The notes: generated by a model from the letters alone, not told the origin. A stretch of DNA of 64,000 nt from an uncultured Veillonellaceae bacterium (GCA_900315575.1 OMZR01000001.1:16071-80070); one strand, 5' to 3'; positions 1 to 64,000 are shown, counted from the stretch's first letter. Program-made: numbers and translations.

Positions 1-1227
1 CACCAAGAGGAAGATGACGATGCCCGCGAGATTTCGCGCGAACGAGCAGAGCGCCGAGGTGCGGCCGTCGGAGAGGGCGGTGAAGAAGCCAGAGGCAAAG
101 AGGTTGAAGCCGCAGAGCAGGAAGCTCAGCGAAAACAGGCGGAAGCCCGTCTCCGTCAGGGCGGCAACGCTGCCGCCCTGTGGCAGGAACAGCGCGACGA
201 GCGGCCCGGCGAGCACTTGCGCCGAGGCATAGGCGCCGACGCCGGCGATGGCGAGAATCGTGAGTGCGCATTTCAAGAGGTGCAGCAGCTCGCCGTCATG
301 CTTTGCACCGTAATGGTAGGAGAACACGGGTGCGACGCCATTCGAGAAGCCGACGAGGAAGCTTGTCAGCAGCATTTCGGCGTAGAGGATGACGCAGATG
401 GCTGCGACACCGTCCTCGCCCGCCCAGGCGAACGTGATGAGGTTGAAGAGGAACGTCGTAATGCCGACGGAGCACTGCGTGACCATTTCTGAAATGCCAT
501 TTGAAGCGGCCGACGCGAGCACGGAAAGCTCAGCCGTGAAGCGCGTGAAGCGCAGCGTGCGGCTGAAGCGCAGGAAGAACACGAAGCCGAGCGTTGCCGC
601 GAGCAGGTCGGCGAGCCCCGTCGCGAGGCCTGCGCCGAGAATGCCGAGATCCATGTGGGCGAGGAAGAGGTAGTCGAGCGCCGCATTCGTCACACCGCTC
701 GCGACAGCCACGAGGAAGCCGAGTCCTGCGCGGCCGTCTGCAATGCAGAACGTATCAAAGAGAATGCTGACAGCCGCAATCGGGAAGAACGGCAGCAGAA
801 CGCCGAGGTAGGCGCGGCAGTCCGGCAGCATTTCCGGGCTCGCGCCGAGGAACGCGAGCACCGGGCTGAAAAAAGCCCACAAAAAGAGCGCGAACACCGC
901 ACCAATCGTGAACGTCGCCACCGTGATCCATGTGAACCTCTGCCGCGCGAGCAGCGGCTGGCCTTCGCCGAGCGTTTTCGCGACGAGCGCCGAGCCGCCG
1001 GATGCGAGCATGATGGCGAGGCCGTAGAGGAGGTTGATCGCGGGATAGACGATGTTCGACGCAGCGAGCGCCGACGCGCCGGCATAGCGGCCGATAAAGA
1101 TGCCGTCCGTGACGGAATAAAGGGAGATGACGAGCATCATCCCGATGGAAGGAGCCGCGAAGCGCAAAAGGCCGGTCGCCGTGAATCTCTGCGCGAGCGG
1201 CGTCATACAGTGTTGGGTTGCTTTCAT
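1..1227 (-). CDS. MATE family efflux transporter (C-terminal part runs off the window)
   Basis: This frame is absent from the ORF track because it stays open to the window edge. My translation from the ATG at 1227..1225 gives MKATQHCMTPLAQRFTATGLLRFAAPSIGMMLVISLYSVTDGIFIGRYAGASALAASNIVYPAINLLYG..., which is hydrophobic throughout and a typical MATE N-terminus. The listed overlapping ORFs are Arg/Ser-rich off-frame artefacts. Confidence 0.8.
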   Translation of the reverse strand, partial: MKATQHCMTPLAQRFTATGLLRFAAPSIGMMLVISLYSVTDGIFIGRYAGASALAASNIVYPAINLLYGLAIMLASGGSALVAKTLGEGQPLLARQRFTWITVATFTIGAVFALFLWAFFSPVLAFLGASPEMLPDCRAYLGVLLPFFPIAAVSILFDTFCIADGRAGLGFLVAVASGVTNAALDYLFLAHMDLGILGAGLATGLADLLAATLGFVFFLRFSRTLRFTRFTAELSVLASAASNGISEMVTQCSVGITTFLFNLITFAWAGEDGVAAICVILYAEMLLTSFLVGFSNGVAPVFSYHYGAKHDGELLHLLKCALTILAIAGVGAYASAQVLAGPLVALFLPQGGSVAALTETGFRLFSLSFLLCGFNLFASGFFTALSDGRTSALCSFARNLAGIVIFLLV

Positions 1228-1321
1228 GATAAATCTTTCCTTTCGTGATAGAATCAACTATAATATTTGTATACATCCATCATATCGCATAACTCAAGAG
1301 TTTGTAAAGGGGGAGAACGAG

Positions 1322-1993
1322 ATGAAGACCCAGAAGCTCCTTGCCGTCCTTTTTGCCCTCGTACTCGTTGCCGTGGGAGGATATGCCTATGCAAAGAGTG
1401 CCGAGCGCACGCCGGAGTACGCCATGGAAAAAATCGTGCAGGCCATCCATGACAAGGACGCCGAGACGCTGGCGCGCTACGTCGATACCGAAGGGCTCGC
1501 GGCCGCGAGCTACGACGAGGGCACGGCCATCCTCGCGCGCGACATCGAAAAGCTCCATGCGCTTTATCCGGCCGACTGGTTCTTCCGTCATGACACGGCG
1601 TTCATGAAGGACTACATCGCTGACCGCCGCGACAGCGATCTCGCGCTGATCGGCCGCACGCTGACGTTCTACCTCCAGCCAAAGGAGACGCCCGTCACGC
1701 GCACGGATGGCGAAGCGCACTGGCTCGCGAATGAGTGCCGCAAATTCGAAGACCACTACACGGCGAAAGTCGCGGGCATCGAAGAGAACGGCGGCAATGC
1801 CGTCGCAACCATCGAGATCACAGGTGACGACAGTGACTATGGAAAGCTCGTTCCGAGCCTGACCGTCAAGGCGGAGCTCACACAGCAGGACGATGGCCAC
1901 TATCAGCTCACAAGAATCACGAACGGCGAAGACATCTTCTATCCGATCGTCAAGGGCATTGAAGATTACTGGACACTGCAAGGCTGGCAATGA
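1322..1993 (+). CDS. hypothetical membrane-anchored/exported protein
   Basis: Internal ATG of ORF 1127..1993 preceded by GGGGGAGAA. The N-terminus MKTQKLLAVLFALVLVAVGGYAYA is a signal/anchor. No family recognised. Confidence 0.65.
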   Translation: MKTQKLLAVLFALVLVAVGGYAYAKSAERTPEYAMEKIVQAIHDKDAETLARYVDTEGLAAASYDEGTAILARDIEKLHALYPADWFFRHDTAFMKDYIADRRDSDLALIGRTLTFYLQPKETPVTRTDGEAHWLANECRKFEDHYTAKVAGIEENGGNAVATIEITGDDSDYGKLVPSLTVKAELTQQDDGHYQLTRITNGEDIFYPIVKGIEDYWTLQGWQ

Positions 1994-1994
1994 T

Positions 1995-2633
1995 ATGGTC
2001 AATCCCATGGAACAACATATGAAGCACCGTGCGGAAGAGGCGCTGCGTTTGAACCGGAGCATGTCGTTCTGGCGCCGCCTGCTCGGCCATACCTGGATGA
2101 TCCTGCGCCACAAATACTGGGTCTTCCACTTCGCCTGCATCGCGGGCATCCCGTGGCAGGGCATCATGCACGACTGGTCGAAATTCTCGCGCATGGAATT
2201 CTGGGAGAGCGTCCATTGGTACAATGGTATCGGCTCGCCGATCTGGCTCTGCAAGATGTACAACCACGGCCTCAGCTACGCCTGGATTCATCACCACGGA
2301 CGCAATCTCCACCATTATGAAGCATGGCAGGACGACTTCGACCACGGCGCGCATCCCGTCGACATGCCGTACCCCTATGCCGTCGAGATGCTCTGCGACT
2401 TTCTCGCTGCCGGCAAAGCCTACGGCCGCGACAAGTTCACGTTCCAGAGCGAATACGAATGGTGGCAGCACAAAAAGGCGCGCGGCGTCGCCATGACCGA
2501 CCATATGAAAGCCTTCGTCGAAGCTGCTCTTGGCGGCCTCGCCCGTACGGAAGATGTCAGCCTGCTGCGGCCGGCCTCGACAAGGCGGCTGTATGAGCTG
2601 TATGTAGCGAATGCCGCAACAACCACAGAATGA
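1995..2633 (+). CDS. conserved hypothetical protein, DUF5662-like His-rich pattern
   Basis: Starts at MVNPMEQH just after the upstream stop. The pattern HDWSKFSRMEF ... HHHGRNLHHYEAW matches my recollection of the DUF5662 family, which is often mis-annotated as catalase. Confidence 0.55.
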   Translation: MVNPMEQHMKHRAEEALRLNRSMSFWRRLLGHTWMILRHKYWVFHFACIAGIPWQGIMHDWSKFSRMEFWESVHWYNGIGSPIWLCKMYNHGLSYAWIHHHGRNLHHYEAWQDDFDHGAHPVDMPYPYAVEMLCDFLAAGKAYGRDKFTFQSEYEWWQHKKARGVAMTDHMKAFVEAALGGLARTEDVSLLRPASTRRLYELYVANAATTTE

Positions 2634-2650
2634 AAGGAAGGACAATCTTC

Positions 2651-3505
2651 ATGAAACTTTTGGACCAAGTCCCCGCTGCTTCTTTTGCCATTGTCGGCGG
2701 CTCCGGCACGCTTTCGAGTGATTTTCCTGCGCGGTCAAAGGACGCGGATGTCGAGATTCTCGCGGACGAGCTGCACTTTGCAACGCCATATGGCGCCAGC
2801 CCGGCCATGCGGCTGTTCTCCGTCGCGGGCAAGCGCGTGCTGACGTGCCGTATGCATGGCTGGCGCTCGGGCGTCACGCGCGCTGATGCCTCGCGGCAGG
2901 TGTTCTGGGTGTTCCGCGAAGCGGGCGTGCGGCGCATCCTCTCCGAGGGCGGCGTCGGCACGGTGAACAAGCTGCTCGATCTGCGGGATTTCATGATTCC
3001 GGACGATTACCTCGATCTCTCGTGCCGCAAGGACGTCATGCTCGATGGCAGGTACCTGCTCATCATGCGCGACGCGCTCTGTCCCGAGCTCCGCAAGGCG
3101 CTGATTTCCGCAACGCGAAAACATTTCGACGGCCGCATTTTCACGCGCGGCACGTATGCCGTGACGGACGGCCGCCACTTCGAGAGTCCGGCCGAGGTGG
3201 CGATGATGCAGGGCCATGCCGACATCGTCGGCCAGAGCATCGCGCCCGAGGTCTATCTTGCACGCGAGATTGGTGCCTGCTATGCAGGGCTCTATTTTAC
3301 GGTCAACTACGGCGAAGGCATTCGCCGCGCCTGGTCGCACGAGGATATGAAAGACATCTTTTACGACGATGCCCCGATGATCGGCGAAATCCTGCTCGAC
3401 ACGATCCGCAGCGTGGATGCCGATGAAAAGCACTGCGAGTGCGAGAGCCTGCGGAAGGAAACGCTGCTGAAGGACGTGTATAACGAAGTTTCCAGCAAAG
3501 GATAA
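2651..3505 (+). CDS. MTAP-family purine nucleoside phosphorylase
   Basis: MKLLDQVPAASFAIVGGSGTLS ... GWRSGVTRADASRQVFWVFREAGVRRILSEGGVGTVN ... FESPAEVAMMQGHADIVGQSIAPEVYLAREIGACYAG. RBS AAGGAAGGA lies 8 nt upstream of the ATG at 2651. An alternative ATG at 2630 overlaps the upstream stop. Confidence 0.8.
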   Translation: MKLLDQVPAASFAIVGGSGTLSSDFPARSKDADVEILADELHFATPYGASPAMRLFSVAGKRVLTCRMHGWRSGVTRADASRQVFWVFREAGVRRILSEGGVGTVNKLLDLRDFMIPDDYLDLSCRKDVMLDGRYLLIMRDALCPELRKALISATRKHFDGRIFTRGTYAVTDGRHFESPAEVAMMQGHADIVGQSIAPEVYLAREIGACYAGLYFTVNYGEGIRRAWSHEDMKDIFYDDAPMIGEILLDTIRSVDADEKHCECESLRKETLLKDVYNEVSSKG

Positions 3506-3528
3506 TTTGTTGGAGGTGGGATGACGTT

Positions 3529-4707
3529 ATGCAAGAACCGGAGACATTCTTATACGGAGCCCCCTTCTCAGAGGGGGGACGGGCCCGAAGGGCGGGGGGA
3601 GTCCCTTGCAGGAAAAAGCAATTTGCAGGCAGTTTCTTCCGCGGGGGCGATATCAAACGACTTTTCGGTGTCCTTTTTTTGATGATGCTGATGATTTCAA
3701 CCACCGCCTGCGGCCGCGAGCCCTATACGAAGACGGCGGTCATCATGGACACGGTCGTCGAGCTGCAGGCGGATGACGGGGAGCAGGAGCAGGCCGTCGA
3801 CGAGGGGCTCGCCTATCTCAAGAAACTCGACGCGCTCGCGAGCCAGAAGGACGGCAGCGATCTTACGGCGCTGCGCCTCGCGGCCGGGACGGGCGAGTGG
3901 GTGCAGGTTTCGCCCGAGATTTATGAAATGCTCGCCTTTTCGAAAGACTGGTCGGAAAAGACGAATGGCGCGTTCGACATCACGACGGGGCCGCTTATCA
4001 AGCTCTGGGGCATTGGCACAGAGAGCGAGCGCGTCCCATCGGACGCCGAAATCGCCGAGGCGCGCAGCCATGTCGGCTGGAAAAAGCTCGAGCTCCGCGC
4101 GGAAGACCACAGCGCCCGCCTGACGGAAGCCGGCATGCGCGTCCACCTCGGCGCCGTCGCAAAGGGCTATGCCATCGACGGTTTGCGCAAGATCTACGAG
4201 AAGCATGGCGTCAAAAACGGCCTCGTGAGCCTCGGCGGCAGCTCGATCTATGCGCTCGGGGAGAATCCGAAGGGCAAGAAGTGGCGCATCGGCATCCGCC
4301 ATCCGCGCGCAGACGACCCGAAGACATATCTCGGCGTCGCGCCGCTCAGCGATGCCGCGCTCTCGAGCTCCGGCGATTACGAGCGCTATTTCGAGCAGGA
4401 CGGCCAGCGCTACCATCATATCTTCGACCCATCGACGGGGCGTCCGGCCGTGACGGGCCTCGAAGGCGTTACCGTCATCGCGCATGGCGAGCATGCCGGA
4501 GAGCTTTCCGACATCCTCACGACGGCGCTCTTCGTGCTCGGCGAGGAAAAGGGCAAGGCACTGATCGAAAGTTGCGGCGAAGACGTGACAGCGCTTTTCG
4601 TGCGGCAGGACGGCACGGTGTTCCGCCTCGGTACGGCCGCGAGCGGCGATTTGCCCGACCTCAGGGGCGTTCTCGAGGACGTCGATGACAGTGTCGCGTG
4701 GGAGTGA
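3529..4707 (+). CDS. apbE: FAD:protein FMN transferase ApbE, lipoprotein
   Basis: Motifs GAFDITTGPLIKLWG, LGAVAKGYAIDG, SSSGDYERYF..DGQRYHHIFDPSTGRP. Lipoprotein signal KRLFGVLFLMMLMISTTAC. The only in-frame start upstream of the signal peptide is the ATG at 3529, which lies before repeat A1, so the first ~42 codons are repeat-derived. Confidence 0.85.
   Translation: MQEPETFLYGAPFSEGGRARRAGGVPCRKKQFAGSFFRGGDIKRLFGVLFLMMLMISTTACGREPYTKTAVIMDTVVELQADDGEQEQAVDEGLAYLKKLDALASQKDGSDLTALRLAAGTGEWVQVSPEIYEMLAFSKDWSEKTNGAFDITTGPLIKLWGIGTESERVPSDAEIAEARSHVGWKKLELRAEDHSARLTEAGMRVHLGAVAKGYAIDGLRKIYEKHGVKNGLVSLGGSSIYALGENPKGKKWRIGIRHPRADDPKTYLGVAPLSDAALSSSGDYERYFEQDGQRYHHIFDPSTGRPAVTGLEGVTVIAHGEHAGELSDILTTALFVLGEEKGKALIESCGEDVTALFVRQDGTVFRLGTAASGDLPDLRGVLEDVDDSVAWE
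3559..3654 (+). repeat. family-A structured repeat, long form (copy A1), inside the 5' end of apbE
   Basis: GCCCCCTTCTCAGAGGGGGG-AC-GGGCCCGAAGGGC-GGGGGGAGTCCCTTGCAGG...TTCTTCCGCGGGGGCGATATC. Same architecture as the copies at 5761, 33298, 35463, 36405 and 43341. Confidence 0.85.
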
Positions 4708-4774
4708 ACCACAAAATGCGAATGAATACAAAAAGCTTGCAGTTTCCACCTAAAAATCCACTACGAACAGGAGC

Positions 4775-5752
4775 ATGACGTCTATGGCCGAACAACCTTC
4801 GACCCCGCCCACGAAAGAAACGTATCCCACCCCGCCCGTTCATGAAACGGAAGCGGAGAATCCCATCCCCGTCGTCCCGGCAGTGAAGAAGACCATCGCC
4901 CAGCACCGCAAGGCGTCGTTTTACATCAAGAAGTACGTGATGATTTTTCTCGGCGCCATCATCGCGTCCATCGGCCTCGAGCTCTTCCTGATTCCGAACC
5001 ACGTCATCGACGGCGGCGTCGTCGGCCTCTCCATCATGGCGAGCACGGTCACGCCGATGTCGTTCGGCTTCTTCCTCGTCGTGATGAACCTGCCGTTCCT
5101 CTATCTCGGCTACAAGCAGATTGGCAAGAACTTCGCCATCGCGACGCTCATCGCCATCTGCTTCCTCTCGGCGTGGTCGGCCGTGTTCGAGACGCTGCCG
5201 CGCGTCACGGAGGATCCGTTCCTCGCTGCCATTTTCGGCGGCATCATCGACGGCCTCGGCGTCGGCCTCATCATCCGCGCGGGCGGCTCGCTCGACGGCA
5301 CCGAGATCGTCGCCATCATCATGGACAAGCGCTCCGTCTTTTCCGTCGGCGAAGTCGTCATGTTCATCAACCTCTTCATCCTTTCGAGCGCGGGCCTGCT
5401 GTTCGGCTGGGACAAGGCGATGTATTCGCTCGTCGCCTACTTCGTCATCTCGAAGATGATCGACGTCGTCATCAAGGGCCTCGACGAAAGCTATGCCGTC
5501 ATGATCGTCACGAACGAGCACGAGGCCATTACGTCCGCCCTCAATGACCGCCTCGGCCGCGGCGTGACGCTCCTCCATGGTGCGGGCGGCTACACGGGTG
5601 ACAGCAAGGAAGTCCTCTACTGCGTCGTCACGCGCCTCGAGGTGGACAAACTCAAAGAAATCGTGCTCGAAAAAGACGAAAATGCCTTCGTCACCATCAA
5701 CGCCGTCCATGATATCGTCGGCGGACGGTTCAAGAAAAAGGCGATTCATTGA
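4775..5752 (+). CDS. YitT family membrane protein (DUF2179 C-terminal domain)
   Basis: IIASIGLELFLIPNHVIDGGVVGLSIM, GGIIDGLGVGLIIRAGGSLDGTEI, and C-terminal YAVMIVTNEHEAITSALNDRLGRGVTLLHGAGGYTG. Confidence 0.85.
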   Translation: MTSMAEQPSTPPTKETYPTPPVHETEAENPIPVVPAVKKTIAQHRKASFYIKKYVMIFLGAIIASIGLELFLIPNHVIDGGVVGLSIMASTVTPMSFGFFLVVMNLPFLYLGYKQIGKNFAIATLIAICFLSAWSAVFETLPRVTEDPFLAAIFGGIIDGLGVGLIIRAGGSLDGTEIVAIIMDKRSVFSVGEVVMFINLFILSSAGLLFGWDKAMYSLVAYFVISKMIDVVIKGLDESYAVMIVTNEHEAITSALNDRLGRGVTLLHGAGGYTGDSKEVLYCVVTRLEVDKLKEIVLEKDENAFVTINAVHDIVGGRFKKKAIH

Positions 5753-5760
5753 TACCCCCA

Positions 5761-5855
5761 GCCCCCTTCTCAGAGGGGGGGAGGGCCGCTTGCGGCGGGG
5801 GGAGTCCCCTGCATGTCATTTGAATATGCAGGACGTGGCTTCCGCGGGTGCGAAC
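5761..5855 (+). repeat. family-A structured repeat, long form (A2)
   Basis: GCCCCCTTCTCAGAGGGGGGG-AG-GGCCGCTTGCGGC-GGGGGGAGTCCCCTGCATG...GCTTCCGCGGGTGCGAAC. Hairpin 2 has stem GCCG/CGGC with a CTTG loop. Confidence 0.85.
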
Positions 5856-5874
5856 TCGTTCAGAGGTGTGACCT

Positions 5875-6555
5875 ATGCAAAAGAAATATTTGATGTTGTG
5901 TGCGGTACTTTCTTTGTTCCTTTGCCTGTTCTCTTCTGTCGCTCTCGCCGCAACAGAGCAATCAGCGAAGCCTCTGCGCCTCGCCCGCGTCCCCCTCGTC
6001 ATCCGCGCGTATTCTGCCGACGCCGAGGTCGAAAACATCATCGAGAACCGTCTCGACCTTGCGCTCCATGTACCGCTCAATGATACGATGCACTACGTCG
6101 AGGAGATCCCGTCGTCCGAGGTCGAGTCTGCGCTGAACGACGTGCTGGCCGATCTCAAGACGCAGCACCGCCGCGTGAAGATGAAGGACGCCATGCAGCC
6201 GCTCGCAGAGAAGCTCGGTGCCGACCTCGTCGTCTGCCCTGTGCTGACGACGTACTATGAACACATCTATTATGGTGGTGGCTGGGGCTGGGATTCTTTC
6301 GATGATATGATGATTCTTGACAGCGGTGCGACGGTGGAGCTCGACGGCTACGACCGCAGCACGCAGGAAAACTTCTCGCAGTCCGCGAGCCGTTATTTCC
6401 ACGAAGGCTACGCCCCGAGCGGCCGCGCGTCCATGCTGGCCAAAGACGCGCTTGAGACCCTCGTCAGCGCGACGGAGATCAACAAGCGCGTCATGCGGCT
6501 GGTGCGGGTAGCAGCAGGCTCCTTCTCTGAGGGAGCTGTCAGCGAAGCTGACTGA
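5875..6555 (+). CDS. hypothetical exported protein
   Basis: Signal peptide MQKKYLMLCAVLSLFLCLFSSVALA. The pattern RVPLVIRAY ... LGADLVVCPVLTTYYE ... ATVELDGYD resembles the CsgG/LpoB-like pattern seen in the 53.7-64 kb operon. Confidence 0.6.
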   Translation: MQKKYLMLCAVLSLFLCLFSSVALAATEQSAKPLRLARVPLVIRAYSADAEVENIIENRLDLALHVPLNDTMHYVEEIPSSEVESALNDVLADLKTQHRRVKMKDAMQPLAEKLGADLVVCPVLTTYYEHIYYGGGWGWDSFDDMMILDSGATVELDGYDRSTQENFSQSASRYFHEGYAPSGRASMLAKDALETLVSATEINKRVMRLVRVAAGSFSEGAVSEAD

Positions 6556-6615
6556 GTAGTCGGGTGCTGTCACCAAGCAAATACAAGAAACGTTGCGTCG
6601 CCTTCAAATTTTCTC

Positions 6616-6644
6616 TTGACAGATGACGTGTAACACTGTATAAT
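6616..6644 (+). promoter_or_regulatory. sigma-70-type promoter of metY
   Basis: TTGACA (6616..6621), 17-nt spacer, TATAAT (6639..6644). Confidence 0.6.
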
Positions 6645-6700
6645 TCCAAACATAGCAATCAGATATGTTTACTGGATGTGAGATACAGGAGGAACGTGTT

Positions 6701-7996
6701 ATGAGCGAAGAGAGAAAGTACCACTTTGAGACGCTGCAGCTGCATGTCGGCCAGGAAGAGGCTGATCCCGCGACGGATGCGCGCGCCGTGCCGATCTACC
6801 AGACGACGAGCTATGTGTTCCGCAACTGCCAGCATGCCGCTGACCGTTTCGGCCTGAAGGATGCGGGCAACATCTACGGCCGTCTGACGAACCCGACGGA
6901 GGATGTGCTCGAGAAACGCCTCGCGGCGCTCGAAGGCGGCGTCGCGGCGCTCGCGTTCGCATCCGGCGCGGCGGCAGTCACGGCAGCCGTTCAGGGGCTC
7001 GTCCATGCGGGCCAGCACATCGTCGCGGCCACGACGATCTACGGTGGCACGTTCAACCTCTTCGAGCACACGTTCCCCGATTTCGGCATCGAGACGACGT
7101 TCGTCGATCCAACGAAGGGCACGCAGGTCTTCGAGGATGCCATTAAGGACAACACGCAGATCATCTACATCGAGTCCGTCGGCAATCCGAACGCGAACCT
7201 CATCGACATCGAGGCTGTCGCGAAAATCGCGCATGCGCACAAGATCCCGCTCGTTGTCGATTCCACGTTCGCGACGCCGTACCAGCTGCGCCCGTTCGAC
7301 TACGGCGCGGACATCGTCGTGCATTCGGCGACGAAGTTCATCGGCGGCCACGGCACGACGCTCGGCGGCGTCGTCATCGACAGCGGCAAATTCGACTGGG
7401 CGGCGTCGGGCAAGTTCCCGTGGCTCGTCGAGAAGAACGTCAGCTACCACGGCCTGAGCTTCGCGAAAGACATTGGCGCGGCGGCGTTTGTCGTCTATCT
7501 GCGTGCGCTGCTGCTGCGCGACACGGGCGCGACGATTTCGCCGTTCAATGCGTTCCTGCTGCTGCAGGGCGTCGAGACGCTGTCGCTGCGCGTCGAGCGC
7601 CATGTCGAGAACGCGCTCAAAGTCGTCGACTACCTCGCGAAGAATCCGCATGTTGAGAAGGTCAATCATCCGGCCATCCCCGACCATCCGGATCACGAGC
7701 TTTACAAAAAATATTTCCCGAATGGCGGCATCTCGATCTTCACGTTTGAAATCAAGGGCGGCGCCGAGGCGGCAAAGAAGTTCATCGACCACCTCAAAGT
7801 CTTCTCCCTGCTCGCAAACGTCGCCGACGTCAAATCGCTCGTCATCCAGCCGGCGTCCACGACGCACTCCCAGATGAGCGAAGAAGAGCTCCTCGCCTCC
7901 GGCATCACCCCGTCGACGATCCGCCTCTCCATCGGCACGGAGCACATCGACGACATCATCTACGACCTCGACCAGGCGTTCGAGGCACTCGATTAA
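6701..7996 (+). CDS. metY: O-acetylhomoserine aminocarboxypropyltransferase / cysteine synthase (PLP-dependent)
   Basis: [85 protein letters not shown] lies 8 nt upstream of the ATG at 6701. Confidence 0.9.
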
Positions 7997-8018
7997 AAAT
8001 ATTTGGACATACTGAAAT

Positions 8019-8054
8019 GGGACGACCGCAAAAACGCGATCGCCCCGTTTTTTT
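8019..8054 (+). terminator. rho-independent terminator after metY
   Basis: Imperfect GC-rich hairpin GGGACGACCGC/GCGATCGCCCC followed by T8. Confidence 0.55.
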
Positions 8055-8241
8055 TGAGTGAACAACAAATTCTCCATTGCGCAGGTGTTTGTTAATCGTC
8101 TCGTGGTATCCTATGGCAAGCTAAAGAAACCGCGAACAAGAAAGGAAATCGACATGGCAGACGGACACATATTTTCAAGAAAAAGCATTGCTCGTCGGTG
8201 AGCGAACTGTGTGAGAAGTGTGGCGCAATAGGGAGGAGCTT

Positions 8242-11200
8242 ATGATCACAAAAGATAATTTGAGACAAGTTTTAGATGCCATCGGCTTCCAGCAGAATTC
8301 ACTTGGCATATATGAAAAGACGTATTCAATCTTTGACTGCTGCATCGCGGTGGACTTTCAGCACGAAATCATCCAGTATCCGGAAGATCATGGCATGAAA
8401 ATTGAACGGCATACAACGGATAATTTCGCGAAACCGGAGAATTTCGTCGTGCTGGAATGTGTCGACCGTCTGCTGACGAAAGGCTATCGACCGGAAGATA
8501 TTGAGCTCGAACGAAAATGGACGCTCGGCCATATGACATCGGGCAGTGAAGATAGTGGATTTGCAGATATTTGCGTTTTTCGGCAGACGTCGGACGGCAA
8601 GGAGAAGAAAGATGGCGAGGCGCGTCAACCTCTTTTCATCATTGAGTGCAAGACTGCAGGCAAGGCGTATAAAAAAGAATACAATAATATGCTGAGTGAC
8701 GGCGGGCAGTTGTTCAGTTACTGGTGGCAGGAGCATAGTTGCAAGTTTCTTGTCTTATATGCATCTGATTTTGAGCATGGAGCGGTAACTTACGTTACGG
8801 ATAGCGTCGATTGTAACGATGATAAAAATCTCTTGGTGATGGCAGAGAAAGCGAAGAAAGCACGGAGGGATGATACGATTCATCTTTATTGCGACGCAAA
8901 GAGCAAAGAGGAACTCTATACATGCTGGGACGAGACATATGACCGGCGTTTCTGTGGAGATGTCATCTTCCGCGATGATTCCGTGGCCTATGAAATCGGA
9001 GCGAAGCCGTTACGAAAGCGTGACCTTGACGATTTCAGCAAGAATGACAAGGTCGTGAACCGATTTGAAGAAATTTTGCGACACAATAACGTTTCCGACA
9101 AGGAGAATGCATTCAACCGTCTTATCGCGCTCTTCATCTGTAAGCTCGTTGATGAGATGCAGAAGCAAGAAGATGACGTGGTCGATTTCCAGTACAAGGT
9201 TGGAACGGATACTTACGAGACACTGCAAGACCGTTTGCAACGGTTGCACAAGGACGGCATGGAAAAATTCATGCGAGAGGAAATCTTCTATGTGCCGGAC
9301 ACATATGCAGAAAATGTCGTGCAGCAATTCACGGGGGCACAACGCGGCCAGTTGGTTGCGGAACTTAAGAAGACATTGCGCATCTTGAAGTTCTATACGA
9401 ATAATGACTTCGCGTTCAAGGATGTGCACAATGAAGAACTGTTTTATCAAAATGGCAAGATTGTCGTGGAAGTCGTTCAGCTGTTTCAAGGGTATCGTAT
9501 CATCGGCTCGTCAGACCTCCAGACACTTGGTGATCTGTTCGAGCAACTGCTGAACAAGGGCTTCAAGCAGAACGAGGGACAATTTTTCACGCCCGTTCCT
9601 ATCACACGCTTTATCTGGGATAGCCTGCCACTTCGCACGTTCGTTCAGAAAGATGGCCGCATTGAATATCCGAAGATCATCGATTACGCTTGCGGAGCAG
9701 GCCATTTTCTTACGCAGGGCATCGAGGCCGTTCGCGAACTGTTGACGGAGGGTAAAGATAAAAATGGAGACGAAGCATGGGTGAGCGATCATGTATATGG
9801 TGTGGAAAAAGATTACCGACTTGCTCGCGTGTCAAAGATTTCGCTCTTCATGCATGGTGCTGGCGACGCGAATGTTATTTTTGGCGACGGGCTGGAGAAT
9901 TACCGTGAGAAAGGCATTGCGCCGGGGACGTTCGATATCCTTGTCGCAAATCCGCCGTATGCCGTCAAATCATTTAAAAGCCACTTGAAGCTTCACGACA
10001 ACGACTTTCGCTTGCTCGATGCTATCTCGAACGATGGCGGTGAGATTGAGACGTTGTTCGTTGAGCGCATTGCACAGCTTTTGAAACCGGGCGGCCTCGC
10101 CGCAGTCATTCTTCCGTCGTCCATTCTCAGCAAAGATTCTGGCAGTTGCAATGGGGCGCGCGAAGAATTGTTACAGCATTTTTACATCCACGCTATTACG
10201 TGCTTTGGTGGAAAGACGTTCAGTGCAACGAACACGGATACGGTCGTTCTGTTCCTGCAAAAAATCAAAGAACCACCTATCCGTTTTCGTCTCGTCGCTG
10301 ACAGCGCCGATGCCATATTGTCAGGTAGGCCACTTTCCGATTGGGAAGATGAGAAGATTTTCGCACAATATTTGGCGCAGGTGGAATGTAGCGAAGAAGA
10401 CTATCGGAAATTCCTTGCAGAAACCATGCCTTATACGAATTTCGTCGAAACGCCGTACTTTCGAAATTATGTTGATGCGTTTGAGAATCTTGCTGAAACG
10501 AAAAACAAGCGCCGGCAGAAATCGTTTCAGAACATGAATGTCGAGGAACAATCTGCATGGCTCAACCAGCGTTTTTATACGCTCGTGAAGGAGCGAGAGC
10601 GGGAAAAATTGCGCTACTTTGCTATGGTCTATCAGCAAACAGTTCTTGTCATCACGGCCCCTGTGGAGAACAAAAAACAAAAAAGTTTCTTGGGATATGA
10701 TTGGACAAATCGTAGGGGAAACGAAGGGATCGTCATCCTCAACGAAGGCGGAATGTTATATAATCCTCAAAATCGTTCAGCACGGGATACATTTGCTGCT
10801 CTAATTCGTTCGACGTTCGAACATACGCAAGCTATAACTGAATATCCGAAAGAATATTATAAGTATTTTCCGCTCAAGGATATGATTGATTTTACGCGGA
10901 TTGATTTCAATAAATCTATTCGGACGACGGGGGTCAATCGGATGAAGCTGTCAAGCAAGTACCCGTTGAGACAACTGACAGATTTTGTAGATGTTATTCG
11001 TGGCGTGACATATGATAAGACGGATCAGGTTTTGGATGAAACCCCGAATGTTATCTTAACGGCTGACAATATTACGCTTGACGGTCATTTCGAAGTGTCA
11101 AAAAAGATTTATCTTCGCGAGAACAAAATAATTCCTGATGAAAAACGGTTGAAGGACAAGGATTGTTTCATATGTTTTTCGAGCGGAAGTTTGCAACATA

Positions 11201-11565
11201 TTGGAAAAGTAGCGTATATTTCCGGTGACACGAAGTATTATGCTGGCGGATTTATGGGGATTCTGAGACCGAAAGCAAAGGATGAAGTTCCGCAATATAT
11301 TTACTTTGTATTAAATACACCGTTCATGCGAGATTATGTCCGTAATGATGCCGCAGGTGCGAACATCAAGAACTTATCGAATCAGATAGGAAAGATAAAA
11401 ATTCCTGTTCCGCCAGTGGAAATCCAAAAGAAGATAGTTGACGAGTGCGTGGAGATTGAAGGAGAATATCAAACGACGCGAATGGCGATTGACGATTATC
11501 GCGCTCGTATTGAAGTCCTCTTCCAAAAGTTTGATGTAATCGGGGGGGGAGACAATAAAGCTTGA
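8242..11565 (+). CDS. fused restriction endonuclease / N6-adenine DNA methyltransferase / specificity (TRD1) protein, type IIB/IIG-like; truncated relative to the reading frame restored at the G8 tract
   Basis: N-terminal PD-(D/E)xK-like nuclease signature (ADICVF ... PLFIIECK at 8641..8652). Methylase motifs DYACGAGHFL and LVANPPYAV (NPPY at 9949..9960). C-terminal HsdS-like TRD (LRQLTDFVDVIRGVTYDK ... IKIPVPPVEIQKKIVDE). RBS GGGAGGAG lies upstream of the ATG at 8242. Confidence 0.85.
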   Translation: MITKDNLRQVLDAIGFQQNSLGIYEKTYSIFDCCIAVDFQHEIIQYPEDHGMKIERHTTDNFAKPENFVVLECVDRLLTKGYRPEDIELERKWTLGHMTSGSEDSGFADICVFRQTSDGKEKKDGEARQPLFIIECKTAGKAYKKEYNNMLSDGGQLFSYWWQEHSCKFLVLYASDFEHGAVTYVTDSVDCNDDKNLLVMAEKAKKARRDDTIHLYCDAKSKEELYTCWDETYDRRFCGDVIFRDDSVAYEIGAKPLRKRDLDDFSKNDKVVNRFEEILRHNNVSDKENAFNRLIALFICKLVDEMQKQEDDVVDFQYKVGTDTYETLQDRLQRLHKDGMEKFMREEIFYVPDTYAENVVQQFTGAQRGQLVAELKKTLRILKFYTNNDFAFKDVHNEELFYQNGKIVVEVVQLFQGYRIIGSSDLQTLGDLFEQLLNKGFKQNEGQFFTPVPITRFIWDSLPLRTFVQKDGRIEYPKIIDYACGAGHFLTQGIEAVRELLTEGKDKNGDEAWVSDHVYGVEKDYRLARVSKISLFMHGAGDANVIFGDGLENYREKGIAPGTFDILVANPPYAVKSFKSHLKLHDNDFRLLDAISNDGGEIETLFVERIAQLLKPGGLAAVILPSSILSKDSGSCNGAREELLQHFYIHAITCFGGKTFSATNTDTVVLFLQKIKEPPIRFRLVADSADAILSGRPLSDWEDEKIFAQYLAQVECSEEDYRKFLAETMPYTNFVETPYFRNYVDAFENLAETKNKRRQKSFQNMNVEEQSAWLNQRFYTLVKEREREKLRYFAMVYQQTVLVITAPVENKKQKSFLGYDWTNRRGNEGIVILNEGGMLYNPQNRSARDTFAALIRSTFEHTQAITEYPKEYYKYFPLKDMIDFTRIDFNKSIRTTGVNRMKLSSKYPLRQLTDFVDVIRGVTYDKTDQVLDETPNVILTADNITLDGHFEVSKKIYLRENKIIPDEKRLKDKDCFICFSSGSLQHIGKVAYISGDTKYYAGGFMGILRPKAKDEVPQYIYFVLNTPFMRDYVRNDAAGANIKNLSNQIGKIKIPVPPVEIQKKIVDECVEIEGEYQTTRMAIDDYRARIEVLFQKFDVIGGGDNKA
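11542..11549 (+). repeat. homopolymeric G8 tract at the junction of the RM fusion gene and the downstream TRD ORF
   Basis: The sequence cgggggggga was counted directly. The stop TGA at 11563 follows in the current frame. The alternative frame is open from the tract into ORF 11585..12061. Confidence 0.95.
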
Positions 11566-11584
11566 TGCAACGGACAAATTCCAG

Positions 11585-12061
11585 ATGACCATCGGCAAGC
11601 GCGTCTTGAGTTCCGAGCTTCTGCCAACTGGCATTCCCGTGTACAGCGCAAACGTGCAAGAGCCGTTCGGGTATATCCGTGCATCATTTTTCAAGGATTA
11701 TAATGTTGGCACGATCCTTTGGGGGATTGATGGGGATTGGGATGTTCGTTACATCCCGCCGCAGATGCCGTTCTATCCGACAGATCATTGCGGGACGTTG
11801 CGAGTACAGGCCACTGATGTCAATGCGCGTTACCTTGCTTTTGCGCTCCATGCCGAAGGGGAACGCCGGCGCTTTACACGGACAAATCGTCCGTCACTCG
11901 ATCGCGTGCGAGCGTTGCGGTTGGAGCTGCCACCTAAGCAACAGCAGGATGTTTTCGTCAACGAAGTTGAACGCATGGAATCCCAAATTGCAAAGTTGGA
12001 AGAAAAGCGAAAGATGCTGGAAGGAAAGAAGCAGGGGATTTTGAAAAAGTATTTGTTGTAA
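11585..12061 (+). CDS. HsdS-like target recognition domain (TRD2) plus coiled-coil tail; probably the detached C-terminus of the upstream RM protein
   Basis: MTIGKRVLSSELLPTGIPVYSANVQEPFGYI ... RPSLDRVRALRLELPPKQQQDVFVNEVERMESQIAKLEEKR is typical of a type I S-subunit half. The frame is open back to the G8 tract (..IKLDATDKFQ upstream of the ATG). Confidence 0.8.
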   Translation: MTIGKRVLSSELLPTGIPVYSANVQEPFGYIRASFFKDYNVGTILWGIDGDWDVRYIPPQMPFYPTDHCGTLRVQATDVNARYLAFALHAEGERRRFTRTNRPSLDRVRALRLELPPKQQQDVFVNEVERMESQIAKLEEKRKMLEGKKQGILKKYLL

Positions 12062-12195
12062 TCAAGCCTCTATCCGAATTCTCGCACGCACCAAAATAAA
12101 ATATCATCGCACGCCCAAAACAGCGTTCCTCCGTATTGAAGGATGCTGTTTTTTGTGTGTGGGGTCTGTCACTTCTTGTTATAGAGAGTGGGGAT

Positions 12196-13839
12196 TCAGG
12201 GAAGGAACGTTTCTTTCCAATCGGTAATCGTCCGTTCCTCCGGCGCATAGCAGAAGTTGATGCCGACGGCATGGATGGTCTGGCCTTTTTCGCGGGCGGG
12301 ACGGAGGTACTTTTCGGCGTAGGCTTTTTCATCAATCTGGGCGAGGGCGGCGTCTGCCGTTTTTTGGAGCTTGAACCCGAGGATGTAGAGATGTTTTCCC
12401 GCGTCGAGCACGGCATCGATGCGGCCTTTGTTCGTTACGACTTCTGTCAGGATGTCCATGCCGCAGAGGCGGCAGATGGTGTAGATGATGGACTGATAGT
12501 ATTTTTCCGCCTTGATCTGGATGTCGTAGGGGAGGCCGGCGAAGAAATCCTTCCAGACGTCCACCATATCCTCCGTGCGGCCGCTTTCTGCGGCTGAGAG
12601 GAGTTCATAGAGGTACTTTGTCGGACGGCGTGGAGCGGTGTAGGCACTGAGGAGTTCTCGCGCAAAGGAATAGGCGACTTCATGATTCGGGAAACGCATC
12701 TTGAAAAGGCGTTCTGGAAGTGTGGCGGCAAGCTGGTCGACGGTCAGATACCCTGTTTGGAAAAGCAGGTCGAGGATGCGCTCGTCCTCAACTTGTGTGC
12801 CTGCAAGTTCAGCGATGTCGAACGTATCCAGATAACTTTCGGAGAGCAACGTACCATCGATGTCAGGAACGGTCAGACAATTGCGCTTCAGGAGATTTAC
12901 GAGAAACGTTGGCGTTCCTGTCTCAAACCAAAAATTTTTAAAGGTATGATGATTGAGGAAAAATTTTCCGATTGAAATGGGATTGTAGACCGTTTCTGCG
13001 TTCTCCGAAAAACGAAAGCCGTCATACCAGAGCTTGATTTCCGTGAGGAGTTCAGTGCGGTTGAGGAGGCCGTCCTTGCTTAGAACAGCGTGGACGCCAT
13101 CTTTGACAGCCGCATCCAGCCAGGCAGAGAAGTTTGCTTCGAGCTCTTGCTGCGTGTAGCCGAACATGCAGGCGAATTCTGGACGCATGGTGATGTCCGT
13201 CAAGTGATTCAGCTTGCTGAAGACGGAGAGTTTTGCAATCTTTGTCACGCCCGTCAAAAATGTGAAGCGCAGGATGGGTTCGGCTCCTTTGATGATCTGA
13301 TAGAATGACGAAAGGAAATTGCGGTAGAGTTCCGCATCCTTGGCGTTGTCCAGATGCTCAAAGACCGGCTTGTCGTATTCATCGATGAGGAGGACAACTT
13401 CCGTGTCCGTTTTGTCATAGAGTGCGCGGATCAGCTTGTTGAAAAGCAGAGCAGGATCGTCATCCGTGAGTTTCAGTCCGTAACTTTTTGCAATCTCTTC
13501 CAGCTGGTAGCAGAGCGATTTCTGCAGCTGCGGCATCGTGTCCATGACGCATTGCGTGAAGTCGATATGGATGACGGGATATACCTGCCAGTCGTAATCG
13601 GCGCTGCCGAGATACAGCCCGTCAAAGAGCTCACGCCGGCCGCGGAAGACGGCTTCGAGTGTCGAGATGGTCAGGCTCTTGCCGAAGCGGCGCGGACGGG
13701 TGCAGAAGAACTGGCCTTTTGTGACTTTGAGCAGCTTGTAGATGTAAGCGGTCTTGTCGACGTAGAGGCAGTGGTTTTCGATGAGGTCGGAAAATGTGTA
13801 GACCGAGGTCGTGATTTCTTTCAGGTTCGTCGTGTCCAT
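12196..13839 (-). CDS. AAA-ATPase-like protein with C-terminal PD-(D/E)xK nuclease-like domain (AAA-ATPase_like/PDDEXK_9 architecture)
   Basis: The N-terminus YTFSDLIENHCLYVDKTAYIYKLLKVTKGQFFCTRPRRFGKSLTISTLEAVFRGRRELFDGL is the hallmark of this family. The C-terminus has GRIDAVLDAGKHLYILGFKL. Confidence 0.8.
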   Translation of the reverse strand: MDTTNLKEITTSVYTFSDLIENHCLYVDKTAYIYKLLKVTKGQFFCTRPRRFGKSLTISTLEAVFRGRRELFDGLYLGSADYDWQVYPVIHIDFTQCVMDTMPQLQKSLCYQLEEIAKSYGLKLTDDDPALLFNKLIRALYDKTDTEVVLLIDEYDKPVFEHLDNAKDAELYRNFLSSFYQIIKGAEPILRFTFLTGVTKIAKLSVFSKLNHLTDITMRPEFACMFGYTQQELEANFSAWLDAAVKDGVHAVLSKDGLLNRTELLTEIKLWYDGFRFSENAETVYNPISIGKFFLNHHTFKNFWFETGTPTFLVNLLKRNCLTVPDIDGTLLSESYLDTFDIAELAGTQVEDERILDLLFQTGYLTVDQLAATLPERLFKMRFPNHEVAYSFARELLSAYTAPRRPTKYLYELLSAAESGRTEDMVDVWKDFFAGLPYDIQIKAEKYYQSIIYTICRLCGMDILTEVVTNKGRIDAVLDAGKHLYILGFKLQKTADAALAQIDEKAYAEKYLRPAREKGQTIHAVGINFCYAPEERTITDWKETFLP

Positions 13840-14056
13840 CGCGCGTCAAGCCTTCCTTTCTGCAGAGGATTCGTTCTGTCTCTGATTATATCTTGCCTGT
13901 CGAAAGATTGCCAGAGCCATCGTCATGGACTTTTTCAAATTTTTTTCATGAAAGCAGGAACCTTCCTACAAGAAAGCGAATTATACCCAAAAGGATAGGA
14001 AGTATGTAGAATACCATGGGAAGTATTCAGATAGAGTGGAGAAGGGAAGCGGTTTC

Positions 14057-16030
14057 ATGAAAATCCGGCAGAAGTTTTTTGTCCTTGCGGCGCTTGTTGG
14101 CGTCATCATGGCGGTCATGTCGTGCGTGGGCTACTATGTGGCGTACAGCAACCTCGAGCAGAGCGTCGAGGGCGAGCTCAGTGCGACGGTCAGCGCCGAG
14201 GCGCAGGGGCTTGACGGGTGGATTCACGGCAAGTCGGAGTATGCTGTCGCGGCGGCGGAGGTCATGCCGACGGTCGGCAACAAGGGCGACATCGCAACGA
14301 TGCAGTCGCTCCTCAAGATGGTTTCCGGGGACAAGGAGATCGTCGGCCTCGTCAATGCGACGGAGACCGGCACGTTCGTCTCGGCGAAGAAAGACAACAC
14401 GGGCAAGGTGAACCCGCAGGAGCGCGGCTGGTACAAGCAGGCGAAAGCAGCGAACGGCAAGCTCTCATTCACCGAGGTCTACAAGGACTCGACGAATGGC
14501 AAGCTCGTCGTCACGGCGGCCATGCCGTATGAGGACGAGACGGGCAAGTTCGCAGGTGCCATCTGCGAGGACATCGAGCTCGGGACGCTCGAGCAGGCTG
14601 TGAAGAACCTCGACTATCACGGGCAGGGCAAGGGCATCCTGATCAGCCCGAAAGGCAACATCGTCGCTTCGACGGATGAGAGCGAGAACATGACGCCGGT
14701 CAGCGGCAACAAGGCGCTCGCGCCGCATTTCGACGAAATGGTGCAGAAGGGCGAAGGCTATTTCGAGGCCGATTCGTCCGAGGGCACGAAGGTCATCGCC
14801 TATCATTCCGTCCCGACGACGGGCTGGGTCATGGCGATTTCCGTGCCGCGCGACGTCGTTTTCGCCTCGCTGACGAAGCTCAAGATTGCGTACGGCATCC
14901 TGACGATTCTCGGCATCCTGATTGCCGTCGCGGCCTCGCTGAAATTCGCGGACAGCATCTCGACGCGCATCGAGGCCATCCGCAGCCATGCGGAGGATTT
15001 CGCGGGCGGCGACCTCTCGCAGGATGACATCATCGTCGATACGCAGGACGAGACAGGCGACCTCGCAGCCTCGTTCAACACGATGGGCGGCAAGCTCCGC
15101 CATCTCATCTCGGAAATCGCGAAGACATCGGAGCAGGTAGCGGCCTCGTCCGAACAGCTCACGGCAAATGCGCACCAGTCGGCCGAAGCCTCGACGCATG
15201 TCGCCGAGACCATCAGCGGCGTCTCGGGCAACATGGACCAGCAGGTCCAGAATGTCGAGGCGGCCATGAAGGAAGTCGACAATGTCTACACGAACATCGC
15301 GACGGTCAACGACAAGGCAACGCGCATCGGCGCGACATCGCAGCAGACCGTAGACGCCGCGCAGCAAGGCTCGGAACTCATGCAGGACGCGCTCGCGCGC
15401 ATGGAGGATATCGAGAAGAACGTCGCGGAGTCGGCAGTCATCGTGAAGAAGCTCGGCGCGAGCTCGCAGGAAATCGGCACGATTGTCGAGACCATCAGCG
15501 CCATCGCCGAGCAGACGAACCTGCTGGCGCTCAATGCGGCCATCGAGGCCGCGCGTGCAGGCGAGCACGGACGCGGTTTCTCCGTTGTCGCGGACGAAGT
15601 GCGCAAGCTCGCCGAGGAATCGCAGCAGTCGGCGGACGAAATCCGCGCGCGCATCGGGACCATCCAGAAGGATACGGACAACATCGTGCAGTCGATGGAG
15701 AGCGGCTCGGAGACGTTCCGTCAGGGCACGGAAGCTGTGCGCAACGTCAGCACGCAGTTCCAGAACATCCTTGACCAGGTGCACGACATGAGCAGCCAGA
15801 TGGGGGACATCGCAAATTCCGTCAAGACGCTCGAAGCGGGCGCAGGCAAGATCGTCGAAGCCGTCGACGGCATCCAGAAGATTAGTGCGACGACGTCGGA
15901 AAGTACGCAGTCCATCTCCGCCGCGACGGAAGAACAGAGCGCGTCGAACGAAGAAATCGCTGCCGCGTCCCAGACGCTCGCGCAGATGGCAGCCGATTTG
16001 CAGAAAGCGACGACGCAGTTCAAGCTGTAA
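14057..16030 (+). CDS. methyl-accepting chemotaxis protein (Cache-like sensor, HAMP, MA domain)
   Basis: [22 protein letters not shown], a periplasmic Cache-like region, a second TM, HAMP ([27 protein letters not shown]), and signalling domain [38 protein letters not shown]. Confidence 0.9.
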
Positions 16031-16040
16031 TGAAAAAGAG

Positions 16041-16076
16041 GACAGCTGTCATTCCAGAGATACAGCTGTCTTTTTG
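16041..16076 (+). terminator. rho-independent terminator after the MCP gene
   Basis: GACAGCTGT (16041..16049) pairs with ACAGCTGTC (16062..16070), followed by TTTTT. Confidence 0.75.
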
Positions 16077-16094
16077 CTTGTCAGGAGTTTTTAA

Positions 16095-17597
16095 ATGAAA
16101 CCGTTCAACCCAAGAGGCGCAGCATGCTTGTTGCTGGCATTTTTCCTCCTCCTGCTTTCTGCCTGTGCTTCTGATGTTTCAGACACGGGGGAGAGCAGCG
16201 GGGCGGCGACATCTGACGCGTCATCCTCCTCGACATCCGCACTTGCGTCTGGCATCGAAGCGCTTTCGAATGCTGACAGTACGCATTATGCGGTCTTTGT
16301 CGCCTATCCGCTCGACGGGCGCGAGTATGTCTACCAGTCATCGCCGATGCGGTCGGCGAGCATGATCAAGGTATTTTTGCTCGCCACGGCGATGGAGCGC
16401 GTGCAGCAGGGGACGCTGTCGCTCGACCAGACGCTGACGCTCCACAGTTCGGACAAGGTCGGCGGCGCGGGCGTCATCGCGGGGTATGCCTCGGGCACGG
16501 AGCTGCCGCTCGATACCGTCCTGCGCTTCATGATTACGGAGAGCGACAACACGGCGACGAACATGGTCATCGACCTTCTCGGCATGGACGCCATCAACGA
16601 ATACATCCAGCGGAACGGCTACCATGACACGATTCTCCAGCGCAAGATGATGGATTTTGACGCCGTCGCGGCGGGCCGTGAAAACTATACGTCGGCGGCC
16701 GACCTCGGCCATTTCTTCGTGAAGCTCTACAACCGCAGCTGCGTCACGCCGGAGCTCGACGATGTCATGCTCGGCTACCTCGCAGGGCAGACGGACACGG
16801 AGTGCTTCCCGGCCGCGCTGCCGGGCGTCATGATTGCGCATAAGACCGGCGAGCTCGGCGGCCTTTACGATGACGGCGGCATCATCTATCAGGAGGGCAA
16901 GCCGTTCATCATGGTTGGCATGACGGAGAACTATTCGAGCCGCAGCACGGCCATTGAGACGCTGCGCCAGATGGCGCGCGTCGCGGCAGAAAATGCTTCT
17001 CCTGCCTCGACCGAGTCTCTGGAGGATTTCGTCGTGGACAAGCCGATTGAATGGTCGGCAGAGCGCGAAAATCTGACGCGGGAATATGCCGAGCTGCACT
17101 ACGGCAAGGACACGGCGACCATCGTGCCGCAGGCCGTCGTGCTCCACTGGACGGCGGGCCCGACCTGGGAATCGGCCTACTATACGTTTTATCCGGCCGC
17201 GCGAGCGGACGGCACAGTGAACGTGTCGTCGCAGTTCCTTGTTGACCGCGACGGGACGGTGTACCGCCTGCTGCCCGAGACGACGCTCGCTCGTCATGTC
17301 ATCGGCTACAACTGGTGCGCCATCGGCGTGGAAAACGTCGGCGGCGAGGGCGGCGCGGAAGACCTGACAGACGCGCAGGTGGCGGCGAATGTCCGCCTGA
17401 TCCGCGCCCTGCATGAGAAGTATCCGACCATCCAGTATGTCTTCGGCCACTACCAGCAGACGGCAGCCCGCGCGAGCGGCCTCTATATCGAGCAGGTCGA
17501 GGGCTACCATTCCATAAAAAGCGACCCCGGACCGAGCTTCATGAGCGCGGTACGAGGCCAGCTTTCGGGTGAAGGGCTGATCTTCTATCCTGAGTGA
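16095..17597 (+). CDS. fusion of class-A beta-lactamase-like serine hydrolase and N-acetylmuramoyl-L-alanine amidase (Amidase_2/PGRP-like), exported
   Basis: Lipobox-like LLLLSAC. SxxK (SASMIK), SDN (ESDNTATN), KTG (HKTGEL). The C-terminal half has VVLHWTAGPTWESAYYTF ... HVIGYNWCAIGVENVG ... FGHYQ. Confidence 0.75.
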   Translation: MKPFNPRGAACLLLAFFLLLLSACASDVSDTGESSGAATSDASSSSTSALASGIEALSNADSTHYAVFVAYPLDGREYVYQSSPMRSASMIKVFLLATAMERVQQGTLSLDQTLTLHSSDKVGGAGVIAGYASGTELPLDTVLRFMITESDNTATNMVIDLLGMDAINEYIQRNGYHDTILQRKMMDFDAVAAGRENYTSAADLGHFFVKLYNRSCVTPELDDVMLGYLAGQTDTECFPAALPGVMIAHKTGELGGLYDDGGIIYQEGKPFIMVGMTENYSSRSTAIETLRQMARVAAENASPASTESLEDFVVDKPIEWSAERENLTREYAELHYGKDTATIVPQAVVLHWTAGPTWESAYYTFYPAARADGTVNVSSQFLVDRDGTVYRLLPETTLARHVIGYNWCAIGVENVGGEGGAEDLTDAQVAANVRLIRALHEKYPTIQYVFGHYQQTAARASGLYIEQVEGYHSIKSDPGPSFMSAVRGQLSGEGLIFYPE

Positions 17598-18974
17598 TTA
17601 CTTTTTCGATTTTTCCTGCGCCGGCTTCACGCATGCTGCGAACACGACCTGGTTCGCGAGTACGTCGAAGTCGGCGTTGTTGATCTGGGCGGCGCGTTCG
17701 AGGTCGGCCCAGGCTGCTTTGTAGTCTTTCTGCTGGAGCTCGGCGACGGCGCGGGCGTTCTGTGCGGGCGCGTTCTGCGGGTTCTGGGCGAGCGCGCGGT
17801 CAAAGTCCGCGATGGCGTCTTTCTGCTTCTTGTTTTCGAGCTGCAAGAGGCCGCGGTTGTACCAGGCGGCTGCAGAGAAGTTCGGGTGTGCGGCGAGGAG
17901 GTCATCATAGGCTTTCTTCGCTGCCTTTTTGTCGTCCGTGCGCGTCAGCACGATGGCGAGGTCGTAGCGGGCGGCGGCATCGGCAGCGCGGCCGGACGAT
18001 GCACTGCCATCATAGTCGAGCGGCGCACCGTCCTGCAGCGTGTTCTGCGTGGCGCCCGCGAGGCGAACGGCCGTCTCGAAATCGCCCTGCGCTTGCGCGA
18101 GGTTGCCGCGCTTTTCCGAGACGATGCCGCGATAGAGGTAGCCCGCGGGCTCGTCGGGCGCCTGACGGACTTTCTTTTCGGCCGCTGCGAGTGCGGCGTC
18201 GCTGGCGTCCGGCGCTTTCGCGGCGGCCCAGAGGCGCAGGATGTCCTGCCCGTACGTTTTGCCCGGCACGGCCCAGATGCCGTTGAGCCCCGTCCAGCGC
18301 GTGACGCTGCCGTGGATGTCGGGGCGGTTCTCTACGATCAGCGTGTAGCGCGGATCAACGATGGCTGTATGCGGGCGCTCCTTTGAGGCATAGGCGAGCA
18401 GGTGCTGGATGTGTGCGCGCACGCCGAGCTGCGGCGTCTGGAAAGCTGCGCCGCGCACGCCGCCGCCGGTCGTGCCGAGGCCGCAGAAATTGTTCTGGCT
18501 CGGCACGACGTCGCCGCCATAGGCGAAGAAGCCCGTTTCTTTCAGCGCCTGGCAGAGCGCGATGTCGGGCCGGATGCCCTCGCGGCCGGCTTCTTCGTAG
18601 TAATAGCGCACGATGTCGGCGACGGTGCAATTGAGCTTTGGGCTCGGGTTGCGCCGCGTGATGTAAGCAGCCATCTGCTCCTGCGTCGCCTCGGCCGCGC
18701 CGAAGATCGTGACAGTCTCGGGCGCCGCGTCCTCGGGCAGCAGCAGTTCGTCATAGGCTGGCGTCAGACGCCACTCTACGCCTTCGATGGCCTTCTTGTT
18801 GAGCTCGCCCGGCAGCTCCGCGCCAAAGTCGGGGCGTGCAATCGTGACGTTGCCTGCAATCGGGCGTTCGGCGATTTCAGAGACGGTGGGAGCGGACGCC
18901 GCAAAGGCTGACGGCAGGGGGAACAGGACACTCGCACAGAATGCGGCGAGTGAAAGGATGGCATATTTCTTCAT
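17598..18974 (-). CDS. exported glucosaminidase-domain (FlgJ/mannosyl-glycoprotein endo-beta-N-acetylglucosaminidase-like) protein with C-terminal TPR repeats
   Basis: Signal MKKYAILSLAAFCASVLFPLPSAFA. ALCQALKETGFFAYGGDVVPSQNNFCGLG. C-terminal TPR-like AAWYNRGLLQLENKKQKDAIADFDRALAQNPQNAPAQNARA. Confidence 0.75.
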   Translation of the reverse strand: MKKYAILSLAAFCASVLFPLPSAFAASAPTVSEIAERPIAGNVTIARPDFGAELPGELNKKAIEGVEWRLTPAYDELLLPEDAAPETVTIFGAAEATQEQMAAYITRRNPSPKLNCTVADIVRYYYEEAGREGIRPDIALCQALKETGFFAYGGDVVPSQNNFCGLGTTGGGVRGAAFQTPQLGVRAHIQHLLAYASKERPHTAIVDPRYTLIVENRPDIHGSVTRWTGLNGIWAVPGKTYGQDILRLWAAAKAPDASDAALAAAEKKVRQAPDEPAGYLYRGIVSEKRGNLAQAQGDFETAVRLAGATQNTLQDGAPLDYDGSASSGRAADAAARYDLAIVLTRTDDKKAAKKAYDDLLAAHPNFSAAAWYNRGLLQLENKKQKDAIADFDRALAQNPQNAPAQNARAVAELQQKDYKAAWADLERAAQINNADFDVLANQVVFAACVKPAQEKSKK

Positions 18975-19049
18975 GGAATCGAGTCTCCTATCTTGAAGTT
19001 ATCCATATGCGGATATTGCATCTTTTTCGGAACTATCGTATAATAAACA

Positions 19050-19146
19050 CAGAAACAGGCACCGTCCCGACGGCGCCCTCATAGATTTAACACGGTAAGA
19101 CCGCCTCTACAAGTTCGCAGCAAGGAGAGGCGGTTACTTCTTTTTC
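19050..19146 (+). ncRNA. candidate orphan small transcript (promoter plus intrinsic terminator, no ORF)
   Basis: TTGCAT (19016..19021), 17 nt, TATAAT (19039..19044). Then a 9-bp hairpin ACCGCCTCT/AGAGGCGGT (19100..19134) followed by TACTTCTTTTT. There is no ATG-initiated ORF between them. Confidence 0.25.
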
Positions 19147-19382
19147 GTTTCTATGAGAATCAACCAAAGGACGATAAGCGCCACAATCAATTGCTCCATA
19201 GGCGTTGCCCCCAATCCGAGGGCCAAGTTTTGCCGCCAAAACGATGCCTGCGTTTCTATCTTATCACAAATCGCGTCTTCTCTACAAGGGAAGGCGTTTC
19301 TTTTGTTGTGGACGTATTTTGGGGCATGTGATAGAATGCAAGAAAGAAGAAAAAACAGGAAGTTCGAAGGGAGCGTTCTTTC

Positions 19383-20369
19383 ATGGAAAGCAAGACGAAG
19401 CTGCGCTGGGCGACGCTCGGCGTCGGGGTCATCGGTCATCAGCTCGCGGATGCGATGCAGGCGCTCGGCGGCAATCTCTACGCTGTCGGCAACCGCACGC
19501 ATGAGAAGGCGGTCGCCTTTGCAAAGGAATATGGCATCGGCAAGGTCTACGACCATCCCGAGGACATGTTCGAAGACCCCTCCGTCGACATCGTCTACAT
19601 CTCGACGCCGCACAACACGCATATAAAGTACCTGCGGCAGGCGCTCGCGGCGGGCAAGCATGTGCTCTGCGAGAAATCGATCACGCTGAACAGCGCCGAG
19701 CTCGAAGAGGCCGTTGCTCTTGCCGAGGCGCATCACGTCGTGCTCGCCGAAGCGCAGACGATCTACCACATGCCGATTTACCGCAAGCTCGCCGAGGCGA
19801 TGGCCGAGGGCAAGTTCGGCCCGCTCAACGTCATCACGATGAATTTCGGCAGCTACAAAGACTACAATATGAAGAACCGCTTCTTCAACCGCAATCTCGC
19901 GGGCGGCGCGATGCTCGACATCGGCGTCTACGCGCTCTCGTTCGTGCGCTGGTTCATGAGCTCGTGCCCAACAGAGCTGCTGACGCAGGTGAAATACGCC
20001 GAGACTGGCGTCGACGAGCAGGCGAGCCTGCTGCTCAAGAACAAGGAGGAGCAGATGGCGACCGTCATGCTCTCTCTTCACTCGAAGCAGCCGAAGCGCG
20101 GCACGCTCTCGTTCGACAAGGCGTATGTCGAGCTCTTTGAATATCCGCGCGGCGACAAGGCTGTCATCACCTGGACGGAAGACGGCCGCAAGGAAGAAGT
20201 CCTCGCGGGCAGCACGGCCGAAGCGCTCCAGTACGAAGTGCTCGACATGGAGAAGGCCGTCGCAGGCGATCCGTCCGTCATGCACCTCGACTACACACGC
20301 GACGTCATGAAGCTCATGACGAAGGCGCGGGAAGTCTGGGGCATGAAGTACCCGGAGGAAGAAGCATGA
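19383..20369 (+). CDS. Gfo/Idh/MocA family oxidoreductase
   Basis: LRWATLGVGVIGHQLA Rossmann N-terminus, VYISTPHNTHIKYLRQALAAGKHVLCEKSITL. Confidence 0.85.
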   Translation: MESKTKLRWATLGVGVIGHQLADAMQALGGNLYAVGNRTHEKAVAFAKEYGIGKVYDHPEDMFEDPSVDIVYISTPHNTHIKYLRQALAAGKHVLCEKSITLNSAELEEAVALAEAHHVVLAEAQTIYHMPIYRKLAEAMAEGKFGPLNVITMNFGSYKDYNMKNRFFNRNLAGGAMLDIGVYALSFVRWFMSSCPTELLTQVKYAETGVDEQASLLLKNKEEQMATVMLSLHSKQPKRGTLSFDKAYVELFEYPRGDKAVITWTEDGRKEEVLAGSTAEALQYEVLDMEKAVAGDPSVMHLDYTRDVMKLMTKAREVWGMKYPEEEA

Positions 20370-21007
20370 TCTATGTCGTCCCGGTGCAGGGGCCGATTCT
20401 CACGAATTCGTATCTTTATGCGGACGATGCGACGCAGCATGCATTCGTCATCGACCCGGGATTCGAGCCGGAGCGCATCGTCGCGGCCGTGCGCGACAAG
20501 GGGCTGACGGTGGAGCGCGTTCTCGTGACGCACGGCCATTTCGACCATATCGGCGCGGCGCGCGACGTCGCGCAGACGCTCGGCGTGCCGATCTGCGCAG
20601 GCGAGCGCAGCCGAAAATATTTCAGAGATCCGACATACAACCTCTCGCGCCAGTTCCTCCCGCCCGACGGTTTCACGATTCCTGAGGACGAGGTCACGTT
20701 CCTCGCGGATGACGCGGTGATTTCGCTGTCAGAGGGCAGCCTCGCGCTGCGCCTCGTCCCGACGCCCGGGCATACGGAGGACGGCGTGATGTATGTCGCA
20801 GAGACGGAGCCGCATCTCGCGTTTGTCGGCGACACGATTTTCCTCGCGAGCTACGGCGCGACGCATTTCCCCGGCGGCGACGAGCGGACACTGCTCGCGA
20901 GCATCAAAGAGCGCATCCTGACGCTGCCCGACGATACGTATCTCCTCTCCGGCCACAGCGAGCCGACAACGGTCGGTGCAGAAAAGGGGCGGAGCTGGTA
21001 TCGGTGA
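20366..21007 (+). CDS. MBL-fold metallo-hydrolase (glyoxalase II-like)
   Basis: VLVTHGHFDHIGAA, TPGHTEDGVMY, LSGHSEPTTVG. Its ATG overlaps the upstream stop (ATGA). Confidence 0.85.
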   Translation: MIYVVPVQGPILTNSYLYADDATQHAFVIDPGFEPERIVAAVRDKGLTVERVLVTHGHFDHIGAARDVAQTLGVPICAGERSRKYFRDPTYNLSRQFLPPDGFTIPEDEVTFLADDAVISLSEGSLALRLVPTPGHTEDGVMYVAETEPHLAFVGDTIFLASYGATHFPGGDERTLLASIKERILTLPDDTYLLSGHSEPTTVGAEKGRSWYR

Positions 21008-21034
21008 AAAAGTGGCATGGAAGGGGACTGTCCT

Positions 21035-21919
21035 ATGCATATTTCAGCAGAGAATGCTTCATATTATGACCAGCTGATTGCCGCGTCGCCGGAGCTTTCG
21101 GGGAACCTCGATGCATGGCAGGCGTATCAGCAGCTGCACGCAAGGTATCATGCGTTCCTGGAAGGTCTTCCAAAGAGAAGTGTCCGCGAGGGGGGGACGC
21201 CAAAGGCCATCTGGTGGTGCTGGCTGCAGGGAGCCGAGAGCGCTCCACCGCTTTGTCAGGCTTGTTTCGATTCGCTCATGCGGAACATGCCGGACGATTG
21301 GCAGATCTTCATCATCACGGAGGCGAACTATCACGAGCTCGTCACATTGCCGTCGTTCATCGAGCAGAAATATAGGAAGGGCATCATCTCACGGACGCAT
21401 TTCTCTGACATACTGCGTCTCGCGCTTCTGACACGGTATGGCGGTGCTTGGATCGATGCGACGGTGTACTGCAGCGAAGATGCTGGGGACTTCCTTGCAG
21501 CGCAGCCGCTCTTTGCGTATCAGCATATCTGGCGCGGGAGCCCCGGCATTCCCGCATCGAACTGGCTCATTTCCGCTGTGCCGCATCATCCCATTCTGGA
21601 GGCGACACAATCATTGCTCTGCCATTTCTGGCAAGAAAATGATGTGTTGCCGAACTATTTCCTGTTCCACCTGCTTTGGAAGATGGCCGCAGAGAAATAT
21701 CCGATGCTTTGGCATCAGATGCCGCGCTATTCCAATGTTCCGCCACATTTTTTGCAGATGGAGCTTTTGGATCCATATACGGAGGAGCGAAAAGAACAGA
21801 TCTTCCGCATGTCGCGCTTCCACAAGCTGACGTATCATCTGCCAGCTTTGACAGAAGCACAGCTGCGGGGCACGTTCCTCGAAAAAATCCTTGCATCGCG
21901 CGAAAAGTTGCGGGGATGA
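21035..21919 (+). CDS. capsular polysaccharide synthesis protein family (Caps_synth-like glycosyltransferase)
   Basis: IWWCWLQGAESAPPLCQACFDSL ... GIISRTHFSDILRLALLTRYGGAWIDATVYC. RBS GAAGGGGA lies upstream of the ATG at 21035. Confidence 0.7.
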   Translation: MHISAENASYYDQLIAASPELSGNLDAWQAYQQLHARYHAFLEGLPKRSVREGGTPKAIWWCWLQGAESAPPLCQACFDSLMRNMPDDWQIFIITEANYHELVTLPSFIEQKYRKGIISRTHFSDILRLALLTRYGGAWIDATVYCSEDAGDFLAAQPLFAYQHIWRGSPGIPASNWLISAVPHHPILEATQSLLCHFWQENDVLPNYFLFHLLWKMAAEKYPMLWHQMPRYSNVPPHFLQMELLDPYTEERKEQIFRMSRFHKLTYHLPALTEAQLRGTFLEKILASREKLRG

Positions 21920-21954
21920 CGGACGCAGCTTCTGAAATCTATGGAGGAAAGCGT

Positions 21955-23620
21955 ATGAAGAAGAAACATTCCAAGCCAGCGGGGCAGGCAAAGGTCCGCC
22001 GCATTGGCAAGGTGCTGCTGGACGCAACACAGGATCGTTCGCGCGATCAGTATAGCGACGGCGACATCGAGGCGGAGCTGCTTGCAGCTGTCCGTGCGGG
22101 GCGGCAGGATGAGATGCTGCGTCAGGATACGCGTTGGCCGGTGCTGTATCATTTTTCCGAGGAGCGGCAGAACGTTCTTTCGTGGCTGCCGCTGACGAAA
22201 GAGGAAGACGTTCTTGAGATCGGTTGCGGCTGCGGCGCGGTGACGGGGGCGATCTGCCGCCGTGCCGGGCATGTTGATGCCGTGGAGATTTCGCCGCGCC
22301 GTGCGGAGATCGCGGCCTGGCGCAACAAAGACTGTGCGAACCTCGTCATCCATGTCGGAAATCTCAATGACCTCGCGTTCGAACGGAAATATGATGTCGT
22401 CACGCTGATCGGCGTGCTCGAGTATGCCGGGACGTTCACGCATACGGCCGATCCCTATCATGATTTCCTCGCGCAGTGCCAGTCGTATCTGAAGCCTGGC
22501 GGCCGCCTCGTCATTGCGATCGAGAACCGCCTCGGCATGAAGTATTGGTCGGGTGCGCATGAAGACCACACGGGCCGCCGTTTTGACGGCATTCTGGATT
22601 ATCCGTGGGGGGGGAGACATCCGTACGTTTTCGCGGAAAGAGCTCTCTGGCCTGCTTGCGGGCGCTGGCTTTCCCATGCAGCAATGGTACTACCCATTCC
22701 CTGACTATAAGCTTCCGTTCGAGATCCATTCCGACCGCTTTTTACCGACGCCAGAAGAAATGAAGAGCTATGGGAACGCGACATTTGATGCTGACCGTTG
22801 GGAGGTCTTTTCGGAGCAAGCGGCACTGGCGAGCGTGATTCCTGCGGGGCTTTATCCGGAGTTTGCGAATTCATTCCTTGTCGTGTGCTCAGCTGATCGA
22901 CTGGATGAGGAGGCATTGCCTTGCTACGTTCATTTCGCGAAGAACCGCCCAAAAGCCTATCGCATTGGGACAGCCGTTTATGAGCAGGCGGGAACGCGGC
23001 GCGTGGAAAAATTCGCACGGACGCTAGAGGCACGTGCGCATCTTGCAGCCATTGCAGAAAATGGTGTTGCCCTTGAGGCACTTTATGGAAAAGAGATGGT
23101 GGCGGCTTCTCGACTGCGTTCGTCAGATGTGCTTGTCTGTGATTATGCCGAAGGGATGTCGTTTACGTCGTTTTGTCTGCAATCCATCCGAGAGAGAGGC
23201 CTGGATGGGTTTCTTGACTGCTTGAATTTTTTTGCGGCATATCTTGTGCGGGGCAGTGAGACGCCTGTGCCGACGGGGATGGGCTGGCATCAGCCCGGAC
23301 GCCGCTACGATGTCGACCTGACGTTTGACAATGTCATCGTGCAGGGAGGATCTCTTAAGATTATCGATTATGAGTTTCTTGGGCAGCAACGCTGCCAGCT
23401 TTATGCAATCCTCCATGCACTGGCTGTTTTCCGTGAACGTTATGAATCCGTTTGGCTCTCGATGGGGCTCGATTTAGAAATGAAGTATTTTCGGGAGGCG
23501 TATCAGGTAACGCAGACAGAGTGGGAGGCGTTTTATCGTGATGAGAGCGCCTTTTACGCAGGCCTTTATGAGTCCATTATGGCACGCTACAAGCGTGAGC
23601 GAAGGCCGTGGCAGCCGTGA
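21955..23620 (+). pseudogene. class I SAM-dependent methyltransferase with large C-terminal domain, split into two frames at a G8 tract (phase-off state or assembly error)
   Basis: The first frame gives VLEIGCGCGAVTG ... YLKPGGRLVIAIENRLGMKYWSGAHEDHTGRRFDGILDYPWGG, then junk and a stop at 22704. The second frame continues with GDIRTFSRKELSGLLAGAGFPMQQWYYPFPDYKLP... to 23620. Confidence 0.8.
22607..22614 (+). repeat. homopolymeric G8 tract at the methyltransferase frameshift
   Basis: atccgtggggggggagac, with eight G counted across 22607..22614. Confidence 0.95.
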
Positions 23621-23724
23621 TCGGGCGGCCAGAAGGGATTGCAGGATCGATATATTTCTAGTATCATAGACCTCGACGGTACGCATGAAACCGGTGCGAC
23701 TGTACAAAGGAGGTCTATGGAAAA

Positions 23725-24012
23725 ATGAACAAACATTGGTCACCATATGAAAAATACCGGCAGGTGCGGAAAGAGGCAAAGGCGACGGGCGGGCTGCTCG
23801 TGCTTTTGATTCTCTTCTGGTGCTTTGCCGGTTTTGGTCTGTCTGGGGTGGATGTGGAGATTTTCGGCCTGCCGCTCTGGGCGGTGATGGGATCGGTCGG
23901 CGTCTGGGCATTTGCCATCATCGGCGTCTGCCTGCTCGTGCGCGGCGTGTTCTGCGACATGCCGCTTGACGAATCGGACGATGATACGGCGGAAGGGGGC
24001 GCGGCGAAATGA
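23725..24012 (+). CDS. YhdT-like small membrane protein (DUF997), panF partner
   Basis: Two TM helices. Its stop overlaps the start of the following SSS symporter, as in yhdT-panF pairs. Confidence 0.7.
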   Translation: MNKHWSPYEKYRQVRKEAKATGGLLVLLILFWCFAGFGLSGVDVEIFGLPLWAVMGSVGVWAFAIIGVCLLVRGVFCDMPLDESDDDTAEGGAAK

Positions 24013-25505
24013 CGGCGATTCCACAGACGGGCGGCAATCTCTTTGCGCTCGTTCCTCTTTTGCTCTTCATGGCGTTCATGGTGGCGATTGGCTTCTGGGT
24101 GCGGTCGCGCGCCGAACGCGGCGATTTTGCCTCGCAATATTTCATCGGCAACCGCAAGCTTGGCGGCTTCGTGCTTGCGATGACGACGGTCGCGACGTAC
24201 AGCTCGGTTTCGTCGTTCGTCGGCGGGCCGGGCATGGCGTGGAAAATCGGGTTCGGCTGGATTTACATGGCCGTCGTGCAGGTCACGGCCATCTTCCTCG
24301 TGCTCGGCATCTTCGGCAAGCGCGTGGCGCTGCTGTCGCGAAAATTCCATGCCGTGACAGTTGTCGACATCATCCGCGAGCGGTTCGAGTCGAACGGCCT
24401 CGCGGCGCTCGCGGCGTTCATCATCGTGCTGTTCTTCTGCGGGACGATGACGGCGCAGTTCGTCGGCGGCGCGCGGCTGTTCGCGGCGGCGACGGGGTAC
24501 AGCTACGAAATGGGGCTGTTGCTGTTCGGCCTCGTCGTCGTGCTCTACACGAGCATCGGCGGTTTCCGCGCCGTGGCGCTCACCGATACGTGCTGCGCCA
24601 TTATGATGATGATCGGCATCGTGCTGCTGCTGTACTATGTGCTGCAGGCAGGTGGTGGCTATACCGCGATTATGAACGGGCTGCATGTGGGGCATCCCGA
24701 GCTTTTCGACCCGCTGTCGGCCGGGCACATGCCGGTCGGTCTCTACCTCACGCAGTGGATTCTCGTCGGCATCTGCACGATTGCGCTGCCGCAGTCGGTC
24801 GTGCGCGGCATCAGCTACAAGGATACGCGGAGCCTGCACCGCGCGATGCTGATCGGCACGATTGTCGTCGGCTTCATGAATATCGGCGTGAATTTCACGG
24901 GCATCCTCGCGCACGGCGTACTGACGCAGCCCGAGAGCGCGTATGGCAGCGTGGACAACATCATCCCGCTGACGATTGCGCAGGCCATCCCGCAGGAACT
25001 CGTCGGCCTCGCGATCATCGGGCCGCTCGCGGCATCGATTTCGACGATTTCGGGTCTGCTGATCGTCGCGTCGTCAGCCATCGTCAAAGACGTCTATCTG
25101 CACAGCAAGCTCGCAAAGGGCGAGAGCGTGCCCGACGCGCGGCTCCGCCGCCTCTCGGTCGTCACGACGGCCGTCATCGGCGTCATCGTGTTCGTCATCG
25201 CCATGACGCCGCCGAGCCTCATCTGGATCATCAACATGTTCGCGTTCGGCGGGCTTGAGACGGCGTTCTTCTGGACGCTGCTGCTCGGCCTCTATTGGAA
25301 AAAAGCGAACCGCGCGGGTGCCATCCTCTCGATGGCGGGCGGCACGATCGCCTACTGCGCGACGCAGGCCATGGGCTTCAAAGTCATGGGCCTGCACCAG
25401 ATCACGATCGGTATCACCGTGTCGCTCGTGCTGTTCCTCGTGGGCTCGTACGTCGGGAAGCCGAGCGGGAAACGCGTGATGGACGTGTTCTTCCCCGAGA
25501 AATAA
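24009..25505 (+). CDS. panF: sodium/pantothenate symporter (SSS family)
   Basis: Polytopic. YFIGNRKLGGFVLAMTTVATYSSVSSFVGGPGMAWKIGFGWIY, followed by SSS-family topology. yhdT context. Confidence 0.75.
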   Translation: MTAIPQTGGNLFALVPLLLFMAFMVAIGFWVRSRAERGDFASQYFIGNRKLGGFVLAMTTVATYSSVSSFVGGPGMAWKIGFGWIYMAVVQVTAIFLVLGIFGKRVALLSRKFHAVTVVDIIRERFESNGLAALAAFIIVLFFCGTMTAQFVGGARLFAAATGYSYEMGLLLFGLVVVLYTSIGGFRAVALTDTCCAIMMMIGIVLLLYYVLQAGGGYTAIMNGLHVGHPELFDPLSAGHMPVGLYLTQWILVGICTIALPQSVVRGISYKDTRSLHRAMLIGTIVVGFMNIGVNFTGILAHGVLTQPESAYGSVDNIIPLTIAQAIPQELVGLAIIGPLAASISTISGLLIVASSAIVKDVYLHSKLAKGESVPDARLRRLSVVTTAVIGVIVFVIAMTPPSLIWIINMFAFGGLETAFFWTLLLGLYWKKANRAGAILSMAGGTIAYCATQAMGFKVMGLHQITIGITVSLVLFLVGSYVGKPSGKRVMDVFFPEK

Positions 25506-25555
25506 AGAGAGAAAGAGAAGGCGCTGCGATCGCAGCGCCTTCTCTTTCTCTCTCT

Positions 25556-26215
25556 TCACTCTTCTTTCTTGAACTTCAGCCCCGCCGTCATGAGCTTGAT
25601 GGAGGCGATGAGGCATTCTTCGGCGGTCGGGTGGTTTTCGGCCGTGCTGCCGATGGCTTCGAAGATGGCTTTGAGCTGGTTCGGATGCGGCTCGAGGATC
25701 GGGTAGATGCTCGCAAAATACGAGATCATCGTGAAGGTGAACGTATCGAACAGCATGTCGTCGGCTACGGAGCACTGGCTGCGCAGCAGATTCTTGACGG
25801 TCGGAAAGACCTGGAGCATCACGCGGTTGAACGCGACGAGGTTTTCGTAGCGGACGTTTTCTTCGAGCACGGTGTGGCGCAGGGAGAACAGCCGCAGCGT
25901 CGCCTTGTGCTCGATGAAGTGGTGCGCGACACGGCGGCAGAATTCGTCGCGCGTGAAGAGCTTTCCAGGCGGGAACAGCTGGTCGATGGATTCGTAGAAC
26001 TCTTTGAATTTGGCCGAGAGCAGGTCCAAGAGCACTTCTTCGCGCGTCTGATAATAGGTGTAGATCGTCTGGCGCGTGAATGAAACATCTTTCGCGATGC
26101 GGCTGAATGTCACGTCCTCAAGACAACCTTCATTGAAGAGGCGATCGGCTGCTGTGAGGATTTCTCGCCGCCGATCCTCGATCTGTTCTTTCTTTCGTGC
26201 TCGCTGGAATGTCAT
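25556..26215 (-). CDS. TetR/AcrR family transcriptional regulator
   Basis: N-terminal HTH: RRREILTAADRLFNEGCLEDVTFSRIAKDVSFTRQTIYTYYQTREEV. Confidence 0.9.
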   Translation of the reverse strand: MTFQRARKKEQIEDRRREILTAADRLFNEGCLEDVTFSRIAKDVSFTRQTIYTYYQTREEVLLDLLSAKFKEFYESIDQLFPPGKLFTRDEFCRRVAHHFIEHKATLRLFSLRHTVLEENVRYENLVAFNRVMLQVFPTVKNLLRSQCSVADDMLFDTFTFTMISYFASIYPILEPHPNQLKAIFEAIGSTAENHPTAEECLIASIKLMTAGLKFKKEE

Positions 26216-26443
26216 AAAAAGGCCTCATTTCTCGGAGCCTCCGGCCACCCGCCGAAGTTCTTGGAATCGATTTCTTGAACATTGAACAAACATATTTCCT
26301 GTTCATAGTATAGTATGGATACTTGCAGAGCGCAAGATATGATTGCAAGAGCCTGGAACGTTTCCAGTTTTCTTCCAGCTGTTTTTGAACGCCTGTTAAA
26401 TATCATCACGTCAATTATTAATGGACAAAATGCAGATTACTAA

Positions 26444-26472
26444 TTGACAACGTGCAAATAGTGATGTATACT
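26444..26472 (+). promoter_or_regulatory. sigma-70-type promoter of the SLH outer-membrane protein gene
   Basis: TTGACA (26444..26449), 17 nt, TATACT (26467..26472). It is immediately followed by TTGAC-TT-GTCAA and a GTCAAGAG direct repeat. Confidence 0.6.
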
Positions 26473-26587
26473 TTGACTTGTCAAGAGGTCAAGAGAGAGG
26501 CCGCAAGGAAACATGGACACTTCGGAAACTCGATCGGACACCTCCTTGGCACAACGGTTTTTCGTGATTCCAAAGGAGGAAATCATC

Positions 26588-27913
26588 ATGAAAAAGACAC
26601 TCGTTTCTGCACTCACCACGGCGCTCGTTATCGGCGCTGCTTCCACGACGTTCGCTGCTTCGAACCCGTTCTCCGATGTCCCGGCAGACCACTGGGCATA
26701 TGATGCTGTCAGCCAGCTCGCTGCCGACGGCGTCATCACGGGCTATGGCGACAGCACGTTCCAGGGCAACCGCAACATCACGCGTTATGAGATGGCGCAG
26801 ATGATTGCAAAGGCCATGGCAAAGACGGATGTTTCCGCTGCCGACAAGGCCATGATCGACAAGCTCGCTGCTGAGTTCTCCGATGAGCTCAACAACCTCG
26901 GCGTCCGCGTCTCGAACCTCGAGAAGCACTCCGATATGGTGAAGTGGAACGGCAAGCTGCGTTACACGTATGACAGCAAGCGCGTCGAGAAGGAAGACAG
27001 CAACGCGAAGGACAAGACGAACAAGGATGAGCTCCTGTTCCGCCTCGAGCCGACGGCGGAGGTCAATGACCACTGGAATGTCAAGGCACGTGTCGATGCC
27101 AAGACGTACATGGACAGCGACAGCGGTCAGAACGACAGCGACGAAGTCAAGCTGAAGAGAGCGTATGCAGAAGGCAACTACAAGAACTTCTCCACACAGC
27201 TCGGCAAATTCGGCCTCTACACGCCGGAGCAGGGCCTCGTCTTCGATGATGAGATGAGCGGCGCGAAAGTCACGTTCGGCAAGGATCTCAAGGCAAGTCT
27301 CTATGCTGGCCGCATCGACCTCTCTGACTCCGCGACGGCGAAGAACATGGCGAACGGCAGCACGCATTATGATGACACGGCCAACATCCAGGGCATCACG
27401 CTCCAGTATGACAACCCGGCGGCCAGCAAGCTCTCCGGCGGCGCTGCATACTATCATCTGAATTCCGACAGCTTCAAGGGCTCGACGGACAACAAGATCA
27501 ACAGCGGCATCCAGTATGCCGATGGCGATAACAAGGAAGACGAGGCCAATATCTGGTCCGTCAACGCTGCTTACAACTTCGATGGCACGAGCAAGCTCTC
27601 CGCTGCGTATGCGAACAACACGAGCGCAGATAACCTGAACTACAGCTGGCAGGCCCTCTACAACTACAAGGGCGCACAGGCTGAGAACAAGGGCACGTGG
27701 GGCGCTTACGCCGGCTACCGTTACCTCGGCACGAACGCTTCCCTCTTCGGCACGCAGGACGCTCAGATCGTCGGTGCCAAAGGCTGGGAGGTCGGCGCGA
27801 ACTACACGCCGTTCAAGAACGTCGTTGCTACGGCGAAGTACTTCAACGGCAAAGGCATCGAGTCCGATCGCGACGCAGAGACGCTCTGGGGCCGTGTCGA
27901 GTTCCTCTTCTGA
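26588..27913 (+). CDS. SLH-domain outer-membrane protein (Negativicutes porin/OM-anchor type, Mep45-like)
   Basis: Signal MKKTLVSALTTALVIGAASTTFA. SLH motif NPFSDVPADHWAYDAVSQLAADGVITGYGDSTFQGNRNITRYEMAQMIAKA. A coiled-coil, then a beta-rich C-terminus ending in F. Confidence 0.9.
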   Translation: MKKTLVSALTTALVIGAASTTFAASNPFSDVPADHWAYDAVSQLAADGVITGYGDSTFQGNRNITRYEMAQMIAKAMAKTDVSAADKAMIDKLAAEFSDELNNLGVRVSNLEKHSDMVKWNGKLRYTYDSKRVEKEDSNAKDKTNKDELLFRLEPTAEVNDHWNVKARVDAKTYMDSDSGQNDSDEVKLKRAYAEGNYKNFSTQLGKFGLYTPEQGLVFDDEMSGAKVTFGKDLKASLYAGRIDLSDSATAKNMANGSTHYDDTANIQGITLQYDNPAASKLSGGAAYYHLNSDSFKGSTDNKINSGIQYADGDNKEDEANIWSVNAAYNFDGTSKLSAAYANNTSADNLNYSWQALYNYKGAQAENKGTWGAYAGYRYLGTNASLFGTQDAQIVGAKGWEVGANYTPFKNVVATAKYFNGKGIESDRDAETLWGRVEFLF

Positions 27914-27974
27914 TGAACCAAGCTTCCTATCCTTTTATGGATCCCCATATATACTATGAGGTCATGTGCCTCAG

Positions 27975-28001
27975 CCCCCGCTTTTGCGGGGGTCTTTTTT
28001 T
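27975..28001 (+). terminator. rho-independent terminator after the SLH protein gene
   Basis: CCCCCGC-TTTT-GCGGGGG followed by a T-run. Confidence 0.8.
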
Positions 28002-28047
28002 GTGGGGGCGTATCTGGTAAAATGAAGAAAAATGTTGCTTTTAAGAG

Positions 28048-28229
28048 CAGCCCCCCTCATTGAGGGGGGACGGGCCCGAAGGGCGGGGGGAGTAGTAGGG
28101 AGCTATAGCCGAACAAAAAGCTGGTTGTAGGTAAAGGCTTTTAGCTGCAACGAAAAAACTCGTTCGGCTATCGCATCTTACTACTCCCACCACCGCTTCG
28201 CGGTCCCCCTCCCTCAATGAGGGAGGCTT
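28048..28229. mobile_element. MITE-like composite element: two inverted family-A heads flanking a palindromic core
   Basis: The left arm GCAGCCCCCCTCATTGAGGGGGGACGGGCCCGAAGGGCGGGGGGAGTAGTAGGG is an imperfect inverted repeat of the right arm CTTACTACTCCCACCACCGCTTCGCGGTCCCCCTCCCTCAATGAGGGAGGCTT. The core contains ATAGCCGAAC...GTTCGGCTAT. Confidence 0.8.
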
Positions 28230-28257
28230 AAGGTAGAATAGGAAGGAGCTTTTCCTC

Positions 28258-29064
28258 ATGCAGTCCCCCAAAATCATCTTTTCCGACATCGACGGCACGT
28301 TTCTCCAGGACGACCACACGGTCAGCGCACGCAATGCTGAGGCCGTCCGTGCCCTGCTAGCTTCGGGCATCCCGTTCGTCCTCGTCTCGGCGCGCATGCC
28401 CGAGGCCATTTACCCGATCATGCAGTCCATCGGTGTCACGATCCCGATTATCAGCTACAGCGGTGCGCTTGCGCTGACGGCGGAAGGCGAGACGCTCGAG
28501 GATGTCCGTGTCGATGCAGGTGCTGCGGGCATGGTGCTGAGCGCCCTCGAAGACCGCTACCCGGAGCTCACGGTCAACTATTACGCTGGCCGCCGCTGGT
28601 ACGTCCGCGACGAAGATGACCCGCGCGTGCGCCACGAAGAGGACATCACGCATGCAAAATCCGAGCGCGGCAACTTCGACATGCTGCTCTCCATCAACAC
28701 GCTGCCGAGCAAGATTCTGCTCATGGGCGAGCCCGCCGTCTGCGAGCGCGCCGAGAGCGACCTCGCGGCCGCCTACCCCATGCTCCACGTCGTCCGCTCC
28801 GCGCCGAACCTCGTCGAAATCATGGAAGCCAGCGTCTCGAAAGAAAGCGGCATCCGCGCCATGCTCGGCCATTACGGTCTGACCGCAGACGACGCCCTTT
28901 CGTTTGGCGACAACTACAACGACCTCGAGATGCTGCGTTTCACAAAGACGAGCGTCGCTATGGCCAACGCCCCAGAAGACATCAAAAAAGCCGCCACCGA
29001 CGTCACGAAAAGCAACGCCGAGGACGGCATCTGGTGGTGGCTGAAAGAGAAGGGGATTATCTGA
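28258..29064 (+). CDS. Cof-type HAD-IIB family hydrolase
   Basis: IIFSDIDGTFL, FVLVSARMP, SFGDNYNDLEML, DVTKSNAEDGI. Confidence 0.9.
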   Translation: MQSPKIIFSDIDGTFLQDDHTVSARNAEAVRALLASGIPFVLVSARMPEAIYPIMQSIGVTIPIISYSGALALTAEGETLEDVRVDAGAAGMVLSALEDRYPELTVNYYAGRRWYVRDEDDPRVRHEEDITHAKSERGNFDMLLSINTLPSKILLMGEPAVCERAESDLAAAYPMLHVVRSAPNLVEIMEASVSKESGIRAMLGHYGLTADDALSFGDNYNDLEMLRFTKTSVAMANAPEDIKKAATDVTKSNAEDGIWWWLKEKGII

Positions 29065-29071
29065 TGGAGTG

Positions 29072-29096
29072 GCTCCCTCTGAGAGGGAGCTTTTTT
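29072..29096. terminator. bidirectional terminator between convergent HAD and symporter genes
   Basis: GCTCCCTC-TGA-GAGGGAGC followed by TTTTTT. Confidence 0.75.
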
Positions 29097-30447
29097 ATTC
29101 TCCCTGTTTCTTCCTCCACTCCATATACGCTTTCGTCTCTGCCACAATGACACCGGAGAGAGCGAGCAGCGCGATGAGGTTCGGGATGGCCATGAGGCCG
29201 TTGACGATGTCGGCGAGAATCCAGATGGCTTCGAGCTTCAGGAACGCGCCCGAGGCGATCAGGACGATGAAGATCAGGCGGTACGGCAGGACGCCTTTTG
29301 TGCCGAAGAGGTAGATGCAGGCGCGCTCGCCATAATAGTTCCAGCCGAGGATGGTCGTGAAAGCGAACAACACGAGCGAAATCGTGAGCAGGCTGCTGCC
29401 GACCGTGCCGTACGTCGAGGCGAATGCTGCGCTCGTCATGGCCGCGCCGGCCGCATCGCCCTGCCAGACGCCCGTCAGCACGAGCGCGATGCCCGTCATC
29501 GTGCAGATGATGATTGTGTCGATGAACGTGCCCGTCATGGAAATGAGGCCCTGCTCGGCCGGCCATTTCGTTTTCGCAGCGGCCGCTGCAATCGGCGCGG
29601 AACCGAGGCCGGACTCATTCGAGAATACGCCGCGCGCGATGCCGTTCTGCATGGCCATCATGATGGTCGAGCCTGCGAAACCGCCGACGGCTGCCGTGCC
29701 CGTGAAAGCGCTTTCGACAATCATGCCGATGGCTTCGGGAATGCGCGTGTAGTCCGCGACGATGAGGCCGAAGGAAATGGCGATGTAGAGGAATGCCATG
29801 AACGGGATGATTTTCGAGGCGACTTTCGCGATGCTCTGCAGGCCGCCGATCGTGATGGCGGCGATGAAGAACGTCAGGATGGCGTCCGTCGCGATTTTCG
29901 GGAAGCCGAACGACAGCTCCATGCTGTCGACGATGGCGTTGACCTGCGGGAACGTGCCGATACCGAAGTACGCGACGCCGATGCAGGCGAGCGCGAAGAA
30001 TGTCGCAAGCGGCTTCCACTTCTCGCCCATGCCGTTCTTGATGTAGAACATCGGGCCGCCGGCAATTTCGCCCTTTTCATCGACAGAGCGGTATTTGACG
30101 GCGAGCAGGCCCTCGGAATATTTCGTCGCCATGCCGAAGAACGCCGCGACCCACATCCAGAAAATCGCGCCGGGGCCGCCGACCTTGACGGCTGTTGCGA
30201 CGCCGACGATGTTGCCTGTGCCGACCGTCGCCGCGAGCGCGACGCAGAGCGCCTTGAACGATGAGACGTCGCCCTCGCCGTTGTTCTTCGCGGAGAAAAT
30301 GAGCCGCAGCGCGGTCGGGAGCTTGAAGACCTGGATGAGCCCGAGCCGCACGGTCAGGTAGATGCCCGTGCCGACGAGCAGCGTGATGAGCGGCGGCCCC
30401 CACATGAAGGAGTCGATCGCGTTGAGCATGGGGATGAGTGATTCCAT
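29095..30447 (-). CDS. alanine/glycine:cation symporter (AGCS) family protein
   Basis: LVGTGIYLTVRLGLIQV, ALCVALAATVGTGNIVGVATAVKVGGPGAIFWMW, GIARGVFSNESGLGSAPIAAAAAKT. Confidence 0.9.
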   Translation of the reverse strand: MESLIPMLNAIDSFMWGPPLITLLVGTGIYLTVRLGLIQVFKLPTALRLIFSAKNNGEGDVSSFKALCVALAATVGTGNIVGVATAVKVGGPGAIFWMWVAAFFGMATKYSEGLLAVKYRSVDEKGEIAGGPMFYIKNGMGEKWKPLATFFALACIGVAYFGIGTFPQVNAIVDSMELSFGFPKIATDAILTFFIAAITIGGLQSIAKVASKIIPFMAFLYIAISFGLIVADYTRIPEAIGMIVESAFTGTAAVGGFAGSTIMMAMQNGIARGVFSNESGLGSAPIAAAAAKTKWPAEQGLISMTGTFIDTIIICTMTGIALVLTGVWQGDAAGAAMTSAAFASTYGTVGSSLLTISLVLFAFTTILGWNYYGERACIYLFGTKGVLPYRLIFIVLIASGAFLKLEAIWILADIVNGLMAIPNLIALLALSGVIVAETKAYMEWRKKQGE

Positions 30448-30574
30448 AAAATTGCTGCCTCCTTGCGCGTACGTGTGTGACGTACATTTTGGATTAAAAA
30501 TAAGGACAGTTCCTATTGTAGCACAAGAAAGGACAGCTGTCTCCTGATTCGCGAGAAAAAGTTACAGAGAGTTC

Positions 30575-30703
30575 GTGGTCGCGGAGATTTGTTCGTGCTC
30601 GGACGCGGCCATGGGAGGTCTGTCGAAACCCACGGACGATTCCTTAACGGGTTTCTTGCAGACCTCCCATGGCCGCTCGAAGTTTGGCCTGGCGCACGCG
30701 AAG
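30575..30703 (+). repeat. family-B structured repeat (copy B1)
   Basis: Perfect 18-bp outer stem GCGGCCATGGGAGGTCTG (30605..30622) / CAGACCTCCCATGGCCGC (30659..30676). Inner stem GAAACCC/GGGTTTC. Conserved loop ACGGACGATTCCTTAAC. Flanks GTGGTCGCGGAG ... GGCGCACGCGAAG. Confidence 0.9.
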
Positions 30704-30715
30704 TTGATTTTTCGT

Positions 30716-30800
30716 CAGCCCCCCCCCTCATTGAGGGGGGACGGGCCCGAAGGGCGGGGGGAGTAGTTGGGTGCTGGAGCCTGACAAATCATCGCTTCCC
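30716..30800 (+). repeat. family-A head plus fragment of the composite-element core
   Basis: CAGCCCCCCCCTCATTGAGGGGGGACGGGCCCGAAGGGCGGGGGGAGTAGTTGGGTGCTGGAG. The last part matches the reverse complement of 39172..39190. Confidence 0.75.
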
Positions 30801-30810
30801 TAAGCTCATT

Positions 30811-32940
30811 TCATAAAATCCCCACCATCTTCAGCAGATACTCCGCATTCGTCGTGACGCACCGTCCCTCCCTCAGCCGGTAGTCAAACGCGATCTTTCC
30901 ATCCTCATAGTGTTCTTCAAAATGGGCGTTGCGGATGATGCCGCCTGGGGGTTCGAGCGTGCACAGTTCGAAATCATGCGTGGAGACGAGGGCGATGGTG
31001 TGGTCGTTTGTGAGACGCGAGAGCGCGGCTTCGGCACCGGTGATACGGTCGGCGCTGTTCGTGCCTTTGAAGATTTCATCGATGAGCAGCAGCAGCGGCT
31101 GGCCGGTTTCTTCAGCGGCGACCATGGTTTTGATGCGCAGGAGTTCGGCGTAGAAGGTGGAGATGCCGTGTGCGAGGTCGTCGTCGACGCGGATGGAGGT
31201 GTAGAGGGCGAGGGGCGAGAGGGCAAAGCGCTCAGCACAGACGGGGGCACCGGCCCAGGCGAGGATCGCGCTCATGCCGAGGGTGCGGAGCCAGGTGGTT
31301 TTGCCACTCATGTTCGATCCTGTGACGATGGTGGTGGAGGCGGCGAGGTCAGCGCTGTTTGGAACGGCGGTGGTTTCGGAGAGCAAGGGATTTTCGAGGG
31401 CCTGCGCAGTGATGTGCGGGCCTTTTTCTGCTGGCAGAAATTCGGGGTAGCAGAAGTGTACGCGCGTCGCAGGGATGGTGGAGAGGGAGAGCAGGACTTC
31501 GAATTCGCTCCAGACGGCGAGAAATCGTGGCAGGCGGGCGCCGTCCGTGCGGCACCAGCGGCGGAAAGAGAGGCCGGCGGCGAAGTCGAAGAGGAAGAGG
31601 GCGTTCGCGAGGGCGTAGAAGAAGAAGTTGCGGCGGGCTGCGACCCACGAGGCCAGGAGGGCGAGGCGGTGGAGGGATTGGGAGGCAGTGGTCGTGGTCG
31701 CGGAGGTTGGCTCGACGTTCGCGGAGTCGGGCTCGAGGTCGGACGCGGGCACGGGGGATTCACCGAAATCCACGGACGATTCCTTAACGGATTTCTTGTG
31801 AATCCCCCGTACCCGCTCGAAGGTTGGCTCGGCGCACGCGGAGTCGCTGTTCGTGGTCGCGGAGGTGGGCTCGTGGTCGGACGCGGTCAGGGGAGGCCTG
31901 CCGAAACCCACGGACGATTCCTTAACGGGTTTCTTGCAGGCCTCCTCTGCCCGCTCGAAGATGGGCTTGGCGCACGCGGAGGCACGATTCGTGGGCGCGA
32001 AGATTTGTTCGTGATCGGGCGTCGGCGCATCGCCGAGGAGGATGGATTGGAGTTCTGCTAAGTGGGGGCTGTGAAAGTGGGATTGTTCGATGGTGCGGAA
32101 GAGTTGCTCGTAGGCGGCAAGCGACGTTGCGAGGGGGCCGAGGAGAGCGAGGGCTTGGTCGGTTTGGCGGGCGGTGAGCCAGGCGAGGAGGAAGGAGAGG
32201 GCGAGGAGGGTGCCGGGGATGAGCCAGGAGAGGAGGCCCGCGGCGGCGCAGAGGAGGGTGATGAGGTTCAGGGGGACAAGCGTGACGCAGGCTGTGATGC
32301 GCCAGCGGGAGAGGCGGGGGCCTTCGCGGTCGAGGAGAGCGAGCAGGGGCGCTGTGTCGTGGCCTTCGGGCAGCAGGGCGCCGCAGGTTTCGAGCGTGAG
32401 GGCGAGGCGACGGTGTTCGGCGAGTTCGCGCAGGGCACCATGGCGAGCGCGGAGCAGGGTGGTGTCGTCAGGGGCTTTGGTGCGGAACGAGGCGGCGAGG
32501 CGGTCGCGGCCGGCTTTTGTGCGCGCACGGCAGAGATACTGATAGAGGGAGGCGGGGCCGAAGACGTGGAGGTCGGCGAACTGCGGCGGGGCACCCGGGG
32601 AGAGGCGGCCCGCGCCATCTTCGGGGAGCTGTTTCCAGCTGTCATCGAAACGTGCGAGAATGTCGGAGAGGACGGAGAGCTCGGCATCGCAGGTGAGAAT
32701 CTGCTGCGCGATGCGGTGGTGGCGCGTGACGAGCCGTACGAAAATGAACGCGAGCGCGATGGCGAGTGCATAGAATGGCGTGCGGCCGTCATAGCCCGCT
32801 GCGAAGGTGAAGACAGCGAGCGCGAAGGTCGCCGTGCGGAGAAATACAATCCGGCGGGATTCGCGGCGGAGCGTCGTACGGGTAGAAAGGGAGGTCTCGC
32901 GGGCGGAGAGGTAGAATTGGGAGAGGGAAGGAGCTGGCAT
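30811..32940 (-). CDS. MutS-related protein (membrane-associated N-terminal region plus MutS domain-V ATPase), carrying an in-frame repeat-derived insert
   Basis: C-terminal IVTGSNMSGKTTWLRTLGMSAILAWAGAPVCAE ... GISTFYAELLRIK ... LLLIDEIFKGTNSADRITGAEA ... LVSTHDFEL. Several hydrophobic helices lie N-terminally. The start MPAPSLSQFYL at 32940 is preferred because 32941..33153 is family-B repeat sequence. Confidence 0.8.
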   Translation of the reverse strand: MPAPSLSQFYLSARETSLSTRTTLRRESRRIVFLRTATFALAVFTFAAGYDGRTPFYALAIALAFIFVRLVTRHHRIAQQILTCDAELSVLSDILARFDDSWKQLPEDGAGRLSPGAPPQFADLHVFGPASLYQYLCRARTKAGRDRLAASFRTKAPDDTTLLRARHGALRELAEHRRLALTLETCGALLPEGHDTAPLLALLDREGPRLSRWRITACVTLVPLNLITLLCAAAGLLSWLIPGTLLALSFLLAWLTARQTDQALALLGPLATSLAAYEQLFRTIEQSHFHSPHLAELQSILLGDAPTPDHEQIFAPTNRASACAKPIFERAEEACKKPVKESSVGFGRPPLTASDHEPTSATTNSDSACAEPTFERVRGIHKKSVKESSVDFGESPVPASDLEPDSANVEPTSATTTTASQSLHRLALLASWVAARRNFFFYALANALFLFDFAAGLSFRRWCRTDGARLPRFLAVWSEFEVLLSLSTIPATRVHFCYPEFLPAEKGPHITAQALENPLLSETTAVPNSADLAASTTIVTGSNMSGKTTWLRTLGMSAILAWAGAPVCAERFALSPLALYTSIRVDDDLAHGISTFYAELLRIKTMVAAEETGQPLLLLIDEIFKGTNSADRITGAEAALSRLTNDHTIALVSTHDFELCTLEPPGGIIRNAHFEEHYEDGKIAFDYRLREGRCVTTNAEYLLKMVGIL
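31695..32020 (+). repeat. family-B tandem array (2 full units plus a partial) lying inside the MutS-related CDS
   Basis: Units have stems GCGGGCACGGGGGATTCAC/GTGAATCCCCCGTACCCGC and GCGGTCAGGGGAGGCCTG/CAGGCCTCCTCTGCCCGC around the conserved loop. They are translated on the minus strand as ..ACAKPIFERAEEACKKPVKESSVGFGRPP.. and ..ACAEPTFERVRGIHKKSVKESSVDFGESP.. Confidence 0.9.
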
Positions 32941-32955
32941 GGGAAAGATCCTTTC

Positions 32956-33296
32956 GTGGTCGCGGAGATTGGTTCGAGGTCGGACGTGGGCAGGGGGAGG
33001 TCTGCCGAACCCCACGGACGAGTCCTTAACGGGTTTCTTGCAGACCTCCCCTGCCCGCTCGAAGAATGGATTGGCGCACGCGAAGCTGCGGTTTGCGGTC
33101 GCGCAGATTTGTTTGAGGTCGGACGCGGACACGGGGGATTCACCGAAATCCACGGACGATTCCTTAACGGATTCCTTGCGAATCTCCCGTACCCGCTCGA
33201 AGTCTGGATTGGCGCACGCGGAGACGCTGTTCGAGGCCGCGGAGATTTGTTCGTGCGCGGGAGGAGGCCTGATGCACGCGGAGTAGCCTCGGAGCC
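32956..33296 (+). repeat. family-B tandem array (2 full units plus a partial)
   Basis: Same unit structure as B1. It lies between the MutS-related start and the stop of the upstream M48 gene. Confidence 0.9.
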
Positions 33297-33297
33297 A

Positions 33298-33390
33298 GCC
33301 CCCTTCTAGAGGGGGGACGGGCCCGAAGGGCGGGGGGAGTCCCTTGTACGGCTTAACAAAAAGCAGGGACAGATTTCCGCGGGTGCGATA
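33298..33390 (+). repeat. family-A structured repeat, long form (A3)
   Basis: GCCCCCTTCTAGAGGGGGG-AC-GGGCCCGAAGGGC-GGGGGGAGTCCCTTGTACGG...ATTTCCGCGGGTGCGATA. Confidence 0.85.
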
Positions 33391-33399
33391 GAGCGACGT

Positions 33400-34080
33400 T
33401 TACCGGTTTAAAAGCGTCCGTACCTTTTTCCACTCCGGCATAAACTTCGTCATGAGCCCATAGAACCTTGCATTGTGATATTTCTCGACAAGGTGCAGCA
33501 GCTCATGCAGCAGAATATAGTCGAGGCAGACCCTCGGATGATGGACGAGCTGCAAATTGATCCAGATCCTGCGGTCGCGGGTATTGCATGTCCCCCATCT
33601 TGTTTTCATGTCTTTTGTGCGCCATTCTTCGGCATAGAGGCCGGTGAGGTGCTCGATGACGGGCAGGCGCTCGGCGATGGCTTTGGAAAGTTCGCCGCGC
33701 AGGATCTCGCGCAAGAGCGCGGCGCGGTGGGCGGCATCGGTGCCGGGACGGACGCTGAGGATGATGCGCGTGCCGTCTTTTGCTGCATGCGGATGGCAGC
33801 CCGGCACTTCGTGCACGACGAGCACGTGCGGCTTGCCCCAGAGATAGAGCGTTTCGCCAGTCGCTGTGGAGGCGGGCGTCATCGGCGGGCGGCGTTGCAC
33901 GTCGGCGTATGCTTTTTGCAGCCAGCCCGCGCGGGCGCGCAAAAAAGCGTCGATGTCTTCGCGCCGCATGCGGATCGGGGCGGAGAGCAGCGCACGGCCG
34001 TCGGGCTTGACGCGCAGGTAGATGTTTTTGATACGTTTCTGCGTGACTTCGACCGGAATGCCGGCAACGGTGAGCTTCAT
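33400..34080 (-). CDS. M48-family/YgjP-like metallopeptidase (DUF45)
   Basis: RWGTCNTRDRRIWINLQLVHHPRVCLDYILLHELLHLVEKYHNARFYGLM (HExxH). Confidence 0.85.
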   Translation of the reverse strand: MKLTVAGIPVEVTQKRIKNIYLRVKPDGRALLSAPIRMRREDIDAFLRARAGWLQKAYADVQRRPPMTPASTATGETLYLWGKPHVLVVHEVPGCHPHAAKDGTRIILSVRPGTDAAHRAALLREILRGELSKAIAERLPVIEHLTGLYAEEWRTKDMKTRWGTCNTRDRRIWINLQLVHHPRVCLDYILLHELLHLVEKYHNARFYGLMTKFMPEWKKVRTLLNR

Positions 34081-34217
34081 GGAGATCGCCTCGCTTGCTG
34101 GAAGTTTCCTTCATTGTAAAGGAAAGCGGGAGGCGAGGCAAGCGCCTGACGCTTCGGGACAAGGATTTTTTCGCCGGATGTAGAATATAGACGGGAGAAA
34201 GGGAGGCGGAGCATTTT

Positions 34218-34988
34218 ATGAACGAACAGAAAGCGCAGGAACGGCCCGTCGTCGTGCAGGGCGCGATGTCCGTGGAGACAGCGGAGCTCATCGGGGCGAT
34301 GTCGGACGCGGTCGAGGAGCCGTTCGGCCCGTGGCGCATGGTGCGCGGGCAGCTCTTCGGCCATCCGCTCGTCGTTTGCGAGACGCAGTGGGGCATGGCG
34401 AATGCGGCGGCGCTTGCGGCCATCGCGATCGATCGGTATCATCCGGCCGCGCTCATCAGCCAGGGGACGGCGGGCGCGCATGAGGCGTCGCTCAATGTCT
34501 ACGACATCGTGCTCGGCGTGCAGACGGTCAATGAATCGGCATGGCAGTCGCATTATCGTCCGGTGGGCGCGGGTGCGCCTTATGACGATCTCAAGAAGCT
34601 CGGTGTCTTTGCCTGGGATGCGGAGAAAAAGGAATTTACGCAGGAGGTATCTCATGCGGCAGACGCGGGGCTGCTCGCGGCGGCGCGGCGGGCGGTGCCG
34701 CAGTATGCGCGCGGCAAGGTCGTGGAGGGCGTCATCGGGACGTGTGACAGCTGGAACTGCGCGATTGACCGCGTGAATTTCCTGCATGATTTCTATGGCT
34801 CGCTCTGCGAGGAAATGGAGGGCGACGCTGTTGCGCAGATCACGCAGTCGCTTGGTGTGCCGTTCCTTGCCATCCGGATCATTTCGAACAGCATTCTGCA
34901 TAATCAGGATCCGTGGGATCTCGGGACAGGGCCGGCGTGCCAGAGATTTGTGATGGAGGTGCTGAGGGAATGGTGGTCGCGGAAGTAG
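34218..34988 (+). CDS. mtnN: 5'-methylthioadenosine/S-adenosylhomocysteine nucleosidase
   Basis: VVVQGAMSVE, ISQGTAGA, EEMEGDAVAQI, FLAIRIISN. The last codons (..EWWSRK-stop) coincide with the left end of a family-B unit. Confidence 0.8.
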   Translation: MNEQKAQERPVVVQGAMSVETAELIGAMSDAVEEPFGPWRMVRGQLFGHPLVVCETQWGMANAAALAAIAIDRYHPAALISQGTAGAHEASLNVYDIVLGVQTVNESAWQSHYRPVGAGAPYDDLKKLGVFAWDAEKKEFTQEVSHAADAGLLAAARRAVPQYARGKVVEGVIGTCDSWNCAIDRVNFLHDFYGSLCEEMEGDAVAQITQSLGVPFLAIRIISNSILHNQDPWDLGTGPACQRFVMEVLREWWSRK

Positions 34989-35455
34989 GGCTCGTGGTTG
35001 CGGAGACAGGTTCGTGCGCGGACGCGGCCAGGGGAGGCCTGCCGAAACCCACGGACGATTCCTTAACGGGTTTCTTGCAGGCCTCCCCTGACCGCTCGAA
35101 GATGGGCTGGTGTGCGCGAAGAGGGGCATGGCTTCGCAGTCGCGGAGGCGGGCTTGTAGTCGGACGCGGGCACGGGGGATTCACCGAAATCCACGGATGA
35201 TTCCCTGCGGGCGCAATGATAAATTCGTCCGTCCATCTTGGCGCATCTTTTTTACCCTCTCTTCGTCGGCAAATCCTTGACGTAGCTTTGCTACGCCTGC
35301 GGACTTGCCTCCTCGATAGGGCAAAAAATCTGCGACAATCTGGACGAACTCATTTTATCATTGCGTCCTTGACGGAGTTCTTGCGAATCCCCCGTGCCCG
35401 CTCGAAGATAGATCTGACGCACGCGAAGTTGAGATTTGTACACGCGGCGCAACCT
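34972..35455 (+). repeat. family-B tandem array (one intact unit, one unit interrupted by a nested element, plus partials)
   Basis: Intact unit with stem GCGGCCAGGGGAGGCCTG/CAGGCCTCCCCTGACCGC. The second unit GCGGGCACGGGGGATTCAC...GCGAATCCCCCGTGCCCGC has its loop split at 35204/35366. Confidence 0.9.
35205..35365. mobile_element. small TIR-bounded insertion (MITE-like) nested in the loop of a family-B unit
   Basis: Terminal inverted repeats GCGCAATGATAAATTCGTCC (35211..35230) and GGACGAACTCATTTTATCATTGCG (35342..35365). The loop sequence ACGGATGATTCC | insert | TCCTTGACGG shows a short TCC duplication. Confidence 0.7.
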
Positions 35456-35462
35456 TGGAGCT

Positions 35463-35556
35463 AGCCCCCTTCTAGAGGGGGGACGGGCCCGAAGGGCGGG
35501 GGGAGTCCCCTGTAGGGCGATTGAAATAGCAGGTCGTTTCTTCCGCGGGTGCGATA
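35463..35556 (+). repeat. family-A structured repeat, long form (A4)
   Basis: GCCCCCTTCTAGAGGGGGG-AC-GGGCCCGAAGGGC-GGGGGGAGTCCCCTGTAGGG...TTCTTCCGCGGGTGCGATA. It ends 24 nt before the larE ATG. Confidence 0.85.
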
Positions 35557-35579
35557 TTGATATTTTGGAGGGCATTTTC

Positions 35580-36404
35580 ATGGAACAAAATCTCGTTGCG
35601 AAATCAGAGCGGCTGAAGTCCCTTCTCACCCGTCTCACCTCCGTCGCCGTCGCTTTTTCCTCTGGCGTCGATTCGACGTTCCTTTTGGACGTCGCACACG
35701 AAGTTCTCGGCGCGAAGGCTGTGGCTTTCACGGCGTCATCTCCATTCGTGCCGCAGAGGGATGTGGACGAGGCGGCGGCCTTTTGCCGCGAAAAGAGCAT
35801 CGAGCATGTGGTCGTGCCGTTCGATACGCTGGCGATTCCGGGCGTTGTGGAAAATCCTGAGAATCGTTGCTATCTCTGCAAGCACGCGCTTTTTTCCCGC
35901 ATGGTGGAGCTGGCGCAGGCGCACGGGCTCGCAGCGGTCGTGGACGGCTCGAACCTGGATGATGATGGCGATTACCGGCCCGGGCGGCGGGCACTTCAGG
36001 AGCTCGGCATTGTGAGTCCCTTGCACGCGGCAGGCATGACGAAGGCGGACATCCGCACACTGTCAAAGGAACGCGGCCTCGTGACCTGGGACAAGCCGTC
36101 GTTTGCGTGCCTCGCGTCGCGATTTGCCTATGGCGAGACGCTGACGGCAGAGGGGCTCGACCGCGTGAATCAGGCCGAGGAATTCTTGATGGCAAAGGGC
36201 TTCCGCCAGCTGCGCGTGCGTGTGCACGAGGATGGCACGCTCGCGCGGATCGAGCTGCTGCCGGAGGATATCGGGCGGTTTTTCGCGACGGCGGGCTTGC
36301 GCGAAGAAACGGAGCAGAAGCTCCGCGCGCTCGGTTTCCGCTACGTTTCGCTCGACCTCCGAGGCTTCCGGTCGGGGAGCATGAATGAGGGGCTGAACTC
36401 TTGA
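35580..36404 (+). CDS. larE: ATP-dependent sacrificial sulfur transferase LarE (PP-loop ATP pyrophosphatase)
   Basis: VAVAFSSGVDSTFLL (PP-loop), ENRCYLCK, PSFACLASRF. The upstream part of ORF 35436.. is repeat-derived. Confidence 0.8.
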   Translation: MEQNLVAKSERLKSLLTRLTSVAVAFSSGVDSTFLLDVAHEVLGAKAVAFTASSPFVPQRDVDEAAAFCREKSIEHVVVPFDTLAIPGVVENPENRCYLCKHALFSRMVELAQAHGLAAVVDGSNLDDDGDYRPGRRALQELGIVSPLHAAGMTKADIRTLSKERGLVTWDKPSFACLASRFAYGETLTAEGLDRVNQAEEFLMAKGFRQLRVRVHEDGTLARIELLPEDIGRFFATAGLREETEQKLRALGFRYVSLDLRGFRSGSMNEGLNS

Positions 36405-36500
36405 GCCCCCCTCTAGAGGGGGGACGGGCCGCGTGAGCGGCGGGGGGAGTCCCCTGCATGGCGGGGCAAGCAGCAGAATGTGTTTTCCGCGGGTGCGAAT
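36405..36500 (+). repeat. family-A structured repeat, long form (A5)
   Basis: GCCCCCCTCTAGAGGGGGG-AC-GGGCCGCGTGAGCGGC-GGGGGGAGTCCCCTGCATGG...TTTTCCGCGGGTGCGAAT. Hairpin 2 is GCCGC-GTGA-GCGGC. The repeat starts directly after the larE stop. Confidence 0.85.
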
Positions 36501-36560
36501 CCGATGCAAATGTGCTAGAATAAAAAGAAAGAAATTTCGTACGCAAAAGGATGTGGTCTC

Positions 36561-37757
36561 ATGCGATACCTGCGACGCCTGCTTGAAGCCATCAGCCTCT
36601 TTTTTGCAGGCTTTGCGGCGGTCTGTGCCTGGGTAGGAAACGACATGGCAGCCGCAGGATGCCTGCTTTTCGCAGGCGTATCTGCCGTCGTGCGTTTTGC
36701 TGTGCGGCGGATGCCGGAAAAGGGCAGGCTGGCGACGCTCTCGAAGGACGCATTGGCGGCCATCCCGGAAGCGGAGCAGCAAACGTATGCCGAGCTTTAT
36801 GAAAAGGCGCAGAAGGATTATCTGGCCATCGACGCGGCTGAGAAAACTTTGCAGGATGGCGACATCCGTGCCGAGCTCGCGGAGCTCCAGCCCATCTCGG
36901 TGCGGATCATGGACTACATGGGCACGCACCCCGAGAAAATTCCGCTTGCGCGGAAGTTCGTGACGTACTATCAGGATCGTACGGCGGCGCTCGTGAAAGA
37001 ATATCTGGAGTTTGAGCGTACAGGCCTTTCGACAGAACAAGTCGAGGCGACGAAGGCAAAGATCCGCGGGACGCTCGCGGCGATGGACGAGGCGTATACG
37101 GCCGAATTCGAAAAACTGCTGTCGGACAAGCTGCTCGACGTCGATGCCGAGCTCAAGGTCATGGAGCAAACGCTGGCGGCCGAGGGCATCGAGGATCGCA
37201 CGGAGCCGGGAGGAAGCAGGGAAAACGCGGCGGGCGGCACGGCTGACACAGATGAAAGCGCGACGGGCGGCTCGTTTGCCGTTGACGGCGCTGGCATGCC
37301 GAAGCCGGACGAGACGCTGCAGCCGACCGGCCCGCGCTCGTGGGCGGAGCGCCTTGCTGACCGCGCAAAGACGGCGGCCGAGCAGGAACAGGCGCGAAAG
37401 GAAGGGCGCGCGGCACCCTGGGCAGGGCATCCGCAGGCCGGACGCGCGCACCGCGGCCATGGTTTCGGCATCGGGCGCGGCGACATGATCCGCCAGCCAG
37501 GTTCTGACCTCGCCATCATCCCCGCGCCGCTCTATGAAGACGTGCGCCGCCAGCGCATCCTCATGAGCGTGCTGGCCATCGTGCTCGGCACGTTCGGCGC
37601 GCACCGTTTCTACCAGGGCCGCATCGGCCTCGGCATCCTCTACGTGCTGTTCTGCGGCACAGGGCTTTCGACCATCGTCAGCCTCTGCGAGGGGCTGCGC
37701 TACGCGACCATGCCGCTCGCGAGGTTCTATGAAAAGGTATATCGACCAGTCGGGTGA
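36561..37757 (+). CDS. XpaC-like (5-bromo-4-chloroindolyl phosphate hydrolysis protein family) fused to a C-terminal TM2 domain
   Basis: Two N-terminal TM helices. IRAELAELQPISVRIMDYMGTHPEKIPLARKFVTYYQDRTAALVKEYLEFE. C-terminus LAIVLGTFGAHRFYQGRIGLGILYVLFCGTG (TM2 signature). Confidence 0.7.
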   Translation: MRYLRRLLEAISLFFAGFAAVCAWVGNDMAAAGCLLFAGVSAVVRFAVRRMPEKGRLATLSKDALAAIPEAEQQTYAELYEKAQKDYLAIDAAEKTLQDGDIRAELAELQPISVRIMDYMGTHPEKIPLARKFVTYYQDRTAALVKEYLEFERTGLSTEQVEATKAKIRGTLAAMDEAYTAEFEKLLSDKLLDVDAELKVMEQTLAAEGIEDRTEPGGSRENAAGGTADTDESATGGSFAVDGAGMPKPDETLQPTGPRSWAERLADRAKTAAEQEQARKEGRAAPWAGHPQAGRAHRGHGFGIGRGDMIRQPGSDLAIIPAPLYEDVRRQRILMSVLAIVLGTFGAHRFYQGRIGLGILYVLFCGTGLSTIVSLCEGLRYATMPLARFYEKVYRPVG

Positions 37758-37871
37758 TACTTTTTGAAGCCCCCTCATTGAGGGAGGCTGGCATAGAAGC
37801 TGCGTTCGGCAGAAAAAATCACCCTGTTAATGCCGCATTGATTTCGTTTGATACAAGAAAGGACGACCGCC

Positions 37872-39023
37872 ATGGCAGATATCAATTTGGACGACCTCCT
37901 CAAAGCGAAGAAGGCCGAGGCGCCGGAGGGGGACGCGAACGTCCCTGTCCCGACGGCGGCCGAGGTAGAAAAGACCGTGACGGCGCTCTCGCCCGAGGAA
38001 CGGGCGAAGGTCGACAAGATCAAGGACGCCATCGACCTGCAGGATTCGCAGACGGCGCTGACGTTTGGCGCGCCCGCGCAGAAGGAGATTGCCGACTTTT
38101 CCGACAGCATCTTGCAGAAAGTCCGCACGAAGGACAGCGGCCCCGTCGGCGAGCTCCTGACGTCGCTCGTCTCGGACGTGCGCGCCTATGACGCGAGCCA
38201 ACAGAAGGGCTTTCTGCAGAAAATCCCATTCGTCAGCGGCCTCGTGGACAAGGCCAAAGAGAAGAAGGCGGGCTACGACAAGCTTTCGGCGCAGGTCGAC
38301 AAGATCCAGGCCGGGCTCGAAGAAGCGCGCCTCCAGATGATGAAGGACGTCGCGCTTTTCGATGCGCTCTACGACAAGAATCTCGGCTATTTCAAAGACC
38401 TGCAACTCTACATCCAGGCCGGCGAGGAAAAGCTCGAAGAGATGAAGACGCAGACGCTGCCGAAACTCCACGCGCAGGCGCAGGCGTCGCAGGATCCGAT
38501 GGCCGTGCAGGTCGTCGCCGATTTCGAGGCAGGCGTCGACCGGTTTGAGAAAAAGGTGCACGACCTGAAGCTCAGCCGCACAATCGCCATCCAGACCGCG
38601 CCGCAGATCCGCCTGATCCAGAACAATGACAAGGCGCTGATCGACCGCGTGCAGACGGCGATCTACAGCACGATTCCACTCTGGAAGAACCAGCTCGTCA
38701 TCGCGCTCGGCCTCCAGAGCCAGCGCCGCGTGCTCGATATGCAGCGCGCCGTCAGCGACACGACGAACGAGCTTTTGAAGCGCAATGCCGAGATGCTCAA
38801 GGCCAACACGCTCGAAACGGCCGCCGAGAACGAGCGCGGCATCGTCGACATCGACACGGTCAAGAAAGTCAATGAAGACCTCATCGCGACGATCGAGGAG
38901 ACGGTCAAAATCCAAAGAGACGGCCGTGCCAAACGCGCCGCCGCTGAGCAGGAACTCGCTCAGATCGAAGGACGGCTGAAAGAAACGCTTCTCAAGTATA
39001 GTGGGAGAACAGAACAAAAGTAA
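37872..39023 (+). CDS. telA: toxic anion resistance protein (TelA family)
   Basis: LQDSQTALTFGAPAQKEIADFSDSIL, LSAQVDKIQAGLEEARLQMMKDVALFDALYDKNLGYFKDLQLYIQAGEEKL, plus the xpaC neighbour. Confidence 0.85.
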   Translation: MADINLDDLLKAKKAEAPEGDANVPVPTAAEVEKTVTALSPEERAKVDKIKDAIDLQDSQTALTFGAPAQKEIADFSDSILQKVRTKDSGPVGELLTSLVSDVRAYDASQQKGFLQKIPFVSGLVDKAKEKKAGYDKLSAQVDKIQAGLEEARLQMMKDVALFDALYDKNLGYFKDLQLYIQAGEEKLEEMKTQTLPKLHAQAQASQDPMAVQVVADFEAGVDRFEKKVHDLKLSRTIAIQTAPQIRLIQNNDKALIDRVQTAIYSTIPLWKNQLVIALGLQSQRRVLDMQRAVSDTTNELLKRNAEMLKANTLETAAENERGIVDIDTVKKVNEDLIATIEETVKIQRDGRAKRAAAEQELAQIEGRLKETLLKYSGRTEQK

Positions 39024-39050
39024 TGGCAGAAGTGGAACTGACCTTATACA

Positions 39051-39236
39051 GCAGCCTCCCTCATAGAGGGAGGGGGACCGCGAAGCGGTGGTGGGAGTAG
39101 TAGGATACTGAAGCCGAACGAGGTCGTTGTTTTCACTAAAGTCCTTTAGCAACGTTCCACATACTTGTGTGTCTCCAGCATCCAACTACTCCCCCAGTCT
39201 CGCTTCGCTCGACAGCCCCCTCAATGAAGGGGCCTT
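39051..39236. mobile_element. second copy of the MITE-like composite element (inverted relative to 28048..28229)
   Basis: Left arm GCAGCCTCCCTCATAGAGGGAGGGGGACCGCGAAGCGGTGGTGGGAGTAGTAGG. Right arm ACTACTCCCCCAGTCTCGCTTCGCTCGACAGCCCCCTCAATGAAGGGGC. The core shares AGCCGAACGAG with the other copy. Confidence 0.75.
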
Positions 39237-39296
39237 GCAGAAAAGTGCCATTCCGTTTCTATTGCTAATTTTATAATATAGGGAGGACATACTCAC

Positions 39297-40484
39297 ATGC
39301 AGAACTTCACGTTCAAATGCCCGACGGACATCGTCTTTGGCAAAGACGCCGAGCTCCAGGTCGGCAAGAAGATCAAGGAGTATGGCGGCAGCCATGTCTT
39401 CATCGTCTACGGCGGCGGCTCCGTCGTGAAGACAGGCCTGCTGTCGCGCGTCGAGCGCGTGCTGACCGAGAGCGGCATCGCATTCACCGTGCGCGGCGGC
39501 GTCAAGCCGAACCCGCTCGTCTCCCATGCACGCGACGGCGTGCGCGAAGCCATCGCGTTCGGCGCCGACTTCATCCTCGCTGTCGGCGGCGGCTCCGTCA
39601 TCGACACGGCAAAGGCCATCGCCCACGGCGTCGCGAATCCTGAGACGGACATCTGGGATTTCTGGTGCGGCCGCGCAAAGCTCACGAAGACAACGCCGGT
39701 CGCCGTCGTTCTGACGCTCGCGGCGGCGGGCAGCGAAACGAGCGACAGCGCCGTGCTGACGAACGAGGAAATGGGCGTCAAGGGCGGCATCAACACGCCG
39801 TTCAACCGTCCGACGCTCGCGTTCATGAACCCGGAGCTCACGTACACTGTGCCGAAAAAGCAGCTCGTCGCGGGCGTCAGCGACATCCTCATGCACACGC
39901 TCGAACGCTATTTCACGAAATTCTCCGGCAACGAATTTACCGACCTCGTCGCCGAAGTGCTCATCAAAGACGTCGTGAAGAGCGCCCGCGTCGCCGTCAA
40001 GGACCAGCGCAGCTACGACGCCATGAGCGAGATCATGTGGTGCGGCAGCGTCTCGCACAGCAATTTTACCGAGCTTGGCCGCTGCAAGGATTTCTCGTGC
40101 CACAAGCTCGGCCATGCCATCAGCGCGAAATTCGACACGACGCACGGCGAGAGCCTGACGGCCATCTGGGGCTCATGGGCCGAGTACGTCTATCATGACG
40201 ACGTTGCGCGCTTCGCGCATTTTGCCGAAAAAGTCTGGGATGTGCCCGCCGACTTCGGCGACGATGAGGCCAAGGCGAAAGAGGGCATCCATCGCCAGAT
40301 CGCATTCTTTACGGAGCTCGGCATGCCGACAAGCCTCGGCCAGCTGCCGAGCGGCGTGCTCAAAGAAAGCACCATCAAAGACCTCGCCGACCAGGTTACG
40401 GCCAAAGGAACAAAGACCGTCGGCAACTTCCACCCGATTGATTGGAAAGCCGCCGTCGAGATCTATACGATGGCAAATCACTAA
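39297..40484 (+). CDS. iron-containing alcohol dehydrogenase (butanol dehydrogenase/YqhD-like)
   Basis: FIVYGGGSVVKTGL, ILAVGGGSVIDTAKAIA, LAAAGSETS, HKLGHAISAKFDTTHGESL. Confidence 0.9.
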   Translation: MQNFTFKCPTDIVFGKDAELQVGKKIKEYGGSHVFIVYGGGSVVKTGLLSRVERVLTESGIAFTVRGGVKPNPLVSHARDGVREAIAFGADFILAVGGGSVIDTAKAIAHGVANPETDIWDFWCGRAKLTKTTPVAVVLTLAAAGSETSDSAVLTNEEMGVKGGINTPFNRPTLAFMNPELTYTVPKKQLVAGVSDILMHTLERYFTKFSGNEFTDLVAEVLIKDVVKSARVAVKDQRSYDAMSEIMWCGSVSHSNFTELGRCKDFSCHKLGHAISAKFDTTHGESLTAIWGSWAEYVYHDDVARFAHFAEKVWDVPADFGDDEAKAKEGIHRQIAFFTELGMPTSLGQLPSGVLKESTIKDLADQVTAKGTKTVGNFHPIDWKAAVEIYTMANH

Positions 40485-40496
40485 TAGATAGGTAGA

Positions 40497-40620
40497 GCGC
40501 TCGCGGAGAGGCAGTCGTGCCCGGACGCGGCAAACAGGGGCCTGCCGAAACCCACGGACGATTCCTTAACGGGTTTCTTGCAGGCTCCTTTTTGCTGCTC
40601 GAAGATGAGCAGCGGACGCT
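40497..40620 (+). repeat. family-B structured repeat (B6)
   Basis: GCGGCAAACAGGGGCCTG-CCGAAACCCACGGACGATTCCTTAACGGGTTTCTTG-CAGGCTCCTTTTTGCTGC. Confidence 0.85.
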
Positions 40621-40677
40621 ATCTCTTTTTTGCTCTGCATGATATAATGAGAAAAAGAGTTGCGAGGAGGGAGTTGC

Positions 40678-41571
40678 ATGAAAAAGGTTCCACACTACGA
40701 CCCGACAAATGACCTCGTGTTCAAGTTCGTTTTCGGCCGTGAGGAACGGAAGAACGTCACGCTCAGGTTCATCAACGACATGACAGGGCGCGAAGGAAGC
40801 AATGCCTTTGTTGACCTTGATTTCCGGAACTCCGAACTCGTGCCGGACAAGGAAGATGACAAGCTCGGGCGACTGGATGTCTTCGGTATCCTTGACGACA
40901 GGACGCGCGTCGATGTCGAGATGCAGGTCTTCAATCATCGGAACATGGAAAAGCGCTCGCTTTTCTATTGGGCGCACATGTACCTGCATTTTGATGCGCT
41001 GAAAAGCGGACAGGGCTATCGACAGATCAAGCCGGCCATTGCCATCAACATCTTGCGGTTCCCATTCCTACCGACGGAGGCGCCGTTCTCGCAGTATGGT
41101 ATCTATAACATCAAGAATCAGCATAAGCTGACGGATGACCTCGAACTTGATTTTCTCGAAATCCCGAAATACAGGAACAAGCCTGTGAAAGAGATGAACC
41201 GCGTCGAGCGTTGGCTCGCATATTTTGCGAACCGGCTGGACGATGATGGGAAGGAGGAACTCGCCATGTCGAATCCGGAGATTGCTGAGGCGATGGAGGC
41301 CTCGGATCGCTTCATGATGGACGACAAAGCTTATTTCGAGTACCTGCAGCGCGAATCCGCCATCTGGGATTATAACAACGACATGGCGGGGAGCCGTGAA
41401 GAGGGCCGCGAAGAAGGCCGCGAGGAGGGACGCGAAGAGGGCGAGCGTTTGAAGACGGAGAGCTTCGTCCGTAATTTGCTTGCAGCAAAGATGTCGTATG
41501 AAGAAATTGCACGTTTGGCAGAGACGACAATCGAAAATGTCGAACGGATTGCAAAGGCGTCAGGACAGTAA
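40678..41571 (+). CDS. Rpn family recombination-promoting nuclease/putative transposase (YhgA-like PD-(D/E)xK)
   Basis: DLVFKFVFGREERKNVTLRFINDM ... DDKLGRLDVFGILDDRTRVDVEMQV ... KRSLFYWAHMY. Contains an (EEGR)x4 tandem repeat. Confidence 0.85.
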   Translation: MKKVPHYDPTNDLVFKFVFGREERKNVTLRFINDMTGREGSNAFVDLDFRNSELVPDKEDDKLGRLDVFGILDDRTRVDVEMQVFNHRNMEKRSLFYWAHMYLHFDALKSGQGYRQIKPAIAINILRFPFLPTEAPFSQYGIYNIKNQHKLTDDLELDFLEIPKYRNKPVKEMNRVERWLAYFANRLDDDGKEELAMSNPEIAEAMEASDRFMMDDKAYFEYLQRESAIWDYNNDMAGSREEGREEGREEGREEGERLKTESFVRNLLAAKMSYEEIARLAETTIENVERIAKASGQ

Positions 41572-41594
41572 TAAGAACAGAAGATTATTGAGAG

Positions 41595-42242
41595 ATGGCA
41601 GCAATGACAAAGCAGAAGAAAGAGCTCCCTTTGTGGATGCAGTTGCAAGTAGTGTCATCTTATAGCCGTGGCTGGGCATTGCTTTTATGCCTTTGCGGGT
41701 TCTTCACGATAGGCGGGTTGCATCGATTTTATGTACGACGTTGGATATCTGGCATCCTTTATCTTTTAACAGGCGGAGTGTTCATGGTAGGGACGCTTTA
41801 TGATCTGATTCAGATACTTCGTGGAGAGTTTGACGATGATTGTGGACTGCATCTGGAATCGGCATTGCGTAAACGCTGGGATGATCGACATGCTGTTTGG
41901 CGATATATTGGAAGTACACCAGGGGTGGGTCGCTACTATATCAATCGAGACACGATAGATCATTCGGTTCCAAACCAGGTCACTTGCAGCTTCCTCGTAA
42001 AAATCAATTCGCTGGGTGCAGCGGCTATGAAGTCACATGGGATGCCGGGCAACGTTGTTTATGGAATTAGTCGGGTATGTTTCGAAAATGACGATGGCTC
42101 TGTTTATGTAACACCCCTTGAAGGAGAGTTTTGGGATAAAACAAAATGCATCATGCAACGAGATGAAAATCTTGGGGGAGCAGAATATGTCGATCCAAAC
42201 TCGATGTATGATACAGTTTATCAGGCTGCATACCGATTTTAA
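41595..42242 (+). CDS. TM2 domain membrane protein with an extra C-terminal domain (possibly adhesin-E-like)
   Basis: LLCLCGFFTIGGLHRFYVRRWISGILYLLTGGVFMVGTLYDLIQIL is the TM2 signature. The C-terminal family call is only a weak impression. Confidence 0.6.
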   Translation: MAAMTKQKKELPLWMQLQVVSSYSRGWALLLCLCGFFTIGGLHRFYVRRWISGILYLLTGGVFMVGTLYDLIQILRGEFDDDCGLHLESALRKRWDDRHAVWRYIGSTPGVGRYYINRDTIDHSVPNQVTCSFLVKINSLGAAAMKSHGMPGNVVYGISRVCFENDDGSVYVTPLEGEFWDKTKCIMQRDENLGGAEYVDPNSMYDTVYQAAYRF

Positions 42243-42256
42243 CGATAGCGTCTATG

Positions 42257-42300
42257 AAAAAGGCGTGACTTCTGCAGTGCACAGGAGTCACGCCTTTCTT
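42257..42300. terminator. bidirectional terminator between convergent TM2 and TauE genes
   Basis: Perfect 10-bp stem AGGCGTGACT (42261..42270) / AGTCACGCCT (42286..42295), flanked by an A-run and a T-run. Confidence 0.8.
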
Positions 42301-43101
42301 TTACCGCCCGATCATCATGATGGCGCCGCCGATCGTCGGCATGGCGACGATGCAGAATTTCAGGACGGGCATAGGGGCGAGGTGGGTGCCTTTCGCACCG
42401 AACCAGGCGCCGATCATGAGGCCGGAGAGGGTCTGGAGAAAGATGGAGAGGTCGAGGTGGCCAGACACCAGGTAGCCGAGGCCACCGGCGGCGGAGACGG
42501 GCAGGATGATCATCATGCAGGTGCCGATGGCCTGGATGAGCGGGACGCCGAAGATGACCATGAGCGCGAGCTGGATGTAGGCGGCTGCGCCGATGCCGAA
42601 TGCGCCGGAGAGGAAGCCGCAGATGAGGCCCGTGAGGATGCCGTAAATCCAGAGCTTCCGTCCTGTGAGCAGCGTCTCGCGTACAGGGAAGTGGGCGGCG
42701 AGCCATTCGGCGTGGTAGAGCTTGACGTAGAGGATGACGGCGGACGAAAGGATCATGAGCGCCGTCATGAACGAGAGGTCGGCGGCGGGCAGAATGTTCG
42801 ACGTGGCCGCGCCGAGCAGAGCGCCGACGATGCCGCCGGAGCCGATAATGGCACCGACTTTCGGGATGACTTCGTGTTGGCGGAAATGGGAGAGGGCGCC
42901 CGAGAGCATGGTGAAGACCATGGAGGCGAGTGCGACGGCAAGGGCCGTGTGGATGGGGACGCCGAAGCCGACGACGAGCAGGGTGATGGTGACGCCGGCC
43001 CCGCCCGCACCGACAAAGCCGATGAGGGCGCCGAGGATGAGCATGGATGCAAAGATCATAAAAGTTCCTTTCGTAGTCGCTGGCATCGCGGGGGCTTTCA
43101 A
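42301..43101 (-). CDS. sulfite exporter TauE/SafE family protein
   Basis: Polytopic. LIGFVGAGGAGVTITLLVVGFGVPIHTALAVALASMV, GAFGIGAAAYIQLALMVIFGVP. Confidence 0.85.
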   Translation of the reverse strand: MKAPAMPATTKGTFMIFASMLILGALIGFVGAGGAGVTITLLVVGFGVPIHTALAVALASMVFTMLSGALSHFRQHEVIPKVGAIIGSGGIVGALLGAATSNILPAADLSFMTALMILSSAVILYVKLYHAEWLAAHFPVRETLLTGRKLWIYGILTGLICGFLSGAFGIGAAAYIQLALMVIFGVPLIQAIGTCMMIILPVSAAGGLGYLVSGHLDLSIFLQTLSGLMIGAWFGAKGTHLAPMPVLKFCIVAMPTIGGAIMMIGR

Positions 43102-43262
43102 CGAAATCCGGGACGTTCGCTGCGCTCACTAAAACGGATTTCTTATGAAAGTCCCCGTGATGCCCGAAGTTGCGAGGATGCAACAGAACCCACGGACGAT
43201 TCCTTAACGGGTTCCTTATGCATCCCCGTTTCCGCCCGAAGAAGTATTCGCGAACGCGCAGG
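43075..43262 (+). repeat. two degenerate family-B units (B7 with a divergent loop, B8 with the canonical loop)
   Basis: B7 has stem GGCATCGCGGGGGCTTTCA/TGAAAGTCCCCGTGATGCC, inner stem GAAATCC/GGATTTC, and a different loop. B8 is GGATGCA-ACAGAACCCACGGACGATTCCTTAACGGGTTCCTTA-TGCATCC. Confidence 0.75.
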
Positions 43263-43340
43263 AAAGCCCAACGCCGCGAAGAGACGTTGTCGAGAGACAG
43301 CATGGCGCTTTTGAAGAAACGGAGCGTTTCTTTTTGCGAA

Positions 43341-43437
43341 GCCTCCCTCTTTGAGGGAGGGGGACCGCGAAGCGGTGGTGGGAGTCCCCTGCATGGCGAA
43401 ACAATTCGTACGGCAGAACTTTCGCGGGTGCGATATA
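43341..43437 (+). repeat. family-A structured repeat, long form (A6)
   Basis: GCCTCCCTCTTTGAGGGAGG-GGG-ACCGCGAAGCGGT-GGTGGGAGTCCCCTGCATGG...CTTTCGCGGGTGCGATATA. Both hairpin stems carry compensatory changes relative to A1. Confidence 0.85.
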
Positions 43438-43469
43438 CGAAAAAGGCTGTCGCGAAAAGCAACAGCCTT
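43438..43469 (-). terminator. rho-independent terminator after the tRNA-Glu pair
   Basis: AAGGCTGT (43443..43450) / ACAGCCTT (43462..43469), with a T-run on the minus strand (A-run 43440..43444). Confidence 0.7.
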
Positions 43470-43477
43470 ATAATTTC

Positions 43478-43552
43478 TGGTGACACCTATGGGATTCGAA
43501 CCCATGAACCCGGCGTGAGAGGCCGGTGTCTTAACCGCTTGACGAAGGTGCC
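43478..43552 (-). tRNA. tRNA-Glu (anticodon CUC)
   Basis: Reverse complement GGCACCTTCGTCAAGCGGTTAAGACACCGGCCTCTCACGCCGGGTTCATGGGTTCGAATCCCATAGGTGTCACCA. It folds as a cloverleaf with anticodon stem CCGGC/GCCGG, loop CT-CTC-AC, T-arm ATGGG/CCCAT, and an encoded CCA. Confidence 0.9.
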
Positions 43553-43554
43553 GA

Positions 43555-43629
43555 TGGTGACGCCTATGAGATTCGAACTCATGAACCCGGCGTGAGAGGC
43601 CGGTGTCTTAACCGCTTGACGAAGGCGCC
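43555..43629 (-). tRNA. tRNA-Glu (anticodon CUC), second tandem copy
   Basis: Reverse complement GGCGCCTTCGTCAAGCGGTTAAGACACCGGCCTCTCACGCCGGGTTCATGAGTTCGAATCTCATAGGCGTCACCA. It differs from copy 1 only by compensated acceptor and T-stem changes. Confidence 0.9.
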
Positions 43630-43689
43630 ATTTGCTTGTGCCGTTTGCGGGCAGTTCATACCACCGCGCTAAGGACAAGCATTATTATA

Positions 43690-45150
43690 TTACATCGCGT
43701 TGAGCGCGTCAAGACTTTTTTTGAGGCGCGCGAGGGAATTTTCTTTGCCGAGGAGCGTAAGGATTTCGGTCGCGCCGCCTGGCGTGACGATCTTCCCTGC
43801 CGCTGCGATGCGGACGACCCACATCATGAGGCCTTTCTTGACGCCCGTGGCCTCGATGTGCGCTTCGAGTTTTGCATAGAGGCTGTCGTTCGTCCACTCG
43901 CTTTCGGGGACGGCTTCGAGCAGCTCGATGACGGCGGGCAGCAGGTCTTTGGCCTTTTCGGGCGTGACCTTGTTGCGCTTGTTGACGTAGAGCTCGGCGT
44001 CAAAGGCCGGCTGCTCGCAGAGGAAGCCGATTTCCTGAGGAATCTGGCCGAGGCGCTCGATGCGCGTGCGCAGGAGCTCGGCGAGGCTCGCCCAATGTGC
44101 CGCGAGATAGTCCGGCAGGTCGCCGGCGAACGGTTTCGCCATTTCAGCGAATTTTGCAGGCTCCATGGCCTTGAAGTATTCGCCGCTGACCCAGCCGAGT
44201 TTCTGGTAGTCGAAGACGGCCGGGGACTTCGAGAGGCCTTCGAGCGAGAAATGCTCGATGAGTTCCTGCATCGAGAAGATTTCCTGGTTCGTCGTCTTCG
44301 GGTTCCAGCCGAGCAGGGCAACGTAGTTGACGATGGCCTCCGGGAGGTAGCCCATCTTGACGAGGTCGTCGAACGATGTGGCACCATGGCGCTTCGAGAG
44401 TTTCGAGACGCTGCCGTCCTCGTTCTTGCCCATGACCGGGGCGAGGTGGATGAAGACGGGGACGTCCCAGCCGAACGACTGGTACAAGAGGATGTATTTC
44501 GGCGTCGAGGTGATGAATTCCGCGCCGCGCATGATGTGCGTGATGCCCATGAGATGGTCGTCGATGACGTTGGCGAAGTTGTACGTCGGCATGCCGTCGC
44601 GCTTCAAGAGCACCTGGTCTTCGAGCTCGCTGTTCGGGATCGTGACGGTGCCGTGGAGGACGTCCTGATACGACGTCTCGCCGTCGAGCGGCATCTTCTG
44701 GCGGATGACATACGGGTCGCCGTTTTTCAGGTGCTCGTCGATGACGTCCTGCGGCAGGTTGCGGCATGTGCGGTCATAGCCGCCGAATTCGCCCGTCGTG
44801 TGGTCTTCTTTCGGGTCGCAGAAGCAGTAGTAGGCGTGGCCGGTCTTGACGAGTTCTTCGGCGTATTTCTTGTAGAGGTCCATGCGCTCGCTCTGGACGT
44901 ACGGGCCGCAGTCGCCGCCGTAGCCCGGGCCTTCGTCGGGCGTGATGCCCGCGAGTTTCAGCGTGCGCTCGATGAAGTCGACGGCATCGGCGACGTAGCG
45001 CGTGCGGTCGGTATCCTCGATGCGCAGGATGAAGTCGCCGCCGTTGGCCTTGGCGAAGAGATAGGCGTAAAGCGCCGTGCGCAGGTTGCCGATGTGCATG
45101 TACCCCGTCGGGCTCGGCGCGAAGCGCGTGCGTACTTTCTTGTCTGTCAA
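43690..45150 (-). CDS. gltX: glutamate--tRNA ligase
   Basis: VRTRFAPSPTGYMHIGNLRTALYAYLFA (HIGH), VSKLSKRHG (KMSKS-type). I prefer the TTG start at 45150 (RBS AAGGAGGA 7 nt upstream) to the ORF-track ATG at 45279. Confidence 0.9.
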   Translation of the reverse strand: MTDKKVRTRFAPSPTGYMHIGNLRTALYAYLFAKANGGDFILRIEDTDRTRYVADAVDFIERTLKLAGITPDEGPGYGGDCGPYVQSERMDLYKKYAEELVKTGHAYYCFCDPKEDHTTGEFGGYDRTCRNLPQDVIDEHLKNGDPYVIRQKMPLDGETSYQDVLHGTVTIPNSELEDQVLLKRDGMPTYNFANVIDDHLMGITHIMRGAEFITSTPKYILLYQSFGWDVPVFIHLAPVMGKNEDGSVSKLSKRHGATSFDDLVKMGYLPEAIVNYVALLGWNPKTTNQEIFSMQELIEHFSLEGLSKSPAVFDYQKLGWVSGEYFKAMEPAKFAEMAKPFAGDLPDYLAAHWASLAELLRTRIERLGQIPQEIGFLCEQPAFDAELYVNKRNKVTPEKAKDLLPAVIELLEAVPESEWTNDSLYAKLEAHIEATGVKKGLMMWVVRIAAAGKIVTPGGATEILTLLGKENSLARLKKSLDALNAM

Positions 45151-45317
45151 AATATTGTCCTCCTTAAGCAGTGAGCCAAATCTGAAGGAGCGTAAGCGAC
45201 GCGCAGATTTGTGCGAATCGCTTACACAAAATTGCGAAGCAATTTTATGATCCTTTACACTGGTAATTTTCTGGTTCACAGTATACTACAAATGGAAAGG
45301 AAAAAAAAGACGCGGAA

Positions 45318-45722
45318 TCATTCGCCGCTTTGCTCGATCGGGCACGAGACAACCTGTCCGTCCGCACCTCTCCGCGCTGCATTCGTGCCTTCGAACAGCG
45401 CCTGGCTCATCTTGCGCATGAGTTCGTCCTGCTCCTGCGATGCGGAGTAGACGAGGACGCTGCCGCCTTCGGGCGTCTCGCCTTCGAGCGGCGTGATGGC
45501 GAGCTGGAGACGGTGGCTCTTGTCCTTGCGGAACGAGTGCTTCTTGCGCGTGCGCAGCCATTCCGTGATGACTTCGACGTTTTGAAATGAGGCGTTCGTG
45601 TTGTATTCTTTGTAGGCAGCCGCCGCGATTTCGGCGGCGCGGCCCTCGTCCTGCGTGAGGCCGAGGATCGAGAACTCCTGCGAATCGCCTTCGGTGACGA
45701 GCTTTGTGACAATGTAGTTCAT
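45318..45722 (-). CDS. hypothetical protein
   Basis: Starts MNYIVTKLVTEGDSQEF with AAAGGA 8 nt upstream. No family recognised. Confidence 0.55.
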   Translation of the reverse strand: MNYIVTKLVTEGDSQEFSILGLTQDEGRAAEIAAAAYKEYNTNASFQNVEVITEWLRTRKKHSFRKDKSHRLQLAITPLEGETPEGGSVLVYSASQEQDELMRKMSQALFEGTNAARRGADGQVVSCPIEQSGE

Positions 45723-45827
45723 GTGAGTGGTCCTTTCTGACATGACTGGCATGTGCAATCTTTCAAAACTGGATATTTCATAGGATCACTTTTTGCGTTA
45801 GAATGAAGCGCAAAAGGAGTGATATTC

Positions 45828-46355
45828 ATGGTTTCTTCGACATCTCCAGCCGCTGTGCAGCAGCGCCCCGCCTTTACGGCGCGCGAGCTCACAGTCACGG
45901 CTGTTATGACGGCCCTTGTCTTTCTTGCAACATTCGTGCCGCGCATTCCGATTCCACTCGGCTACGCGCACCTCGGCGATGCCGTCATCTTTTTGCTCGC
46001 ACTTTCCATTGGGCGGCGCGAGGCGCTGATTGCCGCGTGCCTCGGCTCGGCGCTTTCCGACGTGCTCGGCGGCTTCCTGCTCTGGGCCGTGCCGACGCTT
46101 GTCATCAAGTTTTTCATGGCGGACATCGTCTGGCGTATCGCAGGGCGCGGCAATGCTAGCCGTCTGCGCGTATTCGTTGCATTCATCGCTTCGTCCATCT
46201 GGATGGCGGCGGCCTACACGGCATTTGGCGCTGCGCTCTATGCGAGCGTGGCGGCTGGCCTCGCTTCAACGCCGGGCCTTTTGATGGAGGGCGCGGTCAA
46301 TACCGTCGCGGCTTTCATCGTCTGGCCGGCCGTGCAGCGGTTTTTGAAAAAGTGA
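45828..46355 (+). CDS. ECF-transporter S component-like membrane protein (substrate unknown)
   Basis: FTARELTVTAVMTALVFLATFV.RIPIPLGYAHLGDAVIFLLA ... ALSDVLGGFLLWAVPTLVIKF. About 6 TM helices. RBS AGGAG lies 8 nt upstream of the ATG at 45828. Confidence 0.65.
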   Translation: MVSSTSPAAVQQRPAFTARELTVTAVMTALVFLATFVPRIPIPLGYAHLGDAVIFLLALSIGRREALIAACLGSALSDVLGGFLLWAVPTLVIKFFMADIVWRIAGRGNASRLRVFVAFIASSIWMAAAYTAFGAALYASVAAGLASTPGLLMEGAVNTVAAFIVWPAVQRFLKK

Positions 46356-46392
46356 ACGAGCAAGAAAAAGCCTCCCTCGCGGGAGGCTTTCT

Positions 46393-46854
46393 TCATTTCT
46401 TTTCCTTGCGGCCCTTCGCGCGTTCCTTCGAGGCTTTTTCTTTCGCCTTGATCTTGTCGTCGAGCTTTTTCTGCTGCTCATAGCGCGCGTAGTCGACGCC
46501 CATGCTTGCGAGCTTGTGCTTGACGGCCATGACGGGGTGCTTGAGGTACATCTTGCGGCTGCCCGTGTTCATGATTGTCAGGAACTCGCGCGCCTGGCGC
46601 TCGCCGAAGCACTGACCCGCGAACTCGCACTTGTCGCAGATCGGTTTCGTGATGCCATAGCGGCAGCGGTTCATGCGCGTCATGACGGTCGCGAGCAGCG
46701 CCGTGCACTTCGGGCAGAGCTTTTCGCCGGACGTGCCGTGATGGCTGTGGCAGTAGACGCCGAAGGTCTTCTTGATGTTCGCCTTCTCCTTCGGCATATT
46801 GTTCTTGATCTCTACCGGCTTCTTCTTCGGCAGGAATCTCGATAAGATGCTCAT
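46393..46854 (-). CDS. nitrous oxide-stimulated promoter family protein (YgbA-like, Cys-rich)
   Basis: FGVYCHSHHGTSGEKLCPKCTALLATVMTRMNRCRYGITKPICDKCEFAGQCF. Starts at MSILSRF. Confidence 0.7.
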   Translation of the reverse strand: MSILSRFLPKKKPVEIKNNMPKEKANIKKTFGVYCHSHHGTSGEKLCPKCTALLATVMTRMNRCRYGITKPICDKCEFAGQCFGERQAREFLTIMNTGSRKMYLKHPVMAVKHKLASMGVDYARYEQQKKLDDKIKAKEKASKERAKGRKEKK

Positions 46855-47174
46855 GGAAAAATCACCCTTTGATGTTTTGAAATATAAGTTCAAGTGCATA
46901 CAGCACGATACTATCATTTTACGTGTTTTCCGTTCGGATTGCAAGCGCGAGCCTTGCCTTTTCACCGCCGGTGTGCTAGCATGAGGGGCGTAGCAGAAGA
47001 TGACACCGCTCCGGCGGGTTGTACTTTTCACAATTTCAAACCGCGCGGGCCGAAGTGCTGCCTGTATCCATGAGGAACGGGATGGCCGGAAAACGCCTGT
47101 GTTTCCAAAACATGCATACCGCCTTCTTTTGCTGCAAAGCCGTTGATTCTTTCCAGCAAAGGGAGGTTTTTCTT

Positions 47175-48020
47175 TTGAAAATTTTCACGACCGTCGCAGA
47201 AACCGTTGCCTACGCCAAAGAGCAGAAAGAGGCGGGCAAGACCATCGGCCTCTGCCCGACGATGGGCGCGCTCCACGAGGGCCACATGACGCTGATGCGC
47301 GCAGCGCGCAAAGCCTGCGACATCGTCATCGCGTCCGTCTTCGTCAACCCCGTCCAGTTCGGCCCGAACGAGGACTATGACAAGTATCCGCGCCAGTTCG
47401 ACGCCGACTGCGAAAAGCTCAAAGCCGAGGGCGTCGATGCCGTGTTCCATCCGAGCCCGGAGGAAATGTATCCGGCGGGCTACGGCACGTACATCACGGT
47501 CGAGAATGGCATCACGGACATCCTCTGCGGTGCGCGCCGTCCGGGGCATTTCCGCGGCGTCGCGACGGTCGTGACAAAGCTCATGAACATCACGCGGGCC
47601 GACAAGGCATTCTTCGGCCAGAAAGATGCGCAGCAGGTCGCCGTCGTGCGCCGTTTCGTTGCCGATCTGAACCTCCCCGTCGAGGTCTGCATGGTGCCGA
47701 TCTGCCGCGAGGAAAGCGGCCTGGCACGCAGCTCGCGCAACAGCTATATGAGTGCTGAGGAAAAACAGGCTGCCGTCGTCCTTTCGCGCAGCCTGCGCAA
47801 GGCAAAAGCAGCCTACGAAGCGGGCGAGCGCAGCGCGGAAGCGCTCAAGGCCGTCACACGCGCCGAGCTCGAAGGCGAGCCAATGGCTAAAGTGGATTAC
47901 GTCGATCTCTACACGTATCCGGCGCTCCAGGCGGCGGACACGGTCACGGAGCCGTGCCTGCTCGCCATCGCCGTCTACATCGGCAAGACGCGCCTGATCG
48001 ACAATGTCATCCTCGGCTGA
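47175..48020 (+). CDS. panC: pantoate--beta-alanine ligase
   Basis: [64 protein letters not shown] start at 47175 with AGGGAGG upstream. Confidence 0.9.
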
Positions 48021-48036
48021 AAGAAAGGAACGCATC

Positions 48037-48420
48037 GTGATTCTCAACCTTTTGAAATCAAAAATCCACGCTGCCAAAGTCACGGAAGCAAATCTCCAGT
48101 ACATGGGCAGCATCACGATCGACCGCGCGCTCATAGAGGCGGCGGGCATCCTCGAAAACGAGCGCGTGCAGGTCGTCGACAACGAGAGCGGCGCCCGCCT
48201 CGAAACGTACGTCATCCCGGGCGAGCGCGGTTCCGGCGTCATCTGCCTCAACGGCGCAGCTGCCCGCCTCGTCCAGCCCGGCGATACCGTCATCATCATG
48301 TGCTACGCCTTCTTCACGCAGGAAGAAGCGGCAGATTACCAGCCGACTGTCGTCATGGTCGATGACAAGAACCACGTCAAGGAAATCCGCCACCTCGAAA
48401 AGCACGGGCAGGTCGGATAA
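48037..48420 (+). CDS. panD: aspartate 1-decarboxylase
   Basis: [25 protein letters not shown] (processing site G-S), [14 protein letters not shown] start at 48037. Confidence 0.9.
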
Positions 48421-48441
48421 AAAGTCTGTCGATAGAAAACG

Positions 48442-48494
48442 GAGCTCCCCATTGCAATCGAAAATGCAACGGGGAGCTCGTCTTGTATCTTTTT
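48442..48494 (+). terminator. rho-independent terminator after panD
   Basis: GAGCTCCCC (48442..48450) / GGGGAGCTC (48471..48479), then a T-rich tail. Confidence 0.65.
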
Positions 48495-48633
48495 CAGATA
48501 TTTTTCATCGGGTTGCAGGGATTTTTCTCCTGGAGTTGAATACTATACAATAGAAAATACGATAACAACAAGAATGCCGATGAAGATCGGCGAAGCAGTG
48601 TTTTATGAAGCATACCAAGAAGGAGTGGGATGA

Positions 48634-50430
48634 ATGCGTAGGGAATGGTGGATCTGTTTTTGTGTGCTTGCGTCGCTCTTGGCCATCTTTGCATTTGCGG
48701 GATGCGGCAAAAATGGTGCTTCGGGAGATCAGGGGGCAGGCAAGGGAAAATTTTATGAGGTCAAGGCGGCCGGCGACTATCGCGGGCTGGTGATGCAGCC
48801 GGATGGCAAGTTCCTGGTACGCGACAAAGTCAAGGACGGAGAATCCGTCTCTGGCGTGATCTACCGCGTGGAAGTCGGCGATGACAAGAAGATCTCGAAG
48901 ATCACGTCCATGTACGGTGACAAGGTCATCAGCACGGCCTGGCGGGATACGAAGGGACAGGAGTACAACATCAGCGCCGTTGCGGTGGATTATCAGGACA
49001 ATGGCTATGTCCGCTATACGTTCAAGAATAGCCGGGCCGGGTCGAAGAGCGGATATTATGGCGCGTTTGCGATCCGCTACAAGATTGACGAAAAGAGCAA
49101 GCAGCCAAAGGTCGCGTATCTGTACAACAAAGAAGGCACACAGGTCGGAAACCAGCAGGGCTTTGCCCAGATGCTGTTCACGTACGATGAGGGTGGCAAG
49201 CTGACGAAGGTCGGGTATGCGAATACGAATGGCGATCGCGTGACCACGAACCGCAAGGAATATGAGACGCGCTTTGAATATGGCAAGGAGTCTCAGCTGC
49301 CGACGGCCATTGGCAACTATGGCAAGGACGAGTCTCTGTCAGTGGACGATACAGGCATTGCAAAAATCAAGAAAACGTATGATGCACAGGATCGTGTGAC
49401 GGAAGTGCGGCACTTTGGTGCTGATGAAAGCTTGAAAGAGCGCAAGCTGAAGCCATATCATTTTGAGGAGGCATGGTTCGACATCACGGCGGGCGCCATC
49501 ACGAAGCTGACGTATGAGGGCGACAACCGCATCCCGAGCAAGGTTGCGTTCTTCGGCAAGGATGAGCAGCCGCTGGGCATCAAGGAGTGGGGGAACATCG
49601 CGTCCTTTACCTATACGCTCACCGAAAATGGTGAGGCGAAATCCATCGCGTCCTTTGGGCCGGATGATACGCCGGTGGCACTGGACAAGAACGAGCTGGG
49701 CAGCAACGTCGTCAAGCTGGAAATTTCGCGGGATGATGACGGGAACATCGCATCCATTTCGACGTATGGGCGTGACGACACGCTCGTCGTGGCGGACAAG
49801 CTGAAGGCGGCGCAGATCCGGTACAAGTATGATGAAAAGCGTCGTGAGACGGAACAGGCCTTCTTTGGCACGAGCGAAGACCCCGTGGAAGTCACGAACA
49901 AAGGTCACAAGTATCATCGCATGACAGAAGAATATAACGACGATGACGAATTGGTTCTGTGCGTGTATTACGACAAGAACGATAAAGAAGTCGCGCGCGA
50001 ACAGCCGCAGCCAGACAAGGGGAAGACCGTTGCCACGAACACGTCGTCCAATTCCAATGATCTGAATGGCTTTATTGCAAAGAAAGACGCATATGACCAG
50101 CAGATTGCTTCGCTGGCAAGCGACATCAACGGTTATCTGAATACGCATACGAATTTCGTAGGCGCGAACCAGCTCATGTCGCGGGGGGCGAATATCAGAA
50201 GCAATGTACAGGCAGCGCGGAATCAGCTGCAGGGCTCGAACGTTGGCACGGCGGAGCAGAAAAACAAGCTCCTCGCTGTGTTTGATGCCGAGCTCGGCCG
50301 CGTGGACGGCCTGCTCGAAGGCATGCGCCTCTCGTCCAAGGGCGGCGATTACAAGGCCGCGTTCAAACGCGGGACGGATGCAGCATATCGGTATGATGAT
50401 GCAAATGCGGCGTTCAATCAGGTGAGATGA
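48634..50430 (+). CDS. large lipoprotein with degenerate internal repeats (unknown family)
   Basis: Lipobox LAIFAFAGCG. Recurrent roughly 40-50 aa blocks of the type ..I.KI/V.Y/F.GxD...V....G... (e.g. ISKITSMYGDKVIS, LTKVGYANTNGDRV, VTEVRHFGADESL, PSKVAFFGKDEQPL, AKSIASFGPDDTPV, IASISTYGRDDTLV). Confidence 0.7.
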   Translation: MRREWWICFCVLASLLAIFAFAGCGKNGASGDQGAGKGKFYEVKAAGDYRGLVMQPDGKFLVRDKVKDGESVSGVIYRVEVGDDKKISKITSMYGDKVISTAWRDTKGQEYNISAVAVDYQDNGYVRYTFKNSRAGSKSGYYGAFAIRYKIDEKSKQPKVAYLYNKEGTQVGNQQGFAQMLFTYDEGGKLTKVGYANTNGDRVTTNRKEYETRFEYGKESQLPTAIGNYGKDESLSVDDTGIAKIKKTYDAQDRVTEVRHFGADESLKERKLKPYHFEEAWFDITAGAITKLTYEGDNRIPSKVAFFGKDEQPLGIKEWGNIASFTYTLTENGEAKSIASFGPDDTPVALDKNELGSNVVKLEISRDDDGNIASISTYGRDDTLVVADKLKAAQIRYKYDEKRRETEQAFFGTSEDPVEVTNKGHKYHRMTEEYNDDDELVLCVYYDKNDKEVAREQPQPDKGKTVATNTSSNSNDLNGFIAKKDAYDQQIASLASDINGYLNTHTNFVGANQLMSRGANIRSNVQAARNQLQGSNVGTAEQKNKLLAVFDAELGRVDGLLEGMRLSSKGGDYKAAFKRGTDAAYRYDDANAAFNQVR

Positions 50431-50459
50431 TAGAGATTCAATCATCGTGCATCCTGCAG

Positions 50460-50495
50460 GCGGGTTTCTCGCAAGAGAGACCCGCTTGTTGTTTT
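50460..50495 (+). terminator. rho-independent terminator after the lipoprotein gene
   Basis: GCGGGTTTCTC-GCAA-GAGAGACCCGC (GNRA loop) followed by TTGTTGTTTT. Confidence 0.7.
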
Positions 50496-50539
50496 CTCGC
50501 TGTTCTTCCTGTGGTATAATATTTTTCAGCGTGGACCAG

Positions 50540-50568
50540 TTGACAATGCAACACTTCCATGCTATCAT
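50540..50568 (+). promoter_or_regulatory. sigma-70-type promoter of metNIQ
   Basis: TTGACA (50540..50545), 17 nt, TATCAT (50563..50568). Confidence 0.55.
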
Positions 50569-50620
50569 CAAAACATATCACAATACTATGTTTGTTGTGA
50601 GACGAAAGAAGTGATCGTAT

Positions 50621-51670
50621 TTGATCGAACTCTCGCATATCGTCAAGACGTATGACAGCCCCGCTGGGCCTGTCCATGCGCTGAAGGATATCAATCTCGA
50701 GATCGGACGCGGGGAAATCTATGGCATCATCGGCCTTTCGGGTGCGGGCAAGTCGACGCTGATCCGCTGCATCAACATGCTCGAACGGCCGACGAGCGGC
50801 ACGGTGACCGTCGATGGCCAGGACCTCACGGCCATGAGCGACAGCGAGCTCCGCAAGGTGCGCAAGAGCATCGGCATGATTTTCCAGCATTTCAACCTGC
50901 TCTCCTCCGCGACGGTCTATGACAACATCGCGTTTCCGTTGCGGCTCGTCGGTACCGACGAAAGCACCATCAAGGCGAAAGTCGAGGAACTGCTCGGCGT
51001 CGTCGGCCTGGCCGACAAGGCGCACCAGTATCCGTCGCAGCTCTCAGGCGGGCAGAAGCAGCGCGTCGGCATTGCCCGCGCGCTCGCGAGCGACCCGAAG
51101 GTCCTGCTCTGCGACGAGGCGACAAGCGCCCTCGACCCGCAGACGACGAAAGCCATCCTTTCGCTGATCCAGGACATCAACAAGAAGCTCGGCCTGACGG
51201 TCGTCGTTATCACGCACGAGATGCAGGTTATCAAGGACATCTGCGACAAGGTCGCGGTCATCGACAAGGGCGTCATCGCCGAGCAGGGCACGGTCTTCGA
51301 CATCTTCACGAATCCGCAGCAGCCGATTACAAAGGAATTCATCAGCGTGCTGCTTTCGAACGACCTGCCCGCCGCGTTCCGCGGGAGCGCCATTTCGCAG
51401 GAAAAGACGCCGGGCAGCTACCTGCTCCTCCGGCTGACGTTCCTCGGCGAAAGCGCTGACGATCCCGTGCTTGCGGGCATGATCCGCAAATTCCCCGACG
51501 TCGAGACGACGATGCTGTTCGGCAACCTCGACCAGATCAAGGCGACGCCGTTCGGCCGCATGATCATCGGCGTCACGGGCCCGGACGCGAGCGTCCAGGC
51601 GGCAATGGACTACCTGCGCGCGCAGGATCTCAAGGAGGAGGTGATCGGCTATGTCCGCAGGAATGGTTGA
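50621..51670 (+). CDS. metN: methionine ABC transporter ATP-binding protein
   Basis: GIIGLSGAGKSTLIRC, LSGGQKQRVGIARAL, LLCDEATSALD. C-terminal NIL domain. TTG start. Confidence 0.9.
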   Translation: MIELSHIVKTYDSPAGPVHALKDINLEIGRGEIYGIIGLSGAGKSTLIRCINMLERPTSGTVTVDGQDLTAMSDSELRKVRKSIGMIFQHFNLLSSATVYDNIAFPLRLVGTDESTIKAKVEELLGVVGLADKAHQYPSQLSGGQKQRVGIARALASDPKVLLCDEATSALDPQTTKAILSLIQDINKKLGLTVVVITHEMQVIKDICDKVAVIDKGVIAEQGTVFDIFTNPQQPITKEFISVLLSNDLPAAFRGSAISQEKTPGSYLLLRLTFLGESADDPVLAGMIRKFPDVETTMLFGNLDQIKATPFGRMIIGVTGPDASVQAAMDYLRAQDLKEEVIGYVRRNG

Positions 51671-52304
51671 TCTCCTCACGAAAGCGCTCGGCGAGACCGT
51701 CTACATGGTCGCCGTCTCGATGATCATCGCGACGCTCCTCGGCGTGCCGCTCGGCGTGCTTTTGCAGACGACGAAAAAAGGCGGTATCCTAGAAGCGCCG
51801 GCGCTCAACAAGGCCGTCGGCGGCGTCGTCAATGCCGTGCGTTCCATCCCGTTCATCATCCTCATGGTCGCCATCATCCCGTTCACGCGCCTCATCGTCG
51901 GCAGCGCGATCGGCACGACGGCCGCCATGGTCCCGCTCGTCATCGCCGCCATCCCGTTCATCGGGCGGCAGGTCGAGACGAGCCTGACGGAAGTGCCGTA
52001 CGGCCTCGTCGAAGCCGCGCTCTCCATGGGGGCAACGCCGGTGCAGATCATCCGGCGCGTGCTGTTGCCGGAGGCCATGCCAAGCATCATCCAGCAGCTC
52101 ACGACGGTCGTCATCAGCCTCGTCGGCGAGTCCGCAATGGCGGGCGCGATCGGCGGCGGCGGCCTCGGCGACCTCGCCATCCGCTACGGCTACCAGCGCT
52201 TCCGTCCCGATGTCATGATCGCGACGGTCATCATCCTCATCGTGCTCGTACAGCTCGTACAGTTTCTCGGCAATCTCCTCGCAAAGAGGTTGAATAAAAA
52301 ATAA
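51651..52304 (+). CDS. metI: methionine ABC transporter permease
   Basis: RSIPFIILMVAIIPFTRLIVG, EAALSMGATPVQII. Overlaps metN. Confidence 0.9.
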   Translation: MSAGMVDLLTKALGETVYMVAVSMIIATLLGVPLGVLLQTTKKGGILEAPALNKAVGGVVNAVRSIPFIILMVAIIPFTRLIVGSAIGTTAAMVPLVIAAIPFIGRQVETSLTEVPYGLVEAALSMGATPVQIIRRVLLPEAMPSIIQQLTTVVISLVGESAMAGAIGGGGLGDLAIRYGYQRFRPDVMIATVIILIVLVQLVQFLGNLLAKRLNKK

Positions 52305-52332
52305 TTTCAGGGTCAAAAGGGAGGAAGTATTT

Positions 52333-53184
52333 ATGAAGAAAGTTTTCGCACTCATCGCGACGCTCGCCCTTGCCGCGTTCGCTTTCGCCGGCTGCGGCGG
52401 GCAGCAGGCGGCGACGAGCTCCAGCTCCGGTTCGGGCTCGACGGTCACGTCGTCCTCGGGCGCCAAGACGCTCAAAGTCGGCGCAACGGCTGTGCCGCAT
52501 GCCGAAATTCTCGAGCAGGCGAAGCCGCTGCTCGCCAAGGAGGGCATCGATCTCCAGATCGTCGAATTCAACGACTACGTCCAGCCGAACCTCGCGCTCA
52601 ACGACAAGGAGCTCGACGCCAATTACTTCCAGCATGAGCCGTACCTGAAGAACTTCATGGACGAGCACAAGGAAGTCAAGCTCAAGAACGCCGCCGGCGT
52701 CCACATCGAGCCGATGGGCATCTACTCCCATAAAGTCAAGAAGCTCGACGAGCTCAAGGACGGCGCGTCCATCGCCATCCCGAACGACCCGACGAATGGC
52801 GGCCGTTCGCTGCTCCTGCTCGAGAAGGCCGGCCTCTTGAAGCTCAAAGCCGGCGTTGGCGAGAAAGCCACGGTGCAGGACATTGTCGAGAATCCGAAGA
52901 ACCTCAAGTTCCAGGAAGTCGAAGCTGCCCAGGTGCCGCGCACGCTGGATGACGTCGATGCGGCCATCATCAACTCGAACTTCGCGATGCAGGTGCCCCT
53001 CGATCCGACGAAGGACGCTCTGTTCATCGAGGACAGCACGAGCCCGTACGTCAACATCATCGCCGTCCGCGAAGGTGATGAGAACCGCCCGGAGATCCAG
53101 GCGCTCATCAAAGTCCTCCACAGCGACGAGATCAAGAACTTCATCAACGAGAAATACAAAGGTGCCGTCGTTCCGGCATTCTGA
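52333..53184 (+). CDS. metQ: MetQ/NlpA family lipoprotein (methionine-binding)
   Basis: Lipobox AFAFAGCG. LKVGATAVPHAEILE, FNDYVQPNLAL, ANYFQH, IAIPNDPTNGGR. Confidence 0.9.
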   Translation: MKKVFALIATLALAAFAFAGCGGQQAATSSSSGSGSTVTSSSGAKTLKVGATAVPHAEILEQAKPLLAKEGIDLQIVEFNDYVQPNLALNDKELDANYFQHEPYLKNFMDEHKEVKLKNAAGVHIEPMGIYSHKVKKLDELKDGASIAIPNDPTNGGRSLLLLEKAGLLKLKAGVGEKATVQDIVENPKNLKFQEVEAAQVPRTLDDVDAAIINSNFAMQVPLDPTKDALFIEDSTSPYVNIIAVREGDENRPEIQALIKVLHSDEIKNFINEKYKGAVVPAF

Positions 53185-53201
53185 GCCGCTGCTTGCAGCA
53201 C

Positions 53202-53231
53202 GGAGCTCCCTCTTTGCGAGGGAGCTTTTTG
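53202..53231 (+). terminator. rho-independent terminator after metQ
   Basis: GAGCTCCCTC-TTTGC-GAGGGAGCT followed by TTTTT. Confidence 0.7.
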
Positions 53232-53393
53232 TGTTTGTGGACGGTCTGCACCTCACAGCATGTACTTCGATAGAACAAGGACGTTATGTATACATAAAAA
53301 GACATATTGACAAGAAAACCCACTTTTGTTAGAATATGCCATAGAAAAAAGAGCATAAAGAATATCCTTTACAGAAAAAAGAAAGTCTCTATC

Positions 53394-53549
53394 ATGGAAA
53401 AGAAAAACTTTACGGCCGCAAGCGTCCTTGTCGCCATGCTCATTGCCTCTGGTCATTTCATCCCAGCTACAGTCCGCGAGGGTGCCGGCACGGGCCAGCA
53501 GATGACGGAGACGGATCCCTGCCTGGCCAATACGCCCGAGCAGGCATGA
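53394..53549 (+). CDS. possible small exported peptide (51 aa)
   Basis: MEKKNFTAASVLVAMLIASGHFIP.. has a hydrophobic N-terminus. It is followed by the hairpin CCCTC-TTTT-GAGGG plus a T-run (53594..53616). Support is weak. Confidence 0.3.
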   Translation: MEKKNFTAASVLVAMLIASGHFIPATVREGAGTGQQMTETDPCLANTPEQA

Positions 53550-53627
53550 CGGCAGCCATGGGAGGAGCCATCTGACGAACGTGCCATCTTTTGTCCCTCT
53601 TTTGAGGGGCTTTTTTCATATTGCCTC

Positions 53628-53656
53628 TTGACATGTTCTATGGTCTCTGGTAAATT
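53628..53656 (+). promoter_or_regulatory. sigma-70-type promoter upstream of the ten-gene secreted-protein operon
   Basis: TTGACA (53628..53633), 17 nt, TAAATT (53651..53656). Confidence 0.5.
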
Positions 53657-53773
53657 TAATGGATATAGGAGACAGATGTCCTTTCAAACAAGAATTCCAC
53701 TGTTTTTGTGACATTCTTTGAAAAAACGACATCAAAAGGTTAGGAAGAAACAAAAACGAAGGGGATCATCATC

Positions 53774-54565
53774 ATGGAAGAAAAAATGAAGAAACGGATG
53801 TTTTCTGGAATGCTCGTAGCGGCCGTTGCCGTTGCGGGGCAGTTCGTCCAGCCGCAGGCGGGGATGCCTGCGGTCGGCATGCAGCAGGCGGAAGCCTTCA
53901 GCCTCGGCGGTGCGCTGGGCAGCGTCCTCAATGCGGTGTTCCAGCTCGACATGGGCAGCATGCAGAGCCATCAGCAGAGCCTGATGAAGAATCTCGCCTG
54001 GGCGGCACAGCTCGAAGCCGTTTCGGCGGAGCGCTGGGGTCATGTCGCGAATGTCGATACGGCGCGCGCAGCCGCTGCTTCGAACAGCGCGAAGGCGTTC
54101 CTCCAGAACGGCGACTATTCCCTGCCGAAATTCAAGGCATTCCATTCGTCGTTCGCATCGAACATCGCGCTTTCCGATGGCGACAAGACGCAGATGACGA
54201 CGTCGCTCGACAACCTGATGACGGACAAGGACAAGCTGACGACGGAGCAGAACACGCAGTACGTCACGGAGGCAAAGAAAGCGCGCCGCATGGCGGCAAC
54301 GTATAACGCGCTGGCGGCCAAAGATGCGGCCTACATCATCCATGGCGCCGTGAAGGCATTCGCGAGCGGCAATCTCGGCGACCAGCTTTCGGCTGTGCAG
54401 AGCATGGCTGATGTTGCGAAGGAAGCTCAGTCCTTCCTGAAGCTTCAGCGGGACGTTTCGAAGGAGCGCGCCAATCTGACGCAGAAAGCCGAAAAAGCCA
54501 TGAACGTCAAGGATCCGAGCGACAAGGATGCGAAAGCATACGCAAAAAGCCTCGGCATGGAATAA
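53774..54565 (+). CDS. secreted, predicted alpha-helical protein, paralog 1 (unknown family)
   Basis: Signal MKKRMFSGMLVAAVAVAGQ. Shares the blocks LAWAAQLEAVSAERWG, ASNSAKAFLQNGDYSL, KDKLTTEQNTQYVTEAKKARRMAATYNALA, SKERANLTQKAEKAMNVKDP and a C-terminal SLGME with the next gene. Confidence 0.75.
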   Translation: MEEKMKKRMFSGMLVAAVAVAGQFVQPQAGMPAVGMQQAEAFSLGGALGSVLNAVFQLDMGSMQSHQQSLMKNLAWAAQLEAVSAERWGHVANVDTARAAAASNSAKAFLQNGDYSLPKFKAFHSSFASNIALSDGDKTQMTTSLDNLMTDKDKLTTEQNTQYVTEAKKARRMAATYNALAAKDAAYIIHGAVKAFASGNLGDQLSAVQSMADVAKEAQSFLKLQRDVSKERANLTQKAEKAMNVKDPSDKDAKAYAKSLGME

Positions 54566-54603
54566 GATTTCGGACGAAAGAAAAAAGAAGATCGGTTCAA
54601 ATA

Positions 54604-54645
54604 GGAGAAACGTCTTGACATCTGGACGTTTCTCCTTTAAAATTT
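54604..54645 (+). terminator. intrinsic terminator/attenuator hairpin between the two paralogs
   Basis: GGAGAAACGTC (54604..54614) / GACGTTTCTCC (54625..54635), perfect 11 bp, followed by TTTAAAATTT. Confidence 0.6.
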
Positions 54646-54689
54646 ACAGTGAAAAAAGTTCTTTTTGAGTGAAGATAGGAGTCTTGGTC

Positions 54690-55541
54690 ATGAAGAAGAA
54701 AAACATGGTTGTTTCCGGCGTCCTCGCAGCTGTTGTTGCAGTTTCCGGGCAGTTCGTCCAGGTTGGCCAGGGAAATGGCATCCACTTCGGCACGCAGAGC
54801 GCGGCGGCCTTCGGCCTCAAGATGCCGAAGATCAAGACGGGCATTTCGTCCGTGGATGACCAGGCAAACAAGGCTGCCAAGCAGACGGCGGAAAACGCTG
54901 TGAAAAAGGCGTTCAACGTTGACATCTCGAGCATGGGCAACCGCAAGCAGGATATGCTGAAGCACCTCGCATGGGCAGCACGCCTCGAAGCTGTCTCGGC
55001 CGATCGCTGGGGCAAGGTCGCAGGCACGGATACGGCAGAAGCACAGGCCGCTTCGAACAGCGCGCAGGCATTCCTCGCGAACGGGGACTTCTCTCTTTCG
55101 ACGTTCAAGAACTTCAGCTCGAACTACCAGTCGAAGATGAAGCTTTCCGATAATCAGAAACAGGCCTATGCGGCGCTGGACAAGGCACTCGTTTCGGAGA
55201 AAGACAAGCTGACGACGGAGCAGAACAAGACATATGTGACGGATGCAAAGAAAGCCCGCAAGATGGCTGCCGTCTACAATGCGCTGGCGGTGCGTGATGC
55301 CGGCCTGCTGCTCTCGGATACGGCAAAAGCGCTCGCGCACAAGTCGGATCTCGGCAGCCAGCTCGATGAAGTGCAGGAGCTTGCTTCGTTCGCCAATGAG
55401 GCAAAATCGTTTGTCGATGCGCAGAAGAAGATTTCGAAGGAGCGTGCCGATCTGACGAAGAAAGCCGAGAAGGCCATGAATGTCAAGGAGCCGACGGAGC
55501 AGGAGAACAAGGATTTCGCCAAGACGCTCGGCATGGAATAA
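54690..55541 (+). CDS. secreted, predicted alpha-helical protein, paralog 2 (unknown family)
   Basis: Signal MKKKNMVVSGVLAAVVAVSGQ. The shared blocks are listed under paralog 1. RBS AGGAG lies 8 nt upstream of the ATG at 54690. Confidence 0.75.
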   Translation: MKKKNMVVSGVLAAVVAVSGQFVQVGQGNGIHFGTQSAAAFGLKMPKIKTGISSVDDQANKAAKQTAENAVKKAFNVDISSMGNRKQDMLKHLAWAARLEAVSADRWGKVAGTDTAEAQAASNSAQAFLANGDFSLSTFKNFSSNYQSKMKLSDNQKQAYAALDKALVSEKDKLTTEQNKTYVTDAKKARKMAAVYNALAVRDAGLLLSDTAKALAHKSDLGSQLDEVQELASFANEAKSFVDAQKKISKERADLTKKAEKAMNVKEPTEQENKDFAKTLGME

Positions 55542-55562
55542 TGCTTTGGAGGGGCCAGAACG

Positions 55563-56726
55563 ATGAAACGAAATCTTTGGAAACGGTGTGCGATGGCCCT
55601 TGCCTGCTGCGTGCTCGCCGCGTTCCCGCTGACGGCCGATGCCGCGCAGAAGGAACTCCCGACAGTCAACTGGGCACCGAATGTCTTCACGGTTGGCGAG
55701 ACGTCGGATGAGAGCCTGCTCTCCGTGCCAGGCACGACGGGCAAGGTCGCAAGCGCGATTACGGAGCGCCTCGAAACGCTTTCAAAAGCAGGGAAGCTGC
55801 CATTCGCACTCAAGACCGACAGTGCGGCGGGCGATCTGCAGGCGGTGTCGGATGACACGGCGATCTCGATCCAGCCGTTCTCCGTGCTCGATGCCTCGTT
55901 TGACAGCCAGATGACGGTCAACGGCAAGAACGTCTATCATGCGCTGATCCTCAGTGCGCTCGACGTCTCCGTCGTCAGCCGCTATGAAGAGGATGGCAAG
56001 GAAGAATATCGCATGCTCGGCATGGTGCCGCTCCACGTCGCGGGCGAGATCACACAGATGACGCCGATCACGGCACAGCAGAAAGCGGACAAGTATGCAG
56101 AAATCACCCAGGCGGCCATCGCCTCGGATCTCGATTTCAGCAAGAATCCAAAACTCTTCAAGAACCTTGAAGAGCGCATGCTGAGTCCGGACGAGGATAC
56201 GTGGCAGGTCTCTGATGTCGCCATGAGCTCGAAGAAGGCGCAGACCGTCTATGGCAGCCAGCAGGACAAGCTGCGCCGCCTTGTCGCCGCCTTTGCGGCC
56301 GCGAGCTTCCAGCAGGCGACGTCGAAGACCGTCCTGCCGTCGCCGATTGAGACGGGCCATTATGCAAAGAGCGTCGAAGCCAATATGAACGCCTTCACGA
56401 TCAGCAGCGCGCTCGGCAAGAAAACGCTGACGATCCCGCAGGCAAAGCACCAGATCGCGCTCGACATCTGCGGCGTGAACAGCGGCGTCATGGACGAAGA
56501 TAAGTCCGATGTCCTGCGCCATGTCATGTACAAGGCATGGCTCCGTGCACGTCCGGCACAGGATGCGCCGGGCTCATCGTCGGAAAAGACGCTCGACGCC
56601 AACAAGGTCGTGCGCGAGTCGAAGACGGAGAACGTACAGTTCAGCAGCAATCCTATCGACATTTATTCTGCGCTCTACATCGACCTCTCGACCCGTATCG
56701 GGTCGCAGGTGAAAGCGAAGAAATAA
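55563..56726 (+). CDS. secreted protein, unknown family
   Basis: Signal MKRNLWKRCAMALACCVLAAFPLTADA. RBS GGAGGGG. 21-nt gap to the upstream gene. Confidence 0.7.
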   Translation: MKRNLWKRCAMALACCVLAAFPLTADAAQKELPTVNWAPNVFTVGETSDESLLSVPGTTGKVASAITERLETLSKAGKLPFALKTDSAAGDLQAVSDDTAISIQPFSVLDASFDSQMTVNGKNVYHALILSALDVSVVSRYEEDGKEEYRMLGMVPLHVAGEITQMTPITAQQKADKYAEITQAAIASDLDFSKNPKLFKNLEERMLSPDEDTWQVSDVAMSSKKAQTVYGSQQDKLRRLVAAFAAASFQQATSKTVLPSPIETGHYAKSVEANMNAFTISSALGKKTLTIPQAKHQIALDICGVNSGVMDEDKSDVLRHVMYKAWLRARPAQDAPGSSSEKTLDANKVVRESKTENVQFSSNPIDIYSALYIDLSTRIGSQVKAKK

Positions 56727-56739
56727 AGGGGGCAGTCCT

Positions 56740-57894
56740 ATGAAATCATTTGCACGGCCGTTTGCGGCCCTTGCCGCCTGCGTGCTGCTCAGTGCAGCAC
56801 CGGCACTCTGCTCGGCAGAGATCGTCGAGGGACAGGCCCCCATCATCGACGGCAACGTGGATCAGGCCCGCTATGCCGCGCGCCAGGATGCCATGCGCAC
56901 CTACGTCGAAGGAAAGGTCGGCGTCCACGTCCAGAGCTCGACGGAAGTCGATATGGGCATGGTCGTCTCCGACCGTATCCTCACGAACTCGAACGGCTAC
57001 GTACAGCTGAAACGTATCGTCGACGAGAAGCAGGCGGGCGGCATCTATATCGTCCATCTCGATCTCGATGCCGATACGCACCTCATGGAGACGGCGGTCG
57101 CTGATGTCCAGTCGCGCCTCGAGGCACTCGAAGCCAACTCGTCGCGTTCTGGCGTTTCCGTTGCCGTTGGTGGCGTGGATGAGAATGGACGGTTTGAATC
57201 CGTGCCAAAGATCAACAACTACGTTCGCGGAATGATGGAAGACAAGGGCTTCTATGCCGTGACGAATGATGGCGTGCTCCAGTACATGGCAACGCACCGC
57301 GACCTTGACGACCCGAATGCGCTCGTCGAGATCCGCCAGCTCGCCCGCCAGTATCGTGAGGCGGAGAATTCGCTTCTGCGCGGTACGCTCTCGACGCAGA
57401 GCATTACGCGGCAGGGCGGCTCGTATGTTGCCGTCGTCCATGCCTCATTCGAGCTCATCGGCCTCGACAACAACGACTCGAACAGCTTTGCGAACTACTT
57501 CACGGCCTCAGCCTCGTCGCCCGTCGGCGCGAAGCAGAAAGCCCAGGAAATGGCTGTGCGGGAAGCTGTGAATTCCCTCGGACAGAAAGCGCTCAAGACG
57601 GATCAGCGCGAGAACCGTGGCGGCGTTCACCACATCAAGACGATGCTGGCCTTCACGAATCTCGGCGATCCGGCTGGACGCGCAAAGCAGATCCTTGCGG
57701 CGCTCTCGAACTTGGGCATCCATGTCATCCGCTCCGGCCTCACGAGCAACGGCGGTTTCCAGGCCTTCATTGATGCGACACAGTATCAGGACACGGGCGC
57801 ACTGCAGGAAGCGATCACCCAGAGCCTCGGCTGCACGTCGATGATGGATGAGGGCGCTTCGATCGGCAGCTCGAAGATGCAGTTCACATTCTGA
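56740..57894 (+). CDS. secreted three-module protein, FlgT-like architecture (LPP20/FlgT_N-like N-domain, CsgG/LpoB-like middle, alpha/beta C-domain)
   Basis: Signal MKSFARPFAALAACVLLSAAPALCSA. N-module GNVDQARYAARQDAMRTYVEGKVGVHVQSSTEV...NGYVQLKRIVDEKQAGGIYIVHLDLDAD. Middle VSVAVGGVDENGRF..NYVRGMMEDKGFYAV...YVAVVHASFELIG. The gene call is strong; the family call is by motif pattern only. Confidence 0.55.
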   Translation: MKSFARPFAALAACVLLSAAPALCSAEIVEGQAPIIDGNVDQARYAARQDAMRTYVEGKVGVHVQSSTEVDMGMVVSDRILTNSNGYVQLKRIVDEKQAGGIYIVHLDLDADTHLMETAVADVQSRLEALEANSSRSGVSVAVGGVDENGRFESVPKINNYVRGMMEDKGFYAVTNDGVLQYMATHRDLDDPNALVEIRQLARQYREAENSLLRGTLSTQSITRQGGSYVAVVHASFELIGLDNNDSNSFANYFTASASSPVGAKQKAQEMAVREAVNSLGQKALKTDQRENRGGVHHIKTMLAFTNLGDPAGRAKQILAALSNLGIHVIRSGLTSNGGFQAFIDATQYQDTGALQEAITQSLGCTSMMDEGASIGSSKMQFTF

Positions 57895-57913
57895 GGCCGT
57901 TGGAGGGATGGAT

Positions 57914-58780
57914 ATGAAGAAATGGAAATGCGCCCTTGCGGCGCTCGTGCTCGGCGCGGGCAGCTTCCTGTCCCTGCCGGCACCGCCCGCCGAAGCGGCC
58001 GCTTCGCTCTTCACCGTCTGCGGCGAAGCTGCGGATGGCAAGAAGGACACAGCTGTGCGCGACGCGCAGAAGAAAGCCGTGCGCAAAGTCCTCAGCCAGC
58101 TCATGACGGAAGACAACCCGCAGTTTGCCTCCCTGCTCGCAAACTACCGCTCGTATGCGGCCGAGCCGCAGGTCTTCAACAAGAAATCGCAAGGCGGCAA
58201 GCTCCTGCTCTTTTCCAAAGTGCCGGTCGATGTCGATGCGATCAAGACCGCGATCAGCAACGCCAATGAGGCAAAGCAGGAGCGCCACAGCGACCAGACA
58301 GCCTATTTCCTCGTGCGTGTCACGGGCCTGCCTGCGAATGGCGACGATGCGAAAGGCCAGGCACAGGTCGTGAAGACGTACAATGACACGTTCGCCCGTC
58401 TCGGCTTTGAGACCGGCACGCTCGATGCCGTTTTCAACGCGCTCGCGCCGTATCGCGAGACGCCTTACGATGCGTTCTACCAGCAGATGGTGCAGCGCGT
58501 CGAGACGGATCCCGATTTCATGGCCGTCACGATGGCCGTTGTCGGCGAGATTGCCGTCACGGGGAAATCCCATGACGCAAACGGTTTCACACGCGAAGTC
58601 AGCGTCCGCGTCGATGCGTATGACGTTCTCGCGAAGAAACGGATTGCTTCCTACAGCGACGTCTACGAGCTCTGGAACAAAGACCCGAAGCTCGCCGACC
58701 AGATGCTGCTCGACAAAGCGGCCGTCAACTCCGCTCGCGCCATCGCCGACCAGACATCGACGTATTGGCAGAAGCGGTGA
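57914..58780 (+). CDS. secreted two-module protein (LPP20/FlgT_N-like plus CsgG/LpoB-like pattern)
   Basis: Signal MKKWKCALAALVLGAGSFLSLPAPPAEA. GKKDTAVRDAQKKAVRKVLSQL...GGKLLLFSKVPVDVD. Then AYFLVRVTGL..FARLGFET...MAVVGEIAV...REVSVRVDAYDVLAKKRIAS. Confidence 0.5.
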   Translation: MKKWKCALAALVLGAGSFLSLPAPPAEAAASLFTVCGEAADGKKDTAVRDAQKKAVRKVLSQLMTEDNPQFASLLANYRSYAAEPQVFNKKSQGGKLLLFSKVPVDVDAIKTAISNANEAKQERHSDQTAYFLVRVTGLPANGDDAKGQAQVVKTYNDTFARLGFETGTLDAVFNALAPYRETPYDAFYQQMVQRVETDPDFMAVTMAVVGEIAVTGKSHDANGFTREVSVRVDAYDVLAKKRIASYSDVYELWNKDPKLADQMLLDKAAVNSARAIADQTSTYWQKR

Positions 58781-58899
58781 ACCCGATAAAATTTCGGCAG
58801 GAATGCTAGACATATTCCGTCTGGCTACCTATAATATAAGAGTGAGAAAAGTCTCTACCGCTCCTGCTCGCAGGAGAAAAAACAAGGAGGTTGTATCCT

Positions 58900-59859
58900 A
58901 TGAAGTGTGTTTCCCGCATGATGACGGCGCTGCTTGCAGCTGCGCTGCTCATCGTCATGACGGCAGCGAGCGCGTTCGCTGCAGATTCCGGCGTTGACTG
59001 GTCGGAACAGAAGATCGTGGTGCAGGGCATGGGCGTCGCTCCGACGAATGCCCGCACGGCATCGCAGGCATACATGCTTGCACGCCGCGCAGCCATGGTG
59101 GATGGCTATCGCCAGATCGCTGAGTCCGTCAAGGGCGTCAATGTCGATTCGGAATCGACGGTCGAGAACATGATGGTCACGAGCGATGTCACGAAGACGA
59201 AGGTCTCGGCTCTCATCAAGGGCGCGCGCGTCATCTCCGAGCAGAAGACGGCAGATGGCGGCGTCATCCTGACGATGGAAGTTCCTCTCTTCGGTGTTTC
59301 GGATTCCCTCGCAAGCGCTGTCTTTGAGAAGCCTGCCCAGCAGGAGAGCTTCCCGCAGCCGGTTGCGAATGTCGCTCCGAGCATGCCGACGACGGTCGAT
59401 GTCCATGTCCAGGTTGGCACGGGCGCAACGACGCCGAGCACGCCGTCCGCCACGGTGCCGAGCACGACGCCGGCTGCGACGGTCCCGGCAACGACGGGTT
59501 CTTCGGCAGCACCGGCTCCGACGGGCAAGGCCATCGGCGGCTACACGGGCCTCATCGTGGATTGCCGCGGCCTCGGCCTCAAGCCGGCTATGAGCCCGGT
59601 CATCAAGAATGCGAATGGCCAGGCCATCTATGGCTACAAGAACCTCAACTATGACAAGGTCGTCTCCGGCGGCATGGCTGGCTACACGACGGATATGGGC
59701 CGCGCATCCCGCGCTGGTTCGAACCCGCTCGTCGTCAAGGCTGTGAGCCTCGATGGCGGTGCAAACCCGGTCCTCTCGGTTGCTGACGCAAACCGCGTCC
59801 TCATCGAGAACGGTGCTTCGGGCTTCCTCGATGCGACGAATGTTGTCTTCGTCCGCTGA
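58900..59859 (+). CDS. LPP20-family-like secreted protein with Thr/Pro/Ala-rich linker and a conserved C-terminal domain
   Basis: Signal MKCVSRMMTALLAAALLIVMTAASAFA. QGMGVAPTNARTASQAYMLARRAAMVDGYRQIAESVKGVNVDSESTVENMMVTSD...GARVISEQKTADGGVILTMEVPL. Linker TTPSTPSATVPSTTPAATVPATTGSSAAPAPTG. Confidence 0.6.
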   Translation: MKCVSRMMTALLAAALLIVMTAASAFAADSGVDWSEQKIVVQGMGVAPTNARTASQAYMLARRAAMVDGYRQIAESVKGVNVDSESTVENMMVTSDVTKTKVSALIKGARVISEQKTADGGVILTMEVPLFGVSDSLASAVFEKPAQQESFPQPVANVAPSMPTTVDVHVQVGTGATTPSTPSATVPSTTPAATVPATTGSSAAPAPTGKAIGGYTGLIVDCRGLGLKPAMSPVIKNANGQAIYGYKNLNYDKVVSGGMAGYTTDMGRASRAGSNPLVVKAVSLDGGANPVLSVADANRVLIENGASGFLDATNVVFVR

Positions 59860-59954
59860 GGCAGTGACAGAATTCCAGAGGAAACAGGAAACCTCGCCTG
59901 CGGGCGGGGCTTTCCTTTTATCTGGACATCTTTTTTAGAAATGGGGAATTTTCA

Positions 59955-61076
59955 ATGAAGAAAGGATTCGGAAGAAGTTTGGTTGCAGCGTTCGCGCTGC
60001 TGCTGGCCGCGCATACGGGCTTTGCGCAGGCCGTTGTCGTGGATGGCACCGGCAGCGATCGCCAGAGCGCGATCAAGGACGCTTCGCGCAATGCGGTCGA
60101 GCAGGTCGTCGGCGCGCTTGTCGATTCGAAGACGCTCGTGGAGAATGCGCAGGTGCAGCTCGACGAGATTTACACGAAGTCACAGGGCTTCGTGAAAGAT
60201 GTACAGGTTCTCAGCGAGACGAGCCAGGGCGGGCTCGTGCAGGTGCACGCCCGGATCGATGTGGATACGAGCCCGAATGCCGGCCTCATGAGCAATCTGC
60301 AGATGATCATGGCGCTGAATGATCCGCGCATTGCGGTCGTCATCCTCGACATGAACCGCAATGGCGCGATCGAAGGGCACAATTTCACGGCGGAGTCGGC
60401 GCTCGGCGACAAGCTCCTGAGCCTCGGCTTCCATCATGTCGTCGATCCGCAGGTCGTGGCGAGCCGCAGCGACGCACAGCTGCTCGCGAACATTTATAAC
60501 GGCAGCACGCAGCCGTCGGCCATCGGCAGCAGCCTGGGCGCGGACTACCTCGTCGTCGGCCGCGTGCAGAAGAATGCGCAGACGATCCAGCTGCCGGATG
60601 GCCATGGCGGCTACGAGTCGACGCTGCTGCATTCGGCGAATGCCATCCTTTCGGTGAAAGTCATCCGCTTTGATACGGGCGACATCGTCGGCACGTTCCA
60701 GACTTCAGCGAAGGGTGTCGAGAACAGCGACGATATGGCAGAGCAGAAAGCCGCAGAGACGGCGGCGGCGCAGGCGGCGACGAAACTGGAGGAAAAGTTC
60801 CGTCATTTCAGCAGCGAGGCGACGGGGAACTCGGTCGAGCTCGATGTCTTCACGAGTGACGCGGCAGCCGTGCAGCAGCTCGTGACGGACCTGCGCGGCA
60901 TTTCGTCCGTGCGCAATGTCTATCTGCGCGAGCAGGGCAGCGGCAAGGCAGTCCTTTCCGTCGAGACGAGCGAAAGCCCGTCCGGCCTCATCGCGCGCCT
61001 GCAGAATCAGACGAAGCTCGGCCTGTTCGTTGCGGGCATGACAGGCACGACGGCGAAGATTTCGGTTTCGCGCTGA
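59955..61076 (+). CDS. secreted three-module protein, FlgT-like architecture (373 aa)
   Basis: Signal MKKGFGRSLVAAFALLLAAHTGFAQA. N-module GTGSDRQSAIKDASRNAVEQVVGALVDSKTLVENAQVQ..GFVKDVQVLSETSQGGLVQVHARIDVD. Middle PRIAVVILDMN..LGDKLLSLGFHHVV..LGADYLVVGRV..ANAILSVKVIRFDTGDIVG. C-module VELDVF..VQQLVTDLRGISSVRNVYL. Confidence 0.6.
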   Translation: MKKGFGRSLVAAFALLLAAHTGFAQAVVVDGTGSDRQSAIKDASRNAVEQVVGALVDSKTLVENAQVQLDEIYTKSQGFVKDVQVLSETSQGGLVQVHARIDVDTSPNAGLMSNLQMIMALNDPRIAVVILDMNRNGAIEGHNFTAESALGDKLLSLGFHHVVDPQVVASRSDAQLLANIYNGSTQPSAIGSSLGADYLVVGRVQKNAQTIQLPDGHGGYESTLLHSANAILSVKVIRFDTGDIVGTFQTSAKGVENSDDMAEQKAAETAAAQAATKLEEKFRHFSSEATGNSVELDVFTSDAAAVQQLVTDLRGISSVRNVYLREQGSGKAVLSVETSESPSGLIARLQNQTKLGLFVAGMTGTTAKISVSR

Positions 61077-61124
61077 TCTGCGGGACCCTTTGGAAAATCC
61101 AGCAGGGAAAGGAATCCTGAAACC

Positions 61125-61964
61125 ATGAAGGAAAAACAGATGTTTTGCGGATGGTGGCTGCTCCTCGGTCTGCTCGCAGCTGTGCTCGTGCTGCCAGCGC
61201 GAGGGGCGGAGGCGGCCGGCCTCTTCCAGAAAGCGGCGGGCAGCACGCTCATCTATCTCGGCGAAGTGCAGAGTTATGGTGATGCGGAGCTCAAGGATGT
61301 CTATTTCAACACGTTTGCCGACAAGCTCGCGGCCGCACTCCAGGCGCAGGGACTCGGCTACCAGGGCAATGCCGACCTCACGAACGAGGGCGGACGCCAT
61401 GCGGCGACCGGCGCGGATGGCGAAGCGGCCGACCTCTCGGAGATCCACATGGACGCCATCGTGCACGGCCATCAGTATGACCGGGGCAATACGGCTGCAA
61501 AGCTCGCGCATTATGCTGACGCCGTCATGGGGCGCGGCTATTTTCATGATGAGGAGCGTCTGAAAGCCTGGCGTTCGCAGCCGGATCTGACGTATCCGCT
61601 CGGCCCGGACAAGCAGCGCCTCGCGAAAGCCATCGCAGAGCGCCATGGCGCGAAATACCTGCTCTTCGTCAACATCAAGGATGTCGACGTGCGGCTGAAG
61701 CACGGTATCTTTGCGACGCATACGGAGCGCGAGACGAAGGGCAAGAAGATGACGTCGTCCCTCGATTACTATCTCGTGAATGCCGAGACGGGCCGCGTCT
61801 ATGAGCACCATTTCGAAGACAAGAAGACGGCACAGATGGTGAATTTCGGCCTCGGCCAGACCGGCAAGGGCATGGCCGTCGACACGCTGCTCGGCGAAGT
61901 GCTCGAGGCGCAGGCCAATGCGCTCGCAAAAGACCTTGCAAAGCACATCCCATCCGCGAAATAA
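61125..61964 (+). CDS. secreted protein with CsgG/LpoB-like sequence pattern
   Basis: Signal ..WWLLLGLLAAVLVLPARGAEA. TLIYLGEVQSYG..FADKLAAALQAQGLGY..HGAKYLLFVNIKDVDV..MTSSLDYYLVNAETGRVYE. Confidence 0.5.
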   Translation: MKEKQMFCGWWLLLGLLAAVLVLPARGAEAAGLFQKAAGSTLIYLGEVQSYGDAELKDVYFNTFADKLAAALQAQGLGYQGNADLTNEGGRHAATGADGEAADLSEIHMDAIVHGHQYDRGNTAAKLAHYADAVMGRGYFHDEERLKAWRSQPDLTYPLGPDKQRLAKAIAERHGAKYLLFVNIKDVDVRLKHGIFATHTERETKGKKMTSSLDYYLVNAETGRVYEHHFEDKKTAQMVNFGLGQTGKGMAVDTLLGEVLEAQANALAKDLAKHIPSAK

Positions 61965-62009
61965 CGAGAGTCCGGGGAAGGGATTCAAAGGAAAGGATAT
62001 GGAAGTTTG

Positions 62010-63314
62010 ATGAAACAGCAGATACCTCATGTTTGCCGTGGCATCGCGCTGGGCGCGGCACTCGCGTTTGGCACGATGGCGGCCGCGCCGCTCGCGGCGC
62101 TTGCCCATGGCAACATCTGGATGGATGAGAACGTGCCCGAGAATGAGCGGATGACGAAGTACAAGGACATCGTCGTGTTCCCGATTCATGACCAGACATC
62201 GGCTGACGGGCGCCCCGACCAGTACCAGGCGTGGAACCAGGAGTTCGCGAAGCGCATCAACAAGCGCATCAAGAGGACGAATTTTCATTGGTTCGAGGAT
62301 CCAAGCGATGCCAAGGCGGCGGACAAGAAGAAAGAGAAGCTCATGATCACGCGCGAGAATTCGTCGTACAAGGATCTTTTGCAGCATTTTCCGAGCGAGG
62401 AAGCGCGCGGCAAGGCCGTCTATGACAAGACGGGCGCAGAGGGCTATCTCCTGCCGCACCTGCGCTATTACAACGAGCGCGTCGATGTCTCGCCTGCGAC
62501 GTGGACGAATGTCAAGATGGAGAGCTACTACGACGTCGAGAATGGCCCGAATGGCGACCAGAACAAGCTCGGCTACCAGAGCTGGTACGCTTCGCACTTG
62601 ATTCCAGAGCATCGGCGCACGCTCGAGATGGTGGATTTCGATTTCGTCCTTTATGATGCCTACACGCAGAAAAAGGCCATGACGCTCATCGACTATTATC
62701 GCTGTTACGATGTCGACAAGACGCATGCGTTCGAGCAGATCGCAAAGAATTTTACGGGCGACTGGAACCGCCTGAAGGACGATCATGAAAACGATGTCCC
62801 TGCCGGGGCGCCGACGCTCGGTTTCCGCAGCCTCGACCTGCCGTGGAATGCCGCGCAGGATGAGTTCGCCATCAAGACGATCTATTATGCGTACAAGGAT
62901 GAGGCCGGCGACACGCTGAAGGGCGTGAAAGTCGACTATCAGCCCAATGGCGGCCGCTACTACGTGACGGGCGCGATCAAAAGCTATGACCGCGGTGAAC
63001 GCTGGACGCCGCCTTCGGCCTCGACGTATACGAGCCTTGACCGGACGGAAGAATTCACATGGTACGACCGGAATGGCAACGCACATAAGGGCAAACGCAA
63101 ATACTATAAGACGAACATCAATGACAACTTTGGCTACAATAGCTTCTACTATGGCGCGACGGCCGATCTGAGTCTCGTCGACAGCCGCACGGGCGAGACG
63201 GTGCTCCATCGCATTCTCTCGGCCGAGGATCCCGACCGCTATGCCAATGCCCTGCGCCAGATCTTTGGCGACTTCTATCGCGAGGTCGACAAGACCATCG
63301 GCGTGAAAGCCTGA
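62010..63314 (+). CDS. secreted protein, unknown family (Trp/Tyr-rich)
   Basis: Signal MKQQIPHVCRGIALGAALAFGTMAAAPLAALAHG. YKDIVVFPIHDQT..GAEGYLLPHLRYYNE..LEMVDFDFVLYDAYTQKKAM. Confidence 0.55.
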   Translation: MKQQIPHVCRGIALGAALAFGTMAAAPLAALAHGNIWMDENVPENERMTKYKDIVVFPIHDQTSADGRPDQYQAWNQEFAKRINKRIKRTNFHWFEDPSDAKAADKKKEKLMITRENSSYKDLLQHFPSEEARGKAVYDKTGAEGYLLPHLRYYNERVDVSPATWTNVKMESYYDVENGPNGDQNKLGYQSWYASHLIPEHRRTLEMVDFDFVLYDAYTQKKAMTLIDYYRCYDVDKTHAFEQIAKNFTGDWNRLKDDHENDVPAGAPTLGFRSLDLPWNAAQDEFAIKTIYYAYKDEAGDTLKGVKVDYQPNGGRYYVTGAIKSYDRGERWTPPSASTYTSLDRTEEFTWYDRNGNAHKGKRKYYKTNINDNFGYNSFYYGATADLSLVDSRTGETVLHRILSAEDPDRYANALRQIFGDFYREVDKTIGVKA

Positions 63315-63354
63315 TATACGGACGAGAATGAAAGGAAAAAAGGAGGGAATCGCG

Positions 63355-63984
63355 ATGAAGAGGAGCAGCTTCGCCATCCTGCGGGCCGCTGCCATGCTGC
63401 TCGCGCTCCTGCTGCTGCCGCTCCCCGTTTCGGCGGCTGGCACGCCGCGCCTCATGGTGGCCGGCTTCTCGAGCCGTGTGGAAAAGACGGACATCACGAT
63501 GAACGATATTGATGTGCCCATCGCGCAGATCCTCGGAGGCGCGCGTGACGTGTTCAAGACGGAGCTCGCGGGGAGCCCCGCGTACACGCTCGTCGATTTC
63601 GACGGCGAAGTCACGCGCATGCGCCTCGATGAGGCTGCCGTCCTGCAGAGCCTCGGTGCAGGCACCGTCACGCCAGAGCTCGCCGCCTCAGCGGACTACA
63701 TCGTCTATGGCTATCTCGCGACGCTCAGCAATGTGAAAGCGCAGAGCGGCGCTCTCGTCTTTTCCGGAAAAGACCGGACGGTCTATGCCGAGCTGAGCCT
63801 GCGCGTCATTGATGCGCACACGGGCACGGTCGTCTTCGTCACGAAAGCCGACTCGCGCCGCAAGTCCGAACTCAAGTACCATGCCATCGTAGAGCGCGAC
63901 GACCTCGGCGTCGAGGATGCCGTCCGTCAGGCGGTCGAAGACGCTGCCGTCAACCTCGCGGCCAATGTCCGGGCGGCCATTTGA
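63355..63984 (+). CDS. CsgG/LpoB-fold-like secreted protein
   Basis: Signal MKRSSFAILRAAAMLLALLLLPLPVSAAG. PRLMVAGFSSRV...VFKTELAGSPAYTLVDFDGEVTRMRLDEAAVLQSLG...ASADYIVYGYLATL...VYAELSLRVIDAHTGTVVFV follows the CsgG-family consensus layout. RBS AAGGAGGGA upstream of the ATG at 63355. Confidence 0.6.
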   Translation: MKRSSFAILRAAAMLLALLLLPLPVSAAGTPRLMVAGFSSRVEKTDITMNDIDVPIAQILGGARDVFKTELAGSPAYTLVDFDGEVTRMRLDEAAVLQSLGAGTVTPELAASADYIVYGYLATLSNVKAQSGALVFSGKDRTVYAELSLRVIDAHTGTVVFVTKADSRRKSELKYHAIVERDDLGVEDAVRQAVEDAAVNLAANVRAAI

Positions 63985-64000
63985 ACGCGCAAAAGAATGC

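Follow-up and report, generated by a model that had tools for sequence, protein, structure and literature searches.

Results

A ten-gene cluster for exported envelope proteins

We analysed a stretch of DNA of 64,000 nucleotides (the window, at its full length), the host of which is a gut Selenomonadaceae bacterium, confirming the diderm Firmicute proposed in an earlier note on the same sequence; an SLH-domain OmpM-like protein is encoded in the window. An MCP chemoreceptor is encoded there as well, so the host may be motile. Ten real open reading frames (g1–g10), all co-directional on the plus strand, span positions 53774–63984, with intergenic gaps from g1 to g10 of 124, 21, 13, 19, 119, 95, 48, 45 and 40 nt, and with a purine-rich, RBS-like stretch 5′ of every start. 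The recomputed coordinates and gaps agree with the ten consecutive plus-strand genes, 13–124 nt apart, that had been reported, and the cluster does resemble its surroundings in base composition (GC 0.57–0.615 versus ~0.60 across most of the window). The cluster is undescribed, and its function is one that we can only infer.

All ten N-termini are signal-peptide-like (Sec-type), with 2–4 K/R residues ahead of a hydrophobic h-region whose 11-residue Kyte-Doolittle maxima reached 1.9–3.1 within the first 22 residues; no later segment resembled a membrane span (maximum 19-residue hydropathy ≤1.3), and none of the products is a polytopic membrane protein. Under the rough assumption that one quarter of the proteins of a diderm are exported, ten exported products in a row have a probability of the order of 1e-6. 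Pfam and NCBIfam searches revealed no significant match to an ATPase or cytoplasmic family for any product, and no peptidoglycan-binding or membrane domain was detected among them. These results bear out two further claims, that every product carries a Sec-type signal peptide and that no member is cytoplasmic, an ATPase or polytopic. A lipobox pattern gave only 4 hits among ~170 homologues, whereas the well-studied relatives are, to our knowledge, all outer-membrane lipoproteins. The ten genes form two linked modules of Selenomonadaceae-specific, Sec-exported, non-lipidated envelope proteins.

Module A, an accessory cassette

Module A comprises g1–g5, usually travelling with the FlgP-like g6. 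The first two genes, g1 (53774..54565, +; 263 aa) and g2 (54690..55541, +; 283 aa), encode exported orphan proteins, predicted helical bundles, that are paralogues (51% identity) with conserved N-terminal motifs in the alignment, where an AEA motif at residues 38–40 of g2 is invariant. In this cluster the cassette's helical-bundle gene is duplicated. No Pfam or NCBIfam family matched g1; the AF2 model of g2 (pLDDT 79.5) has helices of up to 44 residues and disordered residues 1–55, gave no Foldseek PDB match below E 0.1, and belongs to a protein with only 26 relatives among 1.84 billion representatives. The exported g3 (55563..56726, +; 387 aa) occurs only in A cassettes and returned no Pfam or NCBIfam family and no PDB relative; its N-terminal 110 columns aligned weakly to the g10 family (hhalign 53%).

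The FlgT/LipL46-like g4 (56740..57894, +; 384 aa) matched Pfam FlgT_N at 3.6e-9, above gathering, and consists of an SHS2 FlgT_N domain, a middle domain and a C-terminal alpha/beta domain with an invariant Phe at its end; reciprocal profile matches identify it as a full-length paralogue of g7. The two-domain, FlgT-like g5 (57914..58780, +; 288 aa) has an SHS2-like N-domain and a CsgG-like middle domain without the C-terminal domain, and aligned to the g7 family across both (hhalign probability 96.4%, E 1e-9, 262 columns). In g6 (58900..59859, +; 319 aa), a FlgP-type SHS2 domain is joined by a Pro/Thr/Ala-rich linker to a C-terminal domain related to Tp0624 D2. This protein matched Pfam LPP20 at 6.9e-8, above gathering, and its profile matched Campylobacter jejuni FlgP in the PDB (9hmf_C, E 5.2e-18, nearly gapless over FlgP residues 70–159), Vibrio FlgP (8z5n_2, 5.4e-7) and Tp0624 (5jir_B, 2.9e-5); at the level of sequence profiles, g6 is a clear FlgP homologue, fused to a Tp0624-D2-like domain.

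Module B, the conserved core

Module B (g7–g10) encodes a FlgT/LipL46-like three-domain protein and three proteins of CsgG/PelC/FlgT_M-like domains. Its lead gene, g7 (59955..61076, +; 373 aa), has a FlgT_N domain (Pfam 1.6e-6, above gathering), a CsgG-like middle domain that cross-matches the g10 profile, and a C-terminal alpha/beta domain; its homologues carry Pfam FlgT_N and CsgG. The g7 sequence matched NCBIfam LipL46 at 2e-14, far under the cutoff, and its profile matched FlgP (5.8e-5) and CsgG (0.15) in the PDB. The SHS2 domain aligned without gaps to FlgP 92–164, a stretch that takes in the region linking the SHS2 helix to the strand after it; the ring-forming beta-hairpin of FlgP sits in this region, and an insertion at this place goes together with ring formation among family members (PMC12222027).

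The single-domain, FlgT_M/CsgG-like g8 (61125..61964, +; 279 aa) matched Pfam FlgT_M at 1.4e-4, below gathering; 11/16 members of its family match FlgT_M (best 7e-6), and it aligned to the g10 family with an hhalign probability of 46%. The AF2 model of g9 (62010..63314, +; 434 aa; pLDDT 83.7) suggests two CsgG/PelC/FlgT_M-like domains in tandem, both with polar beta-hairpins of unusual length (16–17 residues). Its Foldseek matches were the LPHT ring (8z5n, 2.8e-5), FlgT (3w1e, 2.7e-4), PelC (probability 1.0), CsgG, GNA1162 and HpaA; the LPHT ring, the PelC dodecamer and the CsgG channel are ring formers according to their entry titles. The last protein, g10 (63355..63984, +; 209 aa), is CsgG/LpoB-like and single-domain, lacks a lipobox, and matched Pfam CsgG at 1.1e-3, below gathering; within its family, 20/23 members match CsgG (best 5e-23) and 17/23 match Pfam LpoB (best 5e-13), and its profile matched CsgG in the PDB at 7e-3. 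In g10, the segments corresponding to the membrane hairpins of CsgG are shorter and carry charges; in its paralogue g10′ and in g9 they are polar. The earlier assignment of LPP20/FlgT_N-like N-modules to four consecutive products (g4–g7) and of CsgG/LpoB/FlgT_M-like modules to at least six (g4, g5 and g7–g10) was thus largely right.

Transcription signals and the right-hand end

The promoter proposed to drive the whole cluster, TTGACA-17-TAAATT (53628..53656, +), does lie 5′ of g1, with a 10/12 match and a TG extension, behind a terminator-like hairpin at 53593–53610. Two internal promoter-like sites match as well or better (each 11/12): TTGACA-17-TAAAAT before g2 (54615–54643, +), which overlaps the loop and 3′ arm of a 13-bp hairpin with a T-rich tail after g1 (54603–54636, +; together 54603..54643), and TAGACA-17-TATAAT before g6 (58807..58835, +). 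Other strains hold an inserted island and a second A cassette at a junction at ~58799. A terminator-like, G+C-rich hairpin with a T-run separates g6 from g7 at the module boundary (59892..59909, +). Because promoter-like and terminator-like sites lie inside the cluster, several transcription units are likely, and the cluster is probably not one operon, so that the single-promoter claim stands only as far as the existence of the site.

We also assessed the suggestion that an operon might continue past g10. In an identical metagenome contig (L002), a terminator with a 12-bp stem and T7 (10647–10677) begins 17 nt past the g10 stop, just outside the window, and the genes beyond it are unrelated to the cluster; hexapeptide transferase and PilZ genes lie past it, without synteny elsewhere. 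The suggestion is refuted, and g10 is, from this sequence context, the last gene.

Distribution and synteny

Across 185,579 species genomes, module B was syntenic at 27 loci, all of them in Selenomonadaceae and representing at least 27 species, with order and composition kept across genera at 43–83% identity. The module always lies among housekeeping genes, in surroundings of three unrelated kinds: metNIQ (window), znuA/ctsR-clpC and pgk-tpi-gpmI. Module A is variable: A cassettes fall into three anciently diverged types (A1, A2, A3), present in 0, 1 or 2 copies per genome, and homologues of g1/g2 are absent from most genomes carrying module B. The cassettes behave as co-evolving four-gene sets, which argues for specific contacts within each, and this co-variation together with the conserved order of module B suggests functional coupling. 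Larger related operons of the same building blocks occur in other Selenomonadaceae-like genomes (L039, L041); in the low-GC L039, the g9 counterpart is split into two separate genes and the operon ends with an M23 peptidase.

Discussion

A candidate periplasmic ring or disk scaffold

By analogy with distant relatives, from which ring formation is extrapolated, we propose that the cluster may encode a periplasmic scaffold of rings or disks that assembles by itself and independently of the flagellum, with a probability of roughly 0.4. The proteins would be exported by Sec, cleaved by signal peptidase I, and assembled without ATP into hetero-oligomeric periplasmic rings or disks, as are their relatives FlgP, FlgT, PelC and CsgG. 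Module B would provide the core, and on it each A cassette would build a co-evolved layer specific to that cassette, helical protein included. Such an assembly would not depend on the flagellum; it would support the architecture of the envelope where outer membrane and peptidoglycan meet or, alternatively, surround another envelope machine. The options in the earlier note included a new kind of lattice; a putative new type of envelope lattice or ring remains the best reading. Speaking against a scaffold, flagellar proteins give the best sequence matches and the host is possibly motile, the near-absence of a lipobox leaves no evident anchor, and no fold relatives could be assigned to g1/g2 or g3.

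Many Selenomonadaceae are flagellated, and the cluster could instead specify a motor accessory in motile members, either disks in the periplasm or a collar resembling the H-ring that surrounds the flagellar basal body, analogous to the FlgP basal disks of Campylobacter or the FlgT/FlgP/FlgO rings of Vibrio. The closest solved relatives are indeed flagellar (FlgP for g6, the Vibrio LPHT ring/FlgT for the g9 model, FlgT_N above gathering for g4 and g7), and the chemoreceptor encoded in the window would fit a motile host. The FlgP lipid anchor is nevertheless missing, no flagellar Pfam family occurs within about 10 kb either side of any annotated locus, and the variation of A cassettes in copy number and type among close relatives would be unusual for a motor part. 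Moreover, module B is intact both in the complete genome of Mitsuokella multacida DSM 20544 (L009), which the literature describes as a non-motile species (PMC13518439), and in M. jalaludinii. We disfavour a flagellar scaffold for module B and regard this explanation as unlikely.

Rather less likely still is that there is no common assembly. Given the extensive paralogy, the clustering could reflect mere expansion of independent periplasmic proteins by tandem duplication, the products being surface or periplasmic binding proteins or antigens diversified under host or phage pressure. LipL46, which g7 resembles, and HpaA, which the g9 model resembles, are both reported as surface proteins or adhesins, and the deep divergence and copy-number variation of A cassettes would fit. 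This account has to contend with the conservation of module B across genera, with cassette members that co-vary as sets, and with the lack of an evident route across the outer membrane.

We consider it doubtful that the proteins, LpoB-like and FlgT-like, bind peptidoglycan synthases or hydrolases in the periplasm and modulate or scaffold them in a lineage without LpoA/LpoB. The LpoB matches of the g10 family, the M23 peptidase of L039, and the relation of the g6 C-terminal domain to Tp0624, a treponemal protein that has an OmpA-like domain and has been discussed in a peptidoglycan context, are consistent with such a role; however, no cell-wall enzyme lies in or adjoins the cluster in the window or the Mitsuokella and S. 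ruminis loci, LpoB is a lipid-anchored monomer with a long linker, neither feature being present here, and the multiplicity of paralogues would be hard to explain. Least probable is curli-like (type VIII-like) export, an option of the earlier note, here taken as a CsgG-like oligomer (g10, g9, g7) that would form an outer-membrane channel secreting g1/g2 as surface subunits: the match of the g10 family to CsgG, with a shared SNVK segment where the TM1 hairpin region of CsgG begins, the CsgA/CsgB-like pairing of g1/g2 with their conserved N-terminal motifs, and a hairpin after g1 that could give high subunit expression are outweighed by the absent lipobox, the short, charged or polar hairpins, the lack of any CsgE, CsgF, CsgA or CsgB family match in Pfam and NCBIfam, the long helical bundles predicted for g1/g2 in place of amyloid repeats, and their rarity alongside the core.

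Comparison with known systems

Among the systems related to the proposed scaffold, FlgP (basal-disk/outer ring protein; LPP20, PF02169; C. jejuni 9HMF chain C, Vibrio 8Z5N chain 2) is homologous to the g6 N-domain, whose alignment is nearly gapless through the SHS2 helix and the hairpin-insert region into the strands beyond, and g4, g5 and g7 have the same SHS2-type N-domain. The cluster proteins differ in lacking a lipobox and flagellar gene context and in occurring in a genus described as non-motile, and g6 in its linker and D2-like domain, both missing from FlgP. That D2 match (Treponema pallidum Tp0624, 5JIR, chain residues 125–260) is a candidate at the sequence-profile level to a previously uncharacterised domain of an exported envelope protein, the D1 and OmpA-like D3 domains of which are absent from g6.

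FlgT of the Vibrio H-ring (FlgT_N/FlgT_M/FlgT_C; 3W1E, 8Z5N) shares with g4 and g7 the order of FlgT_N, a CsgG/TolB-N-like middle and a third domain, with g5 the first two domains, and with g8 (FlgT_M) and the g9 model a further match; however, FlgT_C was not detected, the third domain of g4/g7 looks like a different alpha/beta domain, and each locus here holds several paralogues outside any flagellar, motX/motY or flgO/flgP context. LipL46 of Leptospira (NF033164) has the same N+M architecture as g7 (residues 34–327 aligned), but the g7 score of 53 against a cutoff of 400 does not make it an equivalog, and LipL46 is a lipoprotein.

The periplasmic alpha/beta fold of the CsgG curli channel (PF03783; 4UV3, 6L7A) recurs in g10, in the g7 middle domain and in both g9 domains, together with its sequence motifs (SNVK, LRVvD..TG), whereas the cluster proteins are not lipoproteins, have shorter or charged TM1/TM2-equivalent hairpins and no Csg partners, and include a g10 that, in the window, falls under Pfam gathering. 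PelC (5T11, 9H80) makes up a dodecameric ring in the periplasm as part of the Pel exopolysaccharide exporter. It has a lipid anchor and its gene lies with that of PelB in the pel operon, whereas no polysaccharide genes lie in the cluster; it is the best per-domain structural match of the g9 model, with a TM-score to target of up to 0.69, and is an example of soluble domains with this fold forming a ring under the outer membrane.

Gene layout and boundaries of the cluster

Ten plus-strand open reading frames, g1 (53774-54565), g2 (54690-55541), g3 (55563-56726), g4 (56740-57894), g5 (57914-58780), g6 (58900-59859), g7 (59955-61076), g8 (61125-61964), g9 (62010-63314) and g10 (63355-63984), follow one another with gaps of 13-124 nt, and a purine run resembling a ribosome-binding site precedes each start. 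All products (10/10) begin with 2-4 basic residues and then a hydrophobic core; none has a further segment whose hydrophobicity would suffice to span the membrane, and Pfam and NCBIfam searches of the ten revealed no ATPase, transporter or cytoplasmic family. The GC content of the region is like that of the rest of the window. These results bear out the earlier note, which had described a tightly spaced run of exported-type products, free of ATPases and of cytoplasmic or polytopic members and matching its surroundings in base composition.

That note had also placed all ten genes behind one promoter. The site at 53628 stands (10/12 match), but promoter-like sites of equal or better match lie inside the cluster at 54615 (before g2) and 58807 (before g6), so the claim of a single promoter does not. 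We further observed a 13-bp hairpin with a T-rich tail 3' of g1 and a G+C-rich hairpin with a T-run in the g6/g7 gap. Together with the internal promoter-like sites, these hairpins make one operon unlikely, and we predict the transcription units g1, g2-g5, g6 and g7-g10.

The right-hand boundary was determined by extending the contig by way of a metagenome contig (L002) that is identical to window positions 53355-64000 and runs on to the right. There, a hairpin with a 12-bp stem and seven T begins 17 nt 3' of the g10 stop; beyond this terminator, the products encoded next are a coiled-coil protein with a membrane anchor, a hexapeptide transferase and a PilZ protein, and recQ lies on the opposite strand. 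In other genomes the cluster lacks these neighbours, so g10 is its last gene and it does not continue, as had been thought possible; the PilZ and hexapeptide-transferase genes were rejected as members on the same two grounds.

A 988-aa minus-strand reading frame (60705-63671), antisense to g7-g10, was rejected as a GC-rich artefact, since its third-position GC is 0.63 vs 0.76 in the sense genes and it is the sense genes for which homologues exist. Just upstream of g1 is a 51-aa reading frame (53394-53549) whose N-terminus resembles a signal peptide; a strong promoter-like site of its own (11/12 with TG) lies at 53307-53335, and a hairpin resembling a terminator at 53593-53610. It is called as a gene in some metagenome assemblies and has no family. 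Its likeness by eye to the g1/g2 N-termini was dismissed, as it did not match the g1/g2 HMM. An Rfam scan of the window found no regulatory RNA, only two tRNAs.

Domain relationships of the products

Pfam matches above the gathering threshold identified FlgT_N (PF16548, 28.8 bits) in g4 (37.4 bits) and g7 (29.0 bits), and LPP20 (PF02169, 25.9 bits) in g6 (33.3 bits); g5 aligned with the g7 family over both of its domains (hhalign 96.4%, E 1e-9). The LPP20/FlgT_N-like modules expected in g4-g7, which share the SHS2 type of N-terminal domain, were thus recovered in all of them. A profile of g6 homologues matched Campylobacter jejuni FlgP in the PDB (9HMF chain C, E 5.2e-18) as well as several Vibrio-type FlgP chains (8z5n_2, E 5.4e-7), and the g7 family profile matched the same C. 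jejuni chain without gaps (E 5.8e-5). The 9HMF entry is a periplasmic-scaffold model in which, within the FlgP basal-disk rings, an insert after the SHS2 helix makes the continuous sheet of the ring (PMC12222027); the g6 and g7 alignments to FlgP are gapless across this region.

Outside the N-terminal domain, g4 and g7 are paralogues over their full length. The middle domains of both gave no FlgT_M match at threshold and are matched by CsgG-like profiles instead; because g4 was negative against the g10 family by hhalign, its middle domain is assigned only through the full-length homology to g7. Pfam detected no FlgT_C in g4 or g7 and gave no match to the C-terminal domains of g4, g6 and g7 when these were searched alone; the g6 C-terminal domain resembles D2 of Treponema pallidum Tp0624 (profile E 2.9e-5). 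The NCBIfam LipL46 model (NF033164, cutoff 400) scored 53.1 bits with g7 and 15.4 bits with g4. The g4 C-terminus (57880-57894) ends in a family-wide invariant Phe with alternating hydrophobic residues (..MQFTF, ..IYLKF), a pattern resembling an outer-membrane beta-barrel signal, though the domain looks alpha/beta.

The second fold type, CsgG/PelC/FlgT_M-like, was found in the middle domain of g7 and in g8, g9 and g10, in line with the CsgG/LpoB/FlgT_M-like modules first noticed by eye. g10 itself scored 18.7 bits with CsgG (PF03783, gathering 20.8) and 13.1 bits with LpoB (PF13036, cutoff 22.3); these models matched 20/23 (best 5.3e-23) and 17/23 (best 5e-13) of its family members, respectively. 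The g10 family profile reached CsgG in the PDB at 7e-3 and also matched the g7 middle domain. FlgT_M matched 11 of the 16 members of the g8 family, with which a PDB profile search found nothing. No sequence family was found for g9; AlphaFold folds the protein (pLDDT 83.7) into two tandem alpha/beta domains, each having five long strands, and with this model Foldseek returned the Vibrio LPHT ring, FlgT, PelC (probability 1.0), CsgG, GNA1162 and HpaA.

Judged from sequence only, the g10 segment equivalent to TM1 of CsgG is ~4-6 residues shorter and mostly polar, and that equivalent to TM2 is ~11 residues shorter and charged (ADSRRKSELKYH); the corresponding segments of g10', an extra g10-like paralogue usually present at related loci, are polar, and the long hairpins of g9 are rich in charged residues. 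These properties argue that a CsgG-type outer-membrane channel is unlikely.

The first three products are less readily placed. g1 and g2 (51% identity) belong to a family with 26 relatives among 1.84 billion representatives and are modelled as a long helical bundle with no structural relative, the g2 model having no Foldseek match below E 0.1; faint ClyA/AhlC-like hits, none above probability 0.28, were set aside, and an LTXXQ-like 'LTTEQ' was dropped because it is not conserved in the family. At their N-termini (53774-53900 and 54690-54810), GQFVQ is conserved directly after the hydrophobic core and A-E-A is invariant ~20 residues past it; this stretch might belong to a signal peptide of exceptional length, or serve as a further motif for processing or recognition. 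g3 is left unassigned; for its family, a PDB profile search found nothing, and hhalign was negative against the g9, g7 and g8 families and reached only 53% against the g10 family.

FlgP, Lpp20, CsgG, LpoB, PelC and LipL46 are lipoproteins. Only 4 of ~170 homologues of g3-g10 matched the lipobox pattern, which was absent from g6-family (0/6) and g10-family (0/40) reading frames; g6 has a site of SPase I type (AFA|A). Canonical lipoboxes do occur in the host, in MetQ at 52333 and in a 598-aa protein at 48634. The missing lipid anchor, as read from these signal peptides, is a consistent difference from all known relatives.

Distribution of a conserved core and an accessory cassette

We scanned one genome per species (185,579 species) with the g9 profile and three g9 peptide patterns, which revealed at least 27 loci, all in Selenomonadaceae; the count is a lower bound because three patterns were used. 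The loci include Mitsuokella multacida, M. jalaludinii, the Selenomonas ruminantium group, S. ruminis and rumen and gut MAGs. Their common denominator is module B (g7-g10 in the window), consisting of a g7-like gene, usually g10', which matches CsgG/LpoB strongly, and after that g8, g10 and g9, at 43-83% identity to the window; its order is kept across these loci. Module A is an accessory cassette of a helical protein, g3, g4 and g5, in most cases with g6 behind it; the Mitsuokella type genomes lack it and other genomes have it. It occurs in three deeply diverged types (A1-A3; 52-88% identity within a type across genomes, 22-43% between types), and all four genes co-vary. Genomes labelled M. 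jalaludinii have g6 homologues (L016).

Some strains of the window's species carry two cassettes, with an A2-type cassette (273, 385, 388 and 289 aa) between g5 and g6 (L043 16122-20852; L049 7213-11539) and five small minus-strand genes, one of them DUF4160, in the same gap (window ~58799); their g6-g10 are 99.5% identical to the window. Allelic replacement of g1-g5 between strains was rejected, as a metQ look-up shows insertion between g5 and g6.

The neighbours of module B differ: metNIQ in the window, znuA on one side and ctsR-mcsB-clpC on the other in Mitsuokella-like contigs, and pgk-tpi-gpmI, ahead of it, in S. ruminis. No flagellar family was found in any annotated 20-kb neighbourhood of the cluster loci. 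Two Selenomonadaceae-like genomes, both with a divergent XRE-type regulator upstream, hold related, larger operons of the same building blocks: a 12-gene operon (L039, 10001-20563) with a g7-like lead gene, 11 small exported paralogues, g9 split in two and an M23 peptidase gene at its end, and a second operon (L041, 10001-20852) in which genes of g7-like and CsgG-like type are joined by those for dockerin, DUF805, Ricin-B/SH3 and LPP20 proteins.

Host and other features of the window

The NCBI proteins for g1-g10 (WP_294144379-88) are assigned to 'uncultured Selenomonas sp.' and named only hypothetical, 'LPP20 family lipoprotein' or 'FlgT N-terminal domain-containing'; near-identical copies occur in pig and other gut metagenomes. 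The window also encodes a 466-aa protein with an N-terminal SLH domain (26513-27913), an outer-membrane tether of the OmpM/Mep45 type found in diderm Firmicutes, and a methyl-accepting chemotaxis protein (dCache_1, HAMP, MCPsignal; 14036-16030). This makes the host a diderm Firmicute, as proposed, within the Selenomonadaceae; the second gene suggests that it is chemotactic, and it may be motile.

A low-GC island (8000-14000; 0.46-0.51 vs ~0.60), probably acquired horizontally, holds a 1115-aa fused restriction-modification protein (N6_Mtase, Eco57I and Methylase_S; 8218-11565) and, on the minus strand, an AAA-ATPase_like/PDDEXK_9 protein (12196-13839). A lipoprotein at 16095-17597 combines, in what looks an unusual fusion, a domain resembling class A beta-lactamases (Beta-lactamase2) with an N-acetylmuramoyl-L-alanine amidase domain (Amidase_2). 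A PD-(D/E)XK transposase-like gene (PDDEXK_2, 40660-41571) lies in a local GC dip (0.53), near the two tRNA genes (43481-43629).

A candidate periplasmic scaffold

As read from sequence, the cluster encodes a set of exported soluble proteins made from folds that build rings elsewhere, in the basal disk of FlgP, the H-ring of FlgT, the dodecamer of PelC and the nonamer of CsgG. Two observations speak for a joint action of the products: module B keeps its gene order, and the genes of a module A cassette vary as a unit. Given this composition and probable joint action, we settle on a periplasmic scaffold of rings or disks that would assemble by itself, with no need of ATP, and would not be tied to the flagellum, at a probability of roughly 0.4; we infer its assembly, location, anchoring and purpose alike. 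More tentatively, Selenomonadaceae may own a supramolecular structure, undescribed so far and independent of the flagellum, that would lie in the periplasm or beneath the outer membrane and in which non-lipidated proteins of FlgP/FlgT SHS2 and CsgG/PelC folds would assemble after Sec export. A core of four to five module B proteins would be decorated by interchangeable A1-A3 cassettes, each supplying its own orphan helical-bundle protein.

The chemotaxis gene at 14036-16030 keeps a flagellar accessory role alive for this possibly motile organism; the complete genome of M. multacida (L009), a species described as non-motile (PMC13518439), nevertheless holds five intact module B genes, and with flagellar genes missing from the annotated neighbourhoods we regard this role as unlikely. 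Independent paralogous binding or surface proteins, against which module B order and cassette co-variation speak, are somewhat less likely again, and regulation of cell-wall enzymes by these proteins seems improbable. Least probable is a curli-like exporter for g1 and g2, given the absent lipobox, the charged or polar hairpins, the lack of csg partners and the helical nature of g1 and g2.

If the scaffold exists, flagellar-disk building blocks would live independently as an envelope scaffold in diderm Firmicutes, or would have begun as one; if the proteins assemble, ring modules are used outside motility and secretion, which bears on the evolution of flagellar disks. To our knowledge, diderm Firmicutes are without Lpp, Pal and Tol, and little is known of their periplasm organisers beyond OmpM. 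Here a conserved, family-specific set uses flagellar-disk and outer-membrane-ring folds without lipid anchors, also in a non-motile genus. With a module B of only four or five genes and two cultivable species, M. multacida and S. ruminantium, the system is open to experiment, and the A cassettes (0-2 copies, three types) offer a natural experiment on the role of an accessory layer; the cluster is thus a good, tractable lead for envelope biology in diderm Firmicutes.

Comparison with known systems

Literature searches for LPP20, FlgT and CsgG in Negativicutes returned nothing linking these families to Negativicutes or describing the cluster, and those on LipL46 function and Selenomonas motor tomography returned nothing on it. 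CsgG is an outer-membrane lipoprotein with two amphipathic transmembrane beta-hairpins per protomer, whereas g10 lacks the lipobox Cys and its equivalent segments appear shorter and polar or charged; its partners csgE/csgF and the amyloid csgA/csgB had no Pfam or NCBIfam match in the cluster, where g1 and g2 are predicted helical bundles. FlgP/LPP20 shares the SHS2 domain with g6, but has a lipoprotein signal peptide and a flagellar gene context, FlgP proper belonging to flagellated hosts only, while g6 has an SPase I-type signal and annotated neighbourhoods without flagellar genes. FlgT shares FlgT_N with g4 and g7, but combines it with FlgT_M and FlgT_C in one protein and acts in an H-ring with MotX, MotY, FlgO and FlgP in motile hosts, whereas module B lies in housekeeping contexts and also in non-motile M. 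multacida. LpoB, a partner of PBP1B, has a lipid anchor and a long disordered N-terminal linker, both absent from g10; PelC, whose fold the g9 model matches, is a lipoprotein of the pel operon, and the cluster has neither lipobox nor pel genes. With LipL46, g7 falls far below the 400-bit equivalog cutoff. The building blocks themselves are familiar; their combination is what is new, with no lipid anchor, a non-flagellar context and two modules with interchangeable cassettes.
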